Counted from the first letter of the stretch, positions 1-64,000 are shown. The stretch is 64,000 bases of DNA from Pedobacter sp. (GCA_014377775.1 JACMOW010000248.1:16966-80965); one strand, 5' to 3'. Notes: generated by a model from the sequence alone, not told the origin. Made by a program: numbers and translations.

Positions 1-1893
1 CCAGAAGGAGGTAACTTAGTTGAGGGTGTAACGTCTATTGTAGCTTTTAAAGCTAATGATGAGTTTGGCAATGGATTATCATTAACTGCAAGCGTAATAT
101 CTTCAAAGGGCGATACGATTACTACGTTTCAAAGTACCGAAATGGGAATTGGTATTTTTACGTTTATGCCCTTAGCCAACGAGGATTATAAGGTTGAAGG
201 AACATATAATGATGAAAAATTCACTTCCGAACTACCAACTGTATTAAAAAAGGGTTTTTCGTTGCACCTCATCACAGATTCGGTAACAATAAAGGTTGCG
301 ATAAGTACAAATGAACTTTCGTTTAACGAATTACAAGGCAAACCCTTTTCCATTGTAATTAAACATGCTGGAGATAATGTGTATACAGGTTCGTCAAACT
401 TAACAAAATCTGCGATTTCGATTAGTATTCCAACTAAGGGTTTACCAGTAGGCCTAGCCGTTTTAACGTTAATCGACCATTTAGGGAGACCGAATTGTGA
501 GCGATTGGTGTATATACAATCTGTTAATAATATCAACTTTACAGTTAATTCAAATAAAACAACGTATAACTCTAGAGAGAGAGTTACCCTAAATATTAAG
601 GCAAGCGATTATCTTGGCGTACCTGTTAAGACAGTTTTTTCGCTTTCAGTAGTTGATGGACTAATTACAAACGATGCCACTAGTATAGTAAGTTATTTAA
701 CACTTCAATCTGAATTAAAGGGGGAAGTAAAAGATGCAGATCAATATTTTGATCCTCAGAACCTAGGAAGATTTAAGCAATTAGATTTGTTGTTATTAAC
801 CCAAGGTTGGAGGGAATATATATGGAGAAAACTTAATGATTCAAGTCTTTCGGTTAGTTTTATGCCTGAACCCGGTATCACTATCAAAGGCTCTGTAAGA
901 GAAAAAGTGGCCAATAAGCCCATGCTAAATATGAACATCACGCTGTTTGGATCTGATTTTATAGGAAATAAAATTTATCTTACCAAAACAGATGCTAGCG
1001 GAAATTATTTTCTCGATGGGTTAAACTGGTATGGAAATCAATCAGTAAAATTATCTTCACAAGATGCTAGGGCTAAAAAAGGAGGCTGGTTACAAATCGA
1101 TACGCTGTTTAAACCCCTGACAATGAAAATTAGAAAAACCAGTCCACTACAACTCCACACTCATTTAGAAGCAGAAATTGGTAAAAGAATAGCATACAAT
1201 AGGACCTATAAAAGGGGCGATTCAATTTTATTAGACGAGGTTAGCGTTGTAGGTGTAACCAATAAATTGGATTTGTTTAAAGAAAGGTTGATTTCCTTTG
1301 GCTACAAAGATCAGGTATATAACATTACTGCCGCCGATTACAACTATAAGGGTCTTGAGCATTTTTTATTGAACAGGGCTGAAGGTGCGATGCCGATTGA
1401 TGATGGGGACTCTTTGGGAAATGAAGGCGTCGTATTTATCGCCCAAGGAAAAAAAGTTAGGCCTACACTTATGATAAACAATAAAGACGATACACAAGAT
1501 CGTTTAGATTATTACAGTTTAACCATGGATCAAATTAATCAGGTTGTCATCAAACACATGTTAAATAGTGAAGGTCAAGACAGGTTTGTAATTAGCTTAA
1601 ATGTAAAGGATAGTGCTTTACGCGGACCTAGTCTTAATCTCTTAAATATTAATCTAAATGGATATTATACCGCAAGGACTTTTTATTCTCCAAATTACCC
1701 TATAAATCCGACCAATATCAAGGATTTACGAACCACTGTCTTTTGGGTTCCACTCGTAAAAACAAACGATAAAGGTGAGGCGACGATTTCTTATTTTAAC
1801 GGGGATAATACGGGAAATATGATAATTAAATCTAATGGAATTACAACAAATGGTGTAGCGGTTTCAGCAAAATCAATCTATAAAGTTCAATAA
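1..1893 (+). CDS. Bacteroidota MG2/macroglobulin-like protein with carboxypeptidase-regulatory-like and TonB-plug-like regions (5'-truncated by window edge)
   Basis: Frame is open from base 1 (PEGGNLVEGVTSIVAFKA...), so the ORF-track start at 142 is internal. Family-typical motifs LDLLLLTQGWR, LLDEVSVVG and C-terminal DLRTTVFWVP-KTNDKGEATISY; no beta-barrel. Confidence 0.65.
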   Translation, partial: PEGGNLVEGVTSIVAFKANDEFGNGLSLTASVISSKGDTITTFQSTEMGIGIFTFMPLANEDYKVEGTYNDEKFTSELPTVLKKGFSLHLITDSVTIKVAISTNELSFNELQGKPFSIVIKHAGDNVYTGSSNLTKSAISISIPTKGLPVGLAVLTLIDHLGRPNCERLVYIQSVNNINFTVNSNKTTYNSRERVTLNIKASDYLGVPVKTVFSLSVVDGLITNDATSIVSYLTLQSELKGEVKDADQYFDPQNLGRFKQLDLLLLTQGWREYIWRKLNDSSLSVSFMPEPGITIKGSVREKVANKPMLNMNITLFGSDFIGNKIYLTKTDASGNYFLDGLNWYGNQSVKLSSQDARAKKGGWLQIDTLFKPLTMKIRKTSPLQLHTHLEAEIGKRIAYNRTYKRGDSILLDEVSVVGVTNKLDLFKERLISFGYKDQVYNITAADYNYKGLEHFLLNRAEGAMPIDDGDSLGNEGVVFIAQGKKVRPTLMINNKDDTQDRLDYYSLTMDQINQVVIKHMLNSEGQDRFVISLNVKDSALRGPSLNLLNINLNGYYTARTFYSPNYPINPTNIKDLRTTVFWVPLVKTNDKGEATISYFNGDNTGNMIIKSNGITTNGVAVSAKSIYKVQ

Positions 1894-1921
1894 TATGAGT
1901 AAGGTGTGGATTTTGCCCAAT

Positions 1922-2131
1922 TATCCAGATAAAGAATAGTATTTGTATAACATGGTAAGTAATAGAACCGAATTAAGCGATTTGAGTAAAATGCAGCCTG
2001 AAAAAGTACAAGAAATGATCAATTTATACCAAAATTGGGCACAAAGCGCTAATGTAATTTCGTTTGAAAAATTAATTGCAAAAAAGGCGAAGGCTTGTAA
2101 CGACTTGTGCAGGATTGTACAGGAGAGTTAA
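1922..2131 (+). pseudogene. C-terminal remnant of an arylsulfatase-like gene
   Basis: Reads YPDKE*YLYNMVSNRTELSDLSKMQPEKVQEMINLYQNWA, resembling the sulfatase tail WELYxxxxDRTExxDL..PEKV. In-frame TAG at 1937-1939 sits where Trp is expected; no catalytic N-terminal part. Confidence 0.6.
2109..2128 (+). promoter_or_regulatory. RCAGG direct-repeat motif, putative operator
   Basis: GCAGGATTGT-ACAGGAGAGT, 10-bp period, ~55 bp upstream of the PL11 start; recurs at 8156, 20461 and (variant) 52106. Confidence 0.5.
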
Positions 2132-2181
2132 ACCCAATATTATTTGCATTTTGTCCTACCAAATTACTAACCAAATAGAAT

Positions 2182-4035
2182 ATGTATCGCACGCTCTTTA
2201 AATCTTCGATCTTATTTGCCTTTTTCATGGCGATGTGTGCGACATTGTTCGCTCAACGACAAATGGAAAAGCTAAATCGAGGAATGATCGCCATGAGACA
2301 AGGAACCGACTCAGTATATGTAGGCTGGCGCTTGTTAGGTACCGAACCCGATGATATTTCTTTTAACCTTTATCGTAAAACAGGCACGAAAGAAGCCATA
2401 AAACTTAATAAACTGCCTATTACGAAAAGTACAAATTATATAGATACGCAAGTAGATTTTGCTTTTTCACAAGCCTATTTTACCAAAGCTATACTTCAGG
2501 GCATAGAACAAGCGGCAAGTAAATTATTTGTACTGCCAGCCAATGTTGCTTCAAAACAATATTTAGAGATCGATTTAAAAACAATATCAGGCTACACCCC
2601 AAACGATATGTCTATCGGCGATTTGGATGGCGATGGTGAATATGATCTAGTTTTACACCAAGCCGGACGTGGACGTGATAACGCATCAAACGGCTTTACT
2701 GATCCTCCTATATTTCAAGCTTATAAATTGGATGGCACTTTTTTGTGGCAAATTAATTTGGGGAAAAATATTCGCGAAGGAGCTCATTATACTCAATTTA
2801 TTGTGTACGATTTGGATGGGGATGGCATTGCAGAGTTTGCCTGTAAAACGGCAGATGGTACAGTTGATGGAAAAGGAAAAGTGATTGGCGATTCGACGAA
2901 AAATTGGGTCAATAAAAATGGGAAAATTTTAGATGGCCCTGAATTTTTTACCATTTTTAGTGGGAAAACGGGAGAGGCCTTATCCACTACCGCTTACCTT
3001 CCCGCAAGAGGGGATATTAGTGGTTGGGGTGGAAAGGGTGGTAACGGCAAGAACGATTTTACGGGGAATCGTGTAGATCGATTTAATGCATGTGTAGCAT
3101 ACTTAGATGGTATTCGACCAAGTATCATCATGTGCAGAGGCTATTATGGCCGTACTGTTTTAGCAGCTTGGGATTGGAGAGATGGTAAATTAACTTCACG
3201 CTGGGTTTTCGATACAAAGGATGGTGACAATCCATACGCTGGGATGGGTAACCACGGCTTAAGCGTAGCGGATGTGGATAGCGATGGGAAAGACGAAATT
3301 GTGTATGGTGCTATGGTGGTTGATGACGATGGTAAGGGACTTTATACAACGGGTTTAAGACATGGTGATGCTTTACATGTTTCTGATTTGGATCCAGATA
3401 ACCCAGGTTTAGAAGTTTTTGGTGTTCACGAAATTGAAGAAGGAACAAAGGGCTTCGGTGCAGCAGTTTACGATGCAAAAACAGGAAAAATTTTATGGAA
3501 AGGCTCTGAAGATGAAGATGTAGGTAGAGGCGTGGCCGATAACATAGATAAAACCCGCACTGGTGCACAAATGTGGTGGGCAGGCTCTAATGGCCTATTC
3601 GATATGAAGGGAAATCGTGTGGGCGAACAGCCACGTTCTACTAATTTTTTAATTTATTGGGATGATGATTTATCCCGTGAGCTCTTAGATGGAAATCATA
3701 TAGACAAGTATAATGGAGGTCGGCTATTTACCGCCAATGGCTATTTATCAAATAATGGGACAAAATCTACCCCAGCTTTAAGTGCCGATCTTTTTGGTGA
3801 TTGGCGTGAAGAAGTAATTTTCCGCTCTTATGACAATAAAAGCTTGAGGATTTATACCACCATCATTCCAACGCAACACCGTACTTATACCTTAATGCAC
3901 GATCCGCAATATCGTTTAAGCATTGCCTGGCAAAATATTGGCTACAACCAGCCTCCGCACACTGGTTTTTATTTCGGAAATGGAATGAAAAAAGCACCAA
4001 AACCTAACATCATTTTAGTAGAACAAAAAAAGTAA
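2182..4035 (+). CDS. Rhamnogalacturonan lyase, family PL11 (YesW/YesX-like)
   Basis: Signal peptide; MEKLNRG start of mature protein; repeated DLDGDG Ca-binding loops; IREGAHYTQF; RGYY; C-terminal YNQPPH. Confidence 0.93.
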   Translation: MYRTLFKSSILFAFFMAMCATLFAQRQMEKLNRGMIAMRQGTDSVYVGWRLLGTEPDDISFNLYRKTGTKEAIKLNKLPITKSTNYIDTQVDFAFSQAYFTKAILQGIEQAASKLFVLPANVASKQYLEIDLKTISGYTPNDMSIGDLDGDGEYDLVLHQAGRGRDNASNGFTDPPIFQAYKLDGTFLWQINLGKNIREGAHYTQFIVYDLDGDGIAEFACKTADGTVDGKGKVIGDSTKNWVNKNGKILDGPEFFTIFSGKTGEALSTTAYLPARGDISGWGGKGGNGKNDFTGNRVDRFNACVAYLDGIRPSIIMCRGYYGRTVLAAWDWRDGKLTSRWVFDTKDGDNPYAGMGNHGLSVADVDSDGKDEIVYGAMVVDDDGKGLYTTGLRHGDALHVSDLDPDNPGLEVFGVHEIEEGTKGFGAAVYDAKTGKILWKGSEDEDVGRGVADNIDKTRTGAQMWWAGSNGLFDMKGNRVGEQPRSTNFLIYWDDDLSRELLDGNHIDKYNGGRLFTANGYLSNNGTKSTPALSADLFGDWREEVIFRSYDNKSLRIYTTIIPTQHRTYTLMHDPQYRLSIAWQNIGYNQPPHTGFYFGNGMKKAPKPNIILVEQKK

Positions 4036-6362
4036 TGAAAACTAAAAAACACAATTATTTTATAATCTTAGTCATCCTATCATTCATACATGTAACATCC
4101 TTAGCACAAGTAAGGGTCATCATCAACTTTGATAAAAATTGGACTTTTATTCAGGAAGATGCCAAAGATGCGATTAAGCCAATATTCGACGACTCGAAAT
4201 GGCGTAAATTAGACGTTCCACATGATTGGAGCATCGAAGGAGCTTATGATAAAGCAAATCTAACCGCCAGAGGTGGAGGCTACCTCCCTTCAGGAATTGG
4301 CTGGTACCGCAAAAAATTTGTGCTCGATGAAAAACTGGCAAAAAAGAAAGTAGTGATTGAATTTGATGGTGTAATGGCAAATAGTGATGTATATATTAAC
4401 GGTCATCACCTAGGCAAACGTCCTTATGGTTACATTAACTTCACATACGACCTAACCAAGCACTTAAATTTTGGGAAAGGAAATACAAATGTAATTGCCG
4501 TTAGAGCTGAAAATGCGGTACAACCCGCCTCTCGTTATTATACCGGAGCGGGTATTTATAGGCATGTTCGTTTACTAACTACCGACCTAGTCCATATTGA
4601 TAATTATGGTGTTTTCATTACTACAGAAGATGCTACAGCTGCAAAAGCAACGATTAAAGTGCAAACAAATGTGGTAAACGAGTCGTTAAAAACCGCCCAA
4701 ATTGCCATCGAAACTACTATTTTAGATCCAAGTGGTAAAGTAGTTAAAACTACTCAAAGCAAGCAAAATGTTGCTACTGGTCAAGCTTTCAATTTTACAC
4801 AAGATATTATAGTTGCCAATCCAAAACTTTGGGATTTAGAGAGTCCAAACTTATACAGCGCCTTATCTAAAATCAGTATTGCTGGAAATGTGATAGACGA
4901 TCAGGTAAATACTTTTGGAATTAGGGCATTTAAGTTCGATGCGGCCACTGGTTTTTGGTTAAACAGCAAGAATTTTAAATTAAAAGGTGCTTGTTTACAT
5001 CATGATGGTGGAGCAGTTGGTGCCGCAGTTCCATTAGCAATATGGGAATACAGGTTAAAATTATTAAAAGAAGTGGGTGTAAATGCCATTCGTACAGCCC
5101 ATAATCCAGTTGCGGCAGAGTTTTTAGATTTATGTGATCGAATGGGTTTTTTAGTGATGGACGAAACTTTCGATACTTGGAATTCGGCTAAAAACAACGG
5201 AGAAAAGGGTTATAATCAATTTTATACCGAGTGGTGGGAGCGAGATACTCGTGCTATGGTGGTGCGTGATCGTAACCATCCATCTATTGTGATTTATAGT
5301 GTTGGAAATGAAATTCACGACGATTTAAATAGCCCAGTAGGTTTTAAAAAATACAAAGACCAACAAGATTTGGTACACCTTTTAGATCCTAGTAGACCGG
5401 TAACGATGGCCTTATTTCGCCCTGCGAATTCAAAGGTGTACACCAATGGTTTTGCAGAGATTATGGATCTTGTAGGCCAGAATTATCGCGAAAATGAATT
5501 GGTAGCCTTACATGAGGCGAAGCCGAATTTGAAAGTAATCGGTACAGAAAATACACATGTATCAGTTCAATATCTTGCTTTAAGAGATAATCCTTTCATG
5601 GCAGGTCAGTTTTTATGGACAGGTTTTGATTACTTGGGAGAAGCAGACTGGCCTCAAATTACCAACGGACAAGGGCTATTTGATCGTGTGGGCAACTGGA
5701 AGCAACAAAGTTTACAGCGACAAAGTTGGTGGGCCGAACAACCTGTAGTTCACATTGTTAGAAAGGAAGATAATGCAGGCGCAGGTACATGGGTAAATAA
5801 CTGGACGCCAACGGATTTCGATACCTATGATGATGCAAAGGTGGCAGTATATAGTAATTGTACAGATGTAGAACTATTTTTAAATGAAAAATCATTAGGT
5901 TCCAAAACAAAGCCAGCCGATGATTCACCACGCGCATGGGATGTTACTTTTGAAAAAGGTACGCTGAAAGCGATTGGAAAAAACAACGCAAAAGTGGTGG
6001 TAAGCGAAGAGTTTAAAACTGCAGGTAAACCTGCGAAAGTGGTCTTAAGCGTGAATAAAAATTATATAAACAATACTTGGGATGATGTAGCATTTGTTAC
6101 GGCAAAGGTTTATGATGCAGATGGTAATTTTTGTCCAAATGCTGATGAATTAATTAAATTTAATATTTCGGGAGCAGGTTTTATTACAGCGGTTGATAAT
6201 GGGAATATTGCAAGTCACGAAATGTATAAAGCTACACAACGACATGCATATCGGGGAGTTTGTATCGCCTTGGTTAAAGCAAATCAACCTTTGGGTAAAA
6301 TAACAGTCAAAGCAACAGCTGATGGCTTGGTAGAAAGTTCAATAAGTTTAGAGATAAAATAA
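4035..6362 (+). CDS. GH2 glycoside hydrolase (beta-galactosidase-like, DUF4982 type)
   Basis: Signal peptide; PHDWSIE, FDGV, GIYRHV, NAIRTAHNP, acid/base SVGNE, probable nucleophile IGTE, WTGFDYLGE. Confidence 0.9.
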   Translation: MKTKKHNYFIILVILSFIHVTSLAQVRVIINFDKNWTFIQEDAKDAIKPIFDDSKWRKLDVPHDWSIEGAYDKANLTARGGGYLPSGIGWYRKKFVLDEKLAKKKVVIEFDGVMANSDVYINGHHLGKRPYGYINFTYDLTKHLNFGKGNTNVIAVRAENAVQPASRYYTGAGIYRHVRLLTTDLVHIDNYGVFITTEDATAAKATIKVQTNVVNESLKTAQIAIETTILDPSGKVVKTTQSKQNVATGQAFNFTQDIIVANPKLWDLESPNLYSALSKISIAGNVIDDQVNTFGIRAFKFDAATGFWLNSKNFKLKGACLHHDGGAVGAAVPLAIWEYRLKLLKEVGVNAIRTAHNPVAAEFLDLCDRMGFLVMDETFDTWNSAKNNGEKGYNQFYTEWWERDTRAMVVRDRNHPSIVIYSVGNEIHDDLNSPVGFKKYKDQQDLVHLLDPSRPVTMALFRPANSKVYTNGFAEIMDLVGQNYRENELVALHEAKPNLKVIGTENTHVSVQYLALRDNPFMAGQFLWTGFDYLGEADWPQITNGQGLFDRVGNWKQQSLQRQSWWAEQPVVHIVRKEDNAGAGTWVNNWTPTDFDTYDDAKVAVYSNCTDVELFLNEKSLGSKTKPADDSPRAWDVTFEKGTLKAIGKNNAKVVVSEEFKTAGKPAKVVLSVNKNYINNTWDDVAFVTAKVYDADGNFCPNADELIKFNISGAGFITAVDNGNIASHEMYKATQRHAYRGVCIALVKANQPLGKITVKATADGLVESSISLEIK

Positions 6363-7133
6363 ATGAAATTAAAATTAATTTTTATAATTGTAGGAATCAT
6401 CACGGTGATTTCCTCCTTCGCTTTTATTGCCCAACGCAAACCAACATTACACACCATCGGCGATTCGACCGTGCGCAATTCGAACAAAGAGACTTGGGGC
6501 TGGGGAACACCAATTGCGGCATTGTTCGATACCACTAAATTACACGTAGAGAACAATGCGATGGCGGGAAGAAGCACTAGAACATTTTTATCAGAGGGAA
6601 GATGGGATAAAGTTTTAGAAAGTTTAAAATCGGGCGACTTCGTAACCATGCAATTTGGACACAATGAAGGAAGTGTTCCCGATACTACAAAAGCGGGTAG
6701 AAGGGGAGTGCTAAGAGGTATTGGCAAAGAAACCAAAGAATTAATTTGGCCAGATGGAAAGAAAGAAACAGTTCATACCTATGGATGGTATATTAGAAAA
6801 TTTGTTCGCGAAACCAAAGCCAAAGGTGCTATTCCGATTGTAGTATCAATGATTCCTAGAAATCAGTTTAAGAACGGTAAAGTTGTACGTGCTGATAAAG
6901 ATTTTGGGAAATGGGCTGCAGAAGTAGCAAAAGAAGAAAACACTTTTTTTATAGATTTGAACAAAATTACAGCCGATAAATATGATGTCATGGGCGCAGA
7001 AAAAGTAAAAACTTTTTTTCCGGGTGATCATACCCATACAAACCTACAAGGAGCTATAGTGAATGCCGAATCGGTAGTTGAAGGGCTAAGAGGAGTTAAG
7101 GGTTGCCCATTGAATACATACTTACTTAATTAG
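6363..7133 (+). CDS. Rhamnogalacturonan acetylesterase (CE12, SGNH/GDSL)
   Basis: IGDST, AGRSTRTF, QFGHNE and DHTH blocks; signal peptide. Confidence 0.9.
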   Translation: MKLKLIFIIVGIITVISSFAFIAQRKPTLHTIGDSTVRNSNKETWGWGTPIAALFDTTKLHVENNAMAGRSTRTFLSEGRWDKVLESLKSGDFVTMQFGHNEGSVPDTTKAGRRGVLRGIGKETKELIWPDGKKETVHTYGWYIRKFVRETKAKGAIPIVVSMIPRNQFKNGKVVRADKDFGKWAAEVAKEENTFFIDLNKITADKYDVMGAEKVKTFFPGDHTHTNLQGAIVNAESVVEGLRGVKGCPLNTYLLN

Positions 7134-7289
7134 GGAATAGGGGGTTAACTATAGCGCTATTTGCAATGCTCAAAATTTACATATAGATAGAATTTATACC
7201 TCTATAGATAAAATCTAATCATGGTATTGAAACCTATAAGTAAGGACCCCATCCATTCCCATTTTCCCATTTCCAAAAAAAACAAACGA

Positions 7290-8072
7290 ATGAAAAAATT
7301 AAATCTTAGTCTTGTTACCGCATTAATCATCCTTTCTTCCTGCATCGTATTAAAGCAAGCAGATAAACCAACACTTTTTCTCATCGGCGATTCGACCGTT
7401 AAAAATGGCAAGGGGAATGGCGATGGTTCTTTATGGGGCTGGGGTAGTTTTATTTCCGAACTTTTCGATACGAATAAAATAACGATCGAGAATAATGCTT
7501 TAGGTGGAACAAGTAGCCGTACATTTCAAACCAATGGCTTATGGGAACCGGTTTTGTCCAAAATTAAAAAGGGCGATTTTGTAATGATGCAGTTTGGTCA
7601 TAATGATGGCAGTGCGCTAGATGATACCGCTCGCGCACGTGGAACCATAAAAGGCATCGGTACAGAAAGCAAAGAAACCTATAATCCAATCAAGAAAAAG
7701 CAAGAAGTAGTGTATACCTATGGCTGGTACCTCCGCAAATTTATCAATGATATTAAAGCAAAAGGTGCAACCCCAATTGTATGTTCGCCAATTCCACGTA
7801 ATCCAGTTAAGGATGGTTTAGTAGTATTGGGTAACGATAGTTATGCGAAATGGGCCGAAGAAATTGCCAAAGCAGAGAATGCAGATTTTATTCCTTTAAA
7901 TCAGTTAATCAAAGATAAATATGGGGTATCGAATACTGATATGGTTAGAACCTATTTTACTGAAAAGGACCATACCCATACGAACGAAGCAGGAGCAAAA
8001 TTAAATGCAGAAATGGTTGTTAAAGGTTTGAGAATGCTAGAAAATTCGAAACTTAAAGCTTATTTAAAATAA
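7290..8072 (+). CDS. Rhamnogalacturonan acetylesterase (CE12), probable lipoprotein
   Basis: IGDST, GGTSSRTF, QFGHND, DHTH. Start moved to ATG 7290 (MKKLNLSLVTALIILSSC), which gives a normal signal/lipobox. Confidence 0.88.
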   Translation: MKKLNLSLVTALIILSSCIVLKQADKPTLFLIGDSTVKNGKGNGDGSLWGWGSFISELFDTNKITIENNALGGTSSRTFQTNGLWEPVLSKIKKGDFVMMQFGHNDGSALDDTARARGTIKGIGTESKETYNPIKKKQEVVYTYGWYLRKFINDIKAKGATPIVCSPIPRNPVKDGLVVLGNDSYAKWAEEIAKAENADFIPLNQLIKDKYGVSNTDMVRTYFTEKDHTHTNEAGAKLNAEMVVKGLRMLENSKLKAYLK

Positions 8073-8155
8073 GATGCAACCTCAACCAAAAAGTAATCCT
8101 CCTATCACAAATATTTTACTTTTATTAATATTAAAATAAGTAATAGACAATATAT

Positions 8156-8175
8156 ACAGGACACTGCAGGTTGCC
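8156..8175 (+). promoter_or_regulatory. RCAGG direct-repeat motif, putative operator
   Basis: ACAGGACACT-GCAGGTTGCC, followed by TATATTTA at 8182-8189 (near-match to the Bacteroidota -7 element TAnnTTTG). Confidence 0.5.
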
Positions 8176-8230
8176 CATATCTATATTTAAACTTATTATA
8201 GTAGCTTAAATCAAATTTTTGCGTATTGAG

Positions 8231-11137
8231 ATGCTGATAAATATAATTAAGCTAAAAAAACGGCTGGTTTTCGCTGTTTGTATACTTACCCTGTTTTCTA
8301 CAACTTTATATGCCCAAAGCTTATCTTTAAAAGGAAAGTGGCGCTTTAAAATAGATGCTAAAAGCGAAGGCTTAAAAGCAAAATGGTTTTCGACTGTTTT
8401 ATCTGAAACCATTAATTTGCCGGGTTCTATGTCCGAAAATTTAAAAGGGAATGAAATTACTTTAAAAACACAGTGGACAGGAAGCATTTACGATAGCTCT
8501 TATTTTTATAATCCGGGTTTAGCGAAATATCGACAAGCTAATAATCTAAAAATCCCTTTTTGGCTAACACCTGCAAAACATTATATTGGTATAGCGTGGT
8601 ATCAAAAGGATATTCAGATTCCAGTAAACTGGAAAGGGAAAAGAATTGTTCTATCCCTAGAATACCCCCATTCAGAAACAAGAGTGTGGATTGATGATGT
8701 TGAAATTGGAACACAATACACCTTCGTAGTCGCGCAAAATTTTGAAATCCCTACAAACATAAAGCCAGGTAAACACACCATTACCCTTCAAATTGATAAT
8801 ACCATAAAGGCAATTAATGTTGGCAAAGATTCACATAGCTTAACCGATCATACCCAAGGAAATTGGAATGGGGTGGTTGGTAAAATGGAATTACAGGCGG
8901 GTTCTTCAGTTTATGTTGAGGATATACAAGTGTATCCAGATGTGAAACGGAAAGTAGCGAAGGTTAAAATTCGATTAAAAGCCAATGGAAATGATTACTC
9001 GATCGGAACAATTACTTTATCGGCCTCAAGTTTTAACACCAAGCAAATAATTAATATAAAACCATTAATAAAAACTTACGTCATCACCAACGGTGTGGGC
9101 GCATTAGAAATAGAATTGCCAATGGGTGATAAAATTGCCACTTGGGATGAATTTGATCCTGCACTTTATCGCTTAAAAGTATCGTTAAAAAGCAAGGATG
9201 GGAAAAAGGATGAAAAACAAGTCCAATTTGGAATGCGCGAATTTAAAGCGGTAGGCAGAAGTTTTGAAATAAATGGTCGACCAGTTTTTTTACGCGGTAC
9301 TGTAAATAATTGTGAATTTCCATTAACGGGGTATCCTGCAATGGATGTAGCAGCTTGGGTTCGAATTTTTAAGATATGTAAGGATCATGGCCTTAATCAC
9401 ATGCGTTTTCACTCATGGTGCCCACCCGAAGCAGCATTTATTGCGGCTGATTTGATTGGCTTTTATTTGCAGCCCGAAGGTCCGAGTTGGGCTAATCATG
9501 GTTCGTCTATCGGTAATGGACGTCCAATAGACCAGTTTATCTATGATGAAACGAATCGTATGAGCAAAAACTATGGTAATTATGCCTCTTTTTGTATGAT
9601 GGCTTATGGCAACGAACCTAGCGGAAAGCAAGTAGAGTACCTTACTAAGTTTAACGACTACTGGAAAGCCAAGGACTCCAGAAGAATATATACAGGAGCA
9701 TCAGTAGGTGGCAGTTGGCCGATAATTCCCAATAACGAATTTATGGTTAGAGCGGGTGCTAGGGGGCTAGATTGGGGACGTAAACCTGAAAGTATCTCCA
9801 CTTACGCTAAACAAATAGAACAATTTACGGTGCCTTTTGTGGCTCACGAAATGGGGCAATATTGTGTTTTTCCTAACTTTAAAGAAATTAAAAAATATAC
9901 AGGCGTTTATCGAGCAAAAAATCTAGAGCTTTTTGAAGAGGATTTAAAAGACCATGACATGGCCAATCAAGCTGAATCGTTCTTAATGGCATCTGGAAAA
10001 CTTCAAGCTTTATGCTATAAGAATGAAATTGAAAAAGCATTAAGAACGCCAAATTATAATGGTTTTCAATTGTTATCGTTAAATGATTATCCCGGGCAAG
10101 GAACAGCGTTGATTGGTGTATTAGATGCTTTTTGGGATGAGAAAGCATACATTAAGGCAAATGAATTTAAACGCTTTTCGAATAGTACAGTACCCCTAGC
10201 TAAAATGCCAAAATTTGTGTTTACAAATGATGAAACCATGGAAGCTGATGTAGAGGTTGCGCATTTTGGAAAAAAAATCATGCAAAATGCAAAATTATCG
10301 TGGAACATTAAAGATGAAATGGGTATTATTTTAAGTAAAGGTAATTTTATACCTAAAACATTGCCTGTAACGAATTGCATCCAAATAGGGCAAATTAAAT
10401 TTGCCTTAAATCAGATCAATAGAGCAACAAAATTAAAACTTGAAGTAGTAATAAATGGAACTGAATTTGTTAATGACTGGGATTTTTGGGTATATCCAAA
10501 CACACTTCCTGTTGTAAAGACAGATGTATACTACACCACTAGTTTTGATGATAAAGCAAAAGAAATATTAGAAAATGGCGGTAAAGTGTTTTTAAATGCG
10601 GCTGGCAAAGTGGTGAAAGGAAAGGAGGTGATTCAAACTTTTTTACCAATATTTTGGAATACTTCTTGGTTTAAAATGCGCCCACCGCATACCTTAGGGA
10701 TTGTGATTGATCCTAAAGACCCAGCACTTGCTGAGTTCCCAACGTCTTACCACAGCGATATGCAATGGTGGGAAATTGTAAATAAAACACAAGTAATGAA
10801 TTTGGAGGATTTTCCAAAGGATTTTAAACCCATTATTCAACCCATTGATACTTGGTTTTTAAATCGCCGCCTAGCTATGGTTTTTGAAGCCAGAGTGGGT
10901 AAAGGCAAACTGATCGTGTCGAGCGCTAATTTATCATCAGATTTAAGAGGAATGCCGAGTGCAAACCAGCTTTATTATAGTTTGCAAAAATATATGGTTT
11001 CAGATACATTTAACCCCAAATTCGAAGTCACATTTAACACCATTCAAGACCTTTTCGTAACCCCTTCTAAACAACAATTCGAAACGTTTACCAAGGATGC
11101 GCCTGATGAATTAAAAACGAAACCGAAAACGAATTAA
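8231..11137 (+). CDS. Large GH2-family glycoside hydrolase (sugar-binding domain plus TIM barrel), specificity uncertain
   Basis: LKGKWRF, AWYQK, NWNG, FGMREF, NHMRFHSWCPP, YGNE, HEMG. ATG 8231 preferred over TTG 8219. Confidence 0.82.
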   Translation: MLINIIKLKKRLVFAVCILTLFSTTLYAQSLSLKGKWRFKIDAKSEGLKAKWFSTVLSETINLPGSMSENLKGNEITLKTQWTGSIYDSSYFYNPGLAKYRQANNLKIPFWLTPAKHYIGIAWYQKDIQIPVNWKGKRIVLSLEYPHSETRVWIDDVEIGTQYTFVVAQNFEIPTNIKPGKHTITLQIDNTIKAINVGKDSHSLTDHTQGNWNGVVGKMELQAGSSVYVEDIQVYPDVKRKVAKVKIRLKANGNDYSIGTITLSASSFNTKQIINIKPLIKTYVITNGVGALEIELPMGDKIATWDEFDPALYRLKVSLKSKDGKKDEKQVQFGMREFKAVGRSFEINGRPVFLRGTVNNCEFPLTGYPAMDVAAWVRIFKICKDHGLNHMRFHSWCPPEAAFIAADLIGFYLQPEGPSWANHGSSIGNGRPIDQFIYDETNRMSKNYGNYASFCMMAYGNEPSGKQVEYLTKFNDYWKAKDSRRIYTGASVGGSWPIIPNNEFMVRAGARGLDWGRKPESISTYAKQIEQFTVPFVAHEMGQYCVFPNFKEIKKYTGVYRAKNLELFEEDLKDHDMANQAESFLMASGKLQALCYKNEIEKALRTPNYNGFQLLSLNDYPGQGTALIGVLDAFWDEKAYIKANEFKRFSNSTVPLAKMPKFVFTNDETMEADVEVAHFGKKIMQNAKLSWNIKDEMGIILSKGNFIPKTLPVTNCIQIGQIKFALNQINRATKLKLEVVINGTEFVNDWDFWVYPNTLPVVKTDVYYTTSFDDKAKEILENGGKVFLNAAGKVVKGKEVIQTFLPIFWNTSWFKMRPPHTLGIVIDPKDPALAEFPTSYHSDMQWWEIVNKTQVMNLEDFPKDFKPIIQPIDTWFLNRRLAMVFEARVGKGKLIVSSANLSSDLRGMPSANQLYYSLQKYMVSDTFNPKFEVTFNTIQDLFVTPSKQQFETFTKDAPDELKTKPKTN

Positions 11138-11140
11138 TAC

Positions 11141-11171
11141 AGTTTGTCAAACTTATAAAGATTGACAAACT
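11141..11171. repeat. Intergenic hairpin AGTTTGTCAA...TTGACAAACT (REP-like)
   Basis: 10-bp perfect inverted arms at 11141-11150 and 11162-11171; shares the TTTGTCAA/TTGACAAA core with the hairpin at 49634. Confidence 0.55.
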
Positions 11172-11187
11172 TAACACAGAAAATTTT

Positions 11188-12315
11188 ATGAAGAAAGCAA
11201 TAATTCTTATCACAACTCTATTTTTATTTATTACGGCAACTATTTTTGCCCAAAAAATCCCATCAAAAAAAGAGTCTATGAAGGTGATGAAAGCAACCAA
11301 TACCTATTTTATGAACAAATGGCCTGATGCTGGGAAGTCAATCTTCACCAATAAAGAAAGGCCTAGTAACATTTGGACAAGAGCGGTGTATTACGAAGGT
11401 TTAATGGCTCTATATCAATTAAACCCAGATAAACAATACTATGATTATGCCCTTCAATGGGGAGAAAAACACAAATGGGGATTAAGGAATGGCATCCAAA
11501 CCAGAAATGGAGATGACCAAGCTTGTGGACAAACTTTTATCGATTTATATAACATCGACCCGAAACCTGAACGCATAAAAGACATTAAAGCGTCAGTGGA
11601 TTTGATGATCAAATCGGGTAAGGTTAGCGATTGGACTTGGATAGATGCCTTACAAATGGCAATGCCAGTTTTTGCTAAATTAGCTGTGGTATATAAAGAC
11701 GATGCCTACTACGAATACATGTATAAAATGTACATGCATACTAAAATGATTGAAGGCGGTGGCTTATACAATGCAAAAGATGGTTTGTGGTGGCGAGATA
11801 AGGATTTTGTGCCTCCTTATAAAGAACCCAATGGTAAAAGTTGCTACTGGTCTAGAGGTAACGGCTGGGTAGTTGCCGCTTTAGTTAGGGTGTTAGAAAT
11901 TATGCCTGAAAATGCCCCGCATAGAGACGAATATTTAAAAACCTATAACGAAATGATTAAAGCTTTAGTGCCTTTGCAACGACCTGATGGTTTTTGGAAT
12001 GTAAGTTTAGTAGACCCCACTCATTTTGGTGGGAAAGAAACTTCTGGAACCGCTTTGTTTGCCTACGGAATGGCTTGGGGAGTAAATAGGGGAATTTTAG
12101 ATAAAAAAGTATATCAACCCATCATTATTAAAGCTTGGAATGGGATGACCAAAGAGGCAGCTCAAAAAACAGGTTTCCTTGGCTATATGCAAGGAACTGG
12201 GAAAGAGCCAAAAGATGGGCAACCCGTTACCTACACTAGTATGCCCGATTTTGAAGATTATGGTTTAGGCTGTTTTTTATTGGCCGGAACTGAAGTTTAT
12301 AAAATGAAGAAATAA
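11188..12315 (+). CDS. Unsaturated rhamnogalacturonyl hydrolase (GH105; GH88/105 family)
   Basis: WTRAVYYEG, WIDALQM, WSRGNGW, ETSGTA motifs; signal peptide. Acts downstream of lyases such as PL11. Confidence 0.88.
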   Translation: MKKAIILITTLFLFITATIFAQKIPSKKESMKVMKATNTYFMNKWPDAGKSIFTNKERPSNIWTRAVYYEGLMALYQLNPDKQYYDYALQWGEKHKWGLRNGIQTRNGDDQACGQTFIDLYNIDPKPERIKDIKASVDLMIKSGKVSDWTWIDALQMAMPVFAKLAVVYKDDAYYEYMYKMYMHTKMIEGGGLYNAKDGLWWRDKDFVPPYKEPNGKSCYWSRGNGWVVAALVRVLEIMPENAPHRDEYLKTYNEMIKALVPLQRPDGFWNVSLVDPTHFGGKETSGTALFAYGMAWGVNRGILDKKVYQPIIIKAWNGMTKEAAQKTGFLGYMQGTGKEPKDGQPVTYTSMPDFEDYGLGCFLLAGTEVYKMKK

Positions 12316-12317
12316 AG

Positions 12318-14810
12318 ATGAATTTTAGAAACAGTTTTTGTTTAAATTTAATCTGCGTATTGCTAGGAATATCGAATTTTATTTTAGCGCAAAAAAATAA
12401 ATCTATTGCTATATCTTATATCAATGTGCCGCTTTCTTTCCCTGTTGTGAATGAGGGAAAATCATCTGCTATTTATATCGACGAACAAGACGCTGAGGTG
12501 GTGGGTATTGCCACCGAAGCGTTTAAAAACGACATCAATTTGTTAACGAAAATAAAACCTGTAGTTTTTAAGAATAATTCCTCGTTAAGTGCCTACCCAG
12601 TTATTATAGGAACAATCGGGCAATCTTTTTATATTAATCAATTGGCTAAAGCGGGAAAAATAAACAAAGCAACTTTGCTTGGTAAATGGGAAACCTTCTC
12701 TATTTCCGTAATCGAAAACCCTTTAAAAGGGGTGAAAAGAGCATTGGTAATTGCTGGTAGCGATAGAAGGGGGACTGCTTTTGGCGTTTTTGAACTTTCG
12801 AGAATGCTCGGCGTTTCGCCATTGTACTGGTGGGCAGATGTTAAACCTGCACATAAACCTAGATTATTTGTAACTGCAGGAGAAAATTTAATGGGTCCGC
12901 CTTCGGTAAAATATCGTGGTATTTTTATTAACGATGAAGATTGGGGCATACAGCCATGGGCAGCGAATAAAATGGATACTGATGTAAAAGACCTTGGTCC
13001 TAAAGCGTATACGAAAATATTTGAGTTGTTGCTACGGTTAAAAGCTAATTACATTTGGCCGGGTATGCACTCTTCTACTAAGGCTTTTTACCACTACGCC
13101 AACAACCCGATTATTGCCGACAAATACGGAATTGTTTTAGGTGCAAGTCATTGCGAGCCCATGTTAAGAAACAATGTATTCGAATGGGCAGAGAATTTCG
13201 AACACGAATACGGTAAAAAACCGGGCGAATGGCGATACGATTTAAACAAAAATGAAATTGCAACCTATTGGACAGATCGAGTAAAGCAATCCAAAAATTT
13301 TGAGTCTGTCTATACAGTAGGTATGCGAGGTATACACGATGGGAGCATGCCCGGACCAAAAGATAAAAATGAAAAAGTTAAGCTTTTAGGTGAAGTGATA
13401 AAAGACCAAAGGAATATTTTAAGTGCCAATTTATCGCGACCTATGAATACGGTTCCACAAATATTTTGCCCCTATAAAGAAGTGTTGTCTCTCTATCAGG
13501 CCGGTTTAGAATTGCCAGACGATGTAACCATTGTTTGGGCCGATGATAATCATGGCTACATTCGCCAGCTTTCGAATACAGAAGAGCAAAAACGCTCTGG
13601 AGGCAGTGGAGTATATTATCATATCTCGTACTGGGGGGCTCCTCATGATTATTTGTGGCTTTCTTCTACTTCGCCTTCTTTAATTTCTTACGAATTAACA
13701 AAAGCCTATCAATATAAAGCAGATCGATTGTGGGTAATTAATGTTGGTGATATTAAACCTGCAGAGATGGAAACCCAGTTTGCCATGGATTTGGCTTGGG
13801 ATGTAACGAAGTGGACCCCTGAAAAGGCGCATCGTTATGCCGAAAGTTGGGCTACCGAAACCTTTGGTGCTCCATTTGCAAACAAAATAGCGGCCATAAA
13901 AGCAGTATATTATCGTTTGGCGCAATCGGCAAAGCCCGAACACATGAGCTCTGTTAATTTTACTGATGCAGAAGCGGATCAAAGATTGGACGATTATGAA
14001 GTAATTTATAAGGACGCATTAGCCCTAAATGAAAAAATACCCGGAAGCTTAAAAGATGCTTACTTCGAGCTAATTCTTTATCCTGTGGAAGGCGCATATT
14101 TGATGAATCAAAAAATACTTTATGCGAAGAAAAGTTTAGCAAATGTCGATAATAAAGCATTATTGTATGCTCAAAAATCAAAAGATGCCTTCGAACAAAT
14201 TAAAAAAATAACCTTAAAGTATAACGAAGAAATCGCAGGTGGGAAATGGGATGGAATGATGGATTACCGACCACGTAAACTTCCCGTTTTTGATATGCCA
14301 AAAGTGGCTACATCAGCAGTTGAAACGAGATCAATTCGAATAAAAGCAGATGCGAGACAATTTATCGGGGCGACCACGTTTGTCGATAAATCATCACCCA
14401 ATGGTACATCACTAAATATAGTTCCCGGATTAGGCTTAAGTGGAAGAGGAATTTCCGTTTTTCCATTAAATTTCCCCTCGGTTAAAGATAATGAACTCGA
14501 AAAAGCTGCATTTGCAACCTATAACGTCATTATAAAAACTGCAGGAGAGCATCATATCGAAGTAAAATGTTTACCTACTCAAGGCGTTATTAAAGGTAGT
14601 AAAGTACGTTACGCTATTAGTGTTAATAACGATAAACCTCAAGTTATAAATGTTTCTCCAGCTTCTGAAAATGGCGTCTGGAAACAAAATGTGCTTCAAG
14701 GCTTTGCTTCTGGAATAACCAAACATCAAATTACGAATAAAGGCACTATAACCATTAAAATCTATCTGCTCGATCCTGGTACAGTGATCAATCAATTGGA
14801 AATACAATAA
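12318..14810 (+). CDS. GH115 glycoside hydrolase (alpha-glucuronidase family)
   Basis: GSDRRGTAFG, PSVKYRGIFINDE, LRLKANYIWP, GMRGIHD, WADDNHGY, NVGDIKPAE. Confidence 0.92.
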   Translation: MNFRNSFCLNLICVLLGISNFILAQKNKSIAISYINVPLSFPVVNEGKSSAIYIDEQDAEVVGIATEAFKNDINLLTKIKPVVFKNNSSLSAYPVIIGTIGQSFYINQLAKAGKINKATLLGKWETFSISVIENPLKGVKRALVIAGSDRRGTAFGVFELSRMLGVSPLYWWADVKPAHKPRLFVTAGENLMGPPSVKYRGIFINDEDWGIQPWAANKMDTDVKDLGPKAYTKIFELLLRLKANYIWPGMHSSTKAFYHYANNPIIADKYGIVLGASHCEPMLRNNVFEWAENFEHEYGKKPGEWRYDLNKNEIATYWTDRVKQSKNFESVYTVGMRGIHDGSMPGPKDKNEKVKLLGEVIKDQRNILSANLSRPMNTVPQIFCPYKEVLSLYQAGLELPDDVTIVWADDNHGYIRQLSNTEEQKRSGGSGVYYHISYWGAPHDYLWLSSTSPSLISYELTKAYQYKADRLWVINVGDIKPAEMETQFAMDLAWDVTKWTPEKAHRYAESWATETFGAPFANKIAAIKAVYYRLAQSAKPEHMSSVNFTDAEADQRLDDYEVIYKDALALNEKIPGSLKDAYFELILYPVEGAYLMNQKILYAKKSLANVDNKALLYAQKSKDAFEQIKKITLKYNEEIAGGKWDGMMDYRPRKLPVFDMPKVATSAVETRSIRIKADARQFIGATTFVDKSSPNGTSLNIVPGLGLSGRGISVFPLNFPSVKDNELEKAAFATYNVIIKTAGEHHIEVKCLPTQGVIKGSKVRYAISVNNDKPQVINVSPASENGVWKQNVLQGFASGITKHQITNKGTITIKIYLLDPGTVINQLEIQ

Positions 14811-14812
14811 AT

Positions 14813-17263
14813 ATGATTAAATCTTTATCTATAACGTTATTTTTAATGCTAATCACAATAGTTAGCAACGCTCAAACTATTGGTGGCTACACGTCTATGT
14901 TTAAAAAAAAGGAAAATATCTTATCAATTTTAACAACAAATGGAGCGGTTAAAATTGAATTTTGTACGCCAGAAATTTTTAGGGTAAGAGCAAGTTGGAA
15001 TGGTAAATTTGAGGCCGACGAAAAACTAATGGTTAATAATTACAATTGGCCACTAGTAACTTTGAAAGTTGAAGATAAAAAAGATCACTTTTTGTTAAAG
15101 ACCACCAAACTGATTGTTAAACTCTATAAAAATCCTTTTAAAGTTGATGTATTCGATGCTAAAGGAAAAGTATTGAGTGCCGATCAAAATGGAATGTTAA
15201 AAGATGGAAGGGCTGTTATAGTAACTAAGAAATTAGCGGCTGAGGAACATTTTTTCGGCTTTGGTGAACGTATGGATTTTATGGATCGCCGAAGTAAAAA
15301 GTTAAATTTAAATGTAGGCAGGGGAAAAGGTTTGCCACATGCTATCGGTGCATATAATATTTTGGAGGCTAATTATTGCCCAATTCCATTTTTCATGAGC
15401 ACAAAGGGCTATGGCATATTTATGCATAATTCTTTTGCTACAGATTGGGATATGGGGGCAAGCAAAAATGATCAATACAGTTTTATGGCAGTTGACGGGG
15501 AGTTAGATTACTATTTTATTTATGGTCCAACTTTCCGTAACATCCTAAATAGTTACACTTCCATCACTGGAAAATCACCAATGTTGCCGCAATTTGCTTT
15601 AGGCTTACACGCAGGTACATATAGCGGTGGTACATGGGGATATGAAGCTGAAAGCTCAGATCATTATGTGGTAGAATTAGCAAAAAAATACAGAGAATTG
15701 GGTATTCCAGTCGATTTATTTTGGTTAGACTCTACTTGGCGTTTATTTGGCGAAAATGGAGGTAAGGGCGCAACGACTTTCGAGTGGAGAGAGACATTTA
15801 AAAATCCAAAATCGATGTTCGATAGCCTTTATGCCATGAATTTTAAAATGGTGGGTTTGCATATCAGGCCGAGATTTGATAATGCTAAAAAATTGAATTT
15901 GTTAGATCAAGCACGAGCTAAAGGCTACACATATCCCGAAAATGGTAAACCAGGCGAATTCGTGAATTTCTTCGATTCGACAGCCGTAAAGTGGTGGTGG
16001 CAAAATGGGGTGATGAAAGTAGCTAACCTTGGTGCAAAATTCTTAAAAACAGACGAAGGTAGTGCATTTGGTGCATTAGCCAACGAAAGTGAAAAAGTTG
16101 GGCCAACAGGAGAAGAAGCCGAAAAGTTACATAATGTTTTTCCAATCGCCTATGCGAAAGCGCCATTTGAAGCGTTCGAAAAATTTAATGGGTTTAGAGG
16201 TTTAAATCAAACTCGCGAAGGCTATTCAGGCATTCAACGTTATCCTTATATTTTTGCTGGCGATTGGCCTAGTGAATGGCAATATTTTGCGCCAGTAATT
16301 AAGGCAGGATTAAACATAGGCTTGTCTGGCGTAGGTACTTGGGCACATTGCATGGGTGGTTTTGAGCATCAAGCTGATCCAGAATTATACATTCGCTGGG
16401 TGCAGTTTGGAATGTTTAGTCCAATAGCATTAATTTTTGGAATGGATCATCCCGGTTACAAAGAACCTTGGAAATACGGAGAAGATGCTCTTCGTAATTT
16501 TAAAAAGTACGATTTACTTCGTTATCGCTTATTTCCATACCTCTACACCACAATGCATCAGCAATACGAAACTGGAGTACCAATGATGAGGGCTTTAATA
16601 TTGGATAACCAAGAGGATGAAAATGTATACGAAATAGCCGATCAATATCTATTTGGCGATCATTTAATGATTGCACCTGTTACTACCAAGGGCGCCATAA
16701 CAAGATCAGTTTATTTGCCAAAGGGAATCTGGTTTAACTATTGGACTGGACAAAAATACGAGGGCAAAGCATATCACCATGTAGTAGCACCTTTAGATAC
16801 GCTTCCAATTTTTGTAAAGGGTGGTAGCATTATTCCGATGCAGCCCGAAATGCGCTACAGCGGCGAAAAACCAATTGATGTAATTACGCTGGCCATTTTT
16901 CCTTACGGAAAATCGACCTATAATCTGTATGAAGATGATAATTTAAGCTTAAATTATCAGGCTGGGAACTTTTCGCTCACAAAAATTAGCTCCAATTTAT
17001 TAGGTGTTAACCTAACCCTAAACATTGATGTGCCATTTGGTAAATTTAAACCAAGCGAGCATAGCTACTTAACCGAAATACATTGGGCAAATAACACCCA
17101 ACCAAAATCGGTTACAGAAAATGATAAAAAACTTATAGCAGTTAACTCAGTAGCAATATTAAGCAGCCAATCTGGGTGGTTTTATGATGTAAAAAGCAAG
17201 ATATTGTGGATTAAAACAATTGGAAAAAATAATAATGACATTAAACTTAATATTAACCAATGA
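14813..17263 (+). CDS. GH31 alpha-glycosidase
   Basis: FFGFGE, IPFFMS, IPVDLFWLD, nucleophile region FLKTDEG, FAGD, ELYIRWVQFG, QYLFGD. Confidence 0.88.
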   Translation: MIKSLSITLFLMLITIVSNAQTIGGYTSMFKKKENILSILTTNGAVKIEFCTPEIFRVRASWNGKFEADEKLMVNNYNWPLVTLKVEDKKDHFLLKTTKLIVKLYKNPFKVDVFDAKGKVLSADQNGMLKDGRAVIVTKKLAAEEHFFGFGERMDFMDRRSKKLNLNVGRGKGLPHAIGAYNILEANYCPIPFFMSTKGYGIFMHNSFATDWDMGASKNDQYSFMAVDGELDYYFIYGPTFRNILNSYTSITGKSPMLPQFALGLHAGTYSGGTWGYEAESSDHYVVELAKKYRELGIPVDLFWLDSTWRLFGENGGKGATTFEWRETFKNPKSMFDSLYAMNFKMVGLHIRPRFDNAKKLNLLDQARAKGYTYPENGKPGEFVNFFDSTAVKWWWQNGVMKVANLGAKFLKTDEGSAFGALANESEKVGPTGEEAEKLHNVFPIAYAKAPFEAFEKFNGFRGLNQTREGYSGIQRYPYIFAGDWPSEWQYFAPVIKAGLNIGLSGVGTWAHCMGGFEHQADPELYIRWVQFGMFSPIALIFGMDHPGYKEPWKYGEDALRNFKKYDLLRYRLFPYLYTTMHQQYETGVPMMRALILDNQEDENVYEIADQYLFGDHLMIAPVTTKGAITRSVYLPKGIWFNYWTGQKYEGKAYHHVVAPLDTLPIFVKGGSIIPMQPEMRYSGEKPIDVITLAIFPYGKSTYNLYEDDNLSLNYQAGNFSLTKISSNLLGVNLTLNIDVPFGKFKPSEHSYLTEIHWANNTQPKSVTENDKKLIAVNSVAILSSQSGWFYDVKSKILWIKTIGKNNNDIKLNINQ

Positions 17264-17568
17264 GAATCGCTTTTAAAATGAAGCTTTTACCTGGCTTTGC
17301 AACTGAATATAAAAAACGTCATGACGAAATTTGGACAGAATTATCAGCTTTGCTGAAAGAAAATGGCGTGAGTGATTATACCATTTTTTTAGATGAAGAA
17401 ACCAACATACTGTTTGCAGTTCAAAAGCAAAATGGTACGTCGTCACAAAATTTAGGTGATACAGCAATTGTACAAAAATGGTGGGCGTATATGGCCGATA
17501 TTATGGAAACCAACCCAGATAACTCGCCAACAAATAAGAGCTTAATTGAGGTTTTTCACCTAGATTAA
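17260..17568 (+). CDS. rhaM: L-rhamnose mutarotase
   Basis: AFKMKL..G...EYKKRHDEIW, YTIFLD, VQKWWAYMADIMETNPDNSP, EVFHLD. Confidence 0.93.
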   Translation: MRIAFKMKLLPGFATEYKKRHDEIWTELSALLKENGVSDYTIFLDEETNILFAVQKQNGTSSQNLGDTAIVQKWWAYMADIMETNPDNSPTNKSLIEVFHLD

Positions 17569-17578
17569 AAATTTAAAA

Positions 17579-20353
17579 ATGATTAAAAGAATTTTCCTCC
17601 TGCTTCTCATCGGATTAGCGTTAACAAATTTAATTTCAGCACAAACAACAAAAAAAGTTTGGCCAACCATAGAGAAACAAATGAAGCCATGGGTACGTTG
17701 GTGGTGGATGGGGAGTGCTGTTGATGAAAAAAATTTAACTAAAAATTTAACATCTTATCAAAAAGCTGGCTTAGGCGGGGTAGAAATCACGCCAATTTAT
17801 GGAGCGGTAGGCTACGAAAGCAAATATATCGATTTTCTATCTCCAAAATGGATGAGTATGTTACAGTTTACCGTCAATAAATCTAATAGTTTAGGTTTAG
17901 GGGTAGATATGAACACGGGTACTGGTTGGCCATTTGGTGGGCCACAGATTAAACCTGAAAATGCAGCGACTAAATTGATCACTCAAAAATATAGCCTCAA
18001 AGAAGGAGAGAAGTTAAACGAAGTAATTAAAGCAAAGGAAGTCAAACAAGAGTTTGCGAAATTGCAGGCATTAACTGCTTATGGAAGCAATGGCGAAATC
18101 TTAAATCTACTAAGCCAAATAGACGAAAAGGGAAATTTAAACTGGTCGCCAGCCAAAGGTAATTACGAAGTTTATGCTCTTTTTGCAGGTAAAACCAGAC
18201 AACAAGTTAAACGTGCCGCACCAGGTGGGGAAGGTTTTACGCTTGATCATTTAGATAGGAACTCAGTTGATGTTTACCTAAAACGATTCGATAATGCTTT
18301 CGCCAATAAACCACAAGGTATACGTTCATTTTTTAACGATAGCTATGAGGTGTACGGTGCCAATTGGACACCCACTTTTTTTGAAGAGTTTAAAAAGCAT
18401 AGGGGATACGATTTAAGAAATTATTTAAAGGAATTGGTAGCTGACGATGGAAACAAAGAAACCATAGCAAGGCTTAAATCAGATTACCGTGAAACCCTAA
18501 ATGATCTTTTATTAAATAACTTCACTAAACATTGGACAACTTGGGCACATAAATATAAATCGTTAAGTAAAAATCAATCGCACGGTTCGCCGGGTAACTT
18601 GTTAGATTTATACAGTGCAGTAGATATTCCAGAAACCGAAACATTTGGTTCGAGTTATTTCCCTATTCCCGGTCTTCGCAGAAATGCAGCTGATGTTCGC
18701 AATGTTAATCCGGACCCAATGATGAGTAAATTTGCCTCATCAGCCGCACATACCACAGGCAAAATGTTAGTTTCATCTGAAACATTTACTTGGTTAACCG
18801 AACATTTTAAAACTTCATTTTCGCAATGTAAACCAGAGGCCGAACAGCTATTCCTTTCGGGTGTTAATCATATTTTTTATCATGGTACATCAAATTCCCC
18901 TGCAGATGCAATTTGGCCAGGTTGGCTTTTTTATGCCTCGGTTCAAATGAATCCTACAAATAGCTTATGGCCTCAAATACAAGGGCTTAATAATTATATT
19001 ACTCGTTGCCAATCAGTACTTCAAGCTGGCAAAGCCGATAATGAATTATTGATCTATTGGCCAGTTTATGATGTTTGGAATAAAGCTAAGGGATTAGACA
19101 TTGCATTAAAAGTACATGATGTCGACGATTGGTTGCATCCGACTCCTTTTTATAAATTGGCAATTAATTTATCGAAAAGTGGATATGCGTTCGATTTTGC
19201 GTCAGATAATTTATTGGCTCAGTCGGCTATAGAAAATAGCTTATTTAAAACAGCCGAAAATTCATCGCCCTATAAAATACTTATTGTGCCAAAATGCGAC
19301 ATGATGAGTTTAAGTACCTTAAATAAAATAATTGAGATGGCCAATGCAGGAGGAACAATTATATTTCAAGAATTGCCTAAAGATGTGCCGGGTTTAAGTA
19401 ATTTATCTTCAAGACAAAACCAATTAAAAATTACCTTAACTAAGTTAAAATTTGTGGAGGTGGCAAATGGTATTAAACAATTAAAAATAGGAAAGGGGCA
19501 GATTTTTCTAGCCAACGACGTTCAAAATGCATTACAATTCAAATCCATAAAAAGAGAAGAATTAACCGATTCTGGATTGCAATTTATCCGCAGAACGATA
19601 GTTGGAGGAAAGTATTATTATGTAGTGAATCATACTTCTGAGCCAATTGATGCCTATTTACCAGTAAATGAGAATGGAAAGGTAATGTTTATGGATCCAC
19701 AAAGTGGTGCATATGGTTTAGCGGCTACAAAATTAGAAAATGGTCAATTTAAAACCAGATTCCAGTTAAAATCAGGCGAAAGCATGGTGTTGAAGATCAC
19801 TAAAGAAAAGCCTTTAATTACTAATTTATGGGCTTATTTAGAAAAGCCAACAAATAGAATAGCACTAACCAATCCTTGGGATTTACATTTTACGGAAGGT
19901 GGACCAGAATTGCCTGCAGATCAGAAATTGGATCAATTAACCTCGTGGATAGATTTAGCAGATATCAAATTACAGTCCTTTTCGGGAACAGGGGTGTATA
20001 CCACGACGTTCAACCTGCCTATTAAAAATGCCAAAGAATACGTACTCAACTTAAATCAGGTTGATGAAAGTGCTCACGTTTATATCAATGGGCAAGATGT
20101 AGGTATATTATGGAGTATTCCGTTTGAGGCAAGAATAGGGAAGTACCTAAAAGCGGGTAATAATTCAATAAAAATTGAAGTGGTAAACTTAATGGCCAAC
20201 CGCATCCGCAATATGGACATTAATAAAATTAAATGGAGAAATTACCACGAAATAAATTTTGTTGATATAAACTATAAAGATTTCGACGCCTCAAATTGGG
20301 ATATTATGCCTTCTGGATTGATTGGTCCTGTTTTTATAACCACTTATAATTAA
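17579..20353 (+). CDS. GH106 alpha-L-rhamnosidase
   Basis: PWVRWWWMG, GGVEITPIYG, GTGWPFGGP, FFNDSYE, SETFTWL; C-terminal sugar-binding domain ending PSGLIGPV. Confidence 0.9.
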   Translation: MIKRIFLLLLIGLALTNLISAQTTKKVWPTIEKQMKPWVRWWWMGSAVDEKNLTKNLTSYQKAGLGGVEITPIYGAVGYESKYIDFLSPKWMSMLQFTVNKSNSLGLGVDMNTGTGWPFGGPQIKPENAATKLITQKYSLKEGEKLNEVIKAKEVKQEFAKLQALTAYGSNGEILNLLSQIDEKGNLNWSPAKGNYEVYALFAGKTRQQVKRAAPGGEGFTLDHLDRNSVDVYLKRFDNAFANKPQGIRSFFNDSYEVYGANWTPTFFEEFKKHRGYDLRNYLKELVADDGNKETIARLKSDYRETLNDLLLNNFTKHWTTWAHKYKSLSKNQSHGSPGNLLDLYSAVDIPETETFGSSYFPIPGLRRNAADVRNVNPDPMMSKFASSAAHTTGKMLVSSETFTWLTEHFKTSFSQCKPEAEQLFLSGVNHIFYHGTSNSPADAIWPGWLFYASVQMNPTNSLWPQIQGLNNYITRCQSVLQAGKADNELLIYWPVYDVWNKAKGLDIALKVHDVDDWLHPTPFYKLAINLSKSGYAFDFASDNLLAQSAIENSLFKTAENSSPYKILIVPKCDMMSLSTLNKIIEMANAGGTIIFQELPKDVPGLSNLSSRQNQLKITLTKLKFVEVANGIKQLKIGKGQIFLANDVQNALQFKSIKREELTDSGLQFIRRTIVGGKYYYVVNHTSEPIDAYLPVNENGKVMFMDPQSGAYGLAATKLENGQFKTRFQLKSGESMVLKITKEKPLITNLWAYLEKPTNRIALTNPWDLHFTEGGPELPADQKLDQLTSWIDLADIKLQSFSGTGVYTTTFNLPIKNAKEYVLNLNQVDESAHVYINGQDVGILWSIPFEARIGKYLKAGNNSIKIEVVNLMANRIRNMDINKIKWRNYHEINFVDINYKDFDASNWDIMPSGLIGPVFITTYN

Positions 20354-20460
20354 TTTTTAGCGCGAATGGGAATGAAAATTAAAAGGTTTTTAATCAACTA
20401 AATCGATTTAAAAGAGTCTTTTTAGTAAAAAAAAATATGATAATATTTTGCAATAAAATG

Positions 20461-20480
20461 ACAGGATAGTACAGGATGGG
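20461..20480 (+). promoter_or_regulatory. RCAGG direct-repeat motif, putative operator
   Basis: ACAGGATAGT-ACAGGATGGG in the AT-rich spacer upstream of the fasciclin/SusCD operon. Confidence 0.55.
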
Positions 20481-20698
20481 GGTTGAAAAATTAAATTTTA
20501 CATTTAAAAAGTCAAAACAATAACAATTAAACCAAATATAATTTAATCCACTGTATGAAATAATTCTACCAGCAATCTGAATCAAATTTTGATTTTACAA
20601 TTCTCGTTGATTAAGAATTTCTAGTTTTTTATTTCAATTTAAATCAAGGTATTTTATTTATTACTAATAAATGCTTTGATTATTTTTTTAAAATTTTT

Positions 20699-20719
20699 TA
20701 ATCGTCAATTTGACGTTTA
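20699..20719. promoter_or_regulatory. 21-bp palindrome, putative NrtR-family operator (GT-N7-AC)
   Basis: TAATCGTCAATTTGACGTTTA with perfect core CGTCAA-T-TTGACG; similar copies at 20936 and 59909. Confidence 0.6.
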
Positions 20720-20910
20720 TTTATTTGAACATAATTTAAAAAAGAAACATAATAACCCCTTAACTAAATATAAACTAACGTCGTTATTACTAAGTATGAA
20801 ATAAAATCTACGCCTATCTTAATTTATTTTGTTTTTACAGGTCTTTTTGATAGGTGCTGATGGTATCTTTTATGCTTGAGGTGATAGTCGTTTTATTCAA
20901 TAAAATTGCT

Positions 20911-23133
20911 ATGATTAAATTTGTGTTAAAACCTTTAATCGTCATATTGACGCTTATTTTTTTTCTAACTGGCTGCAGGAAAAAGGAATTTGATGAATTT
21001 TATGGAAGACCCGAAACACTTGGAGATCCTATTTATCAACAACTTCAAGGAAAGGGAACTTTCACGAAGTTCTTGGATTGTGTGGATAAAGCGGGTTATA
21101 AGGAAACCTTAAGTGCCGCAGGCTCATTCACCGTTTTTGCGCCAAATGATGCTGCTTTTGCAACTTATATGGTAGAAAATGGCCTATCGGCAATTAGTGT
21201 CGACTTAGCGTCTGCTATTGTTAGATATGCGATGAGTTATGACGGTGAGAAAATTGAACGTTTAAGTGATAATTTAACGGCTAAGGGGTTTATAAAAAAT
21301 GTAGGTTTTAGGCGTCGAACGGTTTATTATGATTTTGTTTATGATGGTGTAGATGTTGATGGGAAAGCCATTAAAGTGATTGCATCAAACCGTAACGGAG
21401 CTTACTTAGCTGCAGATTTTAACAGCAAAAACATTCCTTTTTTCTTAAGTCCGTTTATGGGCTTCACTGGTATTTCTGCGATAGATTATAATTATTTCTA
21501 CCCAAATACAGCTTTTACAGGGAAAAATGTAGGTGGGGCAAAAATAATTGAACAAGATATCGTTGCCGAAAATGGAGTTATTCATATTATTGATAAGGTT
21601 TTAACACCACCTCAAAGCATTGATCAATATGTAAATTCAAAACCTCAATACAGTGTATTCAAATTTTTATTGGATAAATATGTTACCTATCAATTAAATA
21701 CAGAAATCACAAATCGTTATCGAATATTAACTGGAAAGGGGGATAATGTATATGTGAAGAGTTATAGTGCGCTGTTGCCATTTTCACCAAATAACGAGAA
21801 CTATCTAAAACTTGACGCAAATGATGCACAAGCAGGAATGTACACCATTTTTGCACCTACAGATGCCGCTGTACAAGAATATTCAAAGGTGCTACTTAAG
21901 TATTACAGTAAAGTCTTAAAACCTGGTACTTATAAAGAACAACTGAGCGAGCTTTACTCAATAAGACCAGATATTATTAGAGAATTTATAAACGCTCACC
22001 TATTTGTAAATCCGGTTTGGCCAAGTAAGTTTATAACAACTCCGAATTCATTAAATGAAGTAACTAAACTATCTCCATCTAATGTAGTTGATAAACAGTT
22101 TTTAAGTAATGGATTTCTATATGGTGTAAATGCTGCTCAAAATTCAAATGGATTTGCCACTGTGTATGGTAAGGTGAATTTAGACCCAACCTTCAAAATT
22201 ATGAAGCAGGCACTCGATTTTTTTGGTTATGCCATTCCTCCAAAAACAGCTTCATTAAAATATGTGCTCATACCCATTCCTGATGCCACATTAGTTAGTT
22301 TAGGTTATTCTTACGATCCGTTTTTCCCTTCAGCACCGATAAGAGGAGATGTTGTTGCGCTTAGAAGAATAATACAAAGCCATATCATTCCATTAGGAGA
22401 TCGTGCTGTCCCTAATTTTGCTGGCTCTTCTGGTATTTTGGAAACCTCAAATGGAGAATACATTAAATATACCAATGGTAGATTTTCATCGGCAGGTACC
22501 GAAGATAATGTAGTTGTATCTGACCAAACTGTACTCATGGACTCGATAGCAACTGCAATTAATGGAGTGGATACCTATGTTTCAAAAATCTTAATGAATA
22601 CCATTTTGCCAGTAAGTAAGCACATTGAAAAAAATGGAACGCTTCCTACAGATCCATATTATGCATTTTGGCAATACCTTAAAGGTAATGGTAACTTATA
22701 CAATGCAACTAACGGCGCAATACAGGGTGTAACTGATGGAACAAGTTATACGATTTTTATACCTACCAATGCGGCTATTCAGGCTGCTGTAAATGCTGGT
22801 TTATTGCCTAAGCTAGCAAATGGTTCACCAAATTTTACAACTACAAATGCTGTAGAAATCAGTTTAGTAGCAAAATTTCTTCAATGTCATATTATTAAAA
22901 ATACTGTGGTAAGCGATGGACAAAAAACTGGTTCATTTGAAAGTCTACTTAAAAACGATTCTGGTGATCCAGTAAAGGTTACAATTACTACAAATACAAC
23001 ATCATCACTAACCTTAAGAGATGTGACAAATACCACAGTTAATGTATTGTTAGGTCCAACAGATAAGAGTAATGTACTCTCGAACAGAACGGTTATCCAT
23101 CAAATTAACACTTATTTAAAATATCAATTTTAA
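20911..23133 (+). CDS. Multi-fasciclin (FAS1) domain lipoprotein
   Basis: ATG 20911 gives MIKF...FLTGC lipobox. FAS1 H1-like motifs TVFAPND, TIFAPTD, TIFIPTN; H2-like ENGVIHIIDKVL and VIHQINTYL. Confidence 0.85.
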   Translation: MIKFVLKPLIVILTLIFFLTGCRKKEFDEFYGRPETLGDPIYQQLQGKGTFTKFLDCVDKAGYKETLSAAGSFTVFAPNDAAFATYMVENGLSAISVDLASAIVRYAMSYDGEKIERLSDNLTAKGFIKNVGFRRRTVYYDFVYDGVDVDGKAIKVIASNRNGAYLAADFNSKNIPFFLSPFMGFTGISAIDYNYFYPNTAFTGKNVGGAKIIEQDIVAENGVIHIIDKVLTPPQSIDQYVNSKPQYSVFKFLLDKYVTYQLNTEITNRYRILTGKGDNVYVKSYSALLPFSPNNENYLKLDANDAQAGMYTIFAPTDAAVQEYSKVLLKYYSKVLKPGTYKEQLSELYSIRPDIIREFINAHLFVNPVWPSKFITTPNSLNEVTKLSPSNVVDKQFLSNGFLYGVNAAQNSNGFATVYGKVNLDPTFKIMKQALDFFGYAIPPKTASLKYVLIPIPDATLVSLGYSYDPFFPSAPIRGDVVALRRIIQSHIIPLGDRAVPNFAGSSGILETSNGEYIKYTNGRFSSAGTEDNVVVSDQTVLMDSIATAINGVDTYVSKILMNTILPVSKHIEKNGTLPTDPYYAFWQYLKGNGNLYNATNGAIQGVTDGTSYTIFIPTNAAIQAAVNAGLLPKLANGSPNFTTTNAVEISLVAKFLQCHIIKNTVVSDGQKTGSFESLLKNDSGDPVKVTITTNTTSSLTLRDVTNTTVNVLLGPTDKSNVLSNRTVIHQINTYLKYQF
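20936..20956. promoter_or_regulatory. Second 21-bp GT-N7-AC palindrome, inside the signal-peptide coding region
   Basis: TAATCGTCATATTGACGCTTA; 18/21 identical to the 20699 site. Confidence 0.5.
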
Positions 23134-26100
23134 TGAAGAAGGTCTCAATAAATAAAAAGTATACACGCGGTATATTCATTTTGATTTGCTGTTTATTCAT
23201 GTCTATTTTAACAAAAGCGCAAACTCAAACGGTACGTGGTAGAATTATCGATAAAAGTGATAAACAACCAGTTGTTGGAGCTTCTGTGGTTTTGATTGAT
23301 AAAGATCGTAGGGTGGTTAGAGGAGTTGCATCAGATATTAATGGAAACTATGTACTTCAAGTGGCAGATAAAAGCTATCGCATCATGGTATCTTATTTGG
23401 GTTTCAATCCTACTGCGCCAGTGGCAATAGATAAGCCTGTAATTAACTTTCAGTTAGAACCTTCTTCCAGTACCATGAACGAAGTTGAAATTATAGGGAG
23501 AGTAAAAACAGGAAATGGAAGTGGCATGCAAATCGATAAACGAGATCAAACTTCATCAACAGTTACCATTGATGCCAAAGAACTAGAAGATATGCAAGCT
23601 GCATCAATTGATCAAGCTTTACAAGGCAGAATGGCAGGGGTTGATATTACCGCTAGCACCGGCGATCCCGGTGCGCCAATGCAAATACGTATTCGTGGTA
23701 CATCGTCTATTAATGGCGCAACCGATCCATTAATTGTTTTAGATGGTATGCCATATGATATTACCATCCCATCTGATTTTAATTTTGCTACCTCAGATGA
23801 AAATAACTATGGTCAACTCTTAAATATTGCACCATCAGATATTAAAGAAATTAGCGTGTTAAAAGATGCAGCTGCAACTGCAATTTGGGGTTCAAGAGCC
23901 GCTAACGGCGTTCTGGTAATCACCACTAAAAGAGGGTCAATTGGTCCTCCAGCTATCGCTTACAACTCTAAATTCTCTTATTCTAAACAGCCTGGTCCAA
24001 TTCCAATGCTTAATGGAAATCAATATTCATCGTTAGTATTAGAAGAATTTTATAATGCTAGTCGCCAATTCTCCACTACAGAGTCTGCTAAACAATTCCA
24101 ATACGATAAAAACGACCCCTATAACTACTACAATTTTAGCAATAACACAAATTGGTTAGATGCGATAACTCAAACTGGATTTTTACAAGATCACAATCTT
24201 TCCATTTCTGGTGGTGGCGAAAAGGCCAGATATCGTGCTTCTGTAAATTATTTTCAAAATAGAGGTACAACCATTGGAACAGATTTAGGTCGTATATCGG
24301 CAAGAGTAAACTTAGATTATACCGTTTCTGATAAAATTAGATTTAGCTCTGATATCTCTTATACACATATTGATCGACAAGATTTATTTACCAGTGTAAT
24401 TAGAGACGTTGCTTATAATAAAATGCCAAATCAAAGTATTTATGAATACGATGAATATGGTAATATAACACCAAATTATTTTAGTCCTGCTTCAACAGCG
24501 CAGGGAAGTTTTTTTTATGATTTTGACAGAAAAAGAGTTAGTGGGACATTTAACCCTGTTGCAATGGCAAATGCTGCCAATAATCACCAATTGGGTGAGC
24601 GTATTACACCAAAATTTAGTTTGCAATACCAAATTATTCCAGAGCGTTTACGCTTAAATGGAAGTTTTATGGTAGACATTAACAACTCGAAGACGAAAAT
24701 GTTTTTGCCTCAAATTGCAACAGGTAGACCATTTACCGAAGCTGTTGTAAATAATGCTTCTGATGGTGATGGTGATTCATTTAGTATGACTACCAGTATG
24801 ACCTTAGCATATACGCCGAAAATGAGTAAAAATCACGATATTATTGCTTTCATGCGTTTTGATAGTAATGATAGCCGTAGAACAGGTCAGTATTTATTCT
24901 CGTCCAATTCTGCTTCATCTTATCTATCTGATCCTTCAATTGATAGTCGTACTAATTATGCGGGTTCTGCAAGTTCTTCTTTTAGTCAAACAAGGTCAGT
25001 TGGTTTATTGGCCAATGTTCAATACAAATATTTAGATCGTTATATTATTAATGGAAGTATTAGGGGTGATGGTAACTCTAGATTTGGATCTCAAAATCGA
25101 TATGGTCTTTTCCCTTCAGTTTCTGGAAGATGGAGAATTTCTGGAGAAAATTTCATGAAGAAAACCACGAAGTATGTAAACGATTTAAGCTTGAGAGCGA
25201 GTTATGGTAAAAGTGGAAACGTTCCCCGTAACGATTATAGCTACTTTAACATTTATCAAAATTACGGTTTCAGTTATTTAGATAATGCTGGCGTTTACTC
25301 TACCAATATGGAGCTTACCGATTTGAGATGGGAAACGGTAACCCAATCAAATGTAGGATTAACCTTAAACATGTTTAAGAATAGAATAATGTTCGATTTC
25401 GATTTATATCGTAAGCGTACAACCGATCTTTTCTTTTCCAATCCAGGGCTTTCCATTGCAAATTACAACGGATTCAGTACAGTTGATATGAATGTGGGTA
25501 CACTAGATAATCAAGGGTGGGAAGTTAACATCAACGCAGTTTTGGTTAAAACAAAAAAAGTAAGAGTAGACTTTGGATTTAATATTGCTAAAAACGAGAA
25601 TATCATTAGAGAAGTTTCTCCACTTTATCCTAGAGAAAACAAAGGGAGAGTAACTGATAATAATGTGTATAAAGTATTTATACAAGAAAATAATCCTTTT
25701 GGATCTTTTTATGGCTTCAAGTTTAGAGGAGTTTACAAAGACAGAGAGGCAACTATTGCAACTGACCAAACTGGAAATCAAATTATCGGGCCAAATGGGG
25801 ATAAAATTTATATGCGTTTTGCCTATCCTTCTATCGATTATGTTTTCCAACCCGGCGATTCGATGTATGAAGATGTTAATCATGATGGAAATATTGATTA
25901 CAAAGATATTGTGTACTTAGGTAACGGTAACCCAAAGTTATCAGGTGGTTTTGGGAGTAAAATCACCGTTAATGGAAATATGTCATTGGGCTTAAATTTC
26001 TCTTATCGCTATGGAAATGATATCATTAACGGTACAAAAATAACCACAACAAATATGTCTGGTTACAACAATCAAAGTACCGCAGTGCTTCGCCGTTGGA

Positions 26101-26429
26101 AGAAAGAGGGTGATGTAACTGATATACCAAGAGCACTATTTGGTGGAGGTTACAACTGGTTAGGATCAGACAGGTATATTGAAGATGGATCTTTTTTACG
26201 ATTAAGATCAGTTGTATTAAAGTATGATTTTGCTAAAAATTTGATGAAAAGAATAGGGATAAAATCGTTAAGTACAAACTTAACACTTGAAAATATATTC
26301 ACATTTACAAAATATACTGGGCAAGATCCAGAAGTTCGAATTAGCTTGAATGGCTTTAATACCGTAATCGACAACAGTACAACACCGCCAATCAAAACAG
26401 TGACTTTAGGTTTAACAGCCAATTTTTAA
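23133..26429 (+). CDS. SusC/RagA TonB-dependent outer-membrane transporter
   Basis: N-terminal carboxypeptidase-regulatory-like domain; plug motif LKDAAATAIWGSRAANGVLVITTKRG; LRWET; IEDGSFLRL; terminal Phe. Confidence 0.95.
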   Translation: MKKVSINKKYTRGIFILICCLFMSILTKAQTQTVRGRIIDKSDKQPVVGASVVLIDKDRRVVRGVASDINGNYVLQVADKSYRIMVSYLGFNPTAPVAIDKPVINFQLEPSSSTMNEVEIIGRVKTGNGSGMQIDKRDQTSSTVTIDAKELEDMQAASIDQALQGRMAGVDITASTGDPGAPMQIRIRGTSSINGATDPLIVLDGMPYDITIPSDFNFATSDENNYGQLLNIAPSDIKEISVLKDAAATAIWGSRAANGVLVITTKRGSIGPPAIAYNSKFSYSKQPGPIPMLNGNQYSSLVLEEFYNASRQFSTTESAKQFQYDKNDPYNYYNFSNNTNWLDAITQTGFLQDHNLSISGGGEKARYRASVNYFQNRGTTIGTDLGRISARVNLDYTVSDKIRFSSDISYTHIDRQDLFTSVIRDVAYNKMPNQSIYEYDEYGNITPNYFSPASTAQGSFFYDFDRKRVSGTFNPVAMANAANNHQLGERITPKFSLQYQIIPERLRLNGSFMVDINNSKTKMFLPQIATGRPFTEAVVNNASDGDGDSFSMTTSMTLAYTPKMSKNHDIIAFMRFDSNDSRRTGQYLFSSNSASSYLSDPSIDSRTNYAGSASSSFSQTRSVGLLANVQYKYLDRYIINGSIRGDGNSRFGSQNRYGLFPSVSGRWRISGENFMKKTTKYVNDLSLRASYGKSGNVPRNDYSYFNIYQNYGFSYLDNAGVYSTNMELTDLRWETVTQSNVGLTLNMFKNRIMFDFDLYRKRTTDLFFSNPGLSIANYNGFSTVDMNVGTLDNQGWEVNINAVLVKTKKVRVDFGFNIAKNENIIREVSPLYPRENKGRVTDNNVYKVFIQENNPFGSFYGFKFRGVYKDREATIATDQTGNQIIGPNGDKIYMRFAYPSIDYVFQPGDSMYEDVNHDGNIDYKDIVYLGNGNPKLSGGFGSKITVNGNMSLGLNFSYRYGNDIINGTKITTTNMSGYNNQSTAVLRRWKKEGDVTDIPRALFGGGYNWLGSDRYIEDGSFLRLRSVVLKYDFAKNLMKRIGIKSLSTNLTLENIFTFTKYTGQDPEVRISLNGFNTVIDNSTTPPIKTVTLGLTANF

Positions 26430-26441
26430 TCAGAACGAAAC

Positions 26442-27908
26442 ATGAAACGAATTATATATAGTATTGGTGTATTTACACTATTAGTTCTAGGAACTTCGTG
26501 TAAAAAGTGGCTCGATTTAGAACCGCGCGATGGAATCACGAATAAAGAATTTTGGAATACAAAAGAAGACGTTTCTGCAGCTTTAGCTGGTTGTTACGCT
26601 TCATTTTTGGCGCCACCTCCTGGAGTTGGCGATCGATCGCTGCTCGAATACATGTTCATTTATGGAGAAATTCGTGCTGATATGGTAAGCGCCGGCCCAT
26701 TTATGACTTCAGAAGAAATAGACATCAGGAATGTAAATATTGTAGCAAGTAATACTTTTACCAGATGGGCATCATTTTACCGTACTATTAATTATTGTAA
26801 TACCATATTGGATTTTGCTCCAGGTGCTAAAACTAATGATCCAACATTTACTGATGCTACTTTAAATGCATATACTGCCGAAGCCCTTACCTTAAGAAGC
26901 ATGATGTATTTCTATTTGATTCGAACCTTTGGGGATGTTCCGTTAAAATTAACATCAACAGCTAAAGACACTGATTTAAAAGAGATCGGTAAAACCAAAC
27001 AAGCAGATGTATTAAAGCAAATTATAGCCGATCTAAAAAAGGCAGAACAGGGAGCCGTTATTACCTATGGTAGCACCAAATTAGATAAAGGTCGAGTAAC
27101 TAAATATACGGTTAATGCATTATTGGCTGACGTGTATTTATGGATGGAAAATTACACAGATTGTTTGACAGAGTGCCAAAAGGTAATCGACTCACAGCGT
27201 TTTGTGTATGTTAACGCAAACTCTGCTTGGTATAACAATGTTTTTTTTAGAGGAACCTCAACAGAAACAATCTTTGAGTTAGATCAACCGATAGGAAATC
27301 CATTTTTAACGTTACTAGCGCTTGGTACACGTCGTTACGTTGCATCTCCATTTGTATCATCAGAAATATTTGTTCCAGATAATGTGGATCCAGATAGAAT
27401 ATTTGACATCAGAGATGATGCATTTTACAATTCATCTTTTACTATTTTAAAATATGGTACGGAAAATCCATCTTATGTAAAATGGCAAGCCTATAGAATA
27501 TCTGATATCATGCTGATGAAAGCAGAGGCGTTGGCATTAACGGGAAATGGTATTGGTGCATTAGCCATAATTGATGAATTAAGGCTAAAACGTTTGGCAG
27601 TTATTGCAACACAAATGATTGTTGATCCAAACGACCAAGAAGCAGTTTGTGATTATGTTTTAGCAGAACGTGCCAGAGAATTCGCTTTTGAAGGTAAACG
27701 TTGGTTTGATGTCTTGCGCCATGCAAAACGTAATAACTATAGTAGATTAAATATTTTGTTGGATATGGTTGCAAAAACAGTTACACCAACCTTGCAACAA
27801 TCCGCAATTACCAAATTTAGAGATCCTAATAGTCATTATCTGCCAATATTTGAAACTGAGCTTTTTTCAGATAGTAAACTTAAACAGAATCCATTTTACA
27901 ATAAATAA
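26442..27908 (+). CDS. SusD/RagB family lipoprotein
   Basis: LGTSC lipobox; FGDVPL; ERAREFAFEGKRWFD; QNPFY terminus. Confidence 0.93.
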   Translation: MKRIIYSIGVFTLLVLGTSCKKWLDLEPRDGITNKEFWNTKEDVSAALAGCYASFLAPPPGVGDRSLLEYMFIYGEIRADMVSAGPFMTSEEIDIRNVNIVASNTFTRWASFYRTINYCNTILDFAPGAKTNDPTFTDATLNAYTAEALTLRSMMYFYLIRTFGDVPLKLTSTAKDTDLKEIGKTKQADVLKQIIADLKKAEQGAVITYGSTKLDKGRVTKYTVNALLADVYLWMENYTDCLTECQKVIDSQRFVYVNANSAWYNNVFFRGTSTETIFELDQPIGNPFLTLLALGTRRYVASPFVSSEIFVPDNVDPDRIFDIRDDAFYNSSFTILKYGTENPSYVKWQAYRISDIMLMKAEALALTGNGIGALAIIDELRLKRLAVIATQMIVDPNDQEAVCDYVLAERAREFAFEGKRWFDVLRHAKRNNYSRLNILLDMVAKTVTPTLQQSAITKFRDPNSHYLPIFETELFSDSKLKQNPFYNK

Positions 27909-27913
27909 TTGAT

Positions 27914-29725
27914 ATGAAAAAGAAATTAAATAAGAACAAGTTAGCCAGTTTGGTTGCGCTTGGCGCTTTAATGCTGTTTGTTATTCATTCATGTAAAAAA
28001 GAAATATATACCCAAACCACAACAGATGATGTAAATATTACAGGATATCTAGAGAAATATCCTGAACAGTTCTCTTTGTTCACTCAAATTTTACAGCGTT
28101 CCAAAACCGATGGCTATCTAGGTGCTTACGGTAAGTATACAATGTTTACACCTAATAATGAGGCTGTTATAGCTTGGTTAAAAGCATTAAATAAAACAAG
28201 TGTTGAACAAATGACACCAGCAGAATTAAAGGATGTGGTTCGCTTTCACGTGCTTTCAGATACGGTGGCGACAAATAAATTTACGGATGGTAAACTCACT
28301 CAAATCACACTATTTGGTCAATATTTACAAACGGGTGTGGTCTTTAAAAACGGGGTTAGCAGTTATGTCGTTAATAAATTAGCTACTATAGTTCAATCAA
28401 ACGTGAGAACAGGCAATGGGATTATTCACGTAATTGATCGTGTATTAATTCCATCAACAAAAACTTTAGCTGTAACAATTGAAGGTAATGCTAGATATTC
28501 AATTTTCACAGAAGCATTAAAAGCGACTGGTTTCTACGATTCGTTAAATTATGCACAAGCAATTGTTCCAGATACAACTCGTCGTTTTCAAACTGTAGTT
28601 CTCGAATCTGACTCTGCAATTAGAGCTGCTGGATTTGCAAATTTTGCCGCATTGCGCGATAGATTATCTAAAACAGGTAATCCTCGTAGCCCTACCGATA
28701 GCCTTTGGATGTACGTGGCTTACCATATTTCTCCGGGTGCAAGTTACCTACCTGATATTATCTCTACACCTTCTTTAAGCACACTAGTGCCAGGTGAAAT
28801 TGTGACTACTAAATTGGTGGGAACTAAAGTTTTGTTAAATGACGATGAATTTAATGGGGTAATAGAACCTGGTGTTGAAGTAAATCGGTTATTTAGTGAT
28901 TTTACAACCTCAAATGGAGTATTGCACGAGTCAAAAAGTTTTTATAAAATTAAACCAAGAGTACCAACTGGTGTTTTCTTCGATATTGGTGATCAGCCAG
29001 AATTAAAGGCGCTTTCTGCATGGAGAATACCAGGACAATTTGTAACCTTATTGCAAAATGGTAAATTAATTACGGCAGGGATACGCCTAGATGCTTATCG
29101 CTCTGGAACTATTAGTCCAGTTTATACTACTCCGCCACTTCCAATAGATGGGTCTGGTAGAAGTTATGCGAACCGGGATTTGATCCAATTTAACATGACA
29201 ACCAGCAATACTGCACGTTCGATATGGATTGAGATCAGAACGCCTATGTTGGTAAAAGGAAAATACAAAGTTTGGATTTGTTATACAGTTAATGGAAATG
29301 GACCACTTTCACAGTTAGGTATGGATGTGGGGACGCCACAAGAACAATTACTGCCCAACTTGGTAGATTTTACCCAAAATTTAACCAGCTCTGGTGTGGT
29401 GACAGCGAATGCGGCACTACCTTCCGCTGATGGATTAATGCTTACCAATGGTTTTAAACGGTACTTGGCAACAACAGCCGATATTCGTGACGGTGTTCCA
29501 GGTTTGCAACCTGTTTCAATAAATAACCAATGGTCTAATATGCCGGCAAAATTGGCTGGAGTGGTAGATGTTAAAACCACAGATAAACATTGGATTCGAT
29601 TTACAACATTGAGGGGAAATCAAAGTAATAATATGAACATCGACATGATCCATTTTATTCCAATAGACGATGATCAGAATTATCCAAGATTTAGTCCGAA
29701 TGGGTTGATCTATAAAAAACCATAG
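27914..29725 (+). CDS. Fasciclin-domain lipoprotein (probable surface glycan-binding protein)
   Basis: IHSC lipobox; YTMFTPNNEA and NGIIHVIDRVL FAS1 motifs; second FAS1-like repeat; C-terminal beta-rich domain. Confidence 0.82.
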   Translation: MKKKLNKNKLASLVALGALMLFVIHSCKKEIYTQTTTDDVNITGYLEKYPEQFSLFTQILQRSKTDGYLGAYGKYTMFTPNNEAVIAWLKALNKTSVEQMTPAELKDVVRFHVLSDTVATNKFTDGKLTQITLFGQYLQTGVVFKNGVSSYVVNKLATIVQSNVRTGNGIIHVIDRVLIPSTKTLAVTIEGNARYSIFTEALKATGFYDSLNYAQAIVPDTTRRFQTVVLESDSAIRAAGFANFAALRDRLSKTGNPRSPTDSLWMYVAYHISPGASYLPDIISTPSLSTLVPGEIVTTKLVGTKVLLNDDEFNGVIEPGVEVNRLFSDFTTSNGVLHESKSFYKIKPRVPTGVFFDIGDQPELKALSAWRIPGQFVTLLQNGKLITAGIRLDAYRSGTISPVYTTPPLPIDGSGRSYANRDLIQFNMTTSNTARSIWIEIRTPMLVKGKYKVWICYTVNGNGPLSQLGMDVGTPQEQLLPNLVDFTQNLTSSGVVTANAALPSADGLMLTNGFKRYLATTADIRDGVPGLQPVSINNQWSNMPAKLAGVVDVKTTDKHWIRFTTLRGNQSNNMNIDMIHFIPIDDDQNYPRFSPNGLIYKKP

Positions 29726-29761
29726 TTTAACGGCAATATTTATAAAATTAGAACGAATTAA

Positions 29762-31201
29762 ATGATGACTAAAAAATATTTGATATACATCGCCCTAGTC
29801 AGTATAGGTACAGTGTTATTTTCCTGTAAGGATGACTGGGAGCAACGAAATGAGGTGCAAAATATAGATAATACGGTAAATCTTTCCCAAAAGTTAATCG
29901 CACAACCAAATTTTAGTGTGTTTAACGAATATGTTAAAGCTACAGGTTATGACAAGTTATTGGAGAGCTCTCAAAATTATACCGTTTGGGCACCTACAAA
30001 TGCTGCTATAGCAGGTTTAGACCCTGCGATAATAGCCAGCCCAACCAAGTTAAAAGATTATGTAGCTAATCACATTGCATTGGCAACTTTTCCAGTTTCG
30101 AAAAAAAATGGCGATACAATTCGAGTTAAGCTACTAAATAATAAGTATGCTACCATTATTGGAAGTAAATTTGAAGAGGGCAATATCATAGGGGAGGGTC
30201 AATTTGTTAAAAATGGAGTACTACATACTTTGGACCACGCAATGGCTACAAAAGCTAATATATGGGATTATATATTAAACAGTACGGATGCGACCTTGCA
30301 AACCAATTTTATTAGTAACTTATCTACTATGGTTATTGATTCTGCAAAGGCAACAATTATTGGTTATAAATCAAACGGTGAACCCATTTTTGCTCCAAAT
30401 CCGCCAACAATTGCGCGCAATACGTATTGGGTTAATGTGGCCGATTTAAGAGATGAAAGTCAACAGTACACTTATTTTATGCTTCAAAATGCTGCTTTTA
30501 CTTCCGAAAGCGCAAAGCTGGCCACTTATTATCCAAGTATAGACCCTAATTTCAATTCATCTTTTTATCTGGTAAAAGATTTAACCGTAAAGGGCTTATA
30601 TCCTGTAAATAAATTGCCTGATACTTTAATATCGGTTGGAGGTGTAAAAGTACCAATTAGTAAAGCAGCCATTGTAAAGTCGTATAATGCTAGTAACGGC
30701 ATTGTTTACGTTGTGAATGCATTGCCATTTAGATTGAAAGATAAAGTACCAGAATTTAAAATTGAGGGCGAGAAACCATTTGGATTTAGTGCAAACAGAA
30801 CGGTTTTATACAGAACCAAGCTTGATGATTTGGGTAAGCCTTTTAACGATATTGAAGTTTATAATCATGGCGTTGCCGAGTTCTCCATTTTCTATATTAA
30901 ACCTAATTTACCTTTTGTAAAATACAAGGTATATGCAAAAGCTATTGCCGGTTTACCGGGCGATTCACAAGTAGCAGCATTTACACAAAGGTTTTTCGTG
31001 TATAACACCAGTACAGTTGCCTATACACTTTTCTACACACATTTGGTAAATCCGCTTAGCTATGCCGAAGTGTATATGGGCGAATACACCCCTCAACAAT
31101 TTGGTCTATTACAGTTTAGATTAACTGCTGCTAACAGCACGGCTAAAGATGTTAGCACTGTTATCTTAGATTACTTACGCTTTGAACCTATTTTACCATA
31201 A
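29762..31201 (+). CDS. Fasciclin-domain lipoprotein
   Basis: LFSC lipobox; YTVWAPTNAA, NGVLHTLD, ASNGIVYVV; C-terminal LDYLRFEP beta-sandwich-like end. Confidence 0.82.
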   Translation: MMTKKYLIYIALVSIGTVLFSCKDDWEQRNEVQNIDNTVNLSQKLIAQPNFSVFNEYVKATGYDKLLESSQNYTVWAPTNAAIAGLDPAIIASPTKLKDYVANHIALATFPVSKKNGDTIRVKLLNNKYATIIGSKFEEGNIIGEGQFVKNGVLHTLDHAMATKANIWDYILNSTDATLQTNFISNLSTMVIDSAKATIIGYKSNGEPIFAPNPPTIARNTYWVNVADLRDESQQYTYFMLQNAAFTSESAKLATYYPSIDPNFNSSFYLVKDLTVKGLYPVNKLPDTLISVGGVKVPISKAAIVKSYNASNGIVYVVNALPFRLKDKVPEFKIEGEKPFGFSANRTVLYRTKLDDLGKPFNDIEVYNHGVAEFSIFYIKPNLPFVKYKVYAKAIAGLPGDSQVAAFTQRFFVYNTSTVAYTLFYTHLVNPLSYAEVYMGEYTPQQFGLLQFRLTAANSTAKDVSTVILDYLRFEPILP

Positions 31202-31231
31202 CTATAAATCTAGCTTTCAAAAAGAGAAAAT

Positions 31232-34200
31232 ATGTATAATTTTACAACGAATAAGAAATTTTGTTTACTGCTAGTATTCTTACTTACAAGTAGCTTAACC
31301 ATAAAGGCCCAAGAAGTTGATTTGGTAAAAACTTCAACGGATACTACTACGGTTAAAGCAAATATCAAAACGCTTAGGGGCGAAAAGATAAGCGGAACAA
31401 TAATAGACGGAAACACCAATAAACCCTTAGTAGGAATAAATATTACGGTTACTAGATTTAGCGCTGCAATAACGGATGATAGAGGTAATTTCACCATTAC
31501 GGTACCCGACTATAACGCGTCGGTAATCATTTCTGGTGCTGGTTTTCAAACTAAAGTAATACCCGTATACAAGGGTAGAGTGGTAAGTACAAGATTATAT
31601 CCGCAAAGCTATACTTCTTTGTACAATGAAGTTACAACTCCTTTGGGAACACAAACGCAAGCACGCTCTATACCATCTATTAGTAATGTAGGTTTGCAAG
31701 ATAGCTGGGCAAGTAATTCTGAAAGCCCTAGCACTTATTTTCAAGGTAAAATGGCAGGAGTAAATGTTGTTAGAAGGTCAGGTACACCTGGTACCGGAGC
31801 TGATGTAATGATCCGTGGTTTTAATTCTTTGTACGGCACAAATCAGCCTTTGTATATTGTTGACGGAATGATTTATGATGCAAATGCTTATGGTTTTTCA
31901 TTAACAAAAGCACATATCAATAATCCACTTCAATTTATAGATGTTAAAGATATTGAAAACATAAGTACTATAAAAGATGCGGCGATTGCAGCTATGTATG
32001 GTGCTAAAGCGGCAAATGGTATCGTACTAATTACCACTACTCGCGCAAAAGAGTTGGCTACAAACATTGATTTTTCTGCATATAGTGGGTTTAACGTTAA
32101 GCCTAAAAATTTGCCAGTTATGAATGCCGCTGATTATCGACTTTACCTTTCCGATATTTTGAAAAGCCAAGGTTTAAGTAATGCTCAAATTGCTGCAAAG
32201 CCGTACATGAATGATAATATTTCTAATCCTGATTATTTTAAATACCACAATGAAACCGATTGGCAAAAGCAAGTGTTAAGAAACAGCTTTGACCAAAATT
32301 ATTTCTTAAAAGTAACTGGTGGAGATAACATTGCAAAATATGCACTTTCTGCCGCCTATTCCAAAGATAAAAGCGTTATCGATAGTACAGATAATATCAA
32401 ATATAGTACTCGATTTAATAGTGATTTAAATTTGACGAAAAAATTAACAGGTACAACTAGTCTTTCTTTTACTTATACCGAACAACGTTTAAAAGATCAA
32501 GGCATTTCGCCGGCTACTAACCCATTATTTTTAGCGCTTGTTAAATCGCCCTTTATGGCCAGAAACGAAGTTAATGCAACAGGTGCCATTTCCCCGAATT
32601 TAGCCGATTATGATACCCTTCAAGTAAGTAACCCTAGGGCATTGATAGAAAATGGATTAAACCTAAAAAAAGCATATCGTTTTTTTGGTAATATCAATTT
32701 TGATTACACGTTCAGTAAAGCCTTTAAATTATCGAATCTCACTGGTGTAGCCTATGATAAATTTCAAGAAACGTTATTCATTCCTAGAAAGGGAGTTACC
32801 AATGATACACTTTCTAATTATGTAGGCGACAGTAGATTAGGTAGTCAGGTAGGTCGATTTTTTAATGTCTTTAACGATTTAAGATTAACATTCGACAAAT
32901 CACTTGGAAAGTATAGTAAAATTCACGCTGTAATTGGGACTCGTTTTTCACAGAGTGATAGTGAGCAAGATTTTGCATTAGGGTTTAACTCTGCTACCGA
33001 CGAGTTAATTAGTATTGGAAATAGTAATGCTGCATTCAGAACGTTTGGAGGTGATATTGGTAGGTGGCGCAGTTTAAATAATTATTTATCTGCCAACTAT
33101 AGTTATTCCGATAAATATCTTGTTAATTTTTCGATGGCGGTTGATGGTTCTTCTAGGTATGGAAATAAACGCAATCAAGGTTTCCTGAATTTTGAGGATG
33201 GATTAAGAATAAATGGTAATCGATTTGCTGTTTTGCCTGCCATAGGTGCTGCATGGATAATCTCATCAGAAGAGTTTATGCGAAATCTTAACCGTGTAGA
33301 TTTGTTGAAATTGAGAGTTAGCTATGGCTTAACAGGAAATGATGATATTGGTAATTACACGGCTCGTAAGTATTATACTTCTCAAAATATATTAGGAATA
33401 AGAGGGGTTATTGTGGGTAATTATGCTAATCCAAATTTGCAATGGGAAACCATGCATAAGTTTAACACAGGTATTGATGGTTCATTTTTTGGAGAACGTT
33501 TAAGCATAAGTTTAGATTACTGGATCAACAGCACTAAGGACATGTTAACCTATCAATTGGTTAATTCTTTAGCAGGTACGGCATCTTACCTCGCTAACAA
33601 TGGTGGTATGCAAACCAATGGTTTAGATCTTGCCATAAATGGTAGATTACTGAATACACAACTGAAATGGGATGTTGGCTTAACATTAGGGACAGCTGAG
33701 AATAAAATAACCGGTTTACCAAATGGAAATAGTGTAGTAACTACTTATGCTGATGGCGCTTACTTAACTCAATTAGGGCAATCTGCCAACCAATTTTATG
33801 GTTATAAAACCAATGGTGTATTTACAACAGATGCAGAAGCTACTACCGCAGGCTTATCTATCCGTAATGATTTAGGTGTATTGGTTCCATTTGCAGGTGG
33901 AGATATTAGATTTTCCGATTTAAATGGCGATAAAGTAATCGATGATGCAGATAGAACCGTAATAGGCAATCCAAATCCAGATGTATTTGGAAGTTTCAAT
34001 AATACATTTACCTATAAAAATTGGAGTTTGAATGCATTATTCACTTTTGTGAGTGGAAATGATATTTATAACTACACCAGAGCGCAATTAGAATCAGGTA
34101 GCACATATTACAATCAAACCGATTTAATTCGAAACAGATGGAGAGGAAATGGCCAAGTTACAGATATCCCAAAGGCAAGTTTTGGCGACCCAATGGGTAA

Positions 34201-34465
34201 TGCTAGGTTTTCTGATCGTTGGATTGAAGATGGTTCTTATCTTCGCTTGCGAACCGTTAGTTTAACTTATAATGTGCCCCTAAAATCGAAATCATTAAAG
34301 TATGCAAAGGTTTATGCAACTGCTAATAATGTGTTTACACTAACCAATTACCTTGGTTACGATCCAGAGTTTGCAGGATCAGGTGGTCTATTCACACAAG
34401 GTGTAGATATTACGCTCGAACCTCAGTTTAGGTCGGTTCAGTTAGGTGTTAGAATTGGATTATAA
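31232..34465 (+). CDS. SusC/RagA TonB-dependent transporter (second copy)
   Basis: IKDAAIAAMYGAKAANGIVLITT, NPNLQWET, IGNPNPD, IEDGSYLRL. Confidence 0.95.
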   Translation: MYNFTTNKKFCLLLVFLLTSSLTIKAQEVDLVKTSTDTTTVKANIKTLRGEKISGTIIDGNTNKPLVGINITVTRFSAAITDDRGNFTITVPDYNASVIISGAGFQTKVIPVYKGRVVSTRLYPQSYTSLYNEVTTPLGTQTQARSIPSISNVGLQDSWASNSESPSTYFQGKMAGVNVVRRSGTPGTGADVMIRGFNSLYGTNQPLYIVDGMIYDANAYGFSLTKAHINNPLQFIDVKDIENISTIKDAAIAAMYGAKAANGIVLITTTRAKELATNIDFSAYSGFNVKPKNLPVMNAADYRLYLSDILKSQGLSNAQIAAKPYMNDNISNPDYFKYHNETDWQKQVLRNSFDQNYFLKVTGGDNIAKYALSAAYSKDKSVIDSTDNIKYSTRFNSDLNLTKKLTGTTSLSFTYTEQRLKDQGISPATNPLFLALVKSPFMARNEVNATGAISPNLADYDTLQVSNPRALIENGLNLKKAYRFFGNINFDYTFSKAFKLSNLTGVAYDKFQETLFIPRKGVTNDTLSNYVGDSRLGSQVGRFFNVFNDLRLTFDKSLGKYSKIHAVIGTRFSQSDSEQDFALGFNSATDELISIGNSNAAFRTFGGDIGRWRSLNNYLSANYSYSDKYLVNFSMAVDGSSRYGNKRNQGFLNFEDGLRINGNRFAVLPAIGAAWIISSEEFMRNLNRVDLLKLRVSYGLTGNDDIGNYTARKYYTSQNILGIRGVIVGNYANPNLQWETMHKFNTGIDGSFFGERLSISLDYWINSTKDMLTYQLVNSLAGTASYLANNGGMQTNGLDLAINGRLLNTQLKWDVGLTLGTAENKITGLPNGNSVVTTYADGAYLTQLGQSANQFYGYKTNGVFTTDAEATTAGLSIRNDLGVLVPFAGGDIRFSDLNGDKVIDDADRTVIGNPNPDVFGSFNNTFTYKNWSLNALFTFVSGNDIYNYTRAQLESGSTYYNQTDLIRNRWRGNGQVTDIPKASFGDPMGNARFSDRWIEDGSYLRLRTVSLTYNVPLKSKSLKYAKVYATANNVFTLTNYLGYDPEFAGSGGLFTQGVDITLEPQFRSVQLGVRIGL

Positions 34466-34483
34466 TTTTAGAAAAATATACTC

Positions 34484-36220
34484 ATGAAGATGAATTTAAA
34501 TAAAAGAATTGCTGCACTTTTGATGTTAAGTGTTTTAATGATAGGATCTTGGTCGTGTAAGAAAATGTTCGATGTAGCTCCAGAAGATAAATTGGATAGC
34601 AGCAATGCCTACAAAAACGTAACCGATGCAGATGCAGCTGTAATGGGCATCTATGGTCAGTTTTTACAATTACATAAACTCTATATCCTTCAAAATGAAT
34701 TGCGTGGAGATTTAGTAGATGTAACGGCAGGTGCAAGTTTAGAATTAAAGGAGCTATCAGCCCATACCGCAACAAAAACTAATCCCTATGTAGACCCACG
34801 ACCCTATTACAATGTGATTATTAATTGTAACGATGCACTTAAAAACTTTAAGGCTATGCTTGATGATAAGAGAATGAGTGTAGACGATTATCAAAAACAT
34901 TTTTCTGATATAGGTGCGCTACGTAGCTGGATTTATTTACAAGTGGGTATTCAATATGGAAGTGTTCCCTACATTACTGAGGCGTATGAAACCGTAGATG
35001 ACCTTAAAAACCTCGGCAATCTTCCCCGTTTAACATTTGATCAATTATTGGATAAGTTAATTGAATTTACTGAGAAATTGCCCTATAAAAGTCTTTATGG
35101 TTATCCTACCGGAAACTCACTGTTGGTTACAATAGATGGAAATTCGACTCAGAAATTATTTATTACCAAGCCATTTCTTTTGGGCGATTTGTACTTGTGG
35201 AAAGGTAATTACTTAAAAGCGGCTGAAAATTATGCATTGGTAATGAATGGAGAAAATAACAATTCAAATGGCAATATTTATTTTAATTATTACAAGATAA
35301 ATAATTTTGTTGACAATACAGGTTATACTCGCATGGTTGTTTCTTATGGTCGATATCAAGATGAAAGTTCATTAGTGAATACTCCAGATGACGGATGGAG
35401 AGGTATATTTGGCTTGCCAACTACAAGCAACTCATGGAACTCAGAATGGATGTGGGCAATCCCTTATAACCCTGCTTATAAACCTGTAAATCCAATGATA
35501 AACTTAACTAGCCCGGTAAAAGGATATCAGATTAAGCCATCGCAGGTTGCAATTGATCTTTGGGAAGATCAAAATCAGTATAGTGGTATTCCTTATGATG
35601 CCCGTGGAAAGCTTTCTTACAATAGCTCATTTTCAGGAAATGCAATTACCAAATTAACCGATAATGGGGGTAAATGGGGAATATATCGTGCAGGATTATT
35701 ACACTTACGTTTTTCAGAAGCTGCTAACCGCGATGGGCAAACTAAATTAGGCTGGGCATTTTTAAATACAGGCTTAATCCCTACCTATTATGTTGGAACT
35801 CTTGTAGCAGGTGCAAGAACACCTGCAACCGAAGCTGAATTAAACACCATGATTACACCGTATCCGAAAGAATCGCCATATTATTTTGATGCGCGTAAAA
35901 ATGGAACCGATCTGTCTGCAATTTGGTATCGTAATGCAGGTGTTAGAGGTAGAGCAGGTGTAACGGCTATTGATATTTCTTATCAAACCGATATGTTAGG
36001 CTTAGAAAATAAATTGCTAGATGAAGCTGCATTAGAATTAGCTTTTGAAGGAAACCGATGGCCAGATCTAGTTCGCACAGCACGCAGACAAGGTAATCCT
36101 GCATTTTTAGCAGATCGTATTTATCAGAAATTATTGAAATCTGGAAATCCAGATGCCGCCGCAACGCGAACTAAATTAATGAACCCAGCAAATTGGTACT
36201 TGCCATTTGATTGGAAATAA
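34484..36220 (+). CDS. SusD/RagB family lipoprotein (second copy)
   Basis: SWSC lipobox; ELRGDL; YGSVPY; LELAFEGNRWPDL; WYLP. Confidence 0.9.
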   Translation: MKMNLNKRIAALLMLSVLMIGSWSCKKMFDVAPEDKLDSSNAYKNVTDADAAVMGIYGQFLQLHKLYILQNELRGDLVDVTAGASLELKELSAHTATKTNPYVDPRPYYNVIINCNDALKNFKAMLDDKRMSVDDYQKHFSDIGALRSWIYLQVGIQYGSVPYITEAYETVDDLKNLGNLPRLTFDQLLDKLIEFTEKLPYKSLYGYPTGNSLLVTIDGNSTQKLFITKPFLLGDLYLWKGNYLKAAENYALVMNGENNNSNGNIYFNYYKINNFVDNTGYTRMVVSYGRYQDESSLVNTPDDGWRGIFGLPTTSNSWNSEWMWAIPYNPAYKPVNPMINLTSPVKGYQIKPSQVAIDLWEDQNQYSGIPYDARGKLSYNSSFSGNAITKLTDNGGKWGIYRAGLLHLRFSEAANRDGQTKLGWAFLNTGLIPTYYVGTLVAGARTPATEAELNTMITPYPKESPYYFDARKNGTDLSAIWYRNAGVRGRAGVTAIDISYQTDMLGLENKLLDEAALELAFEGNRWPDLVRTARRQGNPAFLADRIYQKLLKSGNPDAAATRTKLMNPANWYLPFDWK

Positions 36221-36292
36221 TAATATTTAAATTGTACGCTTTTTAATTGCTTGAAGGTTTATTTTCAGGTAATTTCTCATTATATCAAAGAC

Positions 36293-37303
36293 ATGGAATA
36301 TCATATCACTATCAATCCAAATTCAAGTATAGCTAAACATTCGCAAATTGCAGAAAGTATGAGGGCTGATATAGAGGCAGGTAGATTGCAAGTTGGTGTT
36401 CAATTACCGTCCATAAATGAATTTAGTAAGAATTACAAAGTAGCTAGAGATACGATCGAAAAGGCATATAACCTGTTGAAAAAGGAAGGTTATGTTATAG
36501 GTGTTCCAGGAAAGGGGAACTACGTAGCCAGTGGATGTGAAAAAAGCCTAAAAATTTTGATGATCTTAAATAAAATGAGCTCATATAAAAAAGAAATCTA
36601 CGAAGCATTTATCGAAACTTTAGGAGAAAGTACCAAAGTAGACCTACAGATACATCATTATAATATTAATCTTTTTAAGGAGATTATTGAGGAGAACAAA
36701 GGAAAATATCACTATTATGTGGTAATGCCTTATTTTTTTCATCATACACCTCAAGAAGATTATATTAAAATCTTAAATGAAATACCTAGTTCTTCTTTGG
36801 TGGTTTTAGATAGGGAAGTGGTTTTAGATAAAGAAATCATCAATGTATATCAAGACTTCGAGAAGGATATTTTAGATGTATTGTTGCTTGAAAGTGATAT
36901 CTTGGGAAGATATAATTGTATTACGCTAATTTTCCCAAAAGAAAGTCATCACCCATTAGAGATTATAAATGGTGTAGAGGCTTTTTGTTTAGCCAAGAAA
37001 AAGCAGTTTAAATTGGTTTCCGATGTCACTAAAATCATCCCTTCAAAAGGAACAGCTTACATTACGCTAACCGAAAATGAATTGGCAACTTTAGTGAAAA
37101 AAATAAGAAATACGGATTTAAAATTAGGAGAAGCAGTAGGTATTCTTTCATTTAATGAAACCATTTTAAAAGAGTTATTAGGAATTACTGTTGTAAGTAC
37201 AAATTTTTCGGCGATGGGTAAAACGGCAGCAGAAATGATCTTAACGAAAAATTACTCTCGTATCAAAAATGAGTTCAACTTTATTAAAAGAGAGTCGCTT
37301 TAA
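36293..37303 (+). CDS. GntR-family regulator with C-terminal periplasmic-binding-protein-like (LacI-type) sensor
   Basis: LPSINEFS..VARDTIEKAY.LLKKEG..PGKG winged HTH; C-terminal GILSFNET..ITVVSTNF..MGKTAA. ATG 36293 preferred over TTG 36251. Confidence 0.9.
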   Translation: MEYHITINPNSSIAKHSQIAESMRADIEAGRLQVGVQLPSINEFSKNYKVARDTIEKAYNLLKKEGYVIGVPGKGNYVASGCEKSLKILMILNKMSSYKKEIYEAFIETLGESTKVDLQIHHYNINLFKEIIEENKGKYHYYVVMPYFFHHTPQEDYIKILNEIPSSSLVVLDREVVLDKEIINVYQDFEKDILDVLLLESDILGRYNCITLIFPKESHHPLEIINGVEAFCLAKKKQFKLVSDVTKIIPSKGTAYITLTENELATLVKKIRNTDLKLGEAVGILSFNETILKELLGITVVSTNFSAMGKTAAEMILTKNYSRIKNEFNFIKRESL

Positions 37304-37815
37304 AAAAGATTTTGTCTTGTCATTAATCTAGCTTTAACAAAGAAATACATTATCTACCTAGCTCAGATTAGAATGGCTCAGATTTGGTGTCAAATGTTAT
37401 AACTTTACGAAGTGATTGTAACCATCATGATTTTTCAACTTTATTAGCCAGTACACCTAAACCAATGCTTCCTTTTTTTTTGTTAGCTTATTTGTTCATC
37501 TTTTTGTTCACAAGTTTGTTTGGAAATTAATACGCCAAAAAATATTATTGGCCCCGCTAAAATAAAACTGATAGCGTTAATTTAACTATTTTTTTAAAGA
37601 ATGACTTTATTGATATCTGTCCATCTACAAGCACTCCATATAATTATCATTCGCACAATAACTTCAATGCCAGAATATATAAAATAGTATAGAGCACTAG
37701 CGTTTCCACTATTAACAAAATTTATAGTTATAAAACTAACAGTAACATTTGCAATATGATTAATTTAAATACTTAATTAAGGTATAAAATTAGTATTAGT
37801 CTAAATCAACATGCA

Positions 37816-37846
37816 AGGCCGTTCTATTTAGAGCGGCTTTTTTTTT
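37816..37846 (+). terminator. Rho-independent terminator
   Basis: AGGCCGTTCT-ATTT-AGAGCGGCTT stem-loop (two G-U pairs) followed by a T run. Confidence 0.75.
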
Positions 37847-37943
37847 GTAGATTTATACCAATTTGAAAGGCCATGCTCCATTCGAAATTTAATTGTTCAC
37901 AATCCCAACAAAATGCCCCATATAATTGTATAATAGTGGTATT

Positions 37944-39251
37944 ATGAGTAAAGTATTTACAATAACCGAAGGGCTTGAAAATTTAGGTGCACTGCGAACG
38001 GGCGGTCAGGGTTCGGTATATAAAGGCAAGCGAATAGGTTCAATTTTTTCAGCAGTAAAACTCATTCCTACACCCATCTCTAAAGAGAATGAGGGCGATA
38101 AAAATTATCGAAATTTTCAAAATGAAGTGAGCAAGCTACAAAAAGTAAACGAAAATCCTAGTCCCAATGTAGTTAAAATGCTCAGCTTTGGAATTACTGA
38201 AAGTGGTTCATTTCCGTTTATAGAGATGGAATTTATTGATGGGCCAGACCTAAGCGAACTACTTAAACCACCGCATGAGAAAATATTTACGTTAAAAGAA
38301 TTGGTAAAAGTGGCCGGACAATTGGCTGCAGCCCTTGCGCATTGCCATAACGTAGGTGTTAAACATGGCGATATCAAGAGCAATAATGTTAAATATAACA
38401 TTCATACCGGTAATTATGTGTTGCTCGATTTTGGTTTAGCCATTATGAGCGAAGAACAGCGCCGTAGTAGTATTCGTCATGCAGGAGCCATTGAGTTTAT
38501 GGCGCCAGAACAAAACGAAGGTAAAATGCTTTTGCAAACCGATATTTACAGCTATGGTATCATCTTATATGAACTTTTAGCAGGGCAAGTCCCTTTTCCT
38601 TTAAACAGAAATAGCGATACGGAAAGAAATAATGTTAGGGTTGGGCACATGGAAAATGACCTCCCAAATATGATGGAACTGCGTAAAACGAATTTGCCAG
38701 GTACCTGGCTCGAGGAACAAAAAAAGCAGGAAATGATGGCTCCAGATTGGTTAATAGCACTTATTGATAAATGCCTGCAAAAAGACCCAAAGGATAGATT
38801 TTCAAATGGAATGGTACTACATGAGTGCTTTATAGAAAGTAGCCTGTCAGCAAAACCACTCCATGCCAATAAACTGGATGATACTACATTGAAAGCTGAA
38901 AATAAAGCGTTGACTCAAAAGCTTTTGGAGATAGAAAGCCAGAAAAATCCGGGTATTGTACTTTCTCATTTTGCATTTACAACAATAGTGATCACATTGC
39001 TCGCGTTAATTGGATATTCGGGGTATTCTGCATTCAAAACAAGTGAACCACAAGGCCAAAGTCAGATAATTGCAATAGATTCGCTACCAGTACAAACAGA
39101 TACGGGTACCTTTGAAGGAAAAAAACAAAAAGAACCTGCTATAATCCGAAGGGTTGAAGCGGATAGCATGAGAAAATCTGAGGAAGAAAAGGAAGCTGAT
39201 ACCACAGAGGATCTAACACCTGATAGCACTATACAACCACCATCTTTTTAA
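37944..39251 (+). CDS. Hanks-type Ser/Thr protein kinase A, single TM, acidic C-terminal tail, no PASTA
   Basis: GGQGSVY Gly loop, AVK, HGDIKSNN catalytic loop, DFG, MAPE, DIYSYG; TM FAFTTIVITLLALIGY. ATG 37944 matches the paralog start MSKVFTI. Confidence 0.92.
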   Translation: MSKVFTITEGLENLGALRTGGQGSVYKGKRIGSIFSAVKLIPTPISKENEGDKNYRNFQNEVSKLQKVNENPSPNVVKMLSFGITESGSFPFIEMEFIDGPDLSELLKPPHEKIFTLKELVKVAGQLAAALAHCHNVGVKHGDIKSNNVKYNIHTGNYVLLDFGLAIMSEEQRRSSIRHAGAIEFMAPEQNEGKMLLQTDIYSYGIILYELLAGQVPFPLNRNSDTERNNVRVGHMENDLPNMMELRKTNLPGTWLEEQKKQEMMAPDWLIALIDKCLQKDPKDRFSNGMVLHECFIESSLSAKPLHANKLDDTTLKAENKALTQKLLEIESQKNPGIVLSHFAFTTIVITLLALIGYSGYSAFKTSEPQGQSQIIAIDSLPVQTDTGTFEGKKQKEPAIIRRVEADSMRKSEEEKEADTTEDLTPDSTIQPPSF

Positions 39252-39268
39252 CAGTTTGAAGAAAATTT

Positions 39269-40219
39269 ATGGAAATAAAATCAAGTTTTTGGCAAAGGAT
39301 TGGTATTCAAGACTGGTTTTTAACAGATGAAACCAATAGCATAAACGGTAAAACACCTCCGCTTACACCCGAAACAGTGTATAGCTACATTATAGACAAG
39401 TTTAAAGCATCTATAAAGGAACTCTCTTTTGCCGGGCGCGTAGTTTTTTACCACGAATTTATCATCAGTTTTAACGATGAAGATTATAGAGAATTTATAG
39501 AAAATAAACAGGGTATATTTGGGCTAATTGTTCAAGAAACGGTTAAAAAATTTTATGAGATTTTAAAAGAACATCGCCTTGCTGGAAAAAAAGTAGAACC
39601 CTCAGGTTCAAAATGGGTATTTCGTTTAGTTTCACACCCAGATTACGTACGTGGCGATAAAGGATTTATTGGCAAGTTGCTGCCAGATAACAACCAAAAA
39701 GCTGAAAACCTTCGTGTAACATTTATTCCACGCCAAACAGGCATAGCACAAACATTTGACGTGAATAACGATATATTAAAAGGTTTTACCTACTATAGCG
39801 ATGGCTATATGGAAATTCCTTACGAAGAACAGCTCGAGTATGTGGAAGGTAATACTTCAACTACGGATCAGCACTTGCTAGGCCGATTGGAAACAATTAT
39901 CCCCGATAAGCAATATTCTGGCAAAAAAGTAGAATACCTAATAAAAAATGCAGATATTATCGTTTCTGGTACCGATGAAACCCGCGAAGAACCTAATATC
40001 TTTAAAGTACCTTCTGAATGGGTTAATTCGCCACACCTACACATCCGACATAATAAAACGGATGGTAAATTCTACATCGCTTCGTTTGGAGAACTCACCA
40101 CCCTAAACGAAAATATACTTACACAAAGTAATGTAAATTCACCCCAATGGACCGAACTTCCAATCAACTCTAGAATCCTCTTGAATGGGATTGTTGGGTT
40201 AAACTTATTTAAATCTTAA
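39269..40219 (+). CDS. FhaA-like protein: DUF3662-like N-terminus and degenerate C-terminal FHA domain
   Basis: VFYHEFIISFNDEDY recalls the FhaA N-terminal domain. C-terminal IIVSG...WVNSPHLHIRH..FYIASFG.TTLNE has FHA strand spacing but lacks GR and SRxH. Confidence 0.55.
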   Translation: MEIKSSFWQRIGIQDWFLTDETNSINGKTPPLTPETVYSYIIDKFKASIKELSFAGRVVFYHEFIISFNDEDYREFIENKQGIFGLIVQETVKKFYEILKEHRLAGKKVEPSGSKWVFRLVSHPDYVRGDKGFIGKLLPDNNQKAENLRVTFIPRQTGIAQTFDVNNDILKGFTYYSDGYMEIPYEEQLEYVEGNTSTTDQHLLGRLETIIPDKQYSGKKVEYLIKNADIIVSGTDETREEPNIFKVPSEWVNSPHLHIRHNKTDGKFYIASFGELTTLNENILTQSNVNSPQWTELPINSRILLNGIVGLNLFKS

Positions 40220-40225
40220 CCAAAT

Positions 40226-40324
40226 ATGTCGCAACTATTATCTATAGGACTATTATTAATTGTTGTGCTTTTGCTGGCAACTCATTTTAAAGACATTAAA
40301 AATTCTGGAAATAAAAATGGATAA
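40226..40324 (+). CDS. Unannotated 32-aa single-pass membrane peptide
   Basis: MSQLLSIGLLLIVVLLLATHFKDIKNSGNKNG*; starts 6 nt after the upstream stop and its end overlaps the PP2C ATG (aATGGATAA). Confidence 0.6.
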   Translation: MSQLLSIGLLLIVVLLLATHFKDIKNSGNKNG

Positions 40325-41699
40325 GCACTTTTACGGACTCACAGATACTGGAAAAACCAGAGATAATAATGAGGATACCTTTATTGCTGAATCATTTGGT
40401 ACAAAACAAATGATTTTGGCAGCTGTTATTGATGGAGTGGGTGGTTATCATGGAGGCGAAGTGGCCGCTGCAATAACTAAAGAGGAGGTACTAAGAAAGT
40501 TTTCTAGCCAGCCAACAGAAATCATTCCACAAATGATCATTGCTTTTAAAGAAGCAAATAGCGTTATTCTTTCCAGAAAAGAGTCGGAAAAGGAACATGC
40601 CGAAATGGCTTGCGTAGCTACACTTGTTTGTGCAGATATTGAAAACAACCAATTTTACTATGCACACGTGGGCGATACTAGATTGTATCTGCTGCGAGAT
40701 GGTTCGCTAATTAAGATCTCGAAAGATCATTCTTTTGTTGGGTTCCTAGAAGACTCAGGAAGAATTAATGAAGACACAGCCATGAAACATCCCAAGCGCA
40801 ATGAAATTAATAAAGCCATAGGTTTTAATGATGCCATTGATGCAGACGATAGCTATATCGAAACAGGCCAATCGCCTTTTTTACCTGGAGATTTACTGTT
40901 GTTATGCAGCGACGGATTAACAGATATGGTAGATAAAAAAGATATCACCACCATCATTACCCAACCAGGCACCCTTATACAGAAAGCAGACCATTTGGTT
41001 GCGCTAGCAAATGAAAACGGAGGCCGAGATAACATCACTGTAGTATTGGTTAAGAATGATAAAACCCCACAAAAAGTAAAACACGTTACTTATCATTCAT
41101 CACCGCATGTTGAAGATACAGTTATAGCCACAACAGAACGGGAACAAATAGCGGTAACTATAGAAAAAAAAAGGAATTTTGGCTTGATGGCTCTAGCCGT
41201 TTCATGTGTAATATTATTAGTAAGTACGATTGTGCTTAACCTTCAAAATCAAAAAAAACAACCGCATCAACTGGTCGTTGCTCAGCCGATTAAACAAGCA
41301 CGTAATAGCCAAGAGCAGTTATTGCAAGATGCGATTGATCATGTTTTTGGCGATACATTGGTACTGTCTGATACGATTTTTAAAAGTCCGATTATCATTA
41401 CCGATACTATCCGCATTAGAAAAGATACCTTGTTTATTTTTGCAAAAGGTTTGGTGCTGCAGGCCCATAATACTTACAAGGGTGCTGCATTAACCACGTC
41501 TGCTCAAAGTAAAATTGTAAGCATTGATAGCTTACAATTTAAAGATTTTACAACGGTCATTGCGGTAAAAAATGTAGGCATAAAGTTCAATAATGTAAGT
41601 TTTATTAATTGCGGGCTACCAATACAAAACAATTATAATTTAAGGGGTATGATCACACCTTTTGCTAAACCAATGAATATAAAAAAGGGAGAAAATTAA
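40317..41699 (+). CDS. PP2C/PPM Ser/Thr phosphatase, membrane-anchored (PstP/PrpC-like), with extracytoplasmic domain
   Basis: TDTGKTRDNNED, DGVGG, AHVGDTR, DHS, LLLCSDGL, GGRDNITVVL; TM GLMALAVSCVILLVSTIVL; C-terminal ~130-aa beta-rich domain. Confidence 0.92.
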   Translation: MDKHFYGLTDTGKTRDNNEDTFIAESFGTKQMILAAVIDGVGGYHGGEVAAAITKEEVLRKFSSQPTEIIPQMIIAFKEANSVILSRKESEKEHAEMACVATLVCADIENNQFYYAHVGDTRLYLLRDGSLIKISKDHSFVGFLEDSGRINEDTAMKHPKRNEINKAIGFNDAIDADDSYIETGQSPFLPGDLLLLCSDGLTDMVDKKDITTIITQPGTLIQKADHLVALANENGGRDNITVVLVKNDKTPQKVKHVTYHSSPHVEDTVIATTEREQIAVTIEKKRNFGLMALAVSCVILLVSTIVLNLQNQKKQPHQLVVAQPIKQARNSQEQLLQDAIDHVFGDTLVLSDTIFKSPIIITDTIRIRKDTLFIFAKGLVLQAHNTYKGAALTTSAQSKIVSIDSLQFKDFTTVIAVKNVGIKFNNVSFINCGLPIQNNYNLRGMITPFAKPMNIKKGEN

Positions 41700-41700
41700 G

Positions 41701-44700
41701 ATGATAACATTTGGTAATAGAGGAACTGAACGTATTTTTTTATTGCTCATCACTATTTTTATTGCTCTTTTTTGCTGTCGCTTGTATACGGTAATGCAAG
41801 TTAAATTTGTGGATGTTGACTCACGAATAAAAGGTGGTACAATGGTAAACCTAAATGCCAAAAACCCTGCGGCCAACCTCCGAAATTTGTTAGAAAAGGG
41901 ATATTATTTTGATGACCCTAAAGATATAGACCTTATTGAAGCCACAGTAGCAAGTGCAGATAAAACGCAGAAAAAACTAGATAATATTGGTGAACTCAAT
42001 AAACGTAGGTATTATTTATTAGCAGACAAAGCCTTCGAAAAAGGAGGCAAATCATTTAAAGCAAGGGTAACCGCTTCGAGGTCGCTGTTAGGTTATACTG
42101 GCGATGATTTGATGAAGTTTGAGCAAGAAAGGAAAGATCCACAAAAGCACTTGGCACAACTTAACCTAGGTTTGGGCGAGAATGCCATTAATGGTATAAT
42201 ATTGGAGCAAGGACGGCCAATACCCGGCGTTTTGGTAAGATTGGATATGATTTTACCGCTAACAGATGAGCCGATTAGTAATAATCTTACCGCTTACGTA
42301 CGTACAGATGCTCAAGGTAAATTTAGTTTCCAAAAACTACCGAATGGTAAAGCGTTTAAAGTACTTCCTTTAAAGCCTGGTTATCAATTTGGTCCGTCAA
42401 AAGGTGTACAAAGCTTAACAGATGATGTATCTTTTTTCTTTTACCAGACCCCACATACCATAAAACTTTTCTCTACCCGCGATTTCAGTATCCTAAAAAA
42501 GGAAAAGTCTCTCATTATTCGTACTCCAGCTGAATTTAACAATTGGTTTTTGCTAGTTTTTGCTAGTTTAATCATGGGTTTCTTCATTATTCACTTTGTT
42601 TTATGTTGGAAGTTTAGCGATGTAGATCAAATGCTACTTCCAATGGTGATGTTGTTAACGGGTATTTCATTTATTACACTGTTTAGTTTGCAAGATCCTT
42701 TGAGAGATCGATTCTTAGCAAAAGATTCATTACTGTATTTATTGATGGGGTTTGGCGGGATGCTAACCATACTATTGCTCAAGCTACGTCGATTCAATAC
42801 CGACACCTGGGTTTATCGTATGTTGATTTTTAAAAATCTCCGGTCTGCGGCAAACGGATGGCCATGGGTAGCTTTGGCGATTGCTCTACTTATTTTAACA
42901 TTAGTGTTTGGAACAGGACCAGAAGGCAGTGGCGTAAAAGTAAATCTGTTCGGATTTCAGCCGAGTGAAGTGGTTAAATACCTTATTATTTTCTTTTTAG
43001 CTGGTTTTTTTGCTGTAAACGAAAAATTAATCAGCGAGTATACCAGTTGGAGCAAAAGGTGGTCGTTTTTCTCCTTTGCGCTCATTGCCATTTTATTTAC
43101 ACTCATGCTTTTTTTAGTGTTGGGCGATTTAGGTCCAGCCATGGTGGTGTGTTTCACCTTCATTACCTTATTTTCATTTTCGAGGGGTGATTTCGCATTC
43201 ATGGCGGGCTCGGTAATCTTATTCGTATTGGTTTTATGGATTTTTAACAGTGTTTGGTTGGCAGTTGGGATAGTGGTATTGCTGATGCTTTTTCAACGCA
43301 AGCAGCTTAGCGAATCGGCTATAATGGTACTCGTAATTATGGCTGCATTTTTAACCATTGATCAAATTCCTTATTTAGATAAAATTTTTGCTGGTCCAGT
43401 ACAACGTTTGGGCGATCGTAAATCTATTTGGCAAAACCCTTGGAATAACGAAGTGTTTGGCGGTGATCAAGTAGCAAATGGACTTTGGGCCATGTCTACA
43501 GGAGGTGCAGCCGGGCAAGGCGTAGGTGAGGGTTTTGCTAAAACCATTCCCGAAGCACATACCGATATGATTTTGCCATCCATGGGTGAAGAATTTGGTT
43601 TAACAGGGATGTTGTGTATTTTCCTTTTATTCCTTTTATACCTGCATCGATCTATCATTATTGGACGAAGAACGGGATCGCCTTTCTTATTTTATCTGAG
43701 TGCAGGAATAGGTATATCAACCTTTGTGCAATTTTTGCTTATTGCCGGTGGATCTACAGGTGCGTTGCCTTTGTCGGGGGTTTCGTTGCCTTTTCAAAGT
43801 TATGGTGGTTCATCATTGGTGCTAAATTTATTGGCTGCCGGCTTTTTGCTTTCGGTTTCGAAAGTGCGAGGAACTGCCGTGCAAATGGAATACATTGCCA
43901 AACAGCAGGATAAAAATTTAGTTCCTGCAATGGTAGCTGCTTGTTTGGGAATCCTATTGTTGGGTGTAAATGTAACCGGGTATATCCTTAATAATAAGAA
44001 ATGGGTAGTACAACCTGCCTTGGTAGCAGACCGAAGCGGAGCACGCATGTTTAGCTATAATCCGCGGATTGCGATATTGATGAGTAGACTAAAAGCAGGA
44101 TCTTTACACGATCGTAAGGGTGTTTTACTGGCAACCAGTAATGCGGATAGCGTAAGGGCCCAACGATTTAAGCTCATTGGAGCAGGAATTAATAGTTATA
44201 ACTTAGATTCTGCAGTGCATCAGCGCTTGGATAGGTTCTATCCTTTTGAGGAGCAAATGTTTTTTTGGACAGGTGATGCCAATTCTGGAGTTTTTAATGG
44301 TAGTGTTAATGGTTATTTTGCTGAGTATGAGCATGCTGCTGAGTTACGGGGTTTTGAGCTTCCAACTAAGAGTTATCCTGTAATTGCAAGTCGTTATAGT
44401 GAGAATAGATTTTTAGCAAGAGGCATAAAAGAGATGACAGTAGTTAAAAAGGATTATGGGGCATTGGCGCCATTACTGTTATCGGGGATTACCAGCAAAG
44501 AAGTGGAAGAGTTTAAAAAACGAAATCGAGATGTACGATTAACAATGGATGCGGGTTTACAAACTAGAATTCAAAAATCAATTGCCCAAGACACTTCTTT
44601 AAACGATAATAGAGTATCAGTAGTGATTATGCAATCTAATACTGGTGATGTTTTGGCCTCGGCCGTGTATCCGCTTCCACCAATTCATGATTGGGAAAAG

Positions 44701-45636
44701 TTAACGATGACTGTTGCCGAACAAAATCAACTCTCGCCATGGATAACTACTTCAGATCTTGGATTTACCCATTTTACACAGCCAGGATCTACTGCTAAAT
44801 TGATAACGGCAATGGCTTCATTTAATAAGTTAGGTTTGGAAGCAGCCAATAAAAAATTCCCCGTAGCCGCATGGGAACGAATTCGTACCAAAGGAATAGA
44901 ACCAGATGAAACGGGTCTGATCAATTTAGAAAGAGCAGTAGTAAAATCAAATAATGTGTATTTCATTAAACTAGCTAACCAAGAACAATTACAAGAACAA
45001 ATGGGAGATCTGTATTTAAAAACAGGCATGTTTTTACATGGAGTAGGTGGTTATTATTACAATAAACCTAATGAAAATAGCAAACAAGAAGAAAAGTGGA
45101 AAGAATTATGGCGAAAAACAGAATTTAATACCAAACCAAAATATGATCCTAACAATATCCGTAAAACGAGAGCCAAAGGCATCTCTGGCATGTCGTGGGG
45201 CCAAGGAGAATTAATTGCTACGCCAGCTGCGGTAGCGCGTGTAGCTATGGGTATTGCCAATAATGGTAAGATGATAGCCAACAGGTTTGTACTAAAGGTG
45301 AACGATAAACCTGAGCCCGTTAAAGATGGTACGAAATTAGTTAATGATCCTGCGTACGCTTCACTCATGCGCGCTTACATGATTAAGCAAAGTGAGTTGA
45401 AAACTAGTACCCTTGGTATAGCTGTAGCTGGTAAAACGGGTACGCCAGAACGAATTTGGAAAAAACAGCAAATTAACGATGGCTGGTATGTTTTTTTTAC
45501 CGGTAATATAGTGGTATGTGTGCGAATTGAAGCCACCAAAGGTTCATCGGATGCAGTTAAATTAGCTGGGAAGCACGTGGTTCCCTTATTACTCGAAGGT
45601 GGTTACATCAAAATCATTACTAAAGATAAAATTTGA
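41701..45636 (+). CDS. SEDS (RodA/FtsW/SpoVE) glycosyltransferase fused to a class B penicillin-binding transpeptidase, with an extra N-terminal extracytoplasmic domain
   Basis: SEDS motifs FQPSEVVK, GDLG, IPEAHTD, GVSLPFQSYGGSS across many TMs. bPBP motifs GSLHDRKG, LTMDAGLQ, QPGSTAK (SxxK), KSNN (SxN), WGQG, GKTGT (KTG). Confidence 0.92.
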   Translation: MITFGNRGTERIFLLLITIFIALFCCRLYTVMQVKFVDVDSRIKGGTMVNLNAKNPAANLRNLLEKGYYFDDPKDIDLIEATVASADKTQKKLDNIGELNKRRYYLLADKAFEKGGKSFKARVTASRSLLGYTGDDLMKFEQERKDPQKHLAQLNLGLGENAINGIILEQGRPIPGVLVRLDMILPLTDEPISNNLTAYVRTDAQGKFSFQKLPNGKAFKVLPLKPGYQFGPSKGVQSLTDDVSFFFYQTPHTIKLFSTRDFSILKKEKSLIIRTPAEFNNWFLLVFASLIMGFFIIHFVLCWKFSDVDQMLLPMVMLLTGISFITLFSLQDPLRDRFLAKDSLLYLLMGFGGMLTILLLKLRRFNTDTWVYRMLIFKNLRSAANGWPWVALAIALLILTLVFGTGPEGSGVKVNLFGFQPSEVVKYLIIFFLAGFFAVNEKLISEYTSWSKRWSFFSFALIAILFTLMLFLVLGDLGPAMVVCFTFITLFSFSRGDFAFMAGSVILFVLVLWIFNSVWLAVGIVVLLMLFQRKQLSESAIMVLVIMAAFLTIDQIPYLDKIFAGPVQRLGDRKSIWQNPWNNEVFGGDQVANGLWAMSTGGAAGQGVGEGFAKTIPEAHTDMILPSMGEEFGLTGMLCIFLLFLLYLHRSIIIGRRTGSPFLFYLSAGIGISTFVQFLLIAGGSTGALPLSGVSLPFQSYGGSSLVLNLLAAGFLLSVSKVRGTAVQMEYIAKQQDKNLVPAMVAACLGILLLGVNVTGYILNNKKWVVQPALVADRSGARMFSYNPRIAILMSRLKAGSLHDRKGVLLATSNADSVRAQRFKLIGAGINSYNLDSAVHQRLDRFYPFEEQMFFWTGDANSGVFNGSVNGYFAEYEHAAELRGFELPTKSYPVIASRYSENRFLARGIKEMTVVKKDYGALAPLLLSGITSKEVEEFKKRNRDVRLTMDAGLQTRIQKSIAQDTSLNDNRVSVVIMQSNTGDVLASAVYPLPPIHDWEKLTMTVAEQNQLSPWITTSDLGFTHFTQPGSTAKLITAMASFNKLGLEAANKKFPVAAWERIRTKGIEPDETGLINLERAVVKSNNVYFIKLANQEQLQEQMGDLYLKTGMFLHGVGGYYYNKPNENSKQEEKWKELWRKTEFNTKPKYDPNNIRKTRAKGISGMSWGQGELIATPAAVARVAMGIANNGKMIANRFVLKVNDKPEPVKDGTKLVNDPAYASLMRAYMIKQSELKTSTLGIAVAGKTGTPERIWKKQQINDGWYVFFTGNIVVCVRIEATKGSSDAVKLAGKHVVPLLLEGGYIKIITKDKI

Positions 45637-45637
45637 C

Positions 45638-46432
45638 ATGATATTTAATTTATTTAAAAGCGGAACAGAAGAACGTCCAGATGATGTGAAAAGCATACGT
45701 CATGCATTGCTCCATTTTATTAAACAGGAATTGCAAAAAGCAGAGGGTGGAGAAGGTGCCAATATTAAAGGATTATGCGTTTATATGAACTGCGATCCGA
45801 AAGAAAGACACATTTATGAAGCAGCTGTTTATGTAGACGAACCAAATAAGTTAAAGGCCGAAATACAAAGAATATGTGATGATTATGCATTAGACTTGCC
45901 CTTTAATTGGACATTGAGCATTATTTTTGATGAAGACATTCCATCCGAAGCTGCGGTAATGTCTAATCTGAGTGCTGCTTTTTTTATAAAAACAAATAAA
46001 CATTTCGTAAAATTAACCGCTACGGCGTATTTGCAGGCGCTTAGTGGCGAAACGCTAAAGCCAAGCTATACGCTGACCTCCGAAGGTGGGAAATATAACA
46101 TTGGTAGAGATGCCAAAGCCCAATCAGATGAAGGATACTTTCGAACCAATCATATTGCATTTCCCTCAACCAGTAATAACGACAGTAATAAATACATTAG
46201 TAGGCAGCATGCGCACATTGAATGGAACCATTCAACTGCTAAGTTTATGATTTTTGCAGACGAGGGTGGTATACCCCCACGCAACAAAATAAAACTTAGA
46301 TCGGCACTTACAGAAAAAATAACAAAGCTCCATTCAGCGCAAATTGGACATGAGTTGGAAGAAGGCGATCAAATTATTTTAGGGGAATCGGTAGTATTAG
46401 CATTTAGTTATCAGGAATTTGAAAATGAGTAA
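45638..46432 (+). CDS. FHA domain protein
   Basis: NIGR...ISRQHAHI...RN...LEEGDQIILG canonical FHA layout; ATG at 45638 lies one base after the SEDS-PBP stop. Confidence 0.85.
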   Translation: MIFNLFKSGTEERPDDVKSIRHALLHFIKQELQKAEGGEGANIKGLCVYMNCDPKERHIYEAAVYVDEPNKLKAEIQRICDDYALDLPFNWTLSIIFDEDIPSEAAVMSNLSAAFFIKTNKHFVKLTATAYLQALSGETLKPSYTLTSEGGKYNIGRDAKAQSDEGYFRTNHIAFPSTSNNDSNKYISRQHAHIEWNHSTAKFMIFADEGGIPPRNKIKLRSALTEKITKLHSAQIGHELEEGDQIILGESVVLAFSYQEFENE

Positions 46433-47687
46433 GGTATTTACAATCGCAGACGGACTTCAAAATCTTGGCGCCTTAAAAACAGGGGGTCAAGGTTCGGTGT
46501 ATAAAGGGAAAAGGATGGGTGCAATTTATTCGGCAATTAAACTAATGCCTACACCTATACACAAAGAAGATGAATCTGACAAAAATTATCGGAATTTTAA
46601 GAATGAAGTAACGAAACTCCAAAAAGTAAATGAAAACCCAAGTCCGAATGTAGTAAAAATTATGAGCTGGGGCATTACCGATAGTGGCTCCTTCCCATAT
46701 ATAGAAATGGAATATATAGAGGGGCATGATCTTTCTGAACTTTTACAGCCCCCGCATCAACAAGCCTTCGCCATAAAGGAGTTAGTTAAAGTTGCCGATC
46801 AGCTGGCTAGTGCCATTGCACATTGTCATCAATTTGGCGTAAAGCATGGCGATATCAAGAGTAATAATGTAAAGTACAATGTACATACAGGTAATTATGT
46901 GTTGCTCGATTTTGGTTTGGCCATTATGAGCGAAGAGCAGCGTAGAACCAGTATCCGCCATGCGGGAGCCATTGAATTTATGGCGCCAGAACAACATGAG
47001 GGCAAAATGCTTTTACAAACAGACATTTATAGCTACGGAATTATTTTATATGAACTTTTAGCTGGTAGGGTGCCGTTTCCTTTAAATGGGGATGGAGATA
47101 CTGGTCGTAATTCGGTAATGCTAGGCCACATGGAAGGTAAAATTCCAGATGCCATTTCCTTAAGGAAAAGAAATCTAGAAGGTACGTTGTCAAAAGAAGC
47201 CTTAGATACCGAGCTTCAAGTACCGGCTTGGCTACTCACTGTAATCTATAAATGCCTTAAGAAAGATCCAAAAGAAAGGTATGCCGATGGGATGGAACTA
47301 GCACGCGCCATAGCTGGTGGAATAGTTCCTAACGTTCAATTTGCTCCATTGGTAAACAAACCACCTATGGTTAGGTTAACAGATGGAGATGGGATACGTT
47401 TATCGAAAAAAGCCTTAATCGCTTTGTTGGTTGGGATAACGCTAATAACGAGCTTCCTTTCTTACCAGTTTTTACCCAAGGAAAAAGTGGTAGTAGGTAA
47501 TACGAAAGCCTTTGAACCACCTTTTTTATTTTATAACAATAAGTATTTAGCGCGGATACAGAAAGAAAGGGAAGATAGCCTTGAAATTGTAAAACTCAGG
47601 CTCTGGGAAAAAGAGAGGATTGCAAATGAGATAAGTAAACAAGAAGAAAAGAAAAAAAAGCGAAAAAAATTCTTGGGTATATTTTGA
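46425..47687 (+). CDS. Hanks-type Ser/Thr protein kinase B, single TM, basic C-terminal tail, no PASTA
   Basis: GGQGSVY, AIK, HGDIKSNN, DFG, MAPE; TM ALIALLVGITLITSFLSY; ends EEKKKKRKKFLGIF. Start overlaps the FHA stop (ATGAGTAA). Confidence 0.92.
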   Translation: MSKVFTIADGLQNLGALKTGGQGSVYKGKRMGAIYSAIKLMPTPIHKEDESDKNYRNFKNEVTKLQKVNENPSPNVVKIMSWGITDSGSFPYIEMEYIEGHDLSELLQPPHQQAFAIKELVKVADQLASAIAHCHQFGVKHGDIKSNNVKYNVHTGNYVLLDFGLAIMSEEQRRTSIRHAGAIEFMAPEQHEGKMLLQTDIYSYGIILYELLAGRVPFPLNGDGDTGRNSVMLGHMEGKIPDAISLRKRNLEGTLSKEALDTELQVPAWLLTVIYKCLKKDPKERYADGMELARAIAGGIVPNVQFAPLVNKPPMVRLTDGDGIRLSKKALIALLVGITLITSFLSYQFLPKEKVVVGNTKAFEPPFLFYNNKYLARIQKEREDSLEIVKLRLWEKERIANEISKQEEKKKKRKKFLGIF

Positions 47688-47713
47688 GCGATTTCTAACT
47701 TTACCGCTTAAAT

Positions 47714-48976
47714 ATGAACGTACTTACTAATCCGCTAAAGCCAAAAAACGAACGAATAGCTACCGTATTGGCTTTTGCACTCATCCCCATGTCGGGTTTT
47801 GCCACCGATATTTATATTCCTTCGTTACCTACCATGGCGCATTCTTTAGGTGTTAGTGAGTTGGCCGTGCAGTTAACCTTAGGCATGTTTTTGATTAGCT
47901 ATGGGGTGTCGCAATTGTTTGTTGGTAGTTTGCTCGATAGTTTTGGGAGGTATCGTATAAACTTAATAAGCCTATTCGTTTTTGCTTTAGCCAGTATCAT
48001 TATTGCAAATACAGTAAACATTTATCTCATTTACGCTATGCGTATTGTACACGGAATTACCGTTGGAGCCATTGTAGTATCGAAAAGGGCGTATTTTATA
48101 GATGTATATAGCGGCGATCGCTTAAAAAACTATCTCAGTATGTTTTCTATTATTTGGGCTACAGCCCCAATTGTTGCTCCTTTTGTAGGTGGATATTTGC
48201 AAACCTTTTTTGGATGGCAAGCTAATTTTTATTTCTTAGCAGCCTTTGCACTTTTTATCCTAGTATTAGAAATCATTTTTAGTGGTGAAACGATTAACCA
48301 ACGTATGGTATTTAGCTTAAAAAAGATTGTTAGCGTATATGTGAATATGATTGGTACGACTAGTTTTACGCTTGCTATTATCATGCTCGGACTGTCATAT
48401 AGCATGATTATGGTATATAATATGACTGGGCCTTTCATTATTGAACACGAGTTAGGACTTAGTCCAATTATAGCGGGTTATAGTTCGTTGGTGTTGGGTG
48501 GAGCGGTAATGTTGGGTGGCTTATTTGGTAAGGTCACCATAAACAGTCCCTTTATAAAAAAGCTATCCATTAATGTGGCACTCCAGTTTGGTTTTTGCTT
48601 GGCTATGTTTGGAAGTCTTTTTTTTGTAGCTAATCTTTATTCCATCATCTTCTTTGCCTTTTGTATTCATGCTACTTCGGGCTACACTTTTAATATCTTT
48701 TTTACGTTTTGCTTAAGTAGATTCCCAAAAAATGCAGGAATTGCAAGTGGCCTTACAGGGGGCATTAACTACATAATAGTTTCCTTTTTAAGTTATGGTA
48801 TTATTACCGCTATTCCAGCAAAGGATGCATTAAATCTTGTTTATAGTTATGCGGTGTTAATTGGATTATCGTTTTTAGTGATAATTATTATTTTTAAGCA
48901 GTACAGCAAGCACACAAGTAATTATCGTTTAAATAAAGAAAAGGCGACCAATAGTAACTCAAGCCGCCTTTTTTAA
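47714..48976 (+). CDS. MFS transporter, Bcr/CflA (DHA1) type
   Basis: TDIYIPSLP, GSLLDSFGR (motif A), APIVAPFVGG, GWQANF; about 12 hydrophobic segments. Confidence 0.88.
   Translation: MNVLTNPLKPKNERIATVLAFALIPMSGFATDIYIPSLPTMAHSLGVSELAVQLTLGMFLISYGVSQLFVGSLLDSFGRYRINLISLFVFALASIIIANTVNIYLIYAMRIVHGITVGAIVVSKRAYFIDVYSGDRLKNYLSMFSIIWATAPIVAPFVGGYLQTFFGWQANFYFLAAFALFILVLEIIFSGETINQRMVFSLKKIVSVYVNMIGTTSFTLAIIMLGLSYSMIMVYNMTGPFIIEHELGLSPIIAGYSSLVLGGAVMLGGLFGKVTINSPFIKKLSINVALQFGFCLAMFGSLFFVANLYSIIFFAFCIHATSGYTFNIFFTFCLSRFPKNAGIASGLTGGINYIIVSFLSYGIITAIPAKDALNLVYSYAVLIGLSFLVIIIIFKQYSKHTSNYRLNKEKATNSNSSRLF
48939..48974 (+). terminator. Possible terminator hairpin overlapping the MFS 3' end
   Basis: AAAAGGCG...CGCCTTTTTT inverted repeat with a long loop. 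Confidence 0.4.
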
Positions 48977-49000
48977 TTATTTAGATAGCCTGATTTCGTG

Positions 49001-49623
49001 CGGTGTGCGCCTTAAAGCTTTCCAGCATCTGATGCATCACATCATCAAAATGCAGTTACAATTCAAAATAACGCATTGGCAAATGGTGCAGTTGGCGTTA
49101 TCATGTGTACAGCAACAAATACAAGTCGTGGTTTAATAAATACCAGGAGCAGTGTTAGTATGCTCAATCAAAAAGGAAAAATTGTATCATCTTCTACCTT
49201 TCCTTTTGCTAAAACAAAGATAGTGGGTACTGTAAGTAATTTCGTTTTTGCCACTATTTTTACGCAAGCAGGGAAAGTCCTAACCGCTGTTGTAGCATTG
49301 CTTAAAAAAGGAGTGTCACAATCTTTTACTACCAATTTTAGGCTTAATTCGACTTATGAAACCACGTATGTCGATTTTAATACTTTTAATATAGCTGGTA
49401 AAATAGAGGGAACAGATTCGAAATTAAAAATGGAATACTTAGTGCATAGTGCTCATTTAGATCTCTTAGGTGTTGGAACTGTAGTGAAGGCGACTTGATA
49501 TATAATGGTGCGCATGATAATGCTTCTGGTGTTTCGAGTTTATTACAGATTACCAAAATATATCAAGGTTTAAAAGAAAAGCCTAAACGATCTATCCTTA
49601 TTTTAATTTTTGCAAAGAAATAA
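49001..49623 (+). pseudogene. M28 aminopeptidase pseudogene (internal fragment)
   Basis: In-frame TAA at 49013; NIAGKIEGTD..LK.EYLVHSAHLD; frameshift near 49489, then GDLIYNGAHDNASGVSSLL..KPKRSIL to a stop at 49621-49623. Confidence 0.85.
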
Positions 49624-49633
49624 GTACAAAATA

Positions 49634-49679
49634 ATTAAAACACTTTGACAAAATTTTGACTTTGTCAAAGTGTTTTAAT
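49634..49679. terminator. Perfect 19-bp inverted repeat (REP-like hairpin or terminator of the S9 peptidase gene)
   Basis: ATTAAAACACTTTGACAAA - 8 nt - TTTGTCAAAGTGTTTTAAT, immediately after the minus-strand stop at 49686. Confidence 0.7.
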
Positions 49680-49685
49680 GGTGTA

Positions 49686-51998
49686 TTAATTTCTTGCACC
49701 TCGCATTTGGTAATCTTTTGGAGGTCGATCATTTAATAAATTGGTTACAAAATAATCCCACCTGCGTCGCATCATGTACGGGCCAAAAGCCCCAAACCCA
49801 TGTGCACTGTTTGGAAACAATAACAAATCGAAGGTTTTATTGGCTTTAATTAAGGCATCAACCACTAACATCGTATTAGATGGTGGCACATTGTTATCCA
49901 TCATGCCATGAGCCAATAATAATTTCCCTTTTAAATTTTTAGCATAGGTTTGATTGGCCTGTGCTTCATAGTTCGAATTTTCTACTAATCCATTGTAGCG
50001 TTCTCCCCAATCGTCCTCGTAGTTACGATTATCGTGGTTTCCCGATTCGGCTATCCCCACTTTAAAGAAATCAGGATAACGGAGCATTGCTGCCGCAGTG
50101 GCAAAACCACCTCCAGAATGTCCCCAAATACCCACTTTATTGGTGTCTATCGGGAATTGCTGCGAAAGTTGTCTGATGGCTGTAATTTGATCTGGCAAGG
50201 TATTTTCGCCCATGTTGCCATAATTCATATCATGATAACTTTTGGAACGGAAAGGATTGCTGGTTCCTTCTATAAGCACTACGATAAAGCCTAGTTCGGC
50301 TAAAGCCTGATGATCGCCTCTCGAAGCAGAGAATGACCAATTGCCAACACTTCCACCTTGTGGACCAGGGTAGATATAATCAATTACAGGATATTTCTTT
50401 TGTGGATCCATGGTGGTTGGCGTAAATACTAAACCAAAAATATCCGTTTTACCATCGTTTGCCTTTACTGAAACCACAGCAGGTGCTTTCCACCCTGTAG
50501 CTTGTAAACGAGAAACATCGGTTTTTTCTAATTCCATAACCAACTTACCAGTCATGCTACGGTATGTAATTACAGGTGGAACATCTGGTTTAGAATAAGT
50601 GTCGATAAAATAATTCTCAGATGGAGAGAATGAAATTTGATGATTTCCATCTTCAGGGCTTAATGAAACCAAATTTTTACCATCAAAACCAATTTTATAT
50701 AAATGTGTAAAGTAGGGATTGCCCTTCTCACGACCACAGGCCATAAATACCAACTGACGGTTTTTTTCATCCACCTTTAACAAACGGGTAACTACCCATT
50801 CGCCCTTTGTGATTTGATTTTTAAGTTTCCCAGTAGTCGCATCGTACAAATACAAGTGCCCCCAGTTATCGCGTTCCGAATACCAAAGTATTTCGTTCGA
50901 TTTTGGTAAGTAGCGCCAATTAATTGCACCTCTACCTGATTCGAACTGTGTTTTTACTACTTCTTCAAAAACCTCGCGAACCGCACCAGTGGTGGCGTTC
51001 GCAATACGGAACTTTTCTTGTTTATGATCTCTAGAAGTCGATAAAAATGCCATTTCAGTTCCATCAGCTTTCCAGTCAATATCATCAAAAGTGCCGCTAC
51101 TTGCAATATCGTCACTTAAAGTAGCACGATGCGGATCTGGTGGGATTTGTAAACTCACTACTGAACTAGTTTCTACATCAATAATTACTCTTCGTATGGT
51201 AGGAATGGCTTTATCGCCAGGAAGAGGATATTTCCATGCGCTTAGTACGGGTGCGCCAACATTTGTACTTACCAGGTACATATCACTAACCATACGCTGA
51301 TCTTGCTGAAAAGTAGCTATTTTTTTAGAGTCAGGCGACCAACGTACAATTGCATTATTGCTCGACTTCCAGCCGGCATTATCTGTTGCATAACCATAAT
51401 CTTTAATTCCATCTGTTGTAAGCTGCTTCTTTTCATTACTAACTATATCCCGTAACCATAGGTTGTAATCTTTAATATAGACTGCTTTTTTGCCATCGGG
51501 CGATAAAATTTCTAAATTCCCACCTCTACTTCGAGTTGCAATGGCTTTTACTGGGGTAGGGGTTGAGTCATCAATCGTAACTTTATAGCTTTTAAAATCT
51601 ACTTTCCATCTTTTATCGTCTGCGGTTATAGCAAGTAATTTTCCATCATCTGTATAGTTAATTGCTGTAATTGGTAGTTTATTGGCCTGATAGGTTTTTC
51701 CAGCAGCAGCAGAAAGTGCAACTGCCATTTTTTGGTGATCAAATGCAGCAGTCTTTATTTTTTTTACAGGGTTTACTAAGATAAATTCCATTCCTTGGAC
51801 GGAGGTAGTTTGATACCAAAAACGATCTGCCGCTAACCAATTTGGCTTTAAGCTCCCATTATCGATATATGACTCTGTGTAGTAAGACATAAACTTTTCT
51901 GCACGCTCATAATCTTTGTCTGTAAAAATTTTTTCTTTTTGAGCTATAGCGTTTAAAGTAAATGCAAAACCTGTTGCTAGTAATAAATATTTTTTCAT
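49686..51998 (-). CDS. S9 family peptidase (DPP-IV-like)
   Basis: Signal peptide; propeller repeats SPDG and WSPDS; YPGPQ; nucleophile GHSGGG; DNNV; AHG. Confidence 0.92.
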   Translation of the reverse strand: MKKYLLLATGFAFTLNAIAQKEKIFTDKDYERAEKFMSYYTESYIDNGSLKPNWLAADRFWYQTTSVQGMEFILVNPVKKIKTAAFDHQKMAVALSAAAGKTYQANKLPITAINYTDDGKLLAITADDKRWKVDFKSYKVTIDDSTPTPVKAIATRSRGGNLEILSPDGKKAVYIKDYNLWLRDIVSNEKKQLTTDGIKDYGYATDNAGWKSSNNAIVRWSPDSKKIATFQQDQRMVSDMYLVSTNVGAPVLSAWKYPLPGDKAIPTIRRVIIDVETSSVVSLQIPPDPHRATLSDDIASSGTFDDIDWKADGTEMAFLSTSRDHKQEKFRIANATTGAVREVFEEVVKTQFESGRGAINWRYLPKSNEILWYSERDNWGHLYLYDATTGKLKNQITKGEWVVTRLLKVDEKNRQLVFMACGREKGNPYFTHLYKIGFDGKNLVSLSPEDGNHQISFSPSENYFIDTYSKPDVPPVITYRSMTGKLVMELEKTDVSRLQATGWKAPAVVSVKANDGKTDIFGLVFTPTTMDPQKKYPVIDYIYPGPQGGSVGNWSFSASRGDHQALAELGFIVVLIEGTSNPFRSKSYHDMNYGNMGENTLPDQITAIRQLSQQFPIDTNKVGIWGHSGGGFATAAAMLRYPDFFKVGIAESGNHDNRNYEDDWGERYNGLVENSNYEAQANQTYAKNLKGKLLLAHGMMDNNVPPSNTMLVVDALIKANKTFDLLLFPNSAHGFGAFGPYMMRRRWDYFVTNLLNDRPPKDYQMRGARN

Positions 51999-52101
51999 GC
52001 GTTGATAAATTTGTTGCTAAAACTTTTAAATCTAATATAAATTAAGATTTTTAGCTAGGCTTTCATTAATTAGGATAAAAATGTTACTTAAGTGGATAAA
52101 A

Positions 52102-52121
52102 CATAACAGTTCATAACAGTT
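52102..52121 (+). promoter_or_regulatory. Tandem 10-bp direct repeat upstream of rhaT
   Basis: CATAACAGTT x2 exact (ACAGT variant of the RCAGG repeat), followed by TACTTTCG (-7-like) at 52139-52146. Confidence 0.5.
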
Positions 52122-52167
52122 AAATCTCTATCAATTTATACTTTCGAAAATCCAAACATAAATAGAT

Positions 52168-53259
52168 ATGCAAGCAATTTTAGGGGTATTCTTTCATTTT
52201 GTCGGAGGCTTTGCTTCTGGTAGTTTTTACATTCCGTATAAAAAAGTAAAGGGCTGGGCCTGGGAAAGCTACTGGATTGTGGGTGGTATCTTCTCGTGGT
52301 TAATTGTTCCACCATTGGCAGCCTATTTAACCATTCCTAATTTTGTAGACATCATTGCTAGTACAGGCGGACAAATCTTAATGCTTACCTATTTTTTTGG
52401 TGTGCTTTGGGGTATTGGTGGTTTAACTTATGGTTTAGGCGTTCGCTATCTAGGTGTTTCGCTTGGAAGTAGCATTATTTTAGGGCTTTGTATGGTTTTA
52501 GGATCAATACTTCCTTCTATTTATTTTGATGTTTTTCCGAAAGAAGGTAAAGATACATTCTCCATGTTTTTGAGTACCGATTGGGGTCGCATGGTGTTAT
52601 TGGGATTATTGATTTGTGTGCTTGGTATTATAATTTGCGGCAAAGCTGGAATGATGAAAGAAAAAGAATTGAAAGCAGAAGGAACTGACCCGCACGGTAT
52701 GGAAGTTAAAACAGAATTTAAATTCGGATTGGGTTTATTTGTAGGTATCATATCAGGTGTTTTAAGTGCTTGTTTTAATTTCGGTATTGAAGCAGGAAAA
52801 CCAATGGCCGATGCTGCTAATGAATTATGGAAAGCTGTAAACCCTAGCGAAACTGGTAACTTTTTATTCCAAAATAACGTAACCTATATTGTTGTACTTT
52901 GGGGTGGATTAACCACCAATTTTATATGGTGTATGGTACTCAATGCAAGAAATAAAACTTTTGGAGATTATACCAAACCGACAGTTCCATTGTTGAAAAA
53001 TTACATTTTCTCAGCCCTTGCGGGTACAACCTGGTTCTTGCAGTTCTTTTTCTATGGAATGGGTGAGAGTAAGATGGGCAACGGCGCAAGCTCTTGGATT
53101 TTACACATGGCCTTTATCATTTTAGTTGCAAACATGTGGGGAATCGTATTAAAAGAATGGAAAGGTGTATCTAAAAGGACATTTTACACAGTGATTTTAG
53201 GTATTTTCATCATCATTGCTTCTGTACTTATTGTAGGGTACGGTAACTCAATTAGATAG
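52168..53259 (+). CDS. rhaT: L-rhamnose/H+ symporter
   Basis: FHFVGGFASGSFYIPYKKVKGWAWESYW, LWGIGGLTYG, SSWILHM, LKEWKG. Confidence 0.93.
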   Translation: MQAILGVFFHFVGGFASGSFYIPYKKVKGWAWESYWIVGGIFSWLIVPPLAAYLTIPNFVDIIASTGGQILMLTYFFGVLWGIGGLTYGLGVRYLGVSLGSSIILGLCMVLGSILPSIYFDVFPKEGKDTFSMFLSTDWGRMVLLGLLICVLGIIICGKAGMMKEKELKAEGTDPHGMEVKTEFKFGLGLFVGIISGVLSACFNFGIEAGKPMADAANELWKAVNPSETGNFLFQNNVTYIVVLWGGLTTNFIWCMVLNARNKTFGDYTKPTVPLLKNYIFSALAGTTWFLQFFFYGMGESKMGNGASSWILHMAFIILVANMWGIVLKEWKGVSKRTFYTVILGIFIIIASVLIVGYGNSIR

Positions 53260-53322
53260 CTTGAAGCTAGAATTAAACAATTAACGAATAATAACAATTT
53301 CGAAATAAAACAATCCAATAAA

Positions 53323-55437
53323 ATGTCGGTTAAAGAATATAAGTACGTAAGTAACCTTTGGAATGAAGAAGAAGCCAGAAAATTGGCTGGAGATGAAGTA
53401 GCGCTATTAATTTATCGCTCTAATTTATTAGGTGCCGACTTGCGCTTAACGAATTATGGAGGAGGCAACACTTCTTGTAAATTGATGGAAAAAGATCCGC
53501 TAACAGTCTCCAAAACAGAGGTAATGTGGGTAAAAGGGTCTGGTGGCGACTTAGGTACTTTAAAGAAAAGTGGTTTGGCAGCACTTTATGTTGATCGTTT
53601 AAGGAGTTTGAAAAATATTTACAGAGGTGTTGAGCACGAAGATGAAATGGTTGAATTATTTAACCATTGTATTTTCGATTTAAGCTCTAAAGCACCGTCT
53701 ATTGATACACCGTTACATGGTTTTTTACCTTTTAAACATATCGATCATTTACATCCTGATGCTGCAATTGCCATTGCAGCATCTAAAGATGGAAAGAAGA
53801 TTACGCAAGAATTGTTTAACGGAACAATTGGTTGGGTAGAATGGAAAAAACCAGGTTTTGAACTGGGTTTGCAATTGAAACAATGCTTAGATGAAAATCC
53901 AGGTATTAGGGGCATTATTTTAGGTTCACATGGTTTATTTACGTGGGGTAATACTGCTTACGAAAGCTATATCAATACTTTAGATGTGATTGAAATATGC
54001 TCTGATTATTTACAAAATAACTATGGTAAAAAAGGTCCGGTATTTGGCGGAAAGAAAATTGAAAGTGCAGAAGCTTCACAGCGTAAAAAACAAGCAGCTG
54101 CTCTAGCACCTGTTTTACGTGGTTTATGTTCCTCAAAACAACACATGATCGGTCATTTTACGGATGATGCAAGAGTGCTAGAGTTTATCAATTCGAACGA
54201 CTTACCGCACTTAGCACCTATGGGAACCAGTTGCCCAGATCACTTTCTGAGAACAAAAATAAGTCCATTGGTATTAAATTTACCAATCAATGCAGATTTA
54301 ACAGATACTATTACTCTAAAAGGAGAGTTAACGCCAGTATTTGAAGCGTATAGAGCAATGTACACCGACTATTACGAGAAATGTAAACATCCAAATAGTC
54401 CTGCCATACGCGATACCAATCCAGTAGTAATTTTATATCCTGGTATTGGAATGTTTACGTTTTCTAAAGATAAACAAACGGCAAGGGTAGCAGCAGAGTT
54501 TTACACCAATGCAATTAACGTTATGAAAGGGGCAGAAGCAATCTCTGAGTATACTTCATTGCCACATCAGGAAGCGTTTAACATTGAATATTGGTTACTA
54601 GAAGAAGCCAAATTACAGCGAATGCCTAAACCAAAGCCACTTACAGGTAAAATTGCCTTAATTACTGGTAGCGCTGGAGGTATAGGCAAGGCCATTGCGA
54701 AGAAATTTATTGCCGAAGGTGCAGTGGTAATCTTAAATGATATGAATGCAGATCGTTTGGACGAAGCTGGAAAAGAATTTGAAGCAATGTATGGAAAGGA
54801 TGCCTACAGTACTGCAGTTTTAAATGTAACCAATGCGGAAGATATTAATGCTGCATTTGATACGGCAGCATTAGCATTTGGAGGGATAGATATTGTGGTG
54901 AACAATGCTGGTTTATCGATTTCAAAATCGATTGCCGACCATACTGATAAGGATTGGGACTTATTATATGACGTTTTGGTAAAAGGCCAGTTCTTTATTA
55001 CACAGGCTGCAACAAATACGATGCAAAAGCAAGATATTGGTGGTGATATTGTTAATATTGTAAGTAAGAATGCATTGGTAAGTGGGCCAAACAATGCCGG
55101 CTACGGAAGTGCAAAAGCAGCACAGCTACATTTAAGTAGGCTAAATGCTGCTGAATTAGGTGAGAGTAATATTCGTGTAAACGTGGTTAATCCAGATGCG
55201 GTTATTAGTGATAGTAATATTTGGGCGGGGGGTTGGGCAGAAGGTAGAGCAAAAGCGTATGGGGTAGCAGTTGCCGAATTGCCAGCTTATTACGCAAAAC
55301 GTACCCTATTGAATCAAATTATTTTACCAGACGATATTGCCAATGCTTGTTTTGCTTTTGTAGGAGGTTTGTTAAGCAAGTCAACAGGAAACGTACTAAA
55401 CGTAGATGGTGGTGTAGCGATGGCGTTTGTAAGGTAG
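53323..55437 (+). CDS. Bifunctional rhamnulose-1-phosphate aldolase / SDR dehydrogenase (RhaEW type)
   Basis: Class II aldolase motifs GGGNTS, PSIDTPLH, HIDHLHPD, CPDH, fused to SDR motifs TGSAGGIG, NNAG, YGSAK. Confidence 0.93.
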   Translation: MSVKEYKYVSNLWNEEEARKLAGDEVALLIYRSNLLGADLRLTNYGGGNTSCKLMEKDPLTVSKTEVMWVKGSGGDLGTLKKSGLAALYVDRLRSLKNIYRGVEHEDEMVELFNHCIFDLSSKAPSIDTPLHGFLPFKHIDHLHPDAAIAIAASKDGKKITQELFNGTIGWVEWKKPGFELGLQLKQCLDENPGIRGIILGSHGLFTWGNTAYESYINTLDVIEICSDYLQNNYGKKGPVFGGKKIESAEASQRKKQAAALAPVLRGLCSSKQHMIGHFTDDARVLEFINSNDLPHLAPMGTSCPDHFLRTKISPLVLNLPINADLTDTITLKGELTPVFEAYRAMYTDYYEKCKHPNSPAIRDTNPVVILYPGIGMFTFSKDKQTARVAAEFYTNAINVMKGAEAISEYTSLPHQEAFNIEYWLLEEAKLQRMPKPKPLTGKIALITGSAGGIGKAIAKKFIAEGAVVILNDMNADRLDEAGKEFEAMYGKDAYSTAVLNVTNAEDINAAFDTAALAFGGIDIVVNNAGLSISKSIADHTDKDWDLLYDVLVKGQFFITQAATNTMQKQDIGGDIVNIVSKNALVSGPNNAGYGSAKAAQLHLSRLNAAELGESNIRVNVVNPDAVISDSNIWAGGWAEGRAKAYGVAVAELPAYYAKRTLLNQIILPDDIANACFAFVGGLLSKSTGNVLNVDGGVAMAFVR

Positions 55438-55528
55438 CATACACATTGAAATATTATAATTAAGAAATACGGTTGAGGCAAATTGAAGCGCTAAACTCCA
55501 TGCCCCGAAACCAAAAAACTAAATAAAT

Positions 55529-56812
55529 ATGAACATCGAAAAAAGTCAATTAGAAAAACATAACGATTCGCTTTTAACAAGGCACCAGCAAAAGCTGAAT
55601 AATTTAAAGAACGAATGGCAAGGTATTGATATCGAAGTAGTAATCCAAAAACTAGTCGATTTTCAGATTGCCATTCCAAGTTGGGCACTGGGTACTGGCG
55701 GAACGCGCTTTGGTCGTTTTGCAATTAACGGTGGAGAACCTCGAACAATTGAAGAAAAAATTGAAGATGTAGGACTAATACATGCCTTAAATGCATCAAG
55801 TGGAGCAATATCACTACATATTCCTTGGGATATCCCACAAAATCCTGAACACATTAAAAGCCTAGCGGCAAGTTACGGACTTAAGTTCGATGCGGTAAAT
55901 TCTAATACCTTTCAAGATCAACCCGGTCAACCAGTAAGCTACAAATTTGGCTCTTTACAACATGTAGATAAATCAGTTCGCCAACAGGCTATTGACCATA
56001 ATATTGAAGTAATTAAACAAGGAGTTTCTTTAGGGTCTGATTCTTTAACTGTTTGGTTAGCAGATGGTTCTTGCTTCCCTGGTCAGCTTAACTTTAGAAA
56101 AGCTTTTGAAAACACATTGGGCAGCTTAAAAGAAATTTATTCGGCCTTGCCAACCAATTGGAAAATGTTTGTAGAATATAAAGCTTACGAACCTAACTTT
56201 TACTCTACAACGGTTGGAGATTGGGGTCAGTCGTTATTATATGCCAATAAACTAGGCGAGAAAGCTTATACATTAGTCGATTTAGGTCACCACCTCCCAA
56301 ATGCGAACATTGAACAAATTGTTTCCTTATTGCTAATGGAAGGTAAGCTGGGTGGTTTCCATTTCAACGATTCGAAATATGGAGATGATGATTTAACCAC
56401 AGGAAGTATCAAGCCATATCAGCTATTCCTAATTTTTAATGAGCTAGTAGAGGGAATGGATGCGCGCAACATGGATCATGCAACTAGTTTAGGATGGATG
56501 ATAGATGCATCGCACAACGTGAAAGACCCTTTAGAAGATTTATTGCAATCTATAGAAGCCATTATGATTGCGTATGCACAGGCGTTATTTGTAGATCGAA
56601 AAGCCTTAACTGAGGCGCAGCAAAGTAATGATGTAGTACTTTGTCAAGAAATATTACAGCATACTTTCCGTAGTGATTTAAGAGCGTTGGTTGCTGAAGC
56701 AAGGTTGAGAGTTGGAGCAGCGTTAGCACCTTTAAATTTATACCGCAGTTTAAATTGTAGAAAGACTTTAATTGGCGAACGTGGACAACATACGGTTGCA
56801 ACCGGTTTATAA
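55529..56812 (+). CDS. L-rhamnose isomerase (RhaI type, xylose-isomerase-like TIM barrel)
   Basis: PSWALGTGGTRF, HIPWD, WLADG, EYKAYEP, DLGHH, HFNDSKYGDDD. Confidence 0.9.
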   Translation: MNIEKSQLEKHNDSLLTRHQQKLNNLKNEWQGIDIEVVIQKLVDFQIAIPSWALGTGGTRFGRFAINGGEPRTIEEKIEDVGLIHALNASSGAISLHIPWDIPQNPEHIKSLAASYGLKFDAVNSNTFQDQPGQPVSYKFGSLQHVDKSVRQQAIDHNIEVIKQGVSLGSDSLTVWLADGSCFPGQLNFRKAFENTLGSLKEIYSALPTNWKMFVEYKAYEPNFYSTTVGDWGQSLLYANKLGEKAYTLVDLGHHLPNANIEQIVSLLLMEGKLGGFHFNDSKYGDDDLTTGSIKPYQLFLIFNELVEGMDARNMDHATSLGWMIDASHNVKDPLEDLLQSIEAIMIAYAQALFVDRKALTEAQQSNDVVLCQEILQHTFRSDLRALVAEARLRVGAALAPLNLYRSLNCRKTLIGERGQHTVATGL

Positions 56813-56820
56813 ACAAATTT

Positions 56821-58200
56821 ATGCCTATACCAGTTATTGCCATATTTGACGTTGGAAAAACGAATAAAAAACTGTTTTTGATTGACGAAAATTATCAAAT
56901 TGTATTTGAACGTTCCGCACGTTTTGTAGAAACAGTGGATGAAGATGGCGAACCTTGTGAAAATTTGGAAAGTCTACGTTCTTCAGTGTACGATTCGTTG
57001 CAGCAAGTATCGAATATGGAAGAATATGAGATAAAAGCCATCAATTTCTCTACTTACGGTGCTAGTTTTGTATACTTGGATGAAAATGGAGAGCCCTTAA
57101 CGCCACTTTATAATTATTTAAAGGATTATCCAGAAGGGTTAAAGAAAGCATTTTATGCAAAATACGGAGGCGAGGAGCAGATTTCGCGTGAAACGGCATC
57201 CCCGATTTTGGGAAGTTTAAATTCGGGTATGCAACTTTACCGACTTAAAAAAGAAAAACCAGAATTATTTTCAAAAATAAAGTGGGCGCTACATTTGCCG
57301 CAGTATTTAAGTTTTTTACTTACGGGTAAGGCAGTGGCCGATATTACCAGTATAGGATGCCATACGCACCTTTGGGATTTTACTAAAAATCAATATCATC
57401 AATGGGTAATTGAAGAAGGGTTAGATGCTAAATTTGGAACATTTACTCCAGCTGATTCCAGTTCAGAAGCCTTTTATGAAGGTAAAAATTATCAGATTGG
57501 GGTAGGACTACATGATAGTTCTGCTGCGCTAATACCTTATTTAGCTAATTTTTCTACACCCTTCGTGCTATTATCAACAGGAACGTGGTGCATTAGCTTA
57601 AATCCTTTTAATCAAGATCCTTTAACAGCAGAAGAGCTGAAGCAAGATTGCTTATGTTATATGCATTTTAAGGGTAAAGCTGTTAAGGCATCTCGTATTT
57701 TTGCAGGAAGTGAACACGATCAACAGTTGAAACGAATAGCTGATCATTTTGATCGCGCCGCTTATCTTTTTAAACACTTAAAATTTAATCCAGGATTATT
57801 TTTGAAGTTGGGAGCTAAAATTCCAGAAAATCAGCTGCCGCAATTGGCATTTAGTACTGTATCTGCTTTTGGAATGCGAGATTTGAATCTATTTAAAACG
57901 GCTGAAGAAGCTTATCATCAATTAATTTTCGATTTGATTAAGCAACAAATTTATTCATTAAGATTGGTTTTGAACTCTGATGTGAAACGGGTTTTTGTTG
58001 ATGGAGGTTTTGGTAAAAATGCAATTTATATGCACTTGTTGGCAATTTCTATCCCAGATATTGAAGTATATGCTTCATCAGTTTCTCAGGCCACAGCAAT
58101 TGGTACGGCATTATCAATTAACGATGTATGGAATACAAATGTAATCCCTAATGATATTATTGAACTTAAGTATTATTCGTTTATACAACGCACTCTTTAG
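56821..58200 (+). CDS. FGGY carbohydrate kinase (probable rhamnulokinase)
   Basis: FDVGKTN, GLHDSSA, STGTW, VDGGF; lies in the rha operon. Confidence 0.87.
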   Translation: MPIPVIAIFDVGKTNKKLFLIDENYQIVFERSARFVETVDEDGEPCENLESLRSSVYDSLQQVSNMEEYEIKAINFSTYGASFVYLDENGEPLTPLYNYLKDYPEGLKKAFYAKYGGEEQISRETASPILGSLNSGMQLYRLKKEKPELFSKIKWALHLPQYLSFLLTGKAVADITSIGCHTHLWDFTKNQYHQWVIEEGLDAKFGTFTPADSSSEAFYEGKNYQIGVGLHDSSAALIPYLANFSTPFVLLSTGTWCISLNPFNQDPLTAEELKQDCLCYMHFKGKAVKASRIFAGSEHDQQLKRIADHFDRAAYLFKHLKFNPGLFLKLGAKIPENQLPQLAFSTVSAFGMRDLNLFKTAEEAYHQLIFDLIKQQIYSLRLVLNSDVKRVFVDGGFGKNAIYMHLLAISIPDIEVYASSVSQATAIGTALSINDVWNTNVIPNDIIELKYYSFIQRTL

Positions 58201-58229
58201 CCTGCCTACAGTTTTAGGGGAAATGGGGA

Positions 58230-58506
58230 CTGCGTAAACTTGGCGTAGTAGAATCGGTTCCTGGTAAGGGATATTTTATCATGAATACCAATTTTTGCAG
58301 AAAATTAAAAATATGTTTGTTATTTAATAAACTAAGTACGCATAAGAAAATTACTCTTCCAAAGGAGAATTATTTCCAAAAAAATATTGACAGGATTTTA
58401 TTGGTTGTGCCAGCAATATGCCTTTAATCATACAGTAATTCATCAGATTAAGTTAGAGGAAATTAATGTTAGTGAAGTATATATTAATTTAATGGAAGAT
58501 AACTTG
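58230..58506 (+). pseudogene. Decayed GntR regulator, paralog of the 36293 gene
   Basis: LRKLGVVESVPGKGYFIMNTNFCRKLKICLLFNKLSTHKKI aligns with LKKEGYVIGVPGKGNY..LKILMILNKMSSYKKE. After an internal deletion (~58352) and frameshift (~58380), ILTGFYWLCQQYAFNH..EVYINLMEDNL aligns with IINGVEAFC..TAYITLTENEL. Confidence 0.78.
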
Positions 58507-58524
58507 GAGTCTAACTACTCGATA

Positions 58525-59211
58525 CTATTTCGGAATAAAATTTAAAAAGGACTGAAATTGAGATCGATGTTTCAATTTGTCTAATTTAAAATAAAAAGCA
58601 CCTCTTTTGGAATTCGATTTATCTTTTTCGTTTTGTTTAATTAACATACCACTTGATGTGATTTTGCGAATGAAATTCCGATTGTCTATTGGTGAATCAT
58701 ACACCTGCTCATATAGTGCCTGTAGTTGTGGAATGGTGAATTTTTTTGGTAATAATTCAAATAAAATAGGATGTAGTGCTGCCTGATAACGAATTTTATC
58801 TAAAGCAGCCTTTACCATTCGATTGTGATCAAAAATTAATTCGGGTACCTCCTTCAATTTAAACCATTCGGCATGATAAAGATTATTAATCTGCTTACTA
58901 TACTTCTTAATATCGATTAATGCAAAATAGGCAATAGAAATAGTTCTTTCTATCGGATCTCTATTAGGGTCGCCATATGCATGCAATTGTTCTAAATATA
59001 CATCATGTAATCCGGTAAGAGATGAAAGAATCCTTTTAGCAGCATCATTTAAATCTTCACTTTCCCCTACAAAACCACCCATTAAACTCCATTGATCGCT
59101 AACTGGTTGAATGGGTCTTTTAATGATTAATAATTTTAAATCTTCACCATCGTAACCGAAAATTATACAATCTACAGCTATTAGGTGTGGTTTTTGATTA
59201 AGGTACTTCAT
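58525..59211 (-). CDS. NrtR-family transcriptional regulator (Nudix-like sensor plus wHTH; AraR/XylR-like)
   Basis: AVDCIIF, WSLMGGFV...EDLNDAAKRIL (degenerate Nudix box), RDP, FTIPQLQ..DNRNFIRKI. Confidence 0.88.
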   Translation of the reverse strand: MKYLNQKPHLIAVDCIIFGYDGEDLKLLIIKRPIQPVSDQWSLMGGFVGESEDLNDAAKRILSSLTGLHDVYLEQLHAYGDPNRDPIERTISIAYFALIDIKKYSKQINNLYHAEWFKLKEVPELIFDHNRMVKAALDKIRYQAALHPILFELLPKKFTIPQLQALYEQVYDSPIDNRNFIRKITSSGMLIKQNEKDKSNSKRGAFYFKLDKLKHRSQFQSFLNFIPK

Positions 59212-59213
59212 GT

Positions 59214-59885
59214 TTAAAACAAATGTGTTAAAATAGGATCGTTATAATCGGCAATATATCCTAAAATATTATCGAAATGCTCAAAATCTTGAATATTATG
59301 TGTTGTGGTTATCACGAAGCATTTCATACCTGCTCTATTAGCCGATTCAACACCCTTTGGAACATCTTCAAAAATAATACAATCCTCAGGCTTTACCCCC
59401 AGCGCATCAGCGGCATTTATGAAAGTTTCAGGATCTGGTTTGCTTAATTTAACATTGTTTGCACTAACAATTGCATCAAAATAAGATCTAATATCAAGTT
59501 TGTCTATTACAAAATCGATGTTAAAAGGAATTGCTGCAGAGCCAATCGCCATTTTAATCTTATGATCTTTAGCTTTTGATAAAAATTGATGTAGCCCATC
59601 AATCAATTTAAGCGAAGGAAGGTAAGCTTCTTGATAAAGTTTCTCTTTTTGCATGGAAATGATTTCAACTTGTTCTGGCGTAAAGTGGTCTTTACCAAAA
59701 ATACGTACTAAAAGCTCCTCATTTTTACCGTACATTTCCTTTTTTACATCTTCATAAGAAATGATAAAGCTTAGTTTTTTATTAATAGTGGCGTGCCAGG
59801 CATCAGCATGATACTTCATGTCGTTTATCATGGTTCCATTTAAATCGAACAGAAAGGCTTTAGGCTTAAAATTTGTATCTTGCAT
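59214..59885 (-). CDS. HAD-superfamily phosphatase (beta-PGM/CbbY-like)
   Basis: FDLNGT motif I, GSAA motif II, KPDPE motif III, FEDVPKG motif IV. Confidence 0.87.
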   Translation of the reverse strand: MQDTNFKPKAFLFDLNGTMINDMKYHADAWHATINKKLSFIISYEDVKKEMYGKNEELLVRIFGKDHFTPEQVEIISMQKEKLYQEAYLPSLKLIDGLHQFLSKAKDHKIKMAIGSAAIPFNIDFVIDKLDIRSYFDAIVSANNVKLSKPDPETFINAADALGVKPEDCIIFEDVPKGVESANRAGMKCFVITTTHNIQDFEHFDNILGYIADYNDPILTHLF

Positions 59886-59908
59886 AATAAATGCTAAAAT
59901 AAAAATTA

Positions 59909-59929
59909 TAATCGTTATAATAACGTTAA
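59909..59929. promoter_or_regulatory. 21-bp GT-N7-AC palindrome in the divergent HAD-NrtR / galM promoter
   Basis: TAATCGTTATAATAACGTTAA with perfect core CGTTAT-A-ATAACG; -7-like TACATTAG at 59941-59948. Confidence 0.65.
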
Positions 59930-59968
59930 TTTATTTTCCTTACATTAGCCATAATCAAAATAAACCTC

Positions 59969-61114
59969 ATGAAAATTCTTTCCATAAAATCAATTTTATT
60001 TCCAACTATTTGTTTTGCTTTAGTATTTACATCTTGTAATTCCAATACTTCATCATCAGATAAATCAGAAACAAAAAGCGATGCATCATATACCGCTACC
60101 ATTGATGGTAAAACAGTAAAATTGTATACGCTAACTAACAAGAGTGGCGCTTCCGTTTCTATTACCAATTACGGGGGGCGTGTTGTTTCTATACTTGTTC
60201 CAGATAAGGATAATAGGCTGGTTGATGTATCATTGGGCTATGATAGTGTAAAATCATATCGTAAAGAAGGAGAGCCGTTTTTTGGGGCATTAATTGGTCG
60301 TTATGGCAACAGAATTGGAAAAGGCAAGTTTACTTTAGAGGGAAAAGAATACCAATTGCAATTAAATAATGGTCCGAATACCTTGCATGGTGGTACTGAT
60401 GGTTTTTTCTCTAAAGTTTGGGACGCTAAACAAGATGGACAAAAATTAGAACTAAGCTATAATTCGAGAGACGGAGAGGCGGGTTACCCAGGAACCTTAA
60501 CTGTAAAAGTAGTGTATACCTTAACAGATGATAATGCACTTCAAATAGAATATACCGCAACAACAGACAAGACTACGATCGTAAATTTAACCAATCATAC
60601 CTATTTTAATTTAAGTGGAGAAGGTAGTGCAACGATTTTAGATCACGAGTTGATGATTACTGCTGATGCATACACTCCAGTAGATTCGACGCTTATCCCA
60701 ACAGGGAATTTAACTCCTGTTAAAGGCACTGCCTTCGATTTTACCGTAGCTAAAACTATCGGAAAAGAAATTGAAAACGTTGATGAGCAGTTGAAATTTG
60801 GAAAGGGATACGATCATAATTGGGCATTGATTAAAAATGATGGGAAAACAGCTGTTGCAAGAGTTAAAAGTCCTGTTTCTGGAATTATAATGGAAGTGTA
60901 TACTACCGAACCGGGTCTACAATTTTATTGTGGAAACTTTATGACAGGTATAGATAAAGACGGAAAAGGTGGTAAATCGTATCCATATCGCTCTGCATTT
61001 TGTTTAGAAACCCAACACTTTCCTGATGCGCCTAATCATGCTAATTTTGCATCAACGGTGTTAAAACCTGGAGAAACGTATACTACAAGCACAACCTATA
61101 AGTTTTTGAAATAG
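59969..61114 (+). CDS. galM: Aldose 1-epimerase (mutarotase), lipoprotein
   Basis: IGRYGNRI, LHGG, GYPG, NLTNHTYFNL, GYDHNW, FCLETQHFPD; LVFTSC lipobox. Confidence 0.92.
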   Translation: MKILSIKSILFPTICFALVFTSCNSNTSSSDKSETKSDASYTATIDGKTVKLYTLTNKSGASVSITNYGGRVVSILVPDKDNRLVDVSLGYDSVKSYRKEGEPFFGALIGRYGNRIGKGKFTLEGKEYQLQLNNGPNTLHGGTDGFFSKVWDAKQDGQKLELSYNSRDGEAGYPGTLTVKVVYTLTDDNALQIEYTATTDKTTIVNLTNHTYFNLSGEGSATILDHELMITADAYTPVDSTLIPTGNLTPVKGTAFDFTVAKTIGKEIENVDEQLKFGKGYDHNWALIKNDGKTAVARVKSPVSGIIMEVYTTEPGLQFYCGNFMTGIDKDGKGGKSYPYRSAFCLETQHFPDAPNHANFASTVLKPGETYTTSTTYKFLK

Positions 61115-61115
61115 C

Positions 61116-61222
61116 TTTTTAGTAGTTGGTATATAATAGTTTGTACTTAGATAAAACGCTTTAAGCACGATGCGATATGAATCCAATTAGAATACTAAGT
61201 ACTGTATACCCACTACGAAAAA
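61116..61222. repeat. Imperfect long inverted repeat between convergent genes (MITE/REP-like or bidirectional terminator)
   Basis: Left arm TTTTTAGTAGTTGGTATA...GTACTTAG; right arm CTAAGTACTGTATACCCACTACGAAAAA. Confidence 0.5.
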
Positions 61223-61276
61223 ACATAGATGCAAAAAAAGTATTTTAAGCTTTGTTCTACAGTCTTTCCGCTTCGC

Positions 61277-62446
61277 TTATGTTTTCAGCAATCTTTCTGG
61301 GAACTGAGAAACTTTTTCAATGGTAACTTGCTGCATCACTTGGTACAAATGGGCCTTAAACATGTTAATTGTATGTTCTCCGCCTTCATCGCCCAAAGCA
61401 CCTACACCGTACATGAAAGGTCGCCCCATAAAGTTAAAATCAGAACCAACGGCATGCGCTCTTGCTAAATCAACACCAGAGCGAATGCCTCCATCTAACA
61501 TGATTTTTAATTTAGATCGGTAATCTTGATTATTCGCTAATTTAATCAGTGAATTGATAGACGACTCGCCTGCGTCAATTTGCCTTCCTCCGTGGTTTGA
61601 GACAATTACACCGTCTACACCAATTTGAATCGCAGCCTGCATATCTTCGTCCGTCGCAATTCCTTTCAATACCAGTGGACCTTTCCAAATATCACGGATG
61701 GCCATCACTTTTTCTACATTCACTTTGCCAGTAAATGTTCTATTCATAAATTGTCCCAATTGCGCCATATCCAGCCCTTTTTCCATGTATGGCTTTAATG
61801 TTGCAAATGATGGAATCCCGTGCTGCAAGGTTTTTATCCCCCATAGGGGACGAGCTACTGCCTGCAATACATTGTTAATCGACATTTTTGGTGGTATGGA
61901 TAATCCACTCTTAATCTCTTTATATCTTAAACCGAAAGCAGGGACATCTACCAATACAACTAATACAGGGCATTCGACCGCTTTTAATCTGTTTAAAATA
62001 TCATCTCTTAATCTGTTTTCTGTGGGGTGGTACAATTGGAACCATGCTTTCCCATCAGATACTTCTGCAATGCGTTCTATACTACTAGTAGATACGGTAC
62101 TTAATATGTAGGGAATATCGTTTTTAGCAGCGGCTTTAGCTAAAATTTCGGGAGCATTCGGCCACATTAAACCTTGCAATCCTATCGGTGATATACCAAA
62201 AGGGGCACTATATCGATGCCCAAACAACTCAACAGATAGATCGATATCTCCACCTACGCGCAAATAATTAGGCTTGAGGTAAATATTGTTGAAGTCACTT
62301 TCGTTACGTGATAAATTGAGTCCCTCATTACAGCCGCCTTCTAGGTAGTCGAAAGCGAACTTGGGAATTCGGCTTTTGGCCTTGCGTCGTAAGTCGGCAA
62401 CAGAGGGGTATCGAGAATTGTAGGAGAAAGTAATTTTTTTAGTCAT
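61277..62446 (-). CDS. FMN-dependent alpha-hydroxy acid dehydrogenase (L-lactate dehydrogenase LldD-like)
   Basis: FDYLEGG, WFQLY, LKGI, SNHGGRQ, DGGIRSG, GRPF. Start 62446 preferred; 62470 also possible. Confidence 0.88.
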   Translation of the reverse strand: MTKKITFSYNSRYPSVADLRRKAKSRIPKFAFDYLEGGCNEGLNLSRNESDFNNIYLKPNYLRVGGDIDLSVELFGHRYSAPFGISPIGLQGLMWPNAPEILAKAAAKNDIPYILSTVSTSSIERIAEVSDGKAWFQLYHPTENRLRDDILNRLKAVECPVLVVLVDVPAFGLRYKEIKSGLSIPPKMSINNVLQAVARPLWGIKTLQHGIPSFATLKPYMEKGLDMAQLGQFMNRTFTGKVNVEKVMAIRDIWKGPLVLKGIATDEDMQAAIQIGVDGVIVSNHGGRQIDAGESSINSLIKLANNQDYRSKLKIMLDGGIRSGVDLARAHAVGSDFNFMGRPFMYGVGALGDEGGEHTINMFKAHLYQVMQQVTIEKVSQFPERLLKT

Positions 62447-62511
62447 ATTTAATTTGGATCCTTCAAACATAGGTCTTTTGGTAAGATTAACTGTTATGTG
62501 CTGTTAGGGTT

Positions 62512-63348
62512 TTATAGGTCTAATGATGTCAAATTATAAAAACGATCTACATTGCCAGAAAAGAATTGTTTACGTTCATTTTCAGTAAATCTTGAAGTGT
62601 ATTTCGAAACTAGGCTGAGCCAATCTTTATACGGTCTACTTACTAGCACTACCGGCCAATCACTTCCGTATATCACTCGATCGGCACCAAAATGCTCGAA
62701 AATTACATCGAAACAATTAAATAGCTGTTTTTCAGTCCAATTATCCCAATCAGCTTCTACTAATAATCCTGAAATTTTGCAACTTACATTTGGATGTTGT
62801 GAAAGCACTTTGATATTTTCTTTCCACTTCTCTAAATCTTGATTCTTAACATCAGGCTTGCCGCAATGATCTAATACCAAAGGTTGGTCTTCAAGTTTGT
62901 CTACAAGCTGTATAATGGCTGGCAATTGGGTATGGTAGCATAATATATCGTAAGTATAGCCATAATTGTTTAAGGTCCGCACACCCTGAGCGAAACGATC
63001 AGCTACTATAAATTCATCTGGCTCTGCTTGTAATACATGTCTCCACCCCTTAATTAACTTAAAATTAGACCAATAATTTAATCTTTCTTCGAGTTGGTTG
63101 CTACACAAATCAACCCATCCTACAATTCCTTTAATAGCTGGATTTTCTTTAGCCAATGAAAGTAAAAAGTGGTTCTGATTTTCAGTTTGATCGGCCTGAA
63201 CAGCAATACATCCCGAAATCGGAGTTAATGAGGTTGCTTTAGCAAAATCTGCTGGCGTAAAATCATTACGTATAGCATTCATTTCGGGTGTTATCCAACT
63301 ATCTCTAACTGGATCAAAGTTCCAAAAATGCACATGAGAGTCGATCAA
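62512..63348 (-). CDS. Amidohydrolase-family sugar lactonase (L-fucono-/L-rhamnono-lactonase-like)
   Basis: IDSHVHFW, VQAD, LDHCGKP, KISG, YGSDWP; TTG start overlapping the upstream stop. Confidence 0.82.
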   Translation of the reverse strand: MIDSHVHFWNFDPVRDSWITPEMNAIRNDFTPADFAKATSLTPISGCIAVQADQTENQNHFLLSLAKENPAIKGIVGWVDLCSNQLEERLNYWSNFKLIKGWRHVLQAEPDEFIVADRFAQGVRTLNNYGYTYDILCYHTQLPAIIQLVDKLEDQPLVLDHCGKPDVKNQDLEKWKENIKVLSQHPNVSCKISGLLVEADWDNWTEKQLFNCFDVIFEHFGADRVIYGSDWPVVLVSRPYKDWLSLVSKYTSRFTENERKQFFSGNVDRFYNLTSLDL

Positions 63349-63674
63349 AGTTTAAAAATTTGATCCATTATTAGCCATTTTTCGCCAGATTTAGACCACG
63401 ATAAGGCTTGCTGAAAATTCCACATTAATTTTTCCCATTCTTGCACTTTTGTATTTGCTTTATCTGCTTTGTTTTTAGCCTCAAAAGAAAAATCATCATC
63501 CACTTCCATAATCATCAATAAACGGTTCACAATTAAATAGATTTCCAAATTTAAAACACCAACTTCTTTCAGAGCATCTTTAACCTCTGGCCAAACCGAT
63601 TTATGGTATGATTTATAGGTCGAAATCGATTTTTGATCATCTTTTAGATCAAGTGTAAAACAATATCTATCCAT
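63345..63674 (-). CDS. RhaM/DUF718-family mutarotase (L-fucose or L-rhamnose)
   Basis: RYCFTLDLKDD...YKSYH..VWPEV, VQEWEKLMWNFQQ. Confidence 0.85.
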   Translation of the reverse strand: MDRYCFTLDLKDDQKSISTYKSYHKSVWPEVKDALKEVGVLNLEIYLIVNRLLMIMEVDDDFSFEAKNKADKANTKVQEWEKLMWNFQQALSWSKSGEKWLIMDQIFKL

Positions 63675-64000
63675 AATAAGCTTTAGCTAGTTGTTTGCTA
63701 CTTCCAAGCCCATCAATACCCAATTCTACTACATCGCCCGGTTTTAAATACCATGGCTCAGGTTTTTGTCCTAATCCTACGCCAGCGGGTGTTCCTGTGG
63801 TAATCACATCTCCGGGTAAAAGAGTCATGAATTGACTCAAATATGAAACAATATAAGGTACCTTAAATATAAGATTTGAGGTATTGCCATTTTGTAACAT
63901 TTTACCATTTACAGTAAGCCATAGACGCAAATTATGAATATCGGCAATTTCATCTGGAGTGGCTATAAATGGACCGATAGGAGCGAAGGTATCAGAACTT
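63667..64000 (-). CDS. Fumarylacetoacetate hydrolase family protein (C-terminal part; gene runs past the window end)
   Basis: Frame is open to the edge: SDTFAPIGPFIATPDEI..LRLWLTVNG..LLPGDVITTGTPAGVG. Confidence 0.88.
   Translation of the reverse strand, partial: SSDTFAPIGPFIATPDEIADIHNLRLWLTVNGKMLQNGNTSNLIFKVPYIVSYLSQFMTLLPGDVITTGTPAGVGLGQKPEPWYLKPGDVVELGIDGLGSSKQLAKAYYG

Follow-up and report, generated by a model that had tools for sequence, protein, structure and literature searches.

Control of wall synthesis by Ser/Thr phosphorylation has so far been a monoderm theme. In actinobacteria, SEDS and class B PBP (bPBP) genes lie in the cluster fhaA-fhaB-pstP-rodA-pbpA-pknA-pknB (PMC6554272), and the RodA-PBP2b pair of C. 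glutamicum supports polar growth and can drive growth alone (PMC8262863). In the Rod system MreC acts on the pedestal, and engineered RodA-PBP2 fusions show a D262-dependent activity that is insensitive to moenomycin (PMC6207328). Natural SEDS-bPBP fusions, including a Pedobacter one, have been in print since 2025 (PMC12516126), so the fusion type described below is not new. Fig. 7C of that computer analysis shows a 1341-aa 'bifunctional class B' chimera of Pedobacter ginsengisoli, with SEDS and transpeptidase parts, which its text reads as rare, with two tandem GTase domains and no pedestal; such fusions are treated there as putatively morphogenetic. It also includes SEDS-PBPA_dimer-TPase fusions of about 930 aa from Coriobacteriia (Senegalimassilia in the text, Adlercreutzia in Table S10).

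The window analysed here, a stretch of 64,000 nucleotides from Pedobacter sp., encodes a protein of this kind within a set of regulatory genes (Table 1). Its reading frame is unbroken by any internal stop, in agreement with the earlier note, and all the motifs quoted there could be located in the protein: GRPIPGVLVRL at residue 171, VRTDAQGKFSFQKLP at residue 200, HTD at 620–622, STAK at 1030, SNN at 1083 and KTG at 1245. The N-terminal TM (by hydropathy), the soluble region of about 250 residues (252 aa) and the linker TM (residues 740–758) were also found as it had described them. Pfam searches returned PF01098 (E 2e-42, in two stretches) and PF00905 (E 3e-21), with CarboxypepD_reg under the cut-off (E 0.0017).

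Table 1. Positions of the cassette genes and of the parts of the fusion protein in the window.
Feature	Position	Strand	Remarks
K1, membrane Ser/Thr kinase, non-RD (HGD catalytic loop)	37944..39251	+	PF00069 E 7e-39; one TM, short outer tail
X1, FhaA-like protein	39269..40219	+	FhaA_N-type N-terminus and degenerate FHA
PP2C (PstP-like) phosphatase, TM, outer tail	40317..41699	+	PF00481/PF13672
SEDS-class B PBP fusion	41701..45636	+	1311 aa, about 15 predicted TM helices
First TM, residues 12–30	41734..41790	+	Hydropathy; equals TM1 of 12-TM actinobacterial RodA
Periplasmic insertion, residues 31–282	41791..42546	+	Conserved helical core carrying optional beta-sandwich
Optional transthyretin/prealbumin-like (CnaB-type) beta-sandwich, residues about 158–252	42172..42456	+	
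Single SEDS glycosyltransferase domain, residues 283–722	42547..43866	+	Catalytic D622 at 43564–43566
Insertion of about 50 residues, two predicted TM helices	43234..43386	+	Bacteroidia members
bPBP TM anchor (740–758) and reduced, putatively PbpA-like pedestal (763–945)	43918..44535	+	
D,D-transpeptidase domain	44536..45615	+	S1030-x-x-K1033, S1083-x-N1085, K1245-T-G; PF00905
X2, adaptor with intact FHA domain	45638..46432	+	PF00498 E 0.026
K2, second membrane Ser/Thr kinase, non-RD	46425..47687	+	67% identical to K1 over the kinase domain

The catalytic Asp of the HTD motif is retained, D622 being equivalent to D262 of E. coli RodA as counted on the alignment to 8tj3_B. This residue is present in 120/120 close homologues and the catalytic set, with the three transpeptidase motifs, in 119–120 of 120; the catalytic residues are also unchanged in an alignment of 15 members at 27–80% identity. 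Among 80 fused ORFs of a distant Acidobacteriota-like clade, HTD was found in 73, SxxK in 76 and KTG in 79. No GT51 (PF00912) hit was obtained in the fusion at E 0.01 and the polymerase domain is of SEDS type, which upholds the view that this is not a class A PBP.

The proposal of a natural single-chain SEDS and class B PBP protein holds for the predicted domains, which are fused in homologues as well: both occur in all 119 other homologues among the matches listed (63–80% identity), from a search that covered proteins of 721–2295 aa and to which split forms were invisible. In a whole-genome search the junction region fell within open frames of 1170–1389 aa in 9/400 Bacteroidota genomes, and was matched in 23/36 same-genus genomes, with frames of 1320–1384 aa in 22 of them and of 896 aa in one. 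Gap-free contigs from two further studies span the junction (record 12 of study X2, 42806–45394, and record 27 of study X4, 43713–44099). Fused homologues, open genome frames and bridging contigs together rule out an assembly or read-through artefact. Two broken copies of the fusion were seen (L043, one of 20 loci, and L118, one of 58), both breaks lying upstream of the SEDS-PBP junction. A G360 match (E 6.5e-4, 494-aa frame) was left out of the fusion counts, and P0345, a candidate SEDS-bPBP-FHA fusion, was rejected because its junk linker and truncated transpeptidase end suggest a frameshift run-on.

The SEDS part reaches 145.8 bits against PF01098 (gathering score 26.4). Its two Pfam stretches are consecutive model positions (64–192 and 159–352), the hit being split because the two-helix insertion interrupts the domain; this insertion is a gap in the aligned L027, L028, L029, L031, L032 and L033, and the match is a single stretch in distant members without it. 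As HTD moreover occurs once, two tandem SEDS domains are excluded. The SEDS tree is unrooted, with a long branch leading to the fusions and only six RodAs from kinase/FHA clusters. In it a 100/99 branch separates FtsW, RodA and SpoVE from the remainder, where the fusions lie with pknB-cluster RodA; an origin from the host rodA-PBP2 or ftsW was rejected on this tree. A profile of the N-terminal SEDS half gave 48–65 bits for five actinobacterial RodAs versus 0–32 for 16 FtsW/RodA/SpoVE proteins; the Monoglobus FHA-linked RodA scored 13.6 on it and highest on the C-terminal half. The first TM was equated by alignment with RodA of Nonomuraea, Actinomyces, Tsukamurella and Monoglobus. Judged from its sequence, the SEDS part is of the 12-TM kinase-cluster type. 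Of the seven gene types that make up the fhaA-pknB cluster, six were matched (PMC6554272; loci L136, L160 and L161).

The pedestal (about 185 aa) is recognised by PF03717 solely below the cut-off in relatives. PF21922 (PBPA_dimer) is not listed for the fusion or its relatives and the pedestal profile did not score actinobacterial PbpAs; its motifs align by eye with those of actinobacterial PbpA and of the Monoglobus FHA-linked PBP. Structural alignment to bPBPs begins at model residue 17–37, with the first pedestal strands aligned. The transpeptidase model (pLDDT 96) matches class B PBPs at VIA Z 33.6–36.5, a fold match that leaves PbpA (Z 33.7) and P. aeruginosa PBP3 (Z 36.5) unseparated. Compared with the PDB, the transpeptidase profile placed MrdA chains (154–160 bits) above M. 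tuberculosis PbpA (142–143 bits); a second profile placed PbpA-type proteins (116–157) above the host PBP2 (110).

A closer look at the soluble region confirmed its presence, but it is not the N-terminal add-on that had been proposed: it interrupts the first outer loop, and is placed in the periplasm by TM parity and modelled by AlphaFold2 with a pLDDT of 95. The unfused 12-TM actinobacterial RodA members align here with a short loop. The helical core was found in 122/143 fused representatives and in 52/80 distant ORFs (with a profile built on other members), and gave no Pfam, PDB-sequence or Atlas match; 252 candidates among shorter proteins yielded none at E 0.001. A candidate identity of the core, a ComEA/GspK-type helix-hairpin-helix (HhH), found no support in these searches: 30 proteins gave no Pfam hit at E 1, and there was no PDB-sequence, Atlas or shorter-protein match. 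The sandwich has a common fold with tied matches (VIA Z 8.9, rmsd 2.2–2.6, 83–87 aligned residues), and PF13620 lies above the cut-off in that of L027 and L029. It is present in 105/143 fused representatives and missing from L028 and L032 and, in the distant clade, from each of the 80 fused ORFs. The suggestion that this extra domain replaces an activator found no support, since the sandwich is optional, unfused kin have a short loop and the host retains its own mreC-PBP2-rodA locus (elsewhere, on contig C103). The fold matches listed for the periplasmic domain include no resemblance to MreC, these lists being filled by sandwich matches. The insertion would most likely be a protein-docking or spacer module and not an MreC substitute.

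The best regulatory clue, the kinase/PP2C/FHA cassette, had been missed in the earlier note. X1, PP2C, the fusion and X2 are accompanied by at least one kinase in 20/20 genus loci and in 57 of the 58 named loci with enough flank (from 80 fetched). In the distant clade, 30 loci with flanks (from 80) contain FHA in 30, PP2C in 28, a kinase in 28 and two FHA genes in 27. The fusion thus lies in an FhaA-PP2C-synthase-FHA-kinase cassette in both Bacteroidota (57/58 loci) and Acidobacteriota (28/30). Genes outside the cassette vary between loci and the cassette is constant. The Rhodothermia-like loci L027 and L029–L032 have no adjacent kinase, and PP2C is missing from L029–L032 and from a further locus, L033; the synthase can therefore be retained when parts of the cassette are absent.

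In the 88%-complete host genome no Pkinase match besides K1 and K2 exceeds the cut-off, and no other Hanks-kinase system was found. A family search detected no PASTA domain in them or in related kinases, and the HGD loop is kept in 110/111 related kinases and in 47/52 of the distant clade. Non-RD kinases do not rely on phosphorylation of the activation loop and may require a partner. The outer tails of K1 and K2 are short and without a recognisable sensor domain; many related kinases carry a conserved outer domain of their own, and a 65-aa domain is conserved in 15 aligned tails. An SH3b identity for these tails is a lead only (PF08239 at E 0.011 and 0.072 in two of 14 tails, no PDB hit). The window's own X1 gave no Pfam hit. 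In distant loci, the FhaA_N+FHA proteins that occupy this position matched its profile (E 3.7e-5, 242 columns, probability 71%), as did a Spirosoma protein annotated FHA (E 3.5e-24). X1 is devoid of the G-R and S-R-x-H phosphothreonine-binding residues, the aligned positions reading IVSG and WVNSPH, and S-R-x-H occurs in 1/73 orthologues. In X2 both motifs are invariant (18/18) and present (72/72), and the L026 orthologue exceeds the PF00498 cut-off (E 2.6e-5); the X2 profile matched nothing in the PDB, and the X1 and X2 profiles gave no significant match to each other.

The phosphatase has intact metal-binding Asp motifs (NF033484 E 1e-62, below cut-off). Its outer tail may be a small beta-helix, an identity not adopted: PF12708 was weak in 8/33 orthologues and in none for the window's own, Atlas gave 0.86 and there was no PDB hit. 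Direct PP2C-synthase fusions, with motifs intact, occur in five tree rows and require five changes, by which they appear to have arisen in several separate lineages. A G-[ST]-x-x-Q motif in the cytoplasmic linker is found in 117/119 close versus 11/130 distant members; a conserved linker phosphosite holds in close relatives alone, no phospho-acceptor being kept family-wide.

An intact, widely conserved fusion inside a kinase/phosphatase cassette is therefore likely a spare wall builder under phosphorylation control, and we regard it as probably a third peptidoglycan synthase, accessory in role, with the adjacent Ser/Thr kinases, PP2C and FHA adaptors switching its activity or location. By analogy with SEDS-bPBP biochemistry, D622 would polymerise lipid II, S1030 would cross-link the strands and the covalent link would fix a 1:1 SEDS-bPBP pair. 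The gene content suggests that the membrane kinases may respond to a cue on the outer side by phosphorylating a Thr residue, either of the synthase or of a partner, that X2 would read the mark via its intact FHA domain, that X1, without phospho-binding residues, might serve as a scaffold and that PP2C would reset the switch; the trigger, at a guess, could be wall stress or repair.

Conservation of the helical core on the periplasmic side, together with the action of MreC on the pedestal in the Rod system (PMC6207328), would also fit a constitutive, phosphorylation-independent synthase that activates itself, the core packing on the pedestal in place of MreC/FtsQLB. This is unlikely: unfused kin function with a short loop there, as in the polar growth of C. 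glutamicum (PMC8262863), the sandwich is dispensable, the sandwich-filled match lists hold no MreC resemblance, and the strict kinase/PP2C/FHA linkage is left unexplained. Alternatively, the fusion might be a sensor or part of one, the kinases being informed of beta-lactams or wall damage by its periplasmic domain or acylated transpeptidase, with synthesis secondary. The repeated direct PP2C-synthase fusions, the non-RD kinases and the short outer tails of K1 and K2 speak for this role, which is nevertheless rather improbable, as both catalytic sites are fully conserved, a pure sensor needing no conservation on the SEDS side, and many related kinases have their own outer domain.

A housekeeping role of the fusion in elongation or division, as a backup or substitute for RodA-PBP2 and with the neighbours as passengers, is very doubtful. 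Growth driven by C. glutamicum RodA-PBP2b alone (PMC8262863) and the morphogenetic reading in PMC12516126 favour it, but both stand-alone SEDS genes (FtsW and RodA) accompany the fusion in 5/5 genomes checked, 13/36 same-genus genomes have no fusion match, the flanks vary around a constant cassette and a plasmid-borne copy exists. By the matches obtained, the fusion is widespread in Bacteroidota and Acidobacteriota, yet patchy; found in 23/36 genus and 9/400 phylum genomes, it is therefore not essential for the group.

An accessory, phosphorylation-switched synthase allows a bolder, tentative extension: a mobile, self-contained wall-synthesis switch of diderm Bacteroidota and Acidobacteriota, related to the pknB operon, in which non-RD receptor kinases (many with peptidoglycan-binding SH3b-like tails) might activate the single-chain SEDS-bPBP via FHA adaptors, a phosphatase welded on repeatedly would give a trifunctional phosphatase-polymerase-transpeptidase, and the helical core could be a new fold gating the enzyme. 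If the cassette works as proposed, Ser/Thr phospho-control of wall synthesis would extend to diderm soil, peat and glacier bacteria. The natural single-chain proteins are ready subjects for the coupling of polymerisation and cross-linking without engineered linkers or MreBCD, and with the PP2C-SEDS-bPBP triple fusions the connection between phosphatase and synthase can be tested directly.

The P. ginsengisoli chimera, as described in PMC12516126, shares with the present protein the genus, size, single chain and flanking Ser/Thr kinase and phosphatase genes, and likewise coexists with FtsI/FtsW and MrdA/RodA; judged from this description, and not from its sequence, it is very likely an orthologue. 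In contrast to that account, one SEDS domain with a two-TM insertion, a reduced pedestal, a periplasmic insertion and a wide spread are found here, and the single-SEDS reading corrects the published two-domain description. Two FHA-type genes adjoin the fusion, and 'FHA' has no occurrence in the main text of PMC12516126. A literature search, with subscription papers mostly outside its coverage, turned up nothing on PP2C triple fusions or on this family's FHA/PP2C cassette. The additions to what is in print are the single SEDS domain, the reduced pedestal, the loop insertion with its optional sandwich, the pknB-cluster kinship, the cassette with non-RD kinases and the PP2C fusions.

The Coriobacteriia proteins (PMC12516126) are also natural kinase-cluster SEDS-bPBP fusions flanked by kinase and phosphatase genes, but are about 400 aa shorter, have a PBPA_dimer recognised by Pfam and belong to monoderm hosts. 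Beta-lactam-bound structures of Atopobium parvulum (numbered 523–949) match the model at Z 33.7–34.1 and, from their numbering and title, would be the C-terminus of a Coriobacteriia-type fusion. RodA-PBP2 and FtsW-FtsI share the catalytic Asp (D622 = D262) and the transpeptidase motifs, and in engineered RodA-PBP2 the SEDS C-terminus is likewise joined to the bPBP TM (PMC6207328); unlike them, the fusion lies on a separate SEDS branch, has no mre or dcw context and falls far under the TIGR02210, TIGR02614 and TIGR03423 cut-offs. The actinobacterial pknB cluster (PMC6554272) has in common with this locus an FhaA-like protein, PP2C, SEDS, bPBP, a second FHA protein, one or two kinases and a 12-TM RodA. 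Here, however, SEDS and bPBP are fused and carry a periplasmic insertion of 110–250 aa, and the genes are arranged in another order. The cassette is patchily distributed, its hosts keep MreC-PBP2-RodA, and in Sphingobacteriaceae the phospho-binding residues of X1 are lost. The kinases are non-RD, with an HGD loop and no PASTA domain, and this is therefore a related cassette rather than a member of the pknB operon type.

The open reading frame of the fusion is uninterrupted in the translated window (1311 aa), and Pfam recognizes SEDS and transpeptidase domains in it, along with a weak match to CarboxypepD_reg; its NCBIfam scores fall far under the ftsW, rodA, spoVE and mrdA cut-offs. The SEDS-PBP junction is spanned gap-free by contigs of two further studies. 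D622, the counterpart of E. coli RodA D262 in the alignment, and the transpeptidase residues S1030, K1033, S1083 and N1085 are kept in 120 of 120 sequences (the query and 119 listed homologues), and the KTG motif in 119. These homologues, obtained with a length-limited search, are Pedobacter and Mucilaginibacter proteins of 63-80% identity, and all 119 listed carry both domains. The reading made in the earlier note, of one intact chain joining a SEDS protein to a class B PBP, with the HTD aspartate and three transpeptidase motifs, is confirmed. Relative to its kin, the window's fusion lacks about 45 aa through in-frame gaps that look natural, since no indel in the gene is listed across four runs (one sample may be the source of the genome).

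In PMC12516126, 117 SEDS-bPBP chimeras are reported, among them a Pedobacter ginsengisoli protein of 1341 aa with Ser/Thr kinase and phosphatase genes alongside, read as two tandem GTase domains with no pedestal and with its function given as unknown (PMC12516126). Judged by genus, size and gene context, the window's fusion appears to be its orthologue. Given this published chimera and its flanks, neither the fusion nor its setting among kinase and phosphatase genes is new; the fusion is real and adds one more member to a kind that was described in 2025. The testable additions are a corrected anatomy, a link to the RodA of the pknB cluster, a two-phylum cassette with non-RD kinases and repeated PP2C fusions.

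The two PF01098 stretches of the fusion correspond to model positions 64-192 and 159-352 and are therefore two halves of one SEDS domain; a single stretch is seen in members that lack the two-helix insertion of ~50 residues. Both observations rule out two tandem SEDS domains. The PBP part, modeled at pLDDT 96, matches class B PBPs (Z 33.6-36.5; among them M. tuberculosis PbpA and Atopobium structures with bound beta-lactam) from the first strands on, so the fusion does have a reduced pedestal. The pedestal's motifs align with PbpA by eye, and profile support for the PbpA subtype is mixed. Counted back from the catalytic loop on the basis of hydropathy and SEDS topology, the TM helices would put both residues 31-282 and the transpeptidase on the periplasmic side. 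The first TM and TM 283-301 align with TM1 and TM2 of actinobacterial and Monoglobus RodA, whose short loop corresponds to the soluble region of the fusion. In the AlphaFold2 model of residues 31-282 (pLDDT 95), a beta-sandwich is inserted into a helical core; in a structure search the sandwich is of transthyretin/CnaB type (Z up to 8.9, many tied matches). The sandwich, seen in 105 of 143 fused representatives and in 0 of 80 in a distant clade, is optional within the family. The helical core is found in 122 of the 143, and no sequence relative of it was matched in Pfam, PDB sequences, the Atlas or shorter proteins.

The fusion is the fourth of six genes on one strand (K1, X1, PP2C, fusion, X2, K2), with gaps of 1 nt on either side of it, and X2 overlaps K2. 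The full FHA motif set is intact in X2. Over its whole length X1 shows homology to FhaA_N+FHA proteins placed equivalently in distant loci; it lacks the phospho-binding residues, which are present in 1 of 73 orthologues. K1 and K2, the sole Pkinase matches above cut-off in this genome (88% complete), each have one TM and an HGD (non-RD) catalytic loop, found in 110 of 111 kinases of the named loci, and lack PASTA domains. Many related kinases terminate in a conserved 65-aa outer domain, SH3b-like with weak Pfam support and absent from K1 and K2, which is possibly a counterpart of PASTA. Farther out in the window lie polysaccharide- and rhamnose-utilization-like genes and a peptidase-like fragment.

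Coordinates of the cassette and of related features (L, fetched loci; P, representative or related proteins)
Feature	Location	Remark
K1, membrane Ser/Thr kinase	window 37944..39251 (+)	
X1, FhaA-like protein	window 39269..40219 (+)	
PP2C, PstP-like phosphatase	window 40317..41699 (+)	
Fusion	window 41701..45636 (+)	
X2, FHA adaptor	window 45638..46432 (+)	
K2, membrane Ser/Thr kinase	window 46425..47687 (+)	
In-frame gaps of fusion vs majority columns	after residues 3, 186, 194, 524, 1266	5, 4, 26, 4, 6 columns; alignment with homologues
PP2C-SEDS-bPBP triple fusions	L028:7762-11916 (+); P0140, P0173, P0223, P0256, P0292-P0294	phosphatase motifs intact; scattered over family tree
SH3b-like kinase outer domains	L101:14801-15004, L115:14399-14602, L104:14135-14338, L133:9747-10517, L105:7952-8704	some then Sel1-like repeats
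Spirosoma oryzicola plasmid cassette	L135, NZ_CP089545.1, 69767-80323	FHA-PP2C-kinase-kinase-fusion-FHA
Frameshifted fusion copies	L043:5705-9735; L118:7977-12266	
Downstream FHA adaptor with N-terminal Swt1-like HEPN	L027:11935-13305; L028:11979-13253	PF18731, E 1.5e-25 and 7e-22
PBP1c-type class A PBP	L032:13059-15416 (G127)	PF00912, PF00905, PF06832
SusC/SusD-like genes (by eye), then GntR-family regulator (Pfam)	window 29762-37303	upstream of cassette
140-aa fragment like part of M28 peptidase	window 49076-49498	possible pseudogene; label by eye
Rhamnose-utilization-like genes	window 52168-56812	transporter, aldolase/dehydrogenase, isomerase; labels by eye

X1, PP2C, fusion and X2 with at least one kinase recur in 20 of 20 same-genus loci (those fetched out of 24 matches) and in 57 of 58 named loci (those with sufficient flank among 80 fetched); genes outside the cassette vary. 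A 137-kb plasmid of Spirosoma oryzicola carries all six genes in a different order. In the distant clade, Acidobacteriota where the sources name it, the two parts are fused in 80 of 80 loci, most of the 30 with flanks read FhaA-PP2C-kinase-fusion-FHA (PP2C in 28, kinase in 28, two FHA genes in 27), and 47 of 52 kinases carry HGD. In several Rhodothermia-like loci, by contrast, the kinase or the PP2C is missing from the neighborhood. Carriers are patchily distributed: the window's query found the fusion in 9 of 400 genomes of the phylum; within the genus 23 of 36 genomes have it, and of the genomes from other families 0 of 24.

Individual loci show further variation. One contig (G436:C1; L041, L042) holds two cassette copies of the same identity, possibly an assembly duplicate, another genome (G219; L030, L033) has two divergent fusions, and two fusion copies are frameshifted. 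Both loci with a HEPN-bearing FHA adaptor have a LysM-lytic transglycosylase gene upstream, and in L032 a class A PBP gene divergently adjoins the cassette.

In L028, from a genome that is a single contig, and in 4 of the 143 representatives, the PP2C continues in frame into the N-terminus of the fusion, with its metal-binding motifs intact. Two triple-fusion clusters each include several full-length proteins that come from different sources, and three further proteins of this kind were also found. The five triple-fusion rows need five changes on the tree, all forced by well-supported branches, a pattern that would fit repeated gains, with gains and losses indistinguishable on it. No paper describing such triple fusions turned up in literature searches, and the searched part of the PMC12516126 supplement gave 0 matches to PP2C and FHA InterPro ids.

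SEDS proteins polymerize lipid II, and bPBPs cross-link the resulting strands. By this established biochemistry the SEDS part of the fusion would polymerize lipid II and the bPBP part would cross-link. Going by gene content, the neighboring kinases, PP2C and FHA proteins would control the synthase. A tethered RodA-PBP2 is active, moenomycin-insensitive and dependent on D262 (PMC6207328), and C. glutamicum RodA-PBP2b alone can sustain growth (PMC8262863). Five of five carriers have two stand-alone SEDS genes besides the fusion, named FtsW and RodA by tree position, and the window's genome has mreC-PBP2-rodA on another contig (C103). We infer that the fusion probably serves as a third synthase that is dispensable and controlled by the kinases, PP2C and FHA proteins. 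The earlier note had seen in the extra periplasmic domain a possible activator substitute or sensor; self-activation of the synthase by the periplasmic core is unlikely, a sensor role for the fusion slightly more so, and a housekeeping backup synthase is the least probable of these readings.

For the favored reading of a controlled third synthase, no phospho-acceptor shared by the whole family was found. Some Acidobacteriota-like members (P0238, P0262, P0266, P0269, P0270 and kin) have a Thr/Ser-rich cytoplasmic start (MAVTRST-like), and this tail is a candidate for phosphorylation that an FHA domain would bind.

The gene set of the cassette resembles that of the seven-gene fhaA-fhaB-pstP-rodA-pbpA-pknA-pknB cluster, which is conserved in Actinobacteria (PMC6554272) and was found in three fetched loci (L136, L160, L161). 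In an 11.85-Mb Nonomuraea record the sole place matched by the window's SEDS region is the pknB-cluster rodA (E 6e-6), and the N-half of a fused-family profile scores five actinobacterial RodAs at 48-65 bits vs 0-32 for 16 FtsW/RodA/SpoVE proteins. A 100/100 branch sets the fusions apart, and a 100/99 branch FtsW/RodA/SpoVE, in a mixture-model tree that has 43 rows (14 of 35 fusion rows omitted for speed); a 57-row quick tree agrees with it. The SEDS tree thus rules out an origin of the fusion from the host's rodA or ftsW; as it is unrooted and thinly sampled, no direction of transfer is claimed. The actinobacterial pknB operon has a PASTA kinase, whereas the window's cassette does not, and the latter is therefore a related cassette and not a member of the pknB operon type.
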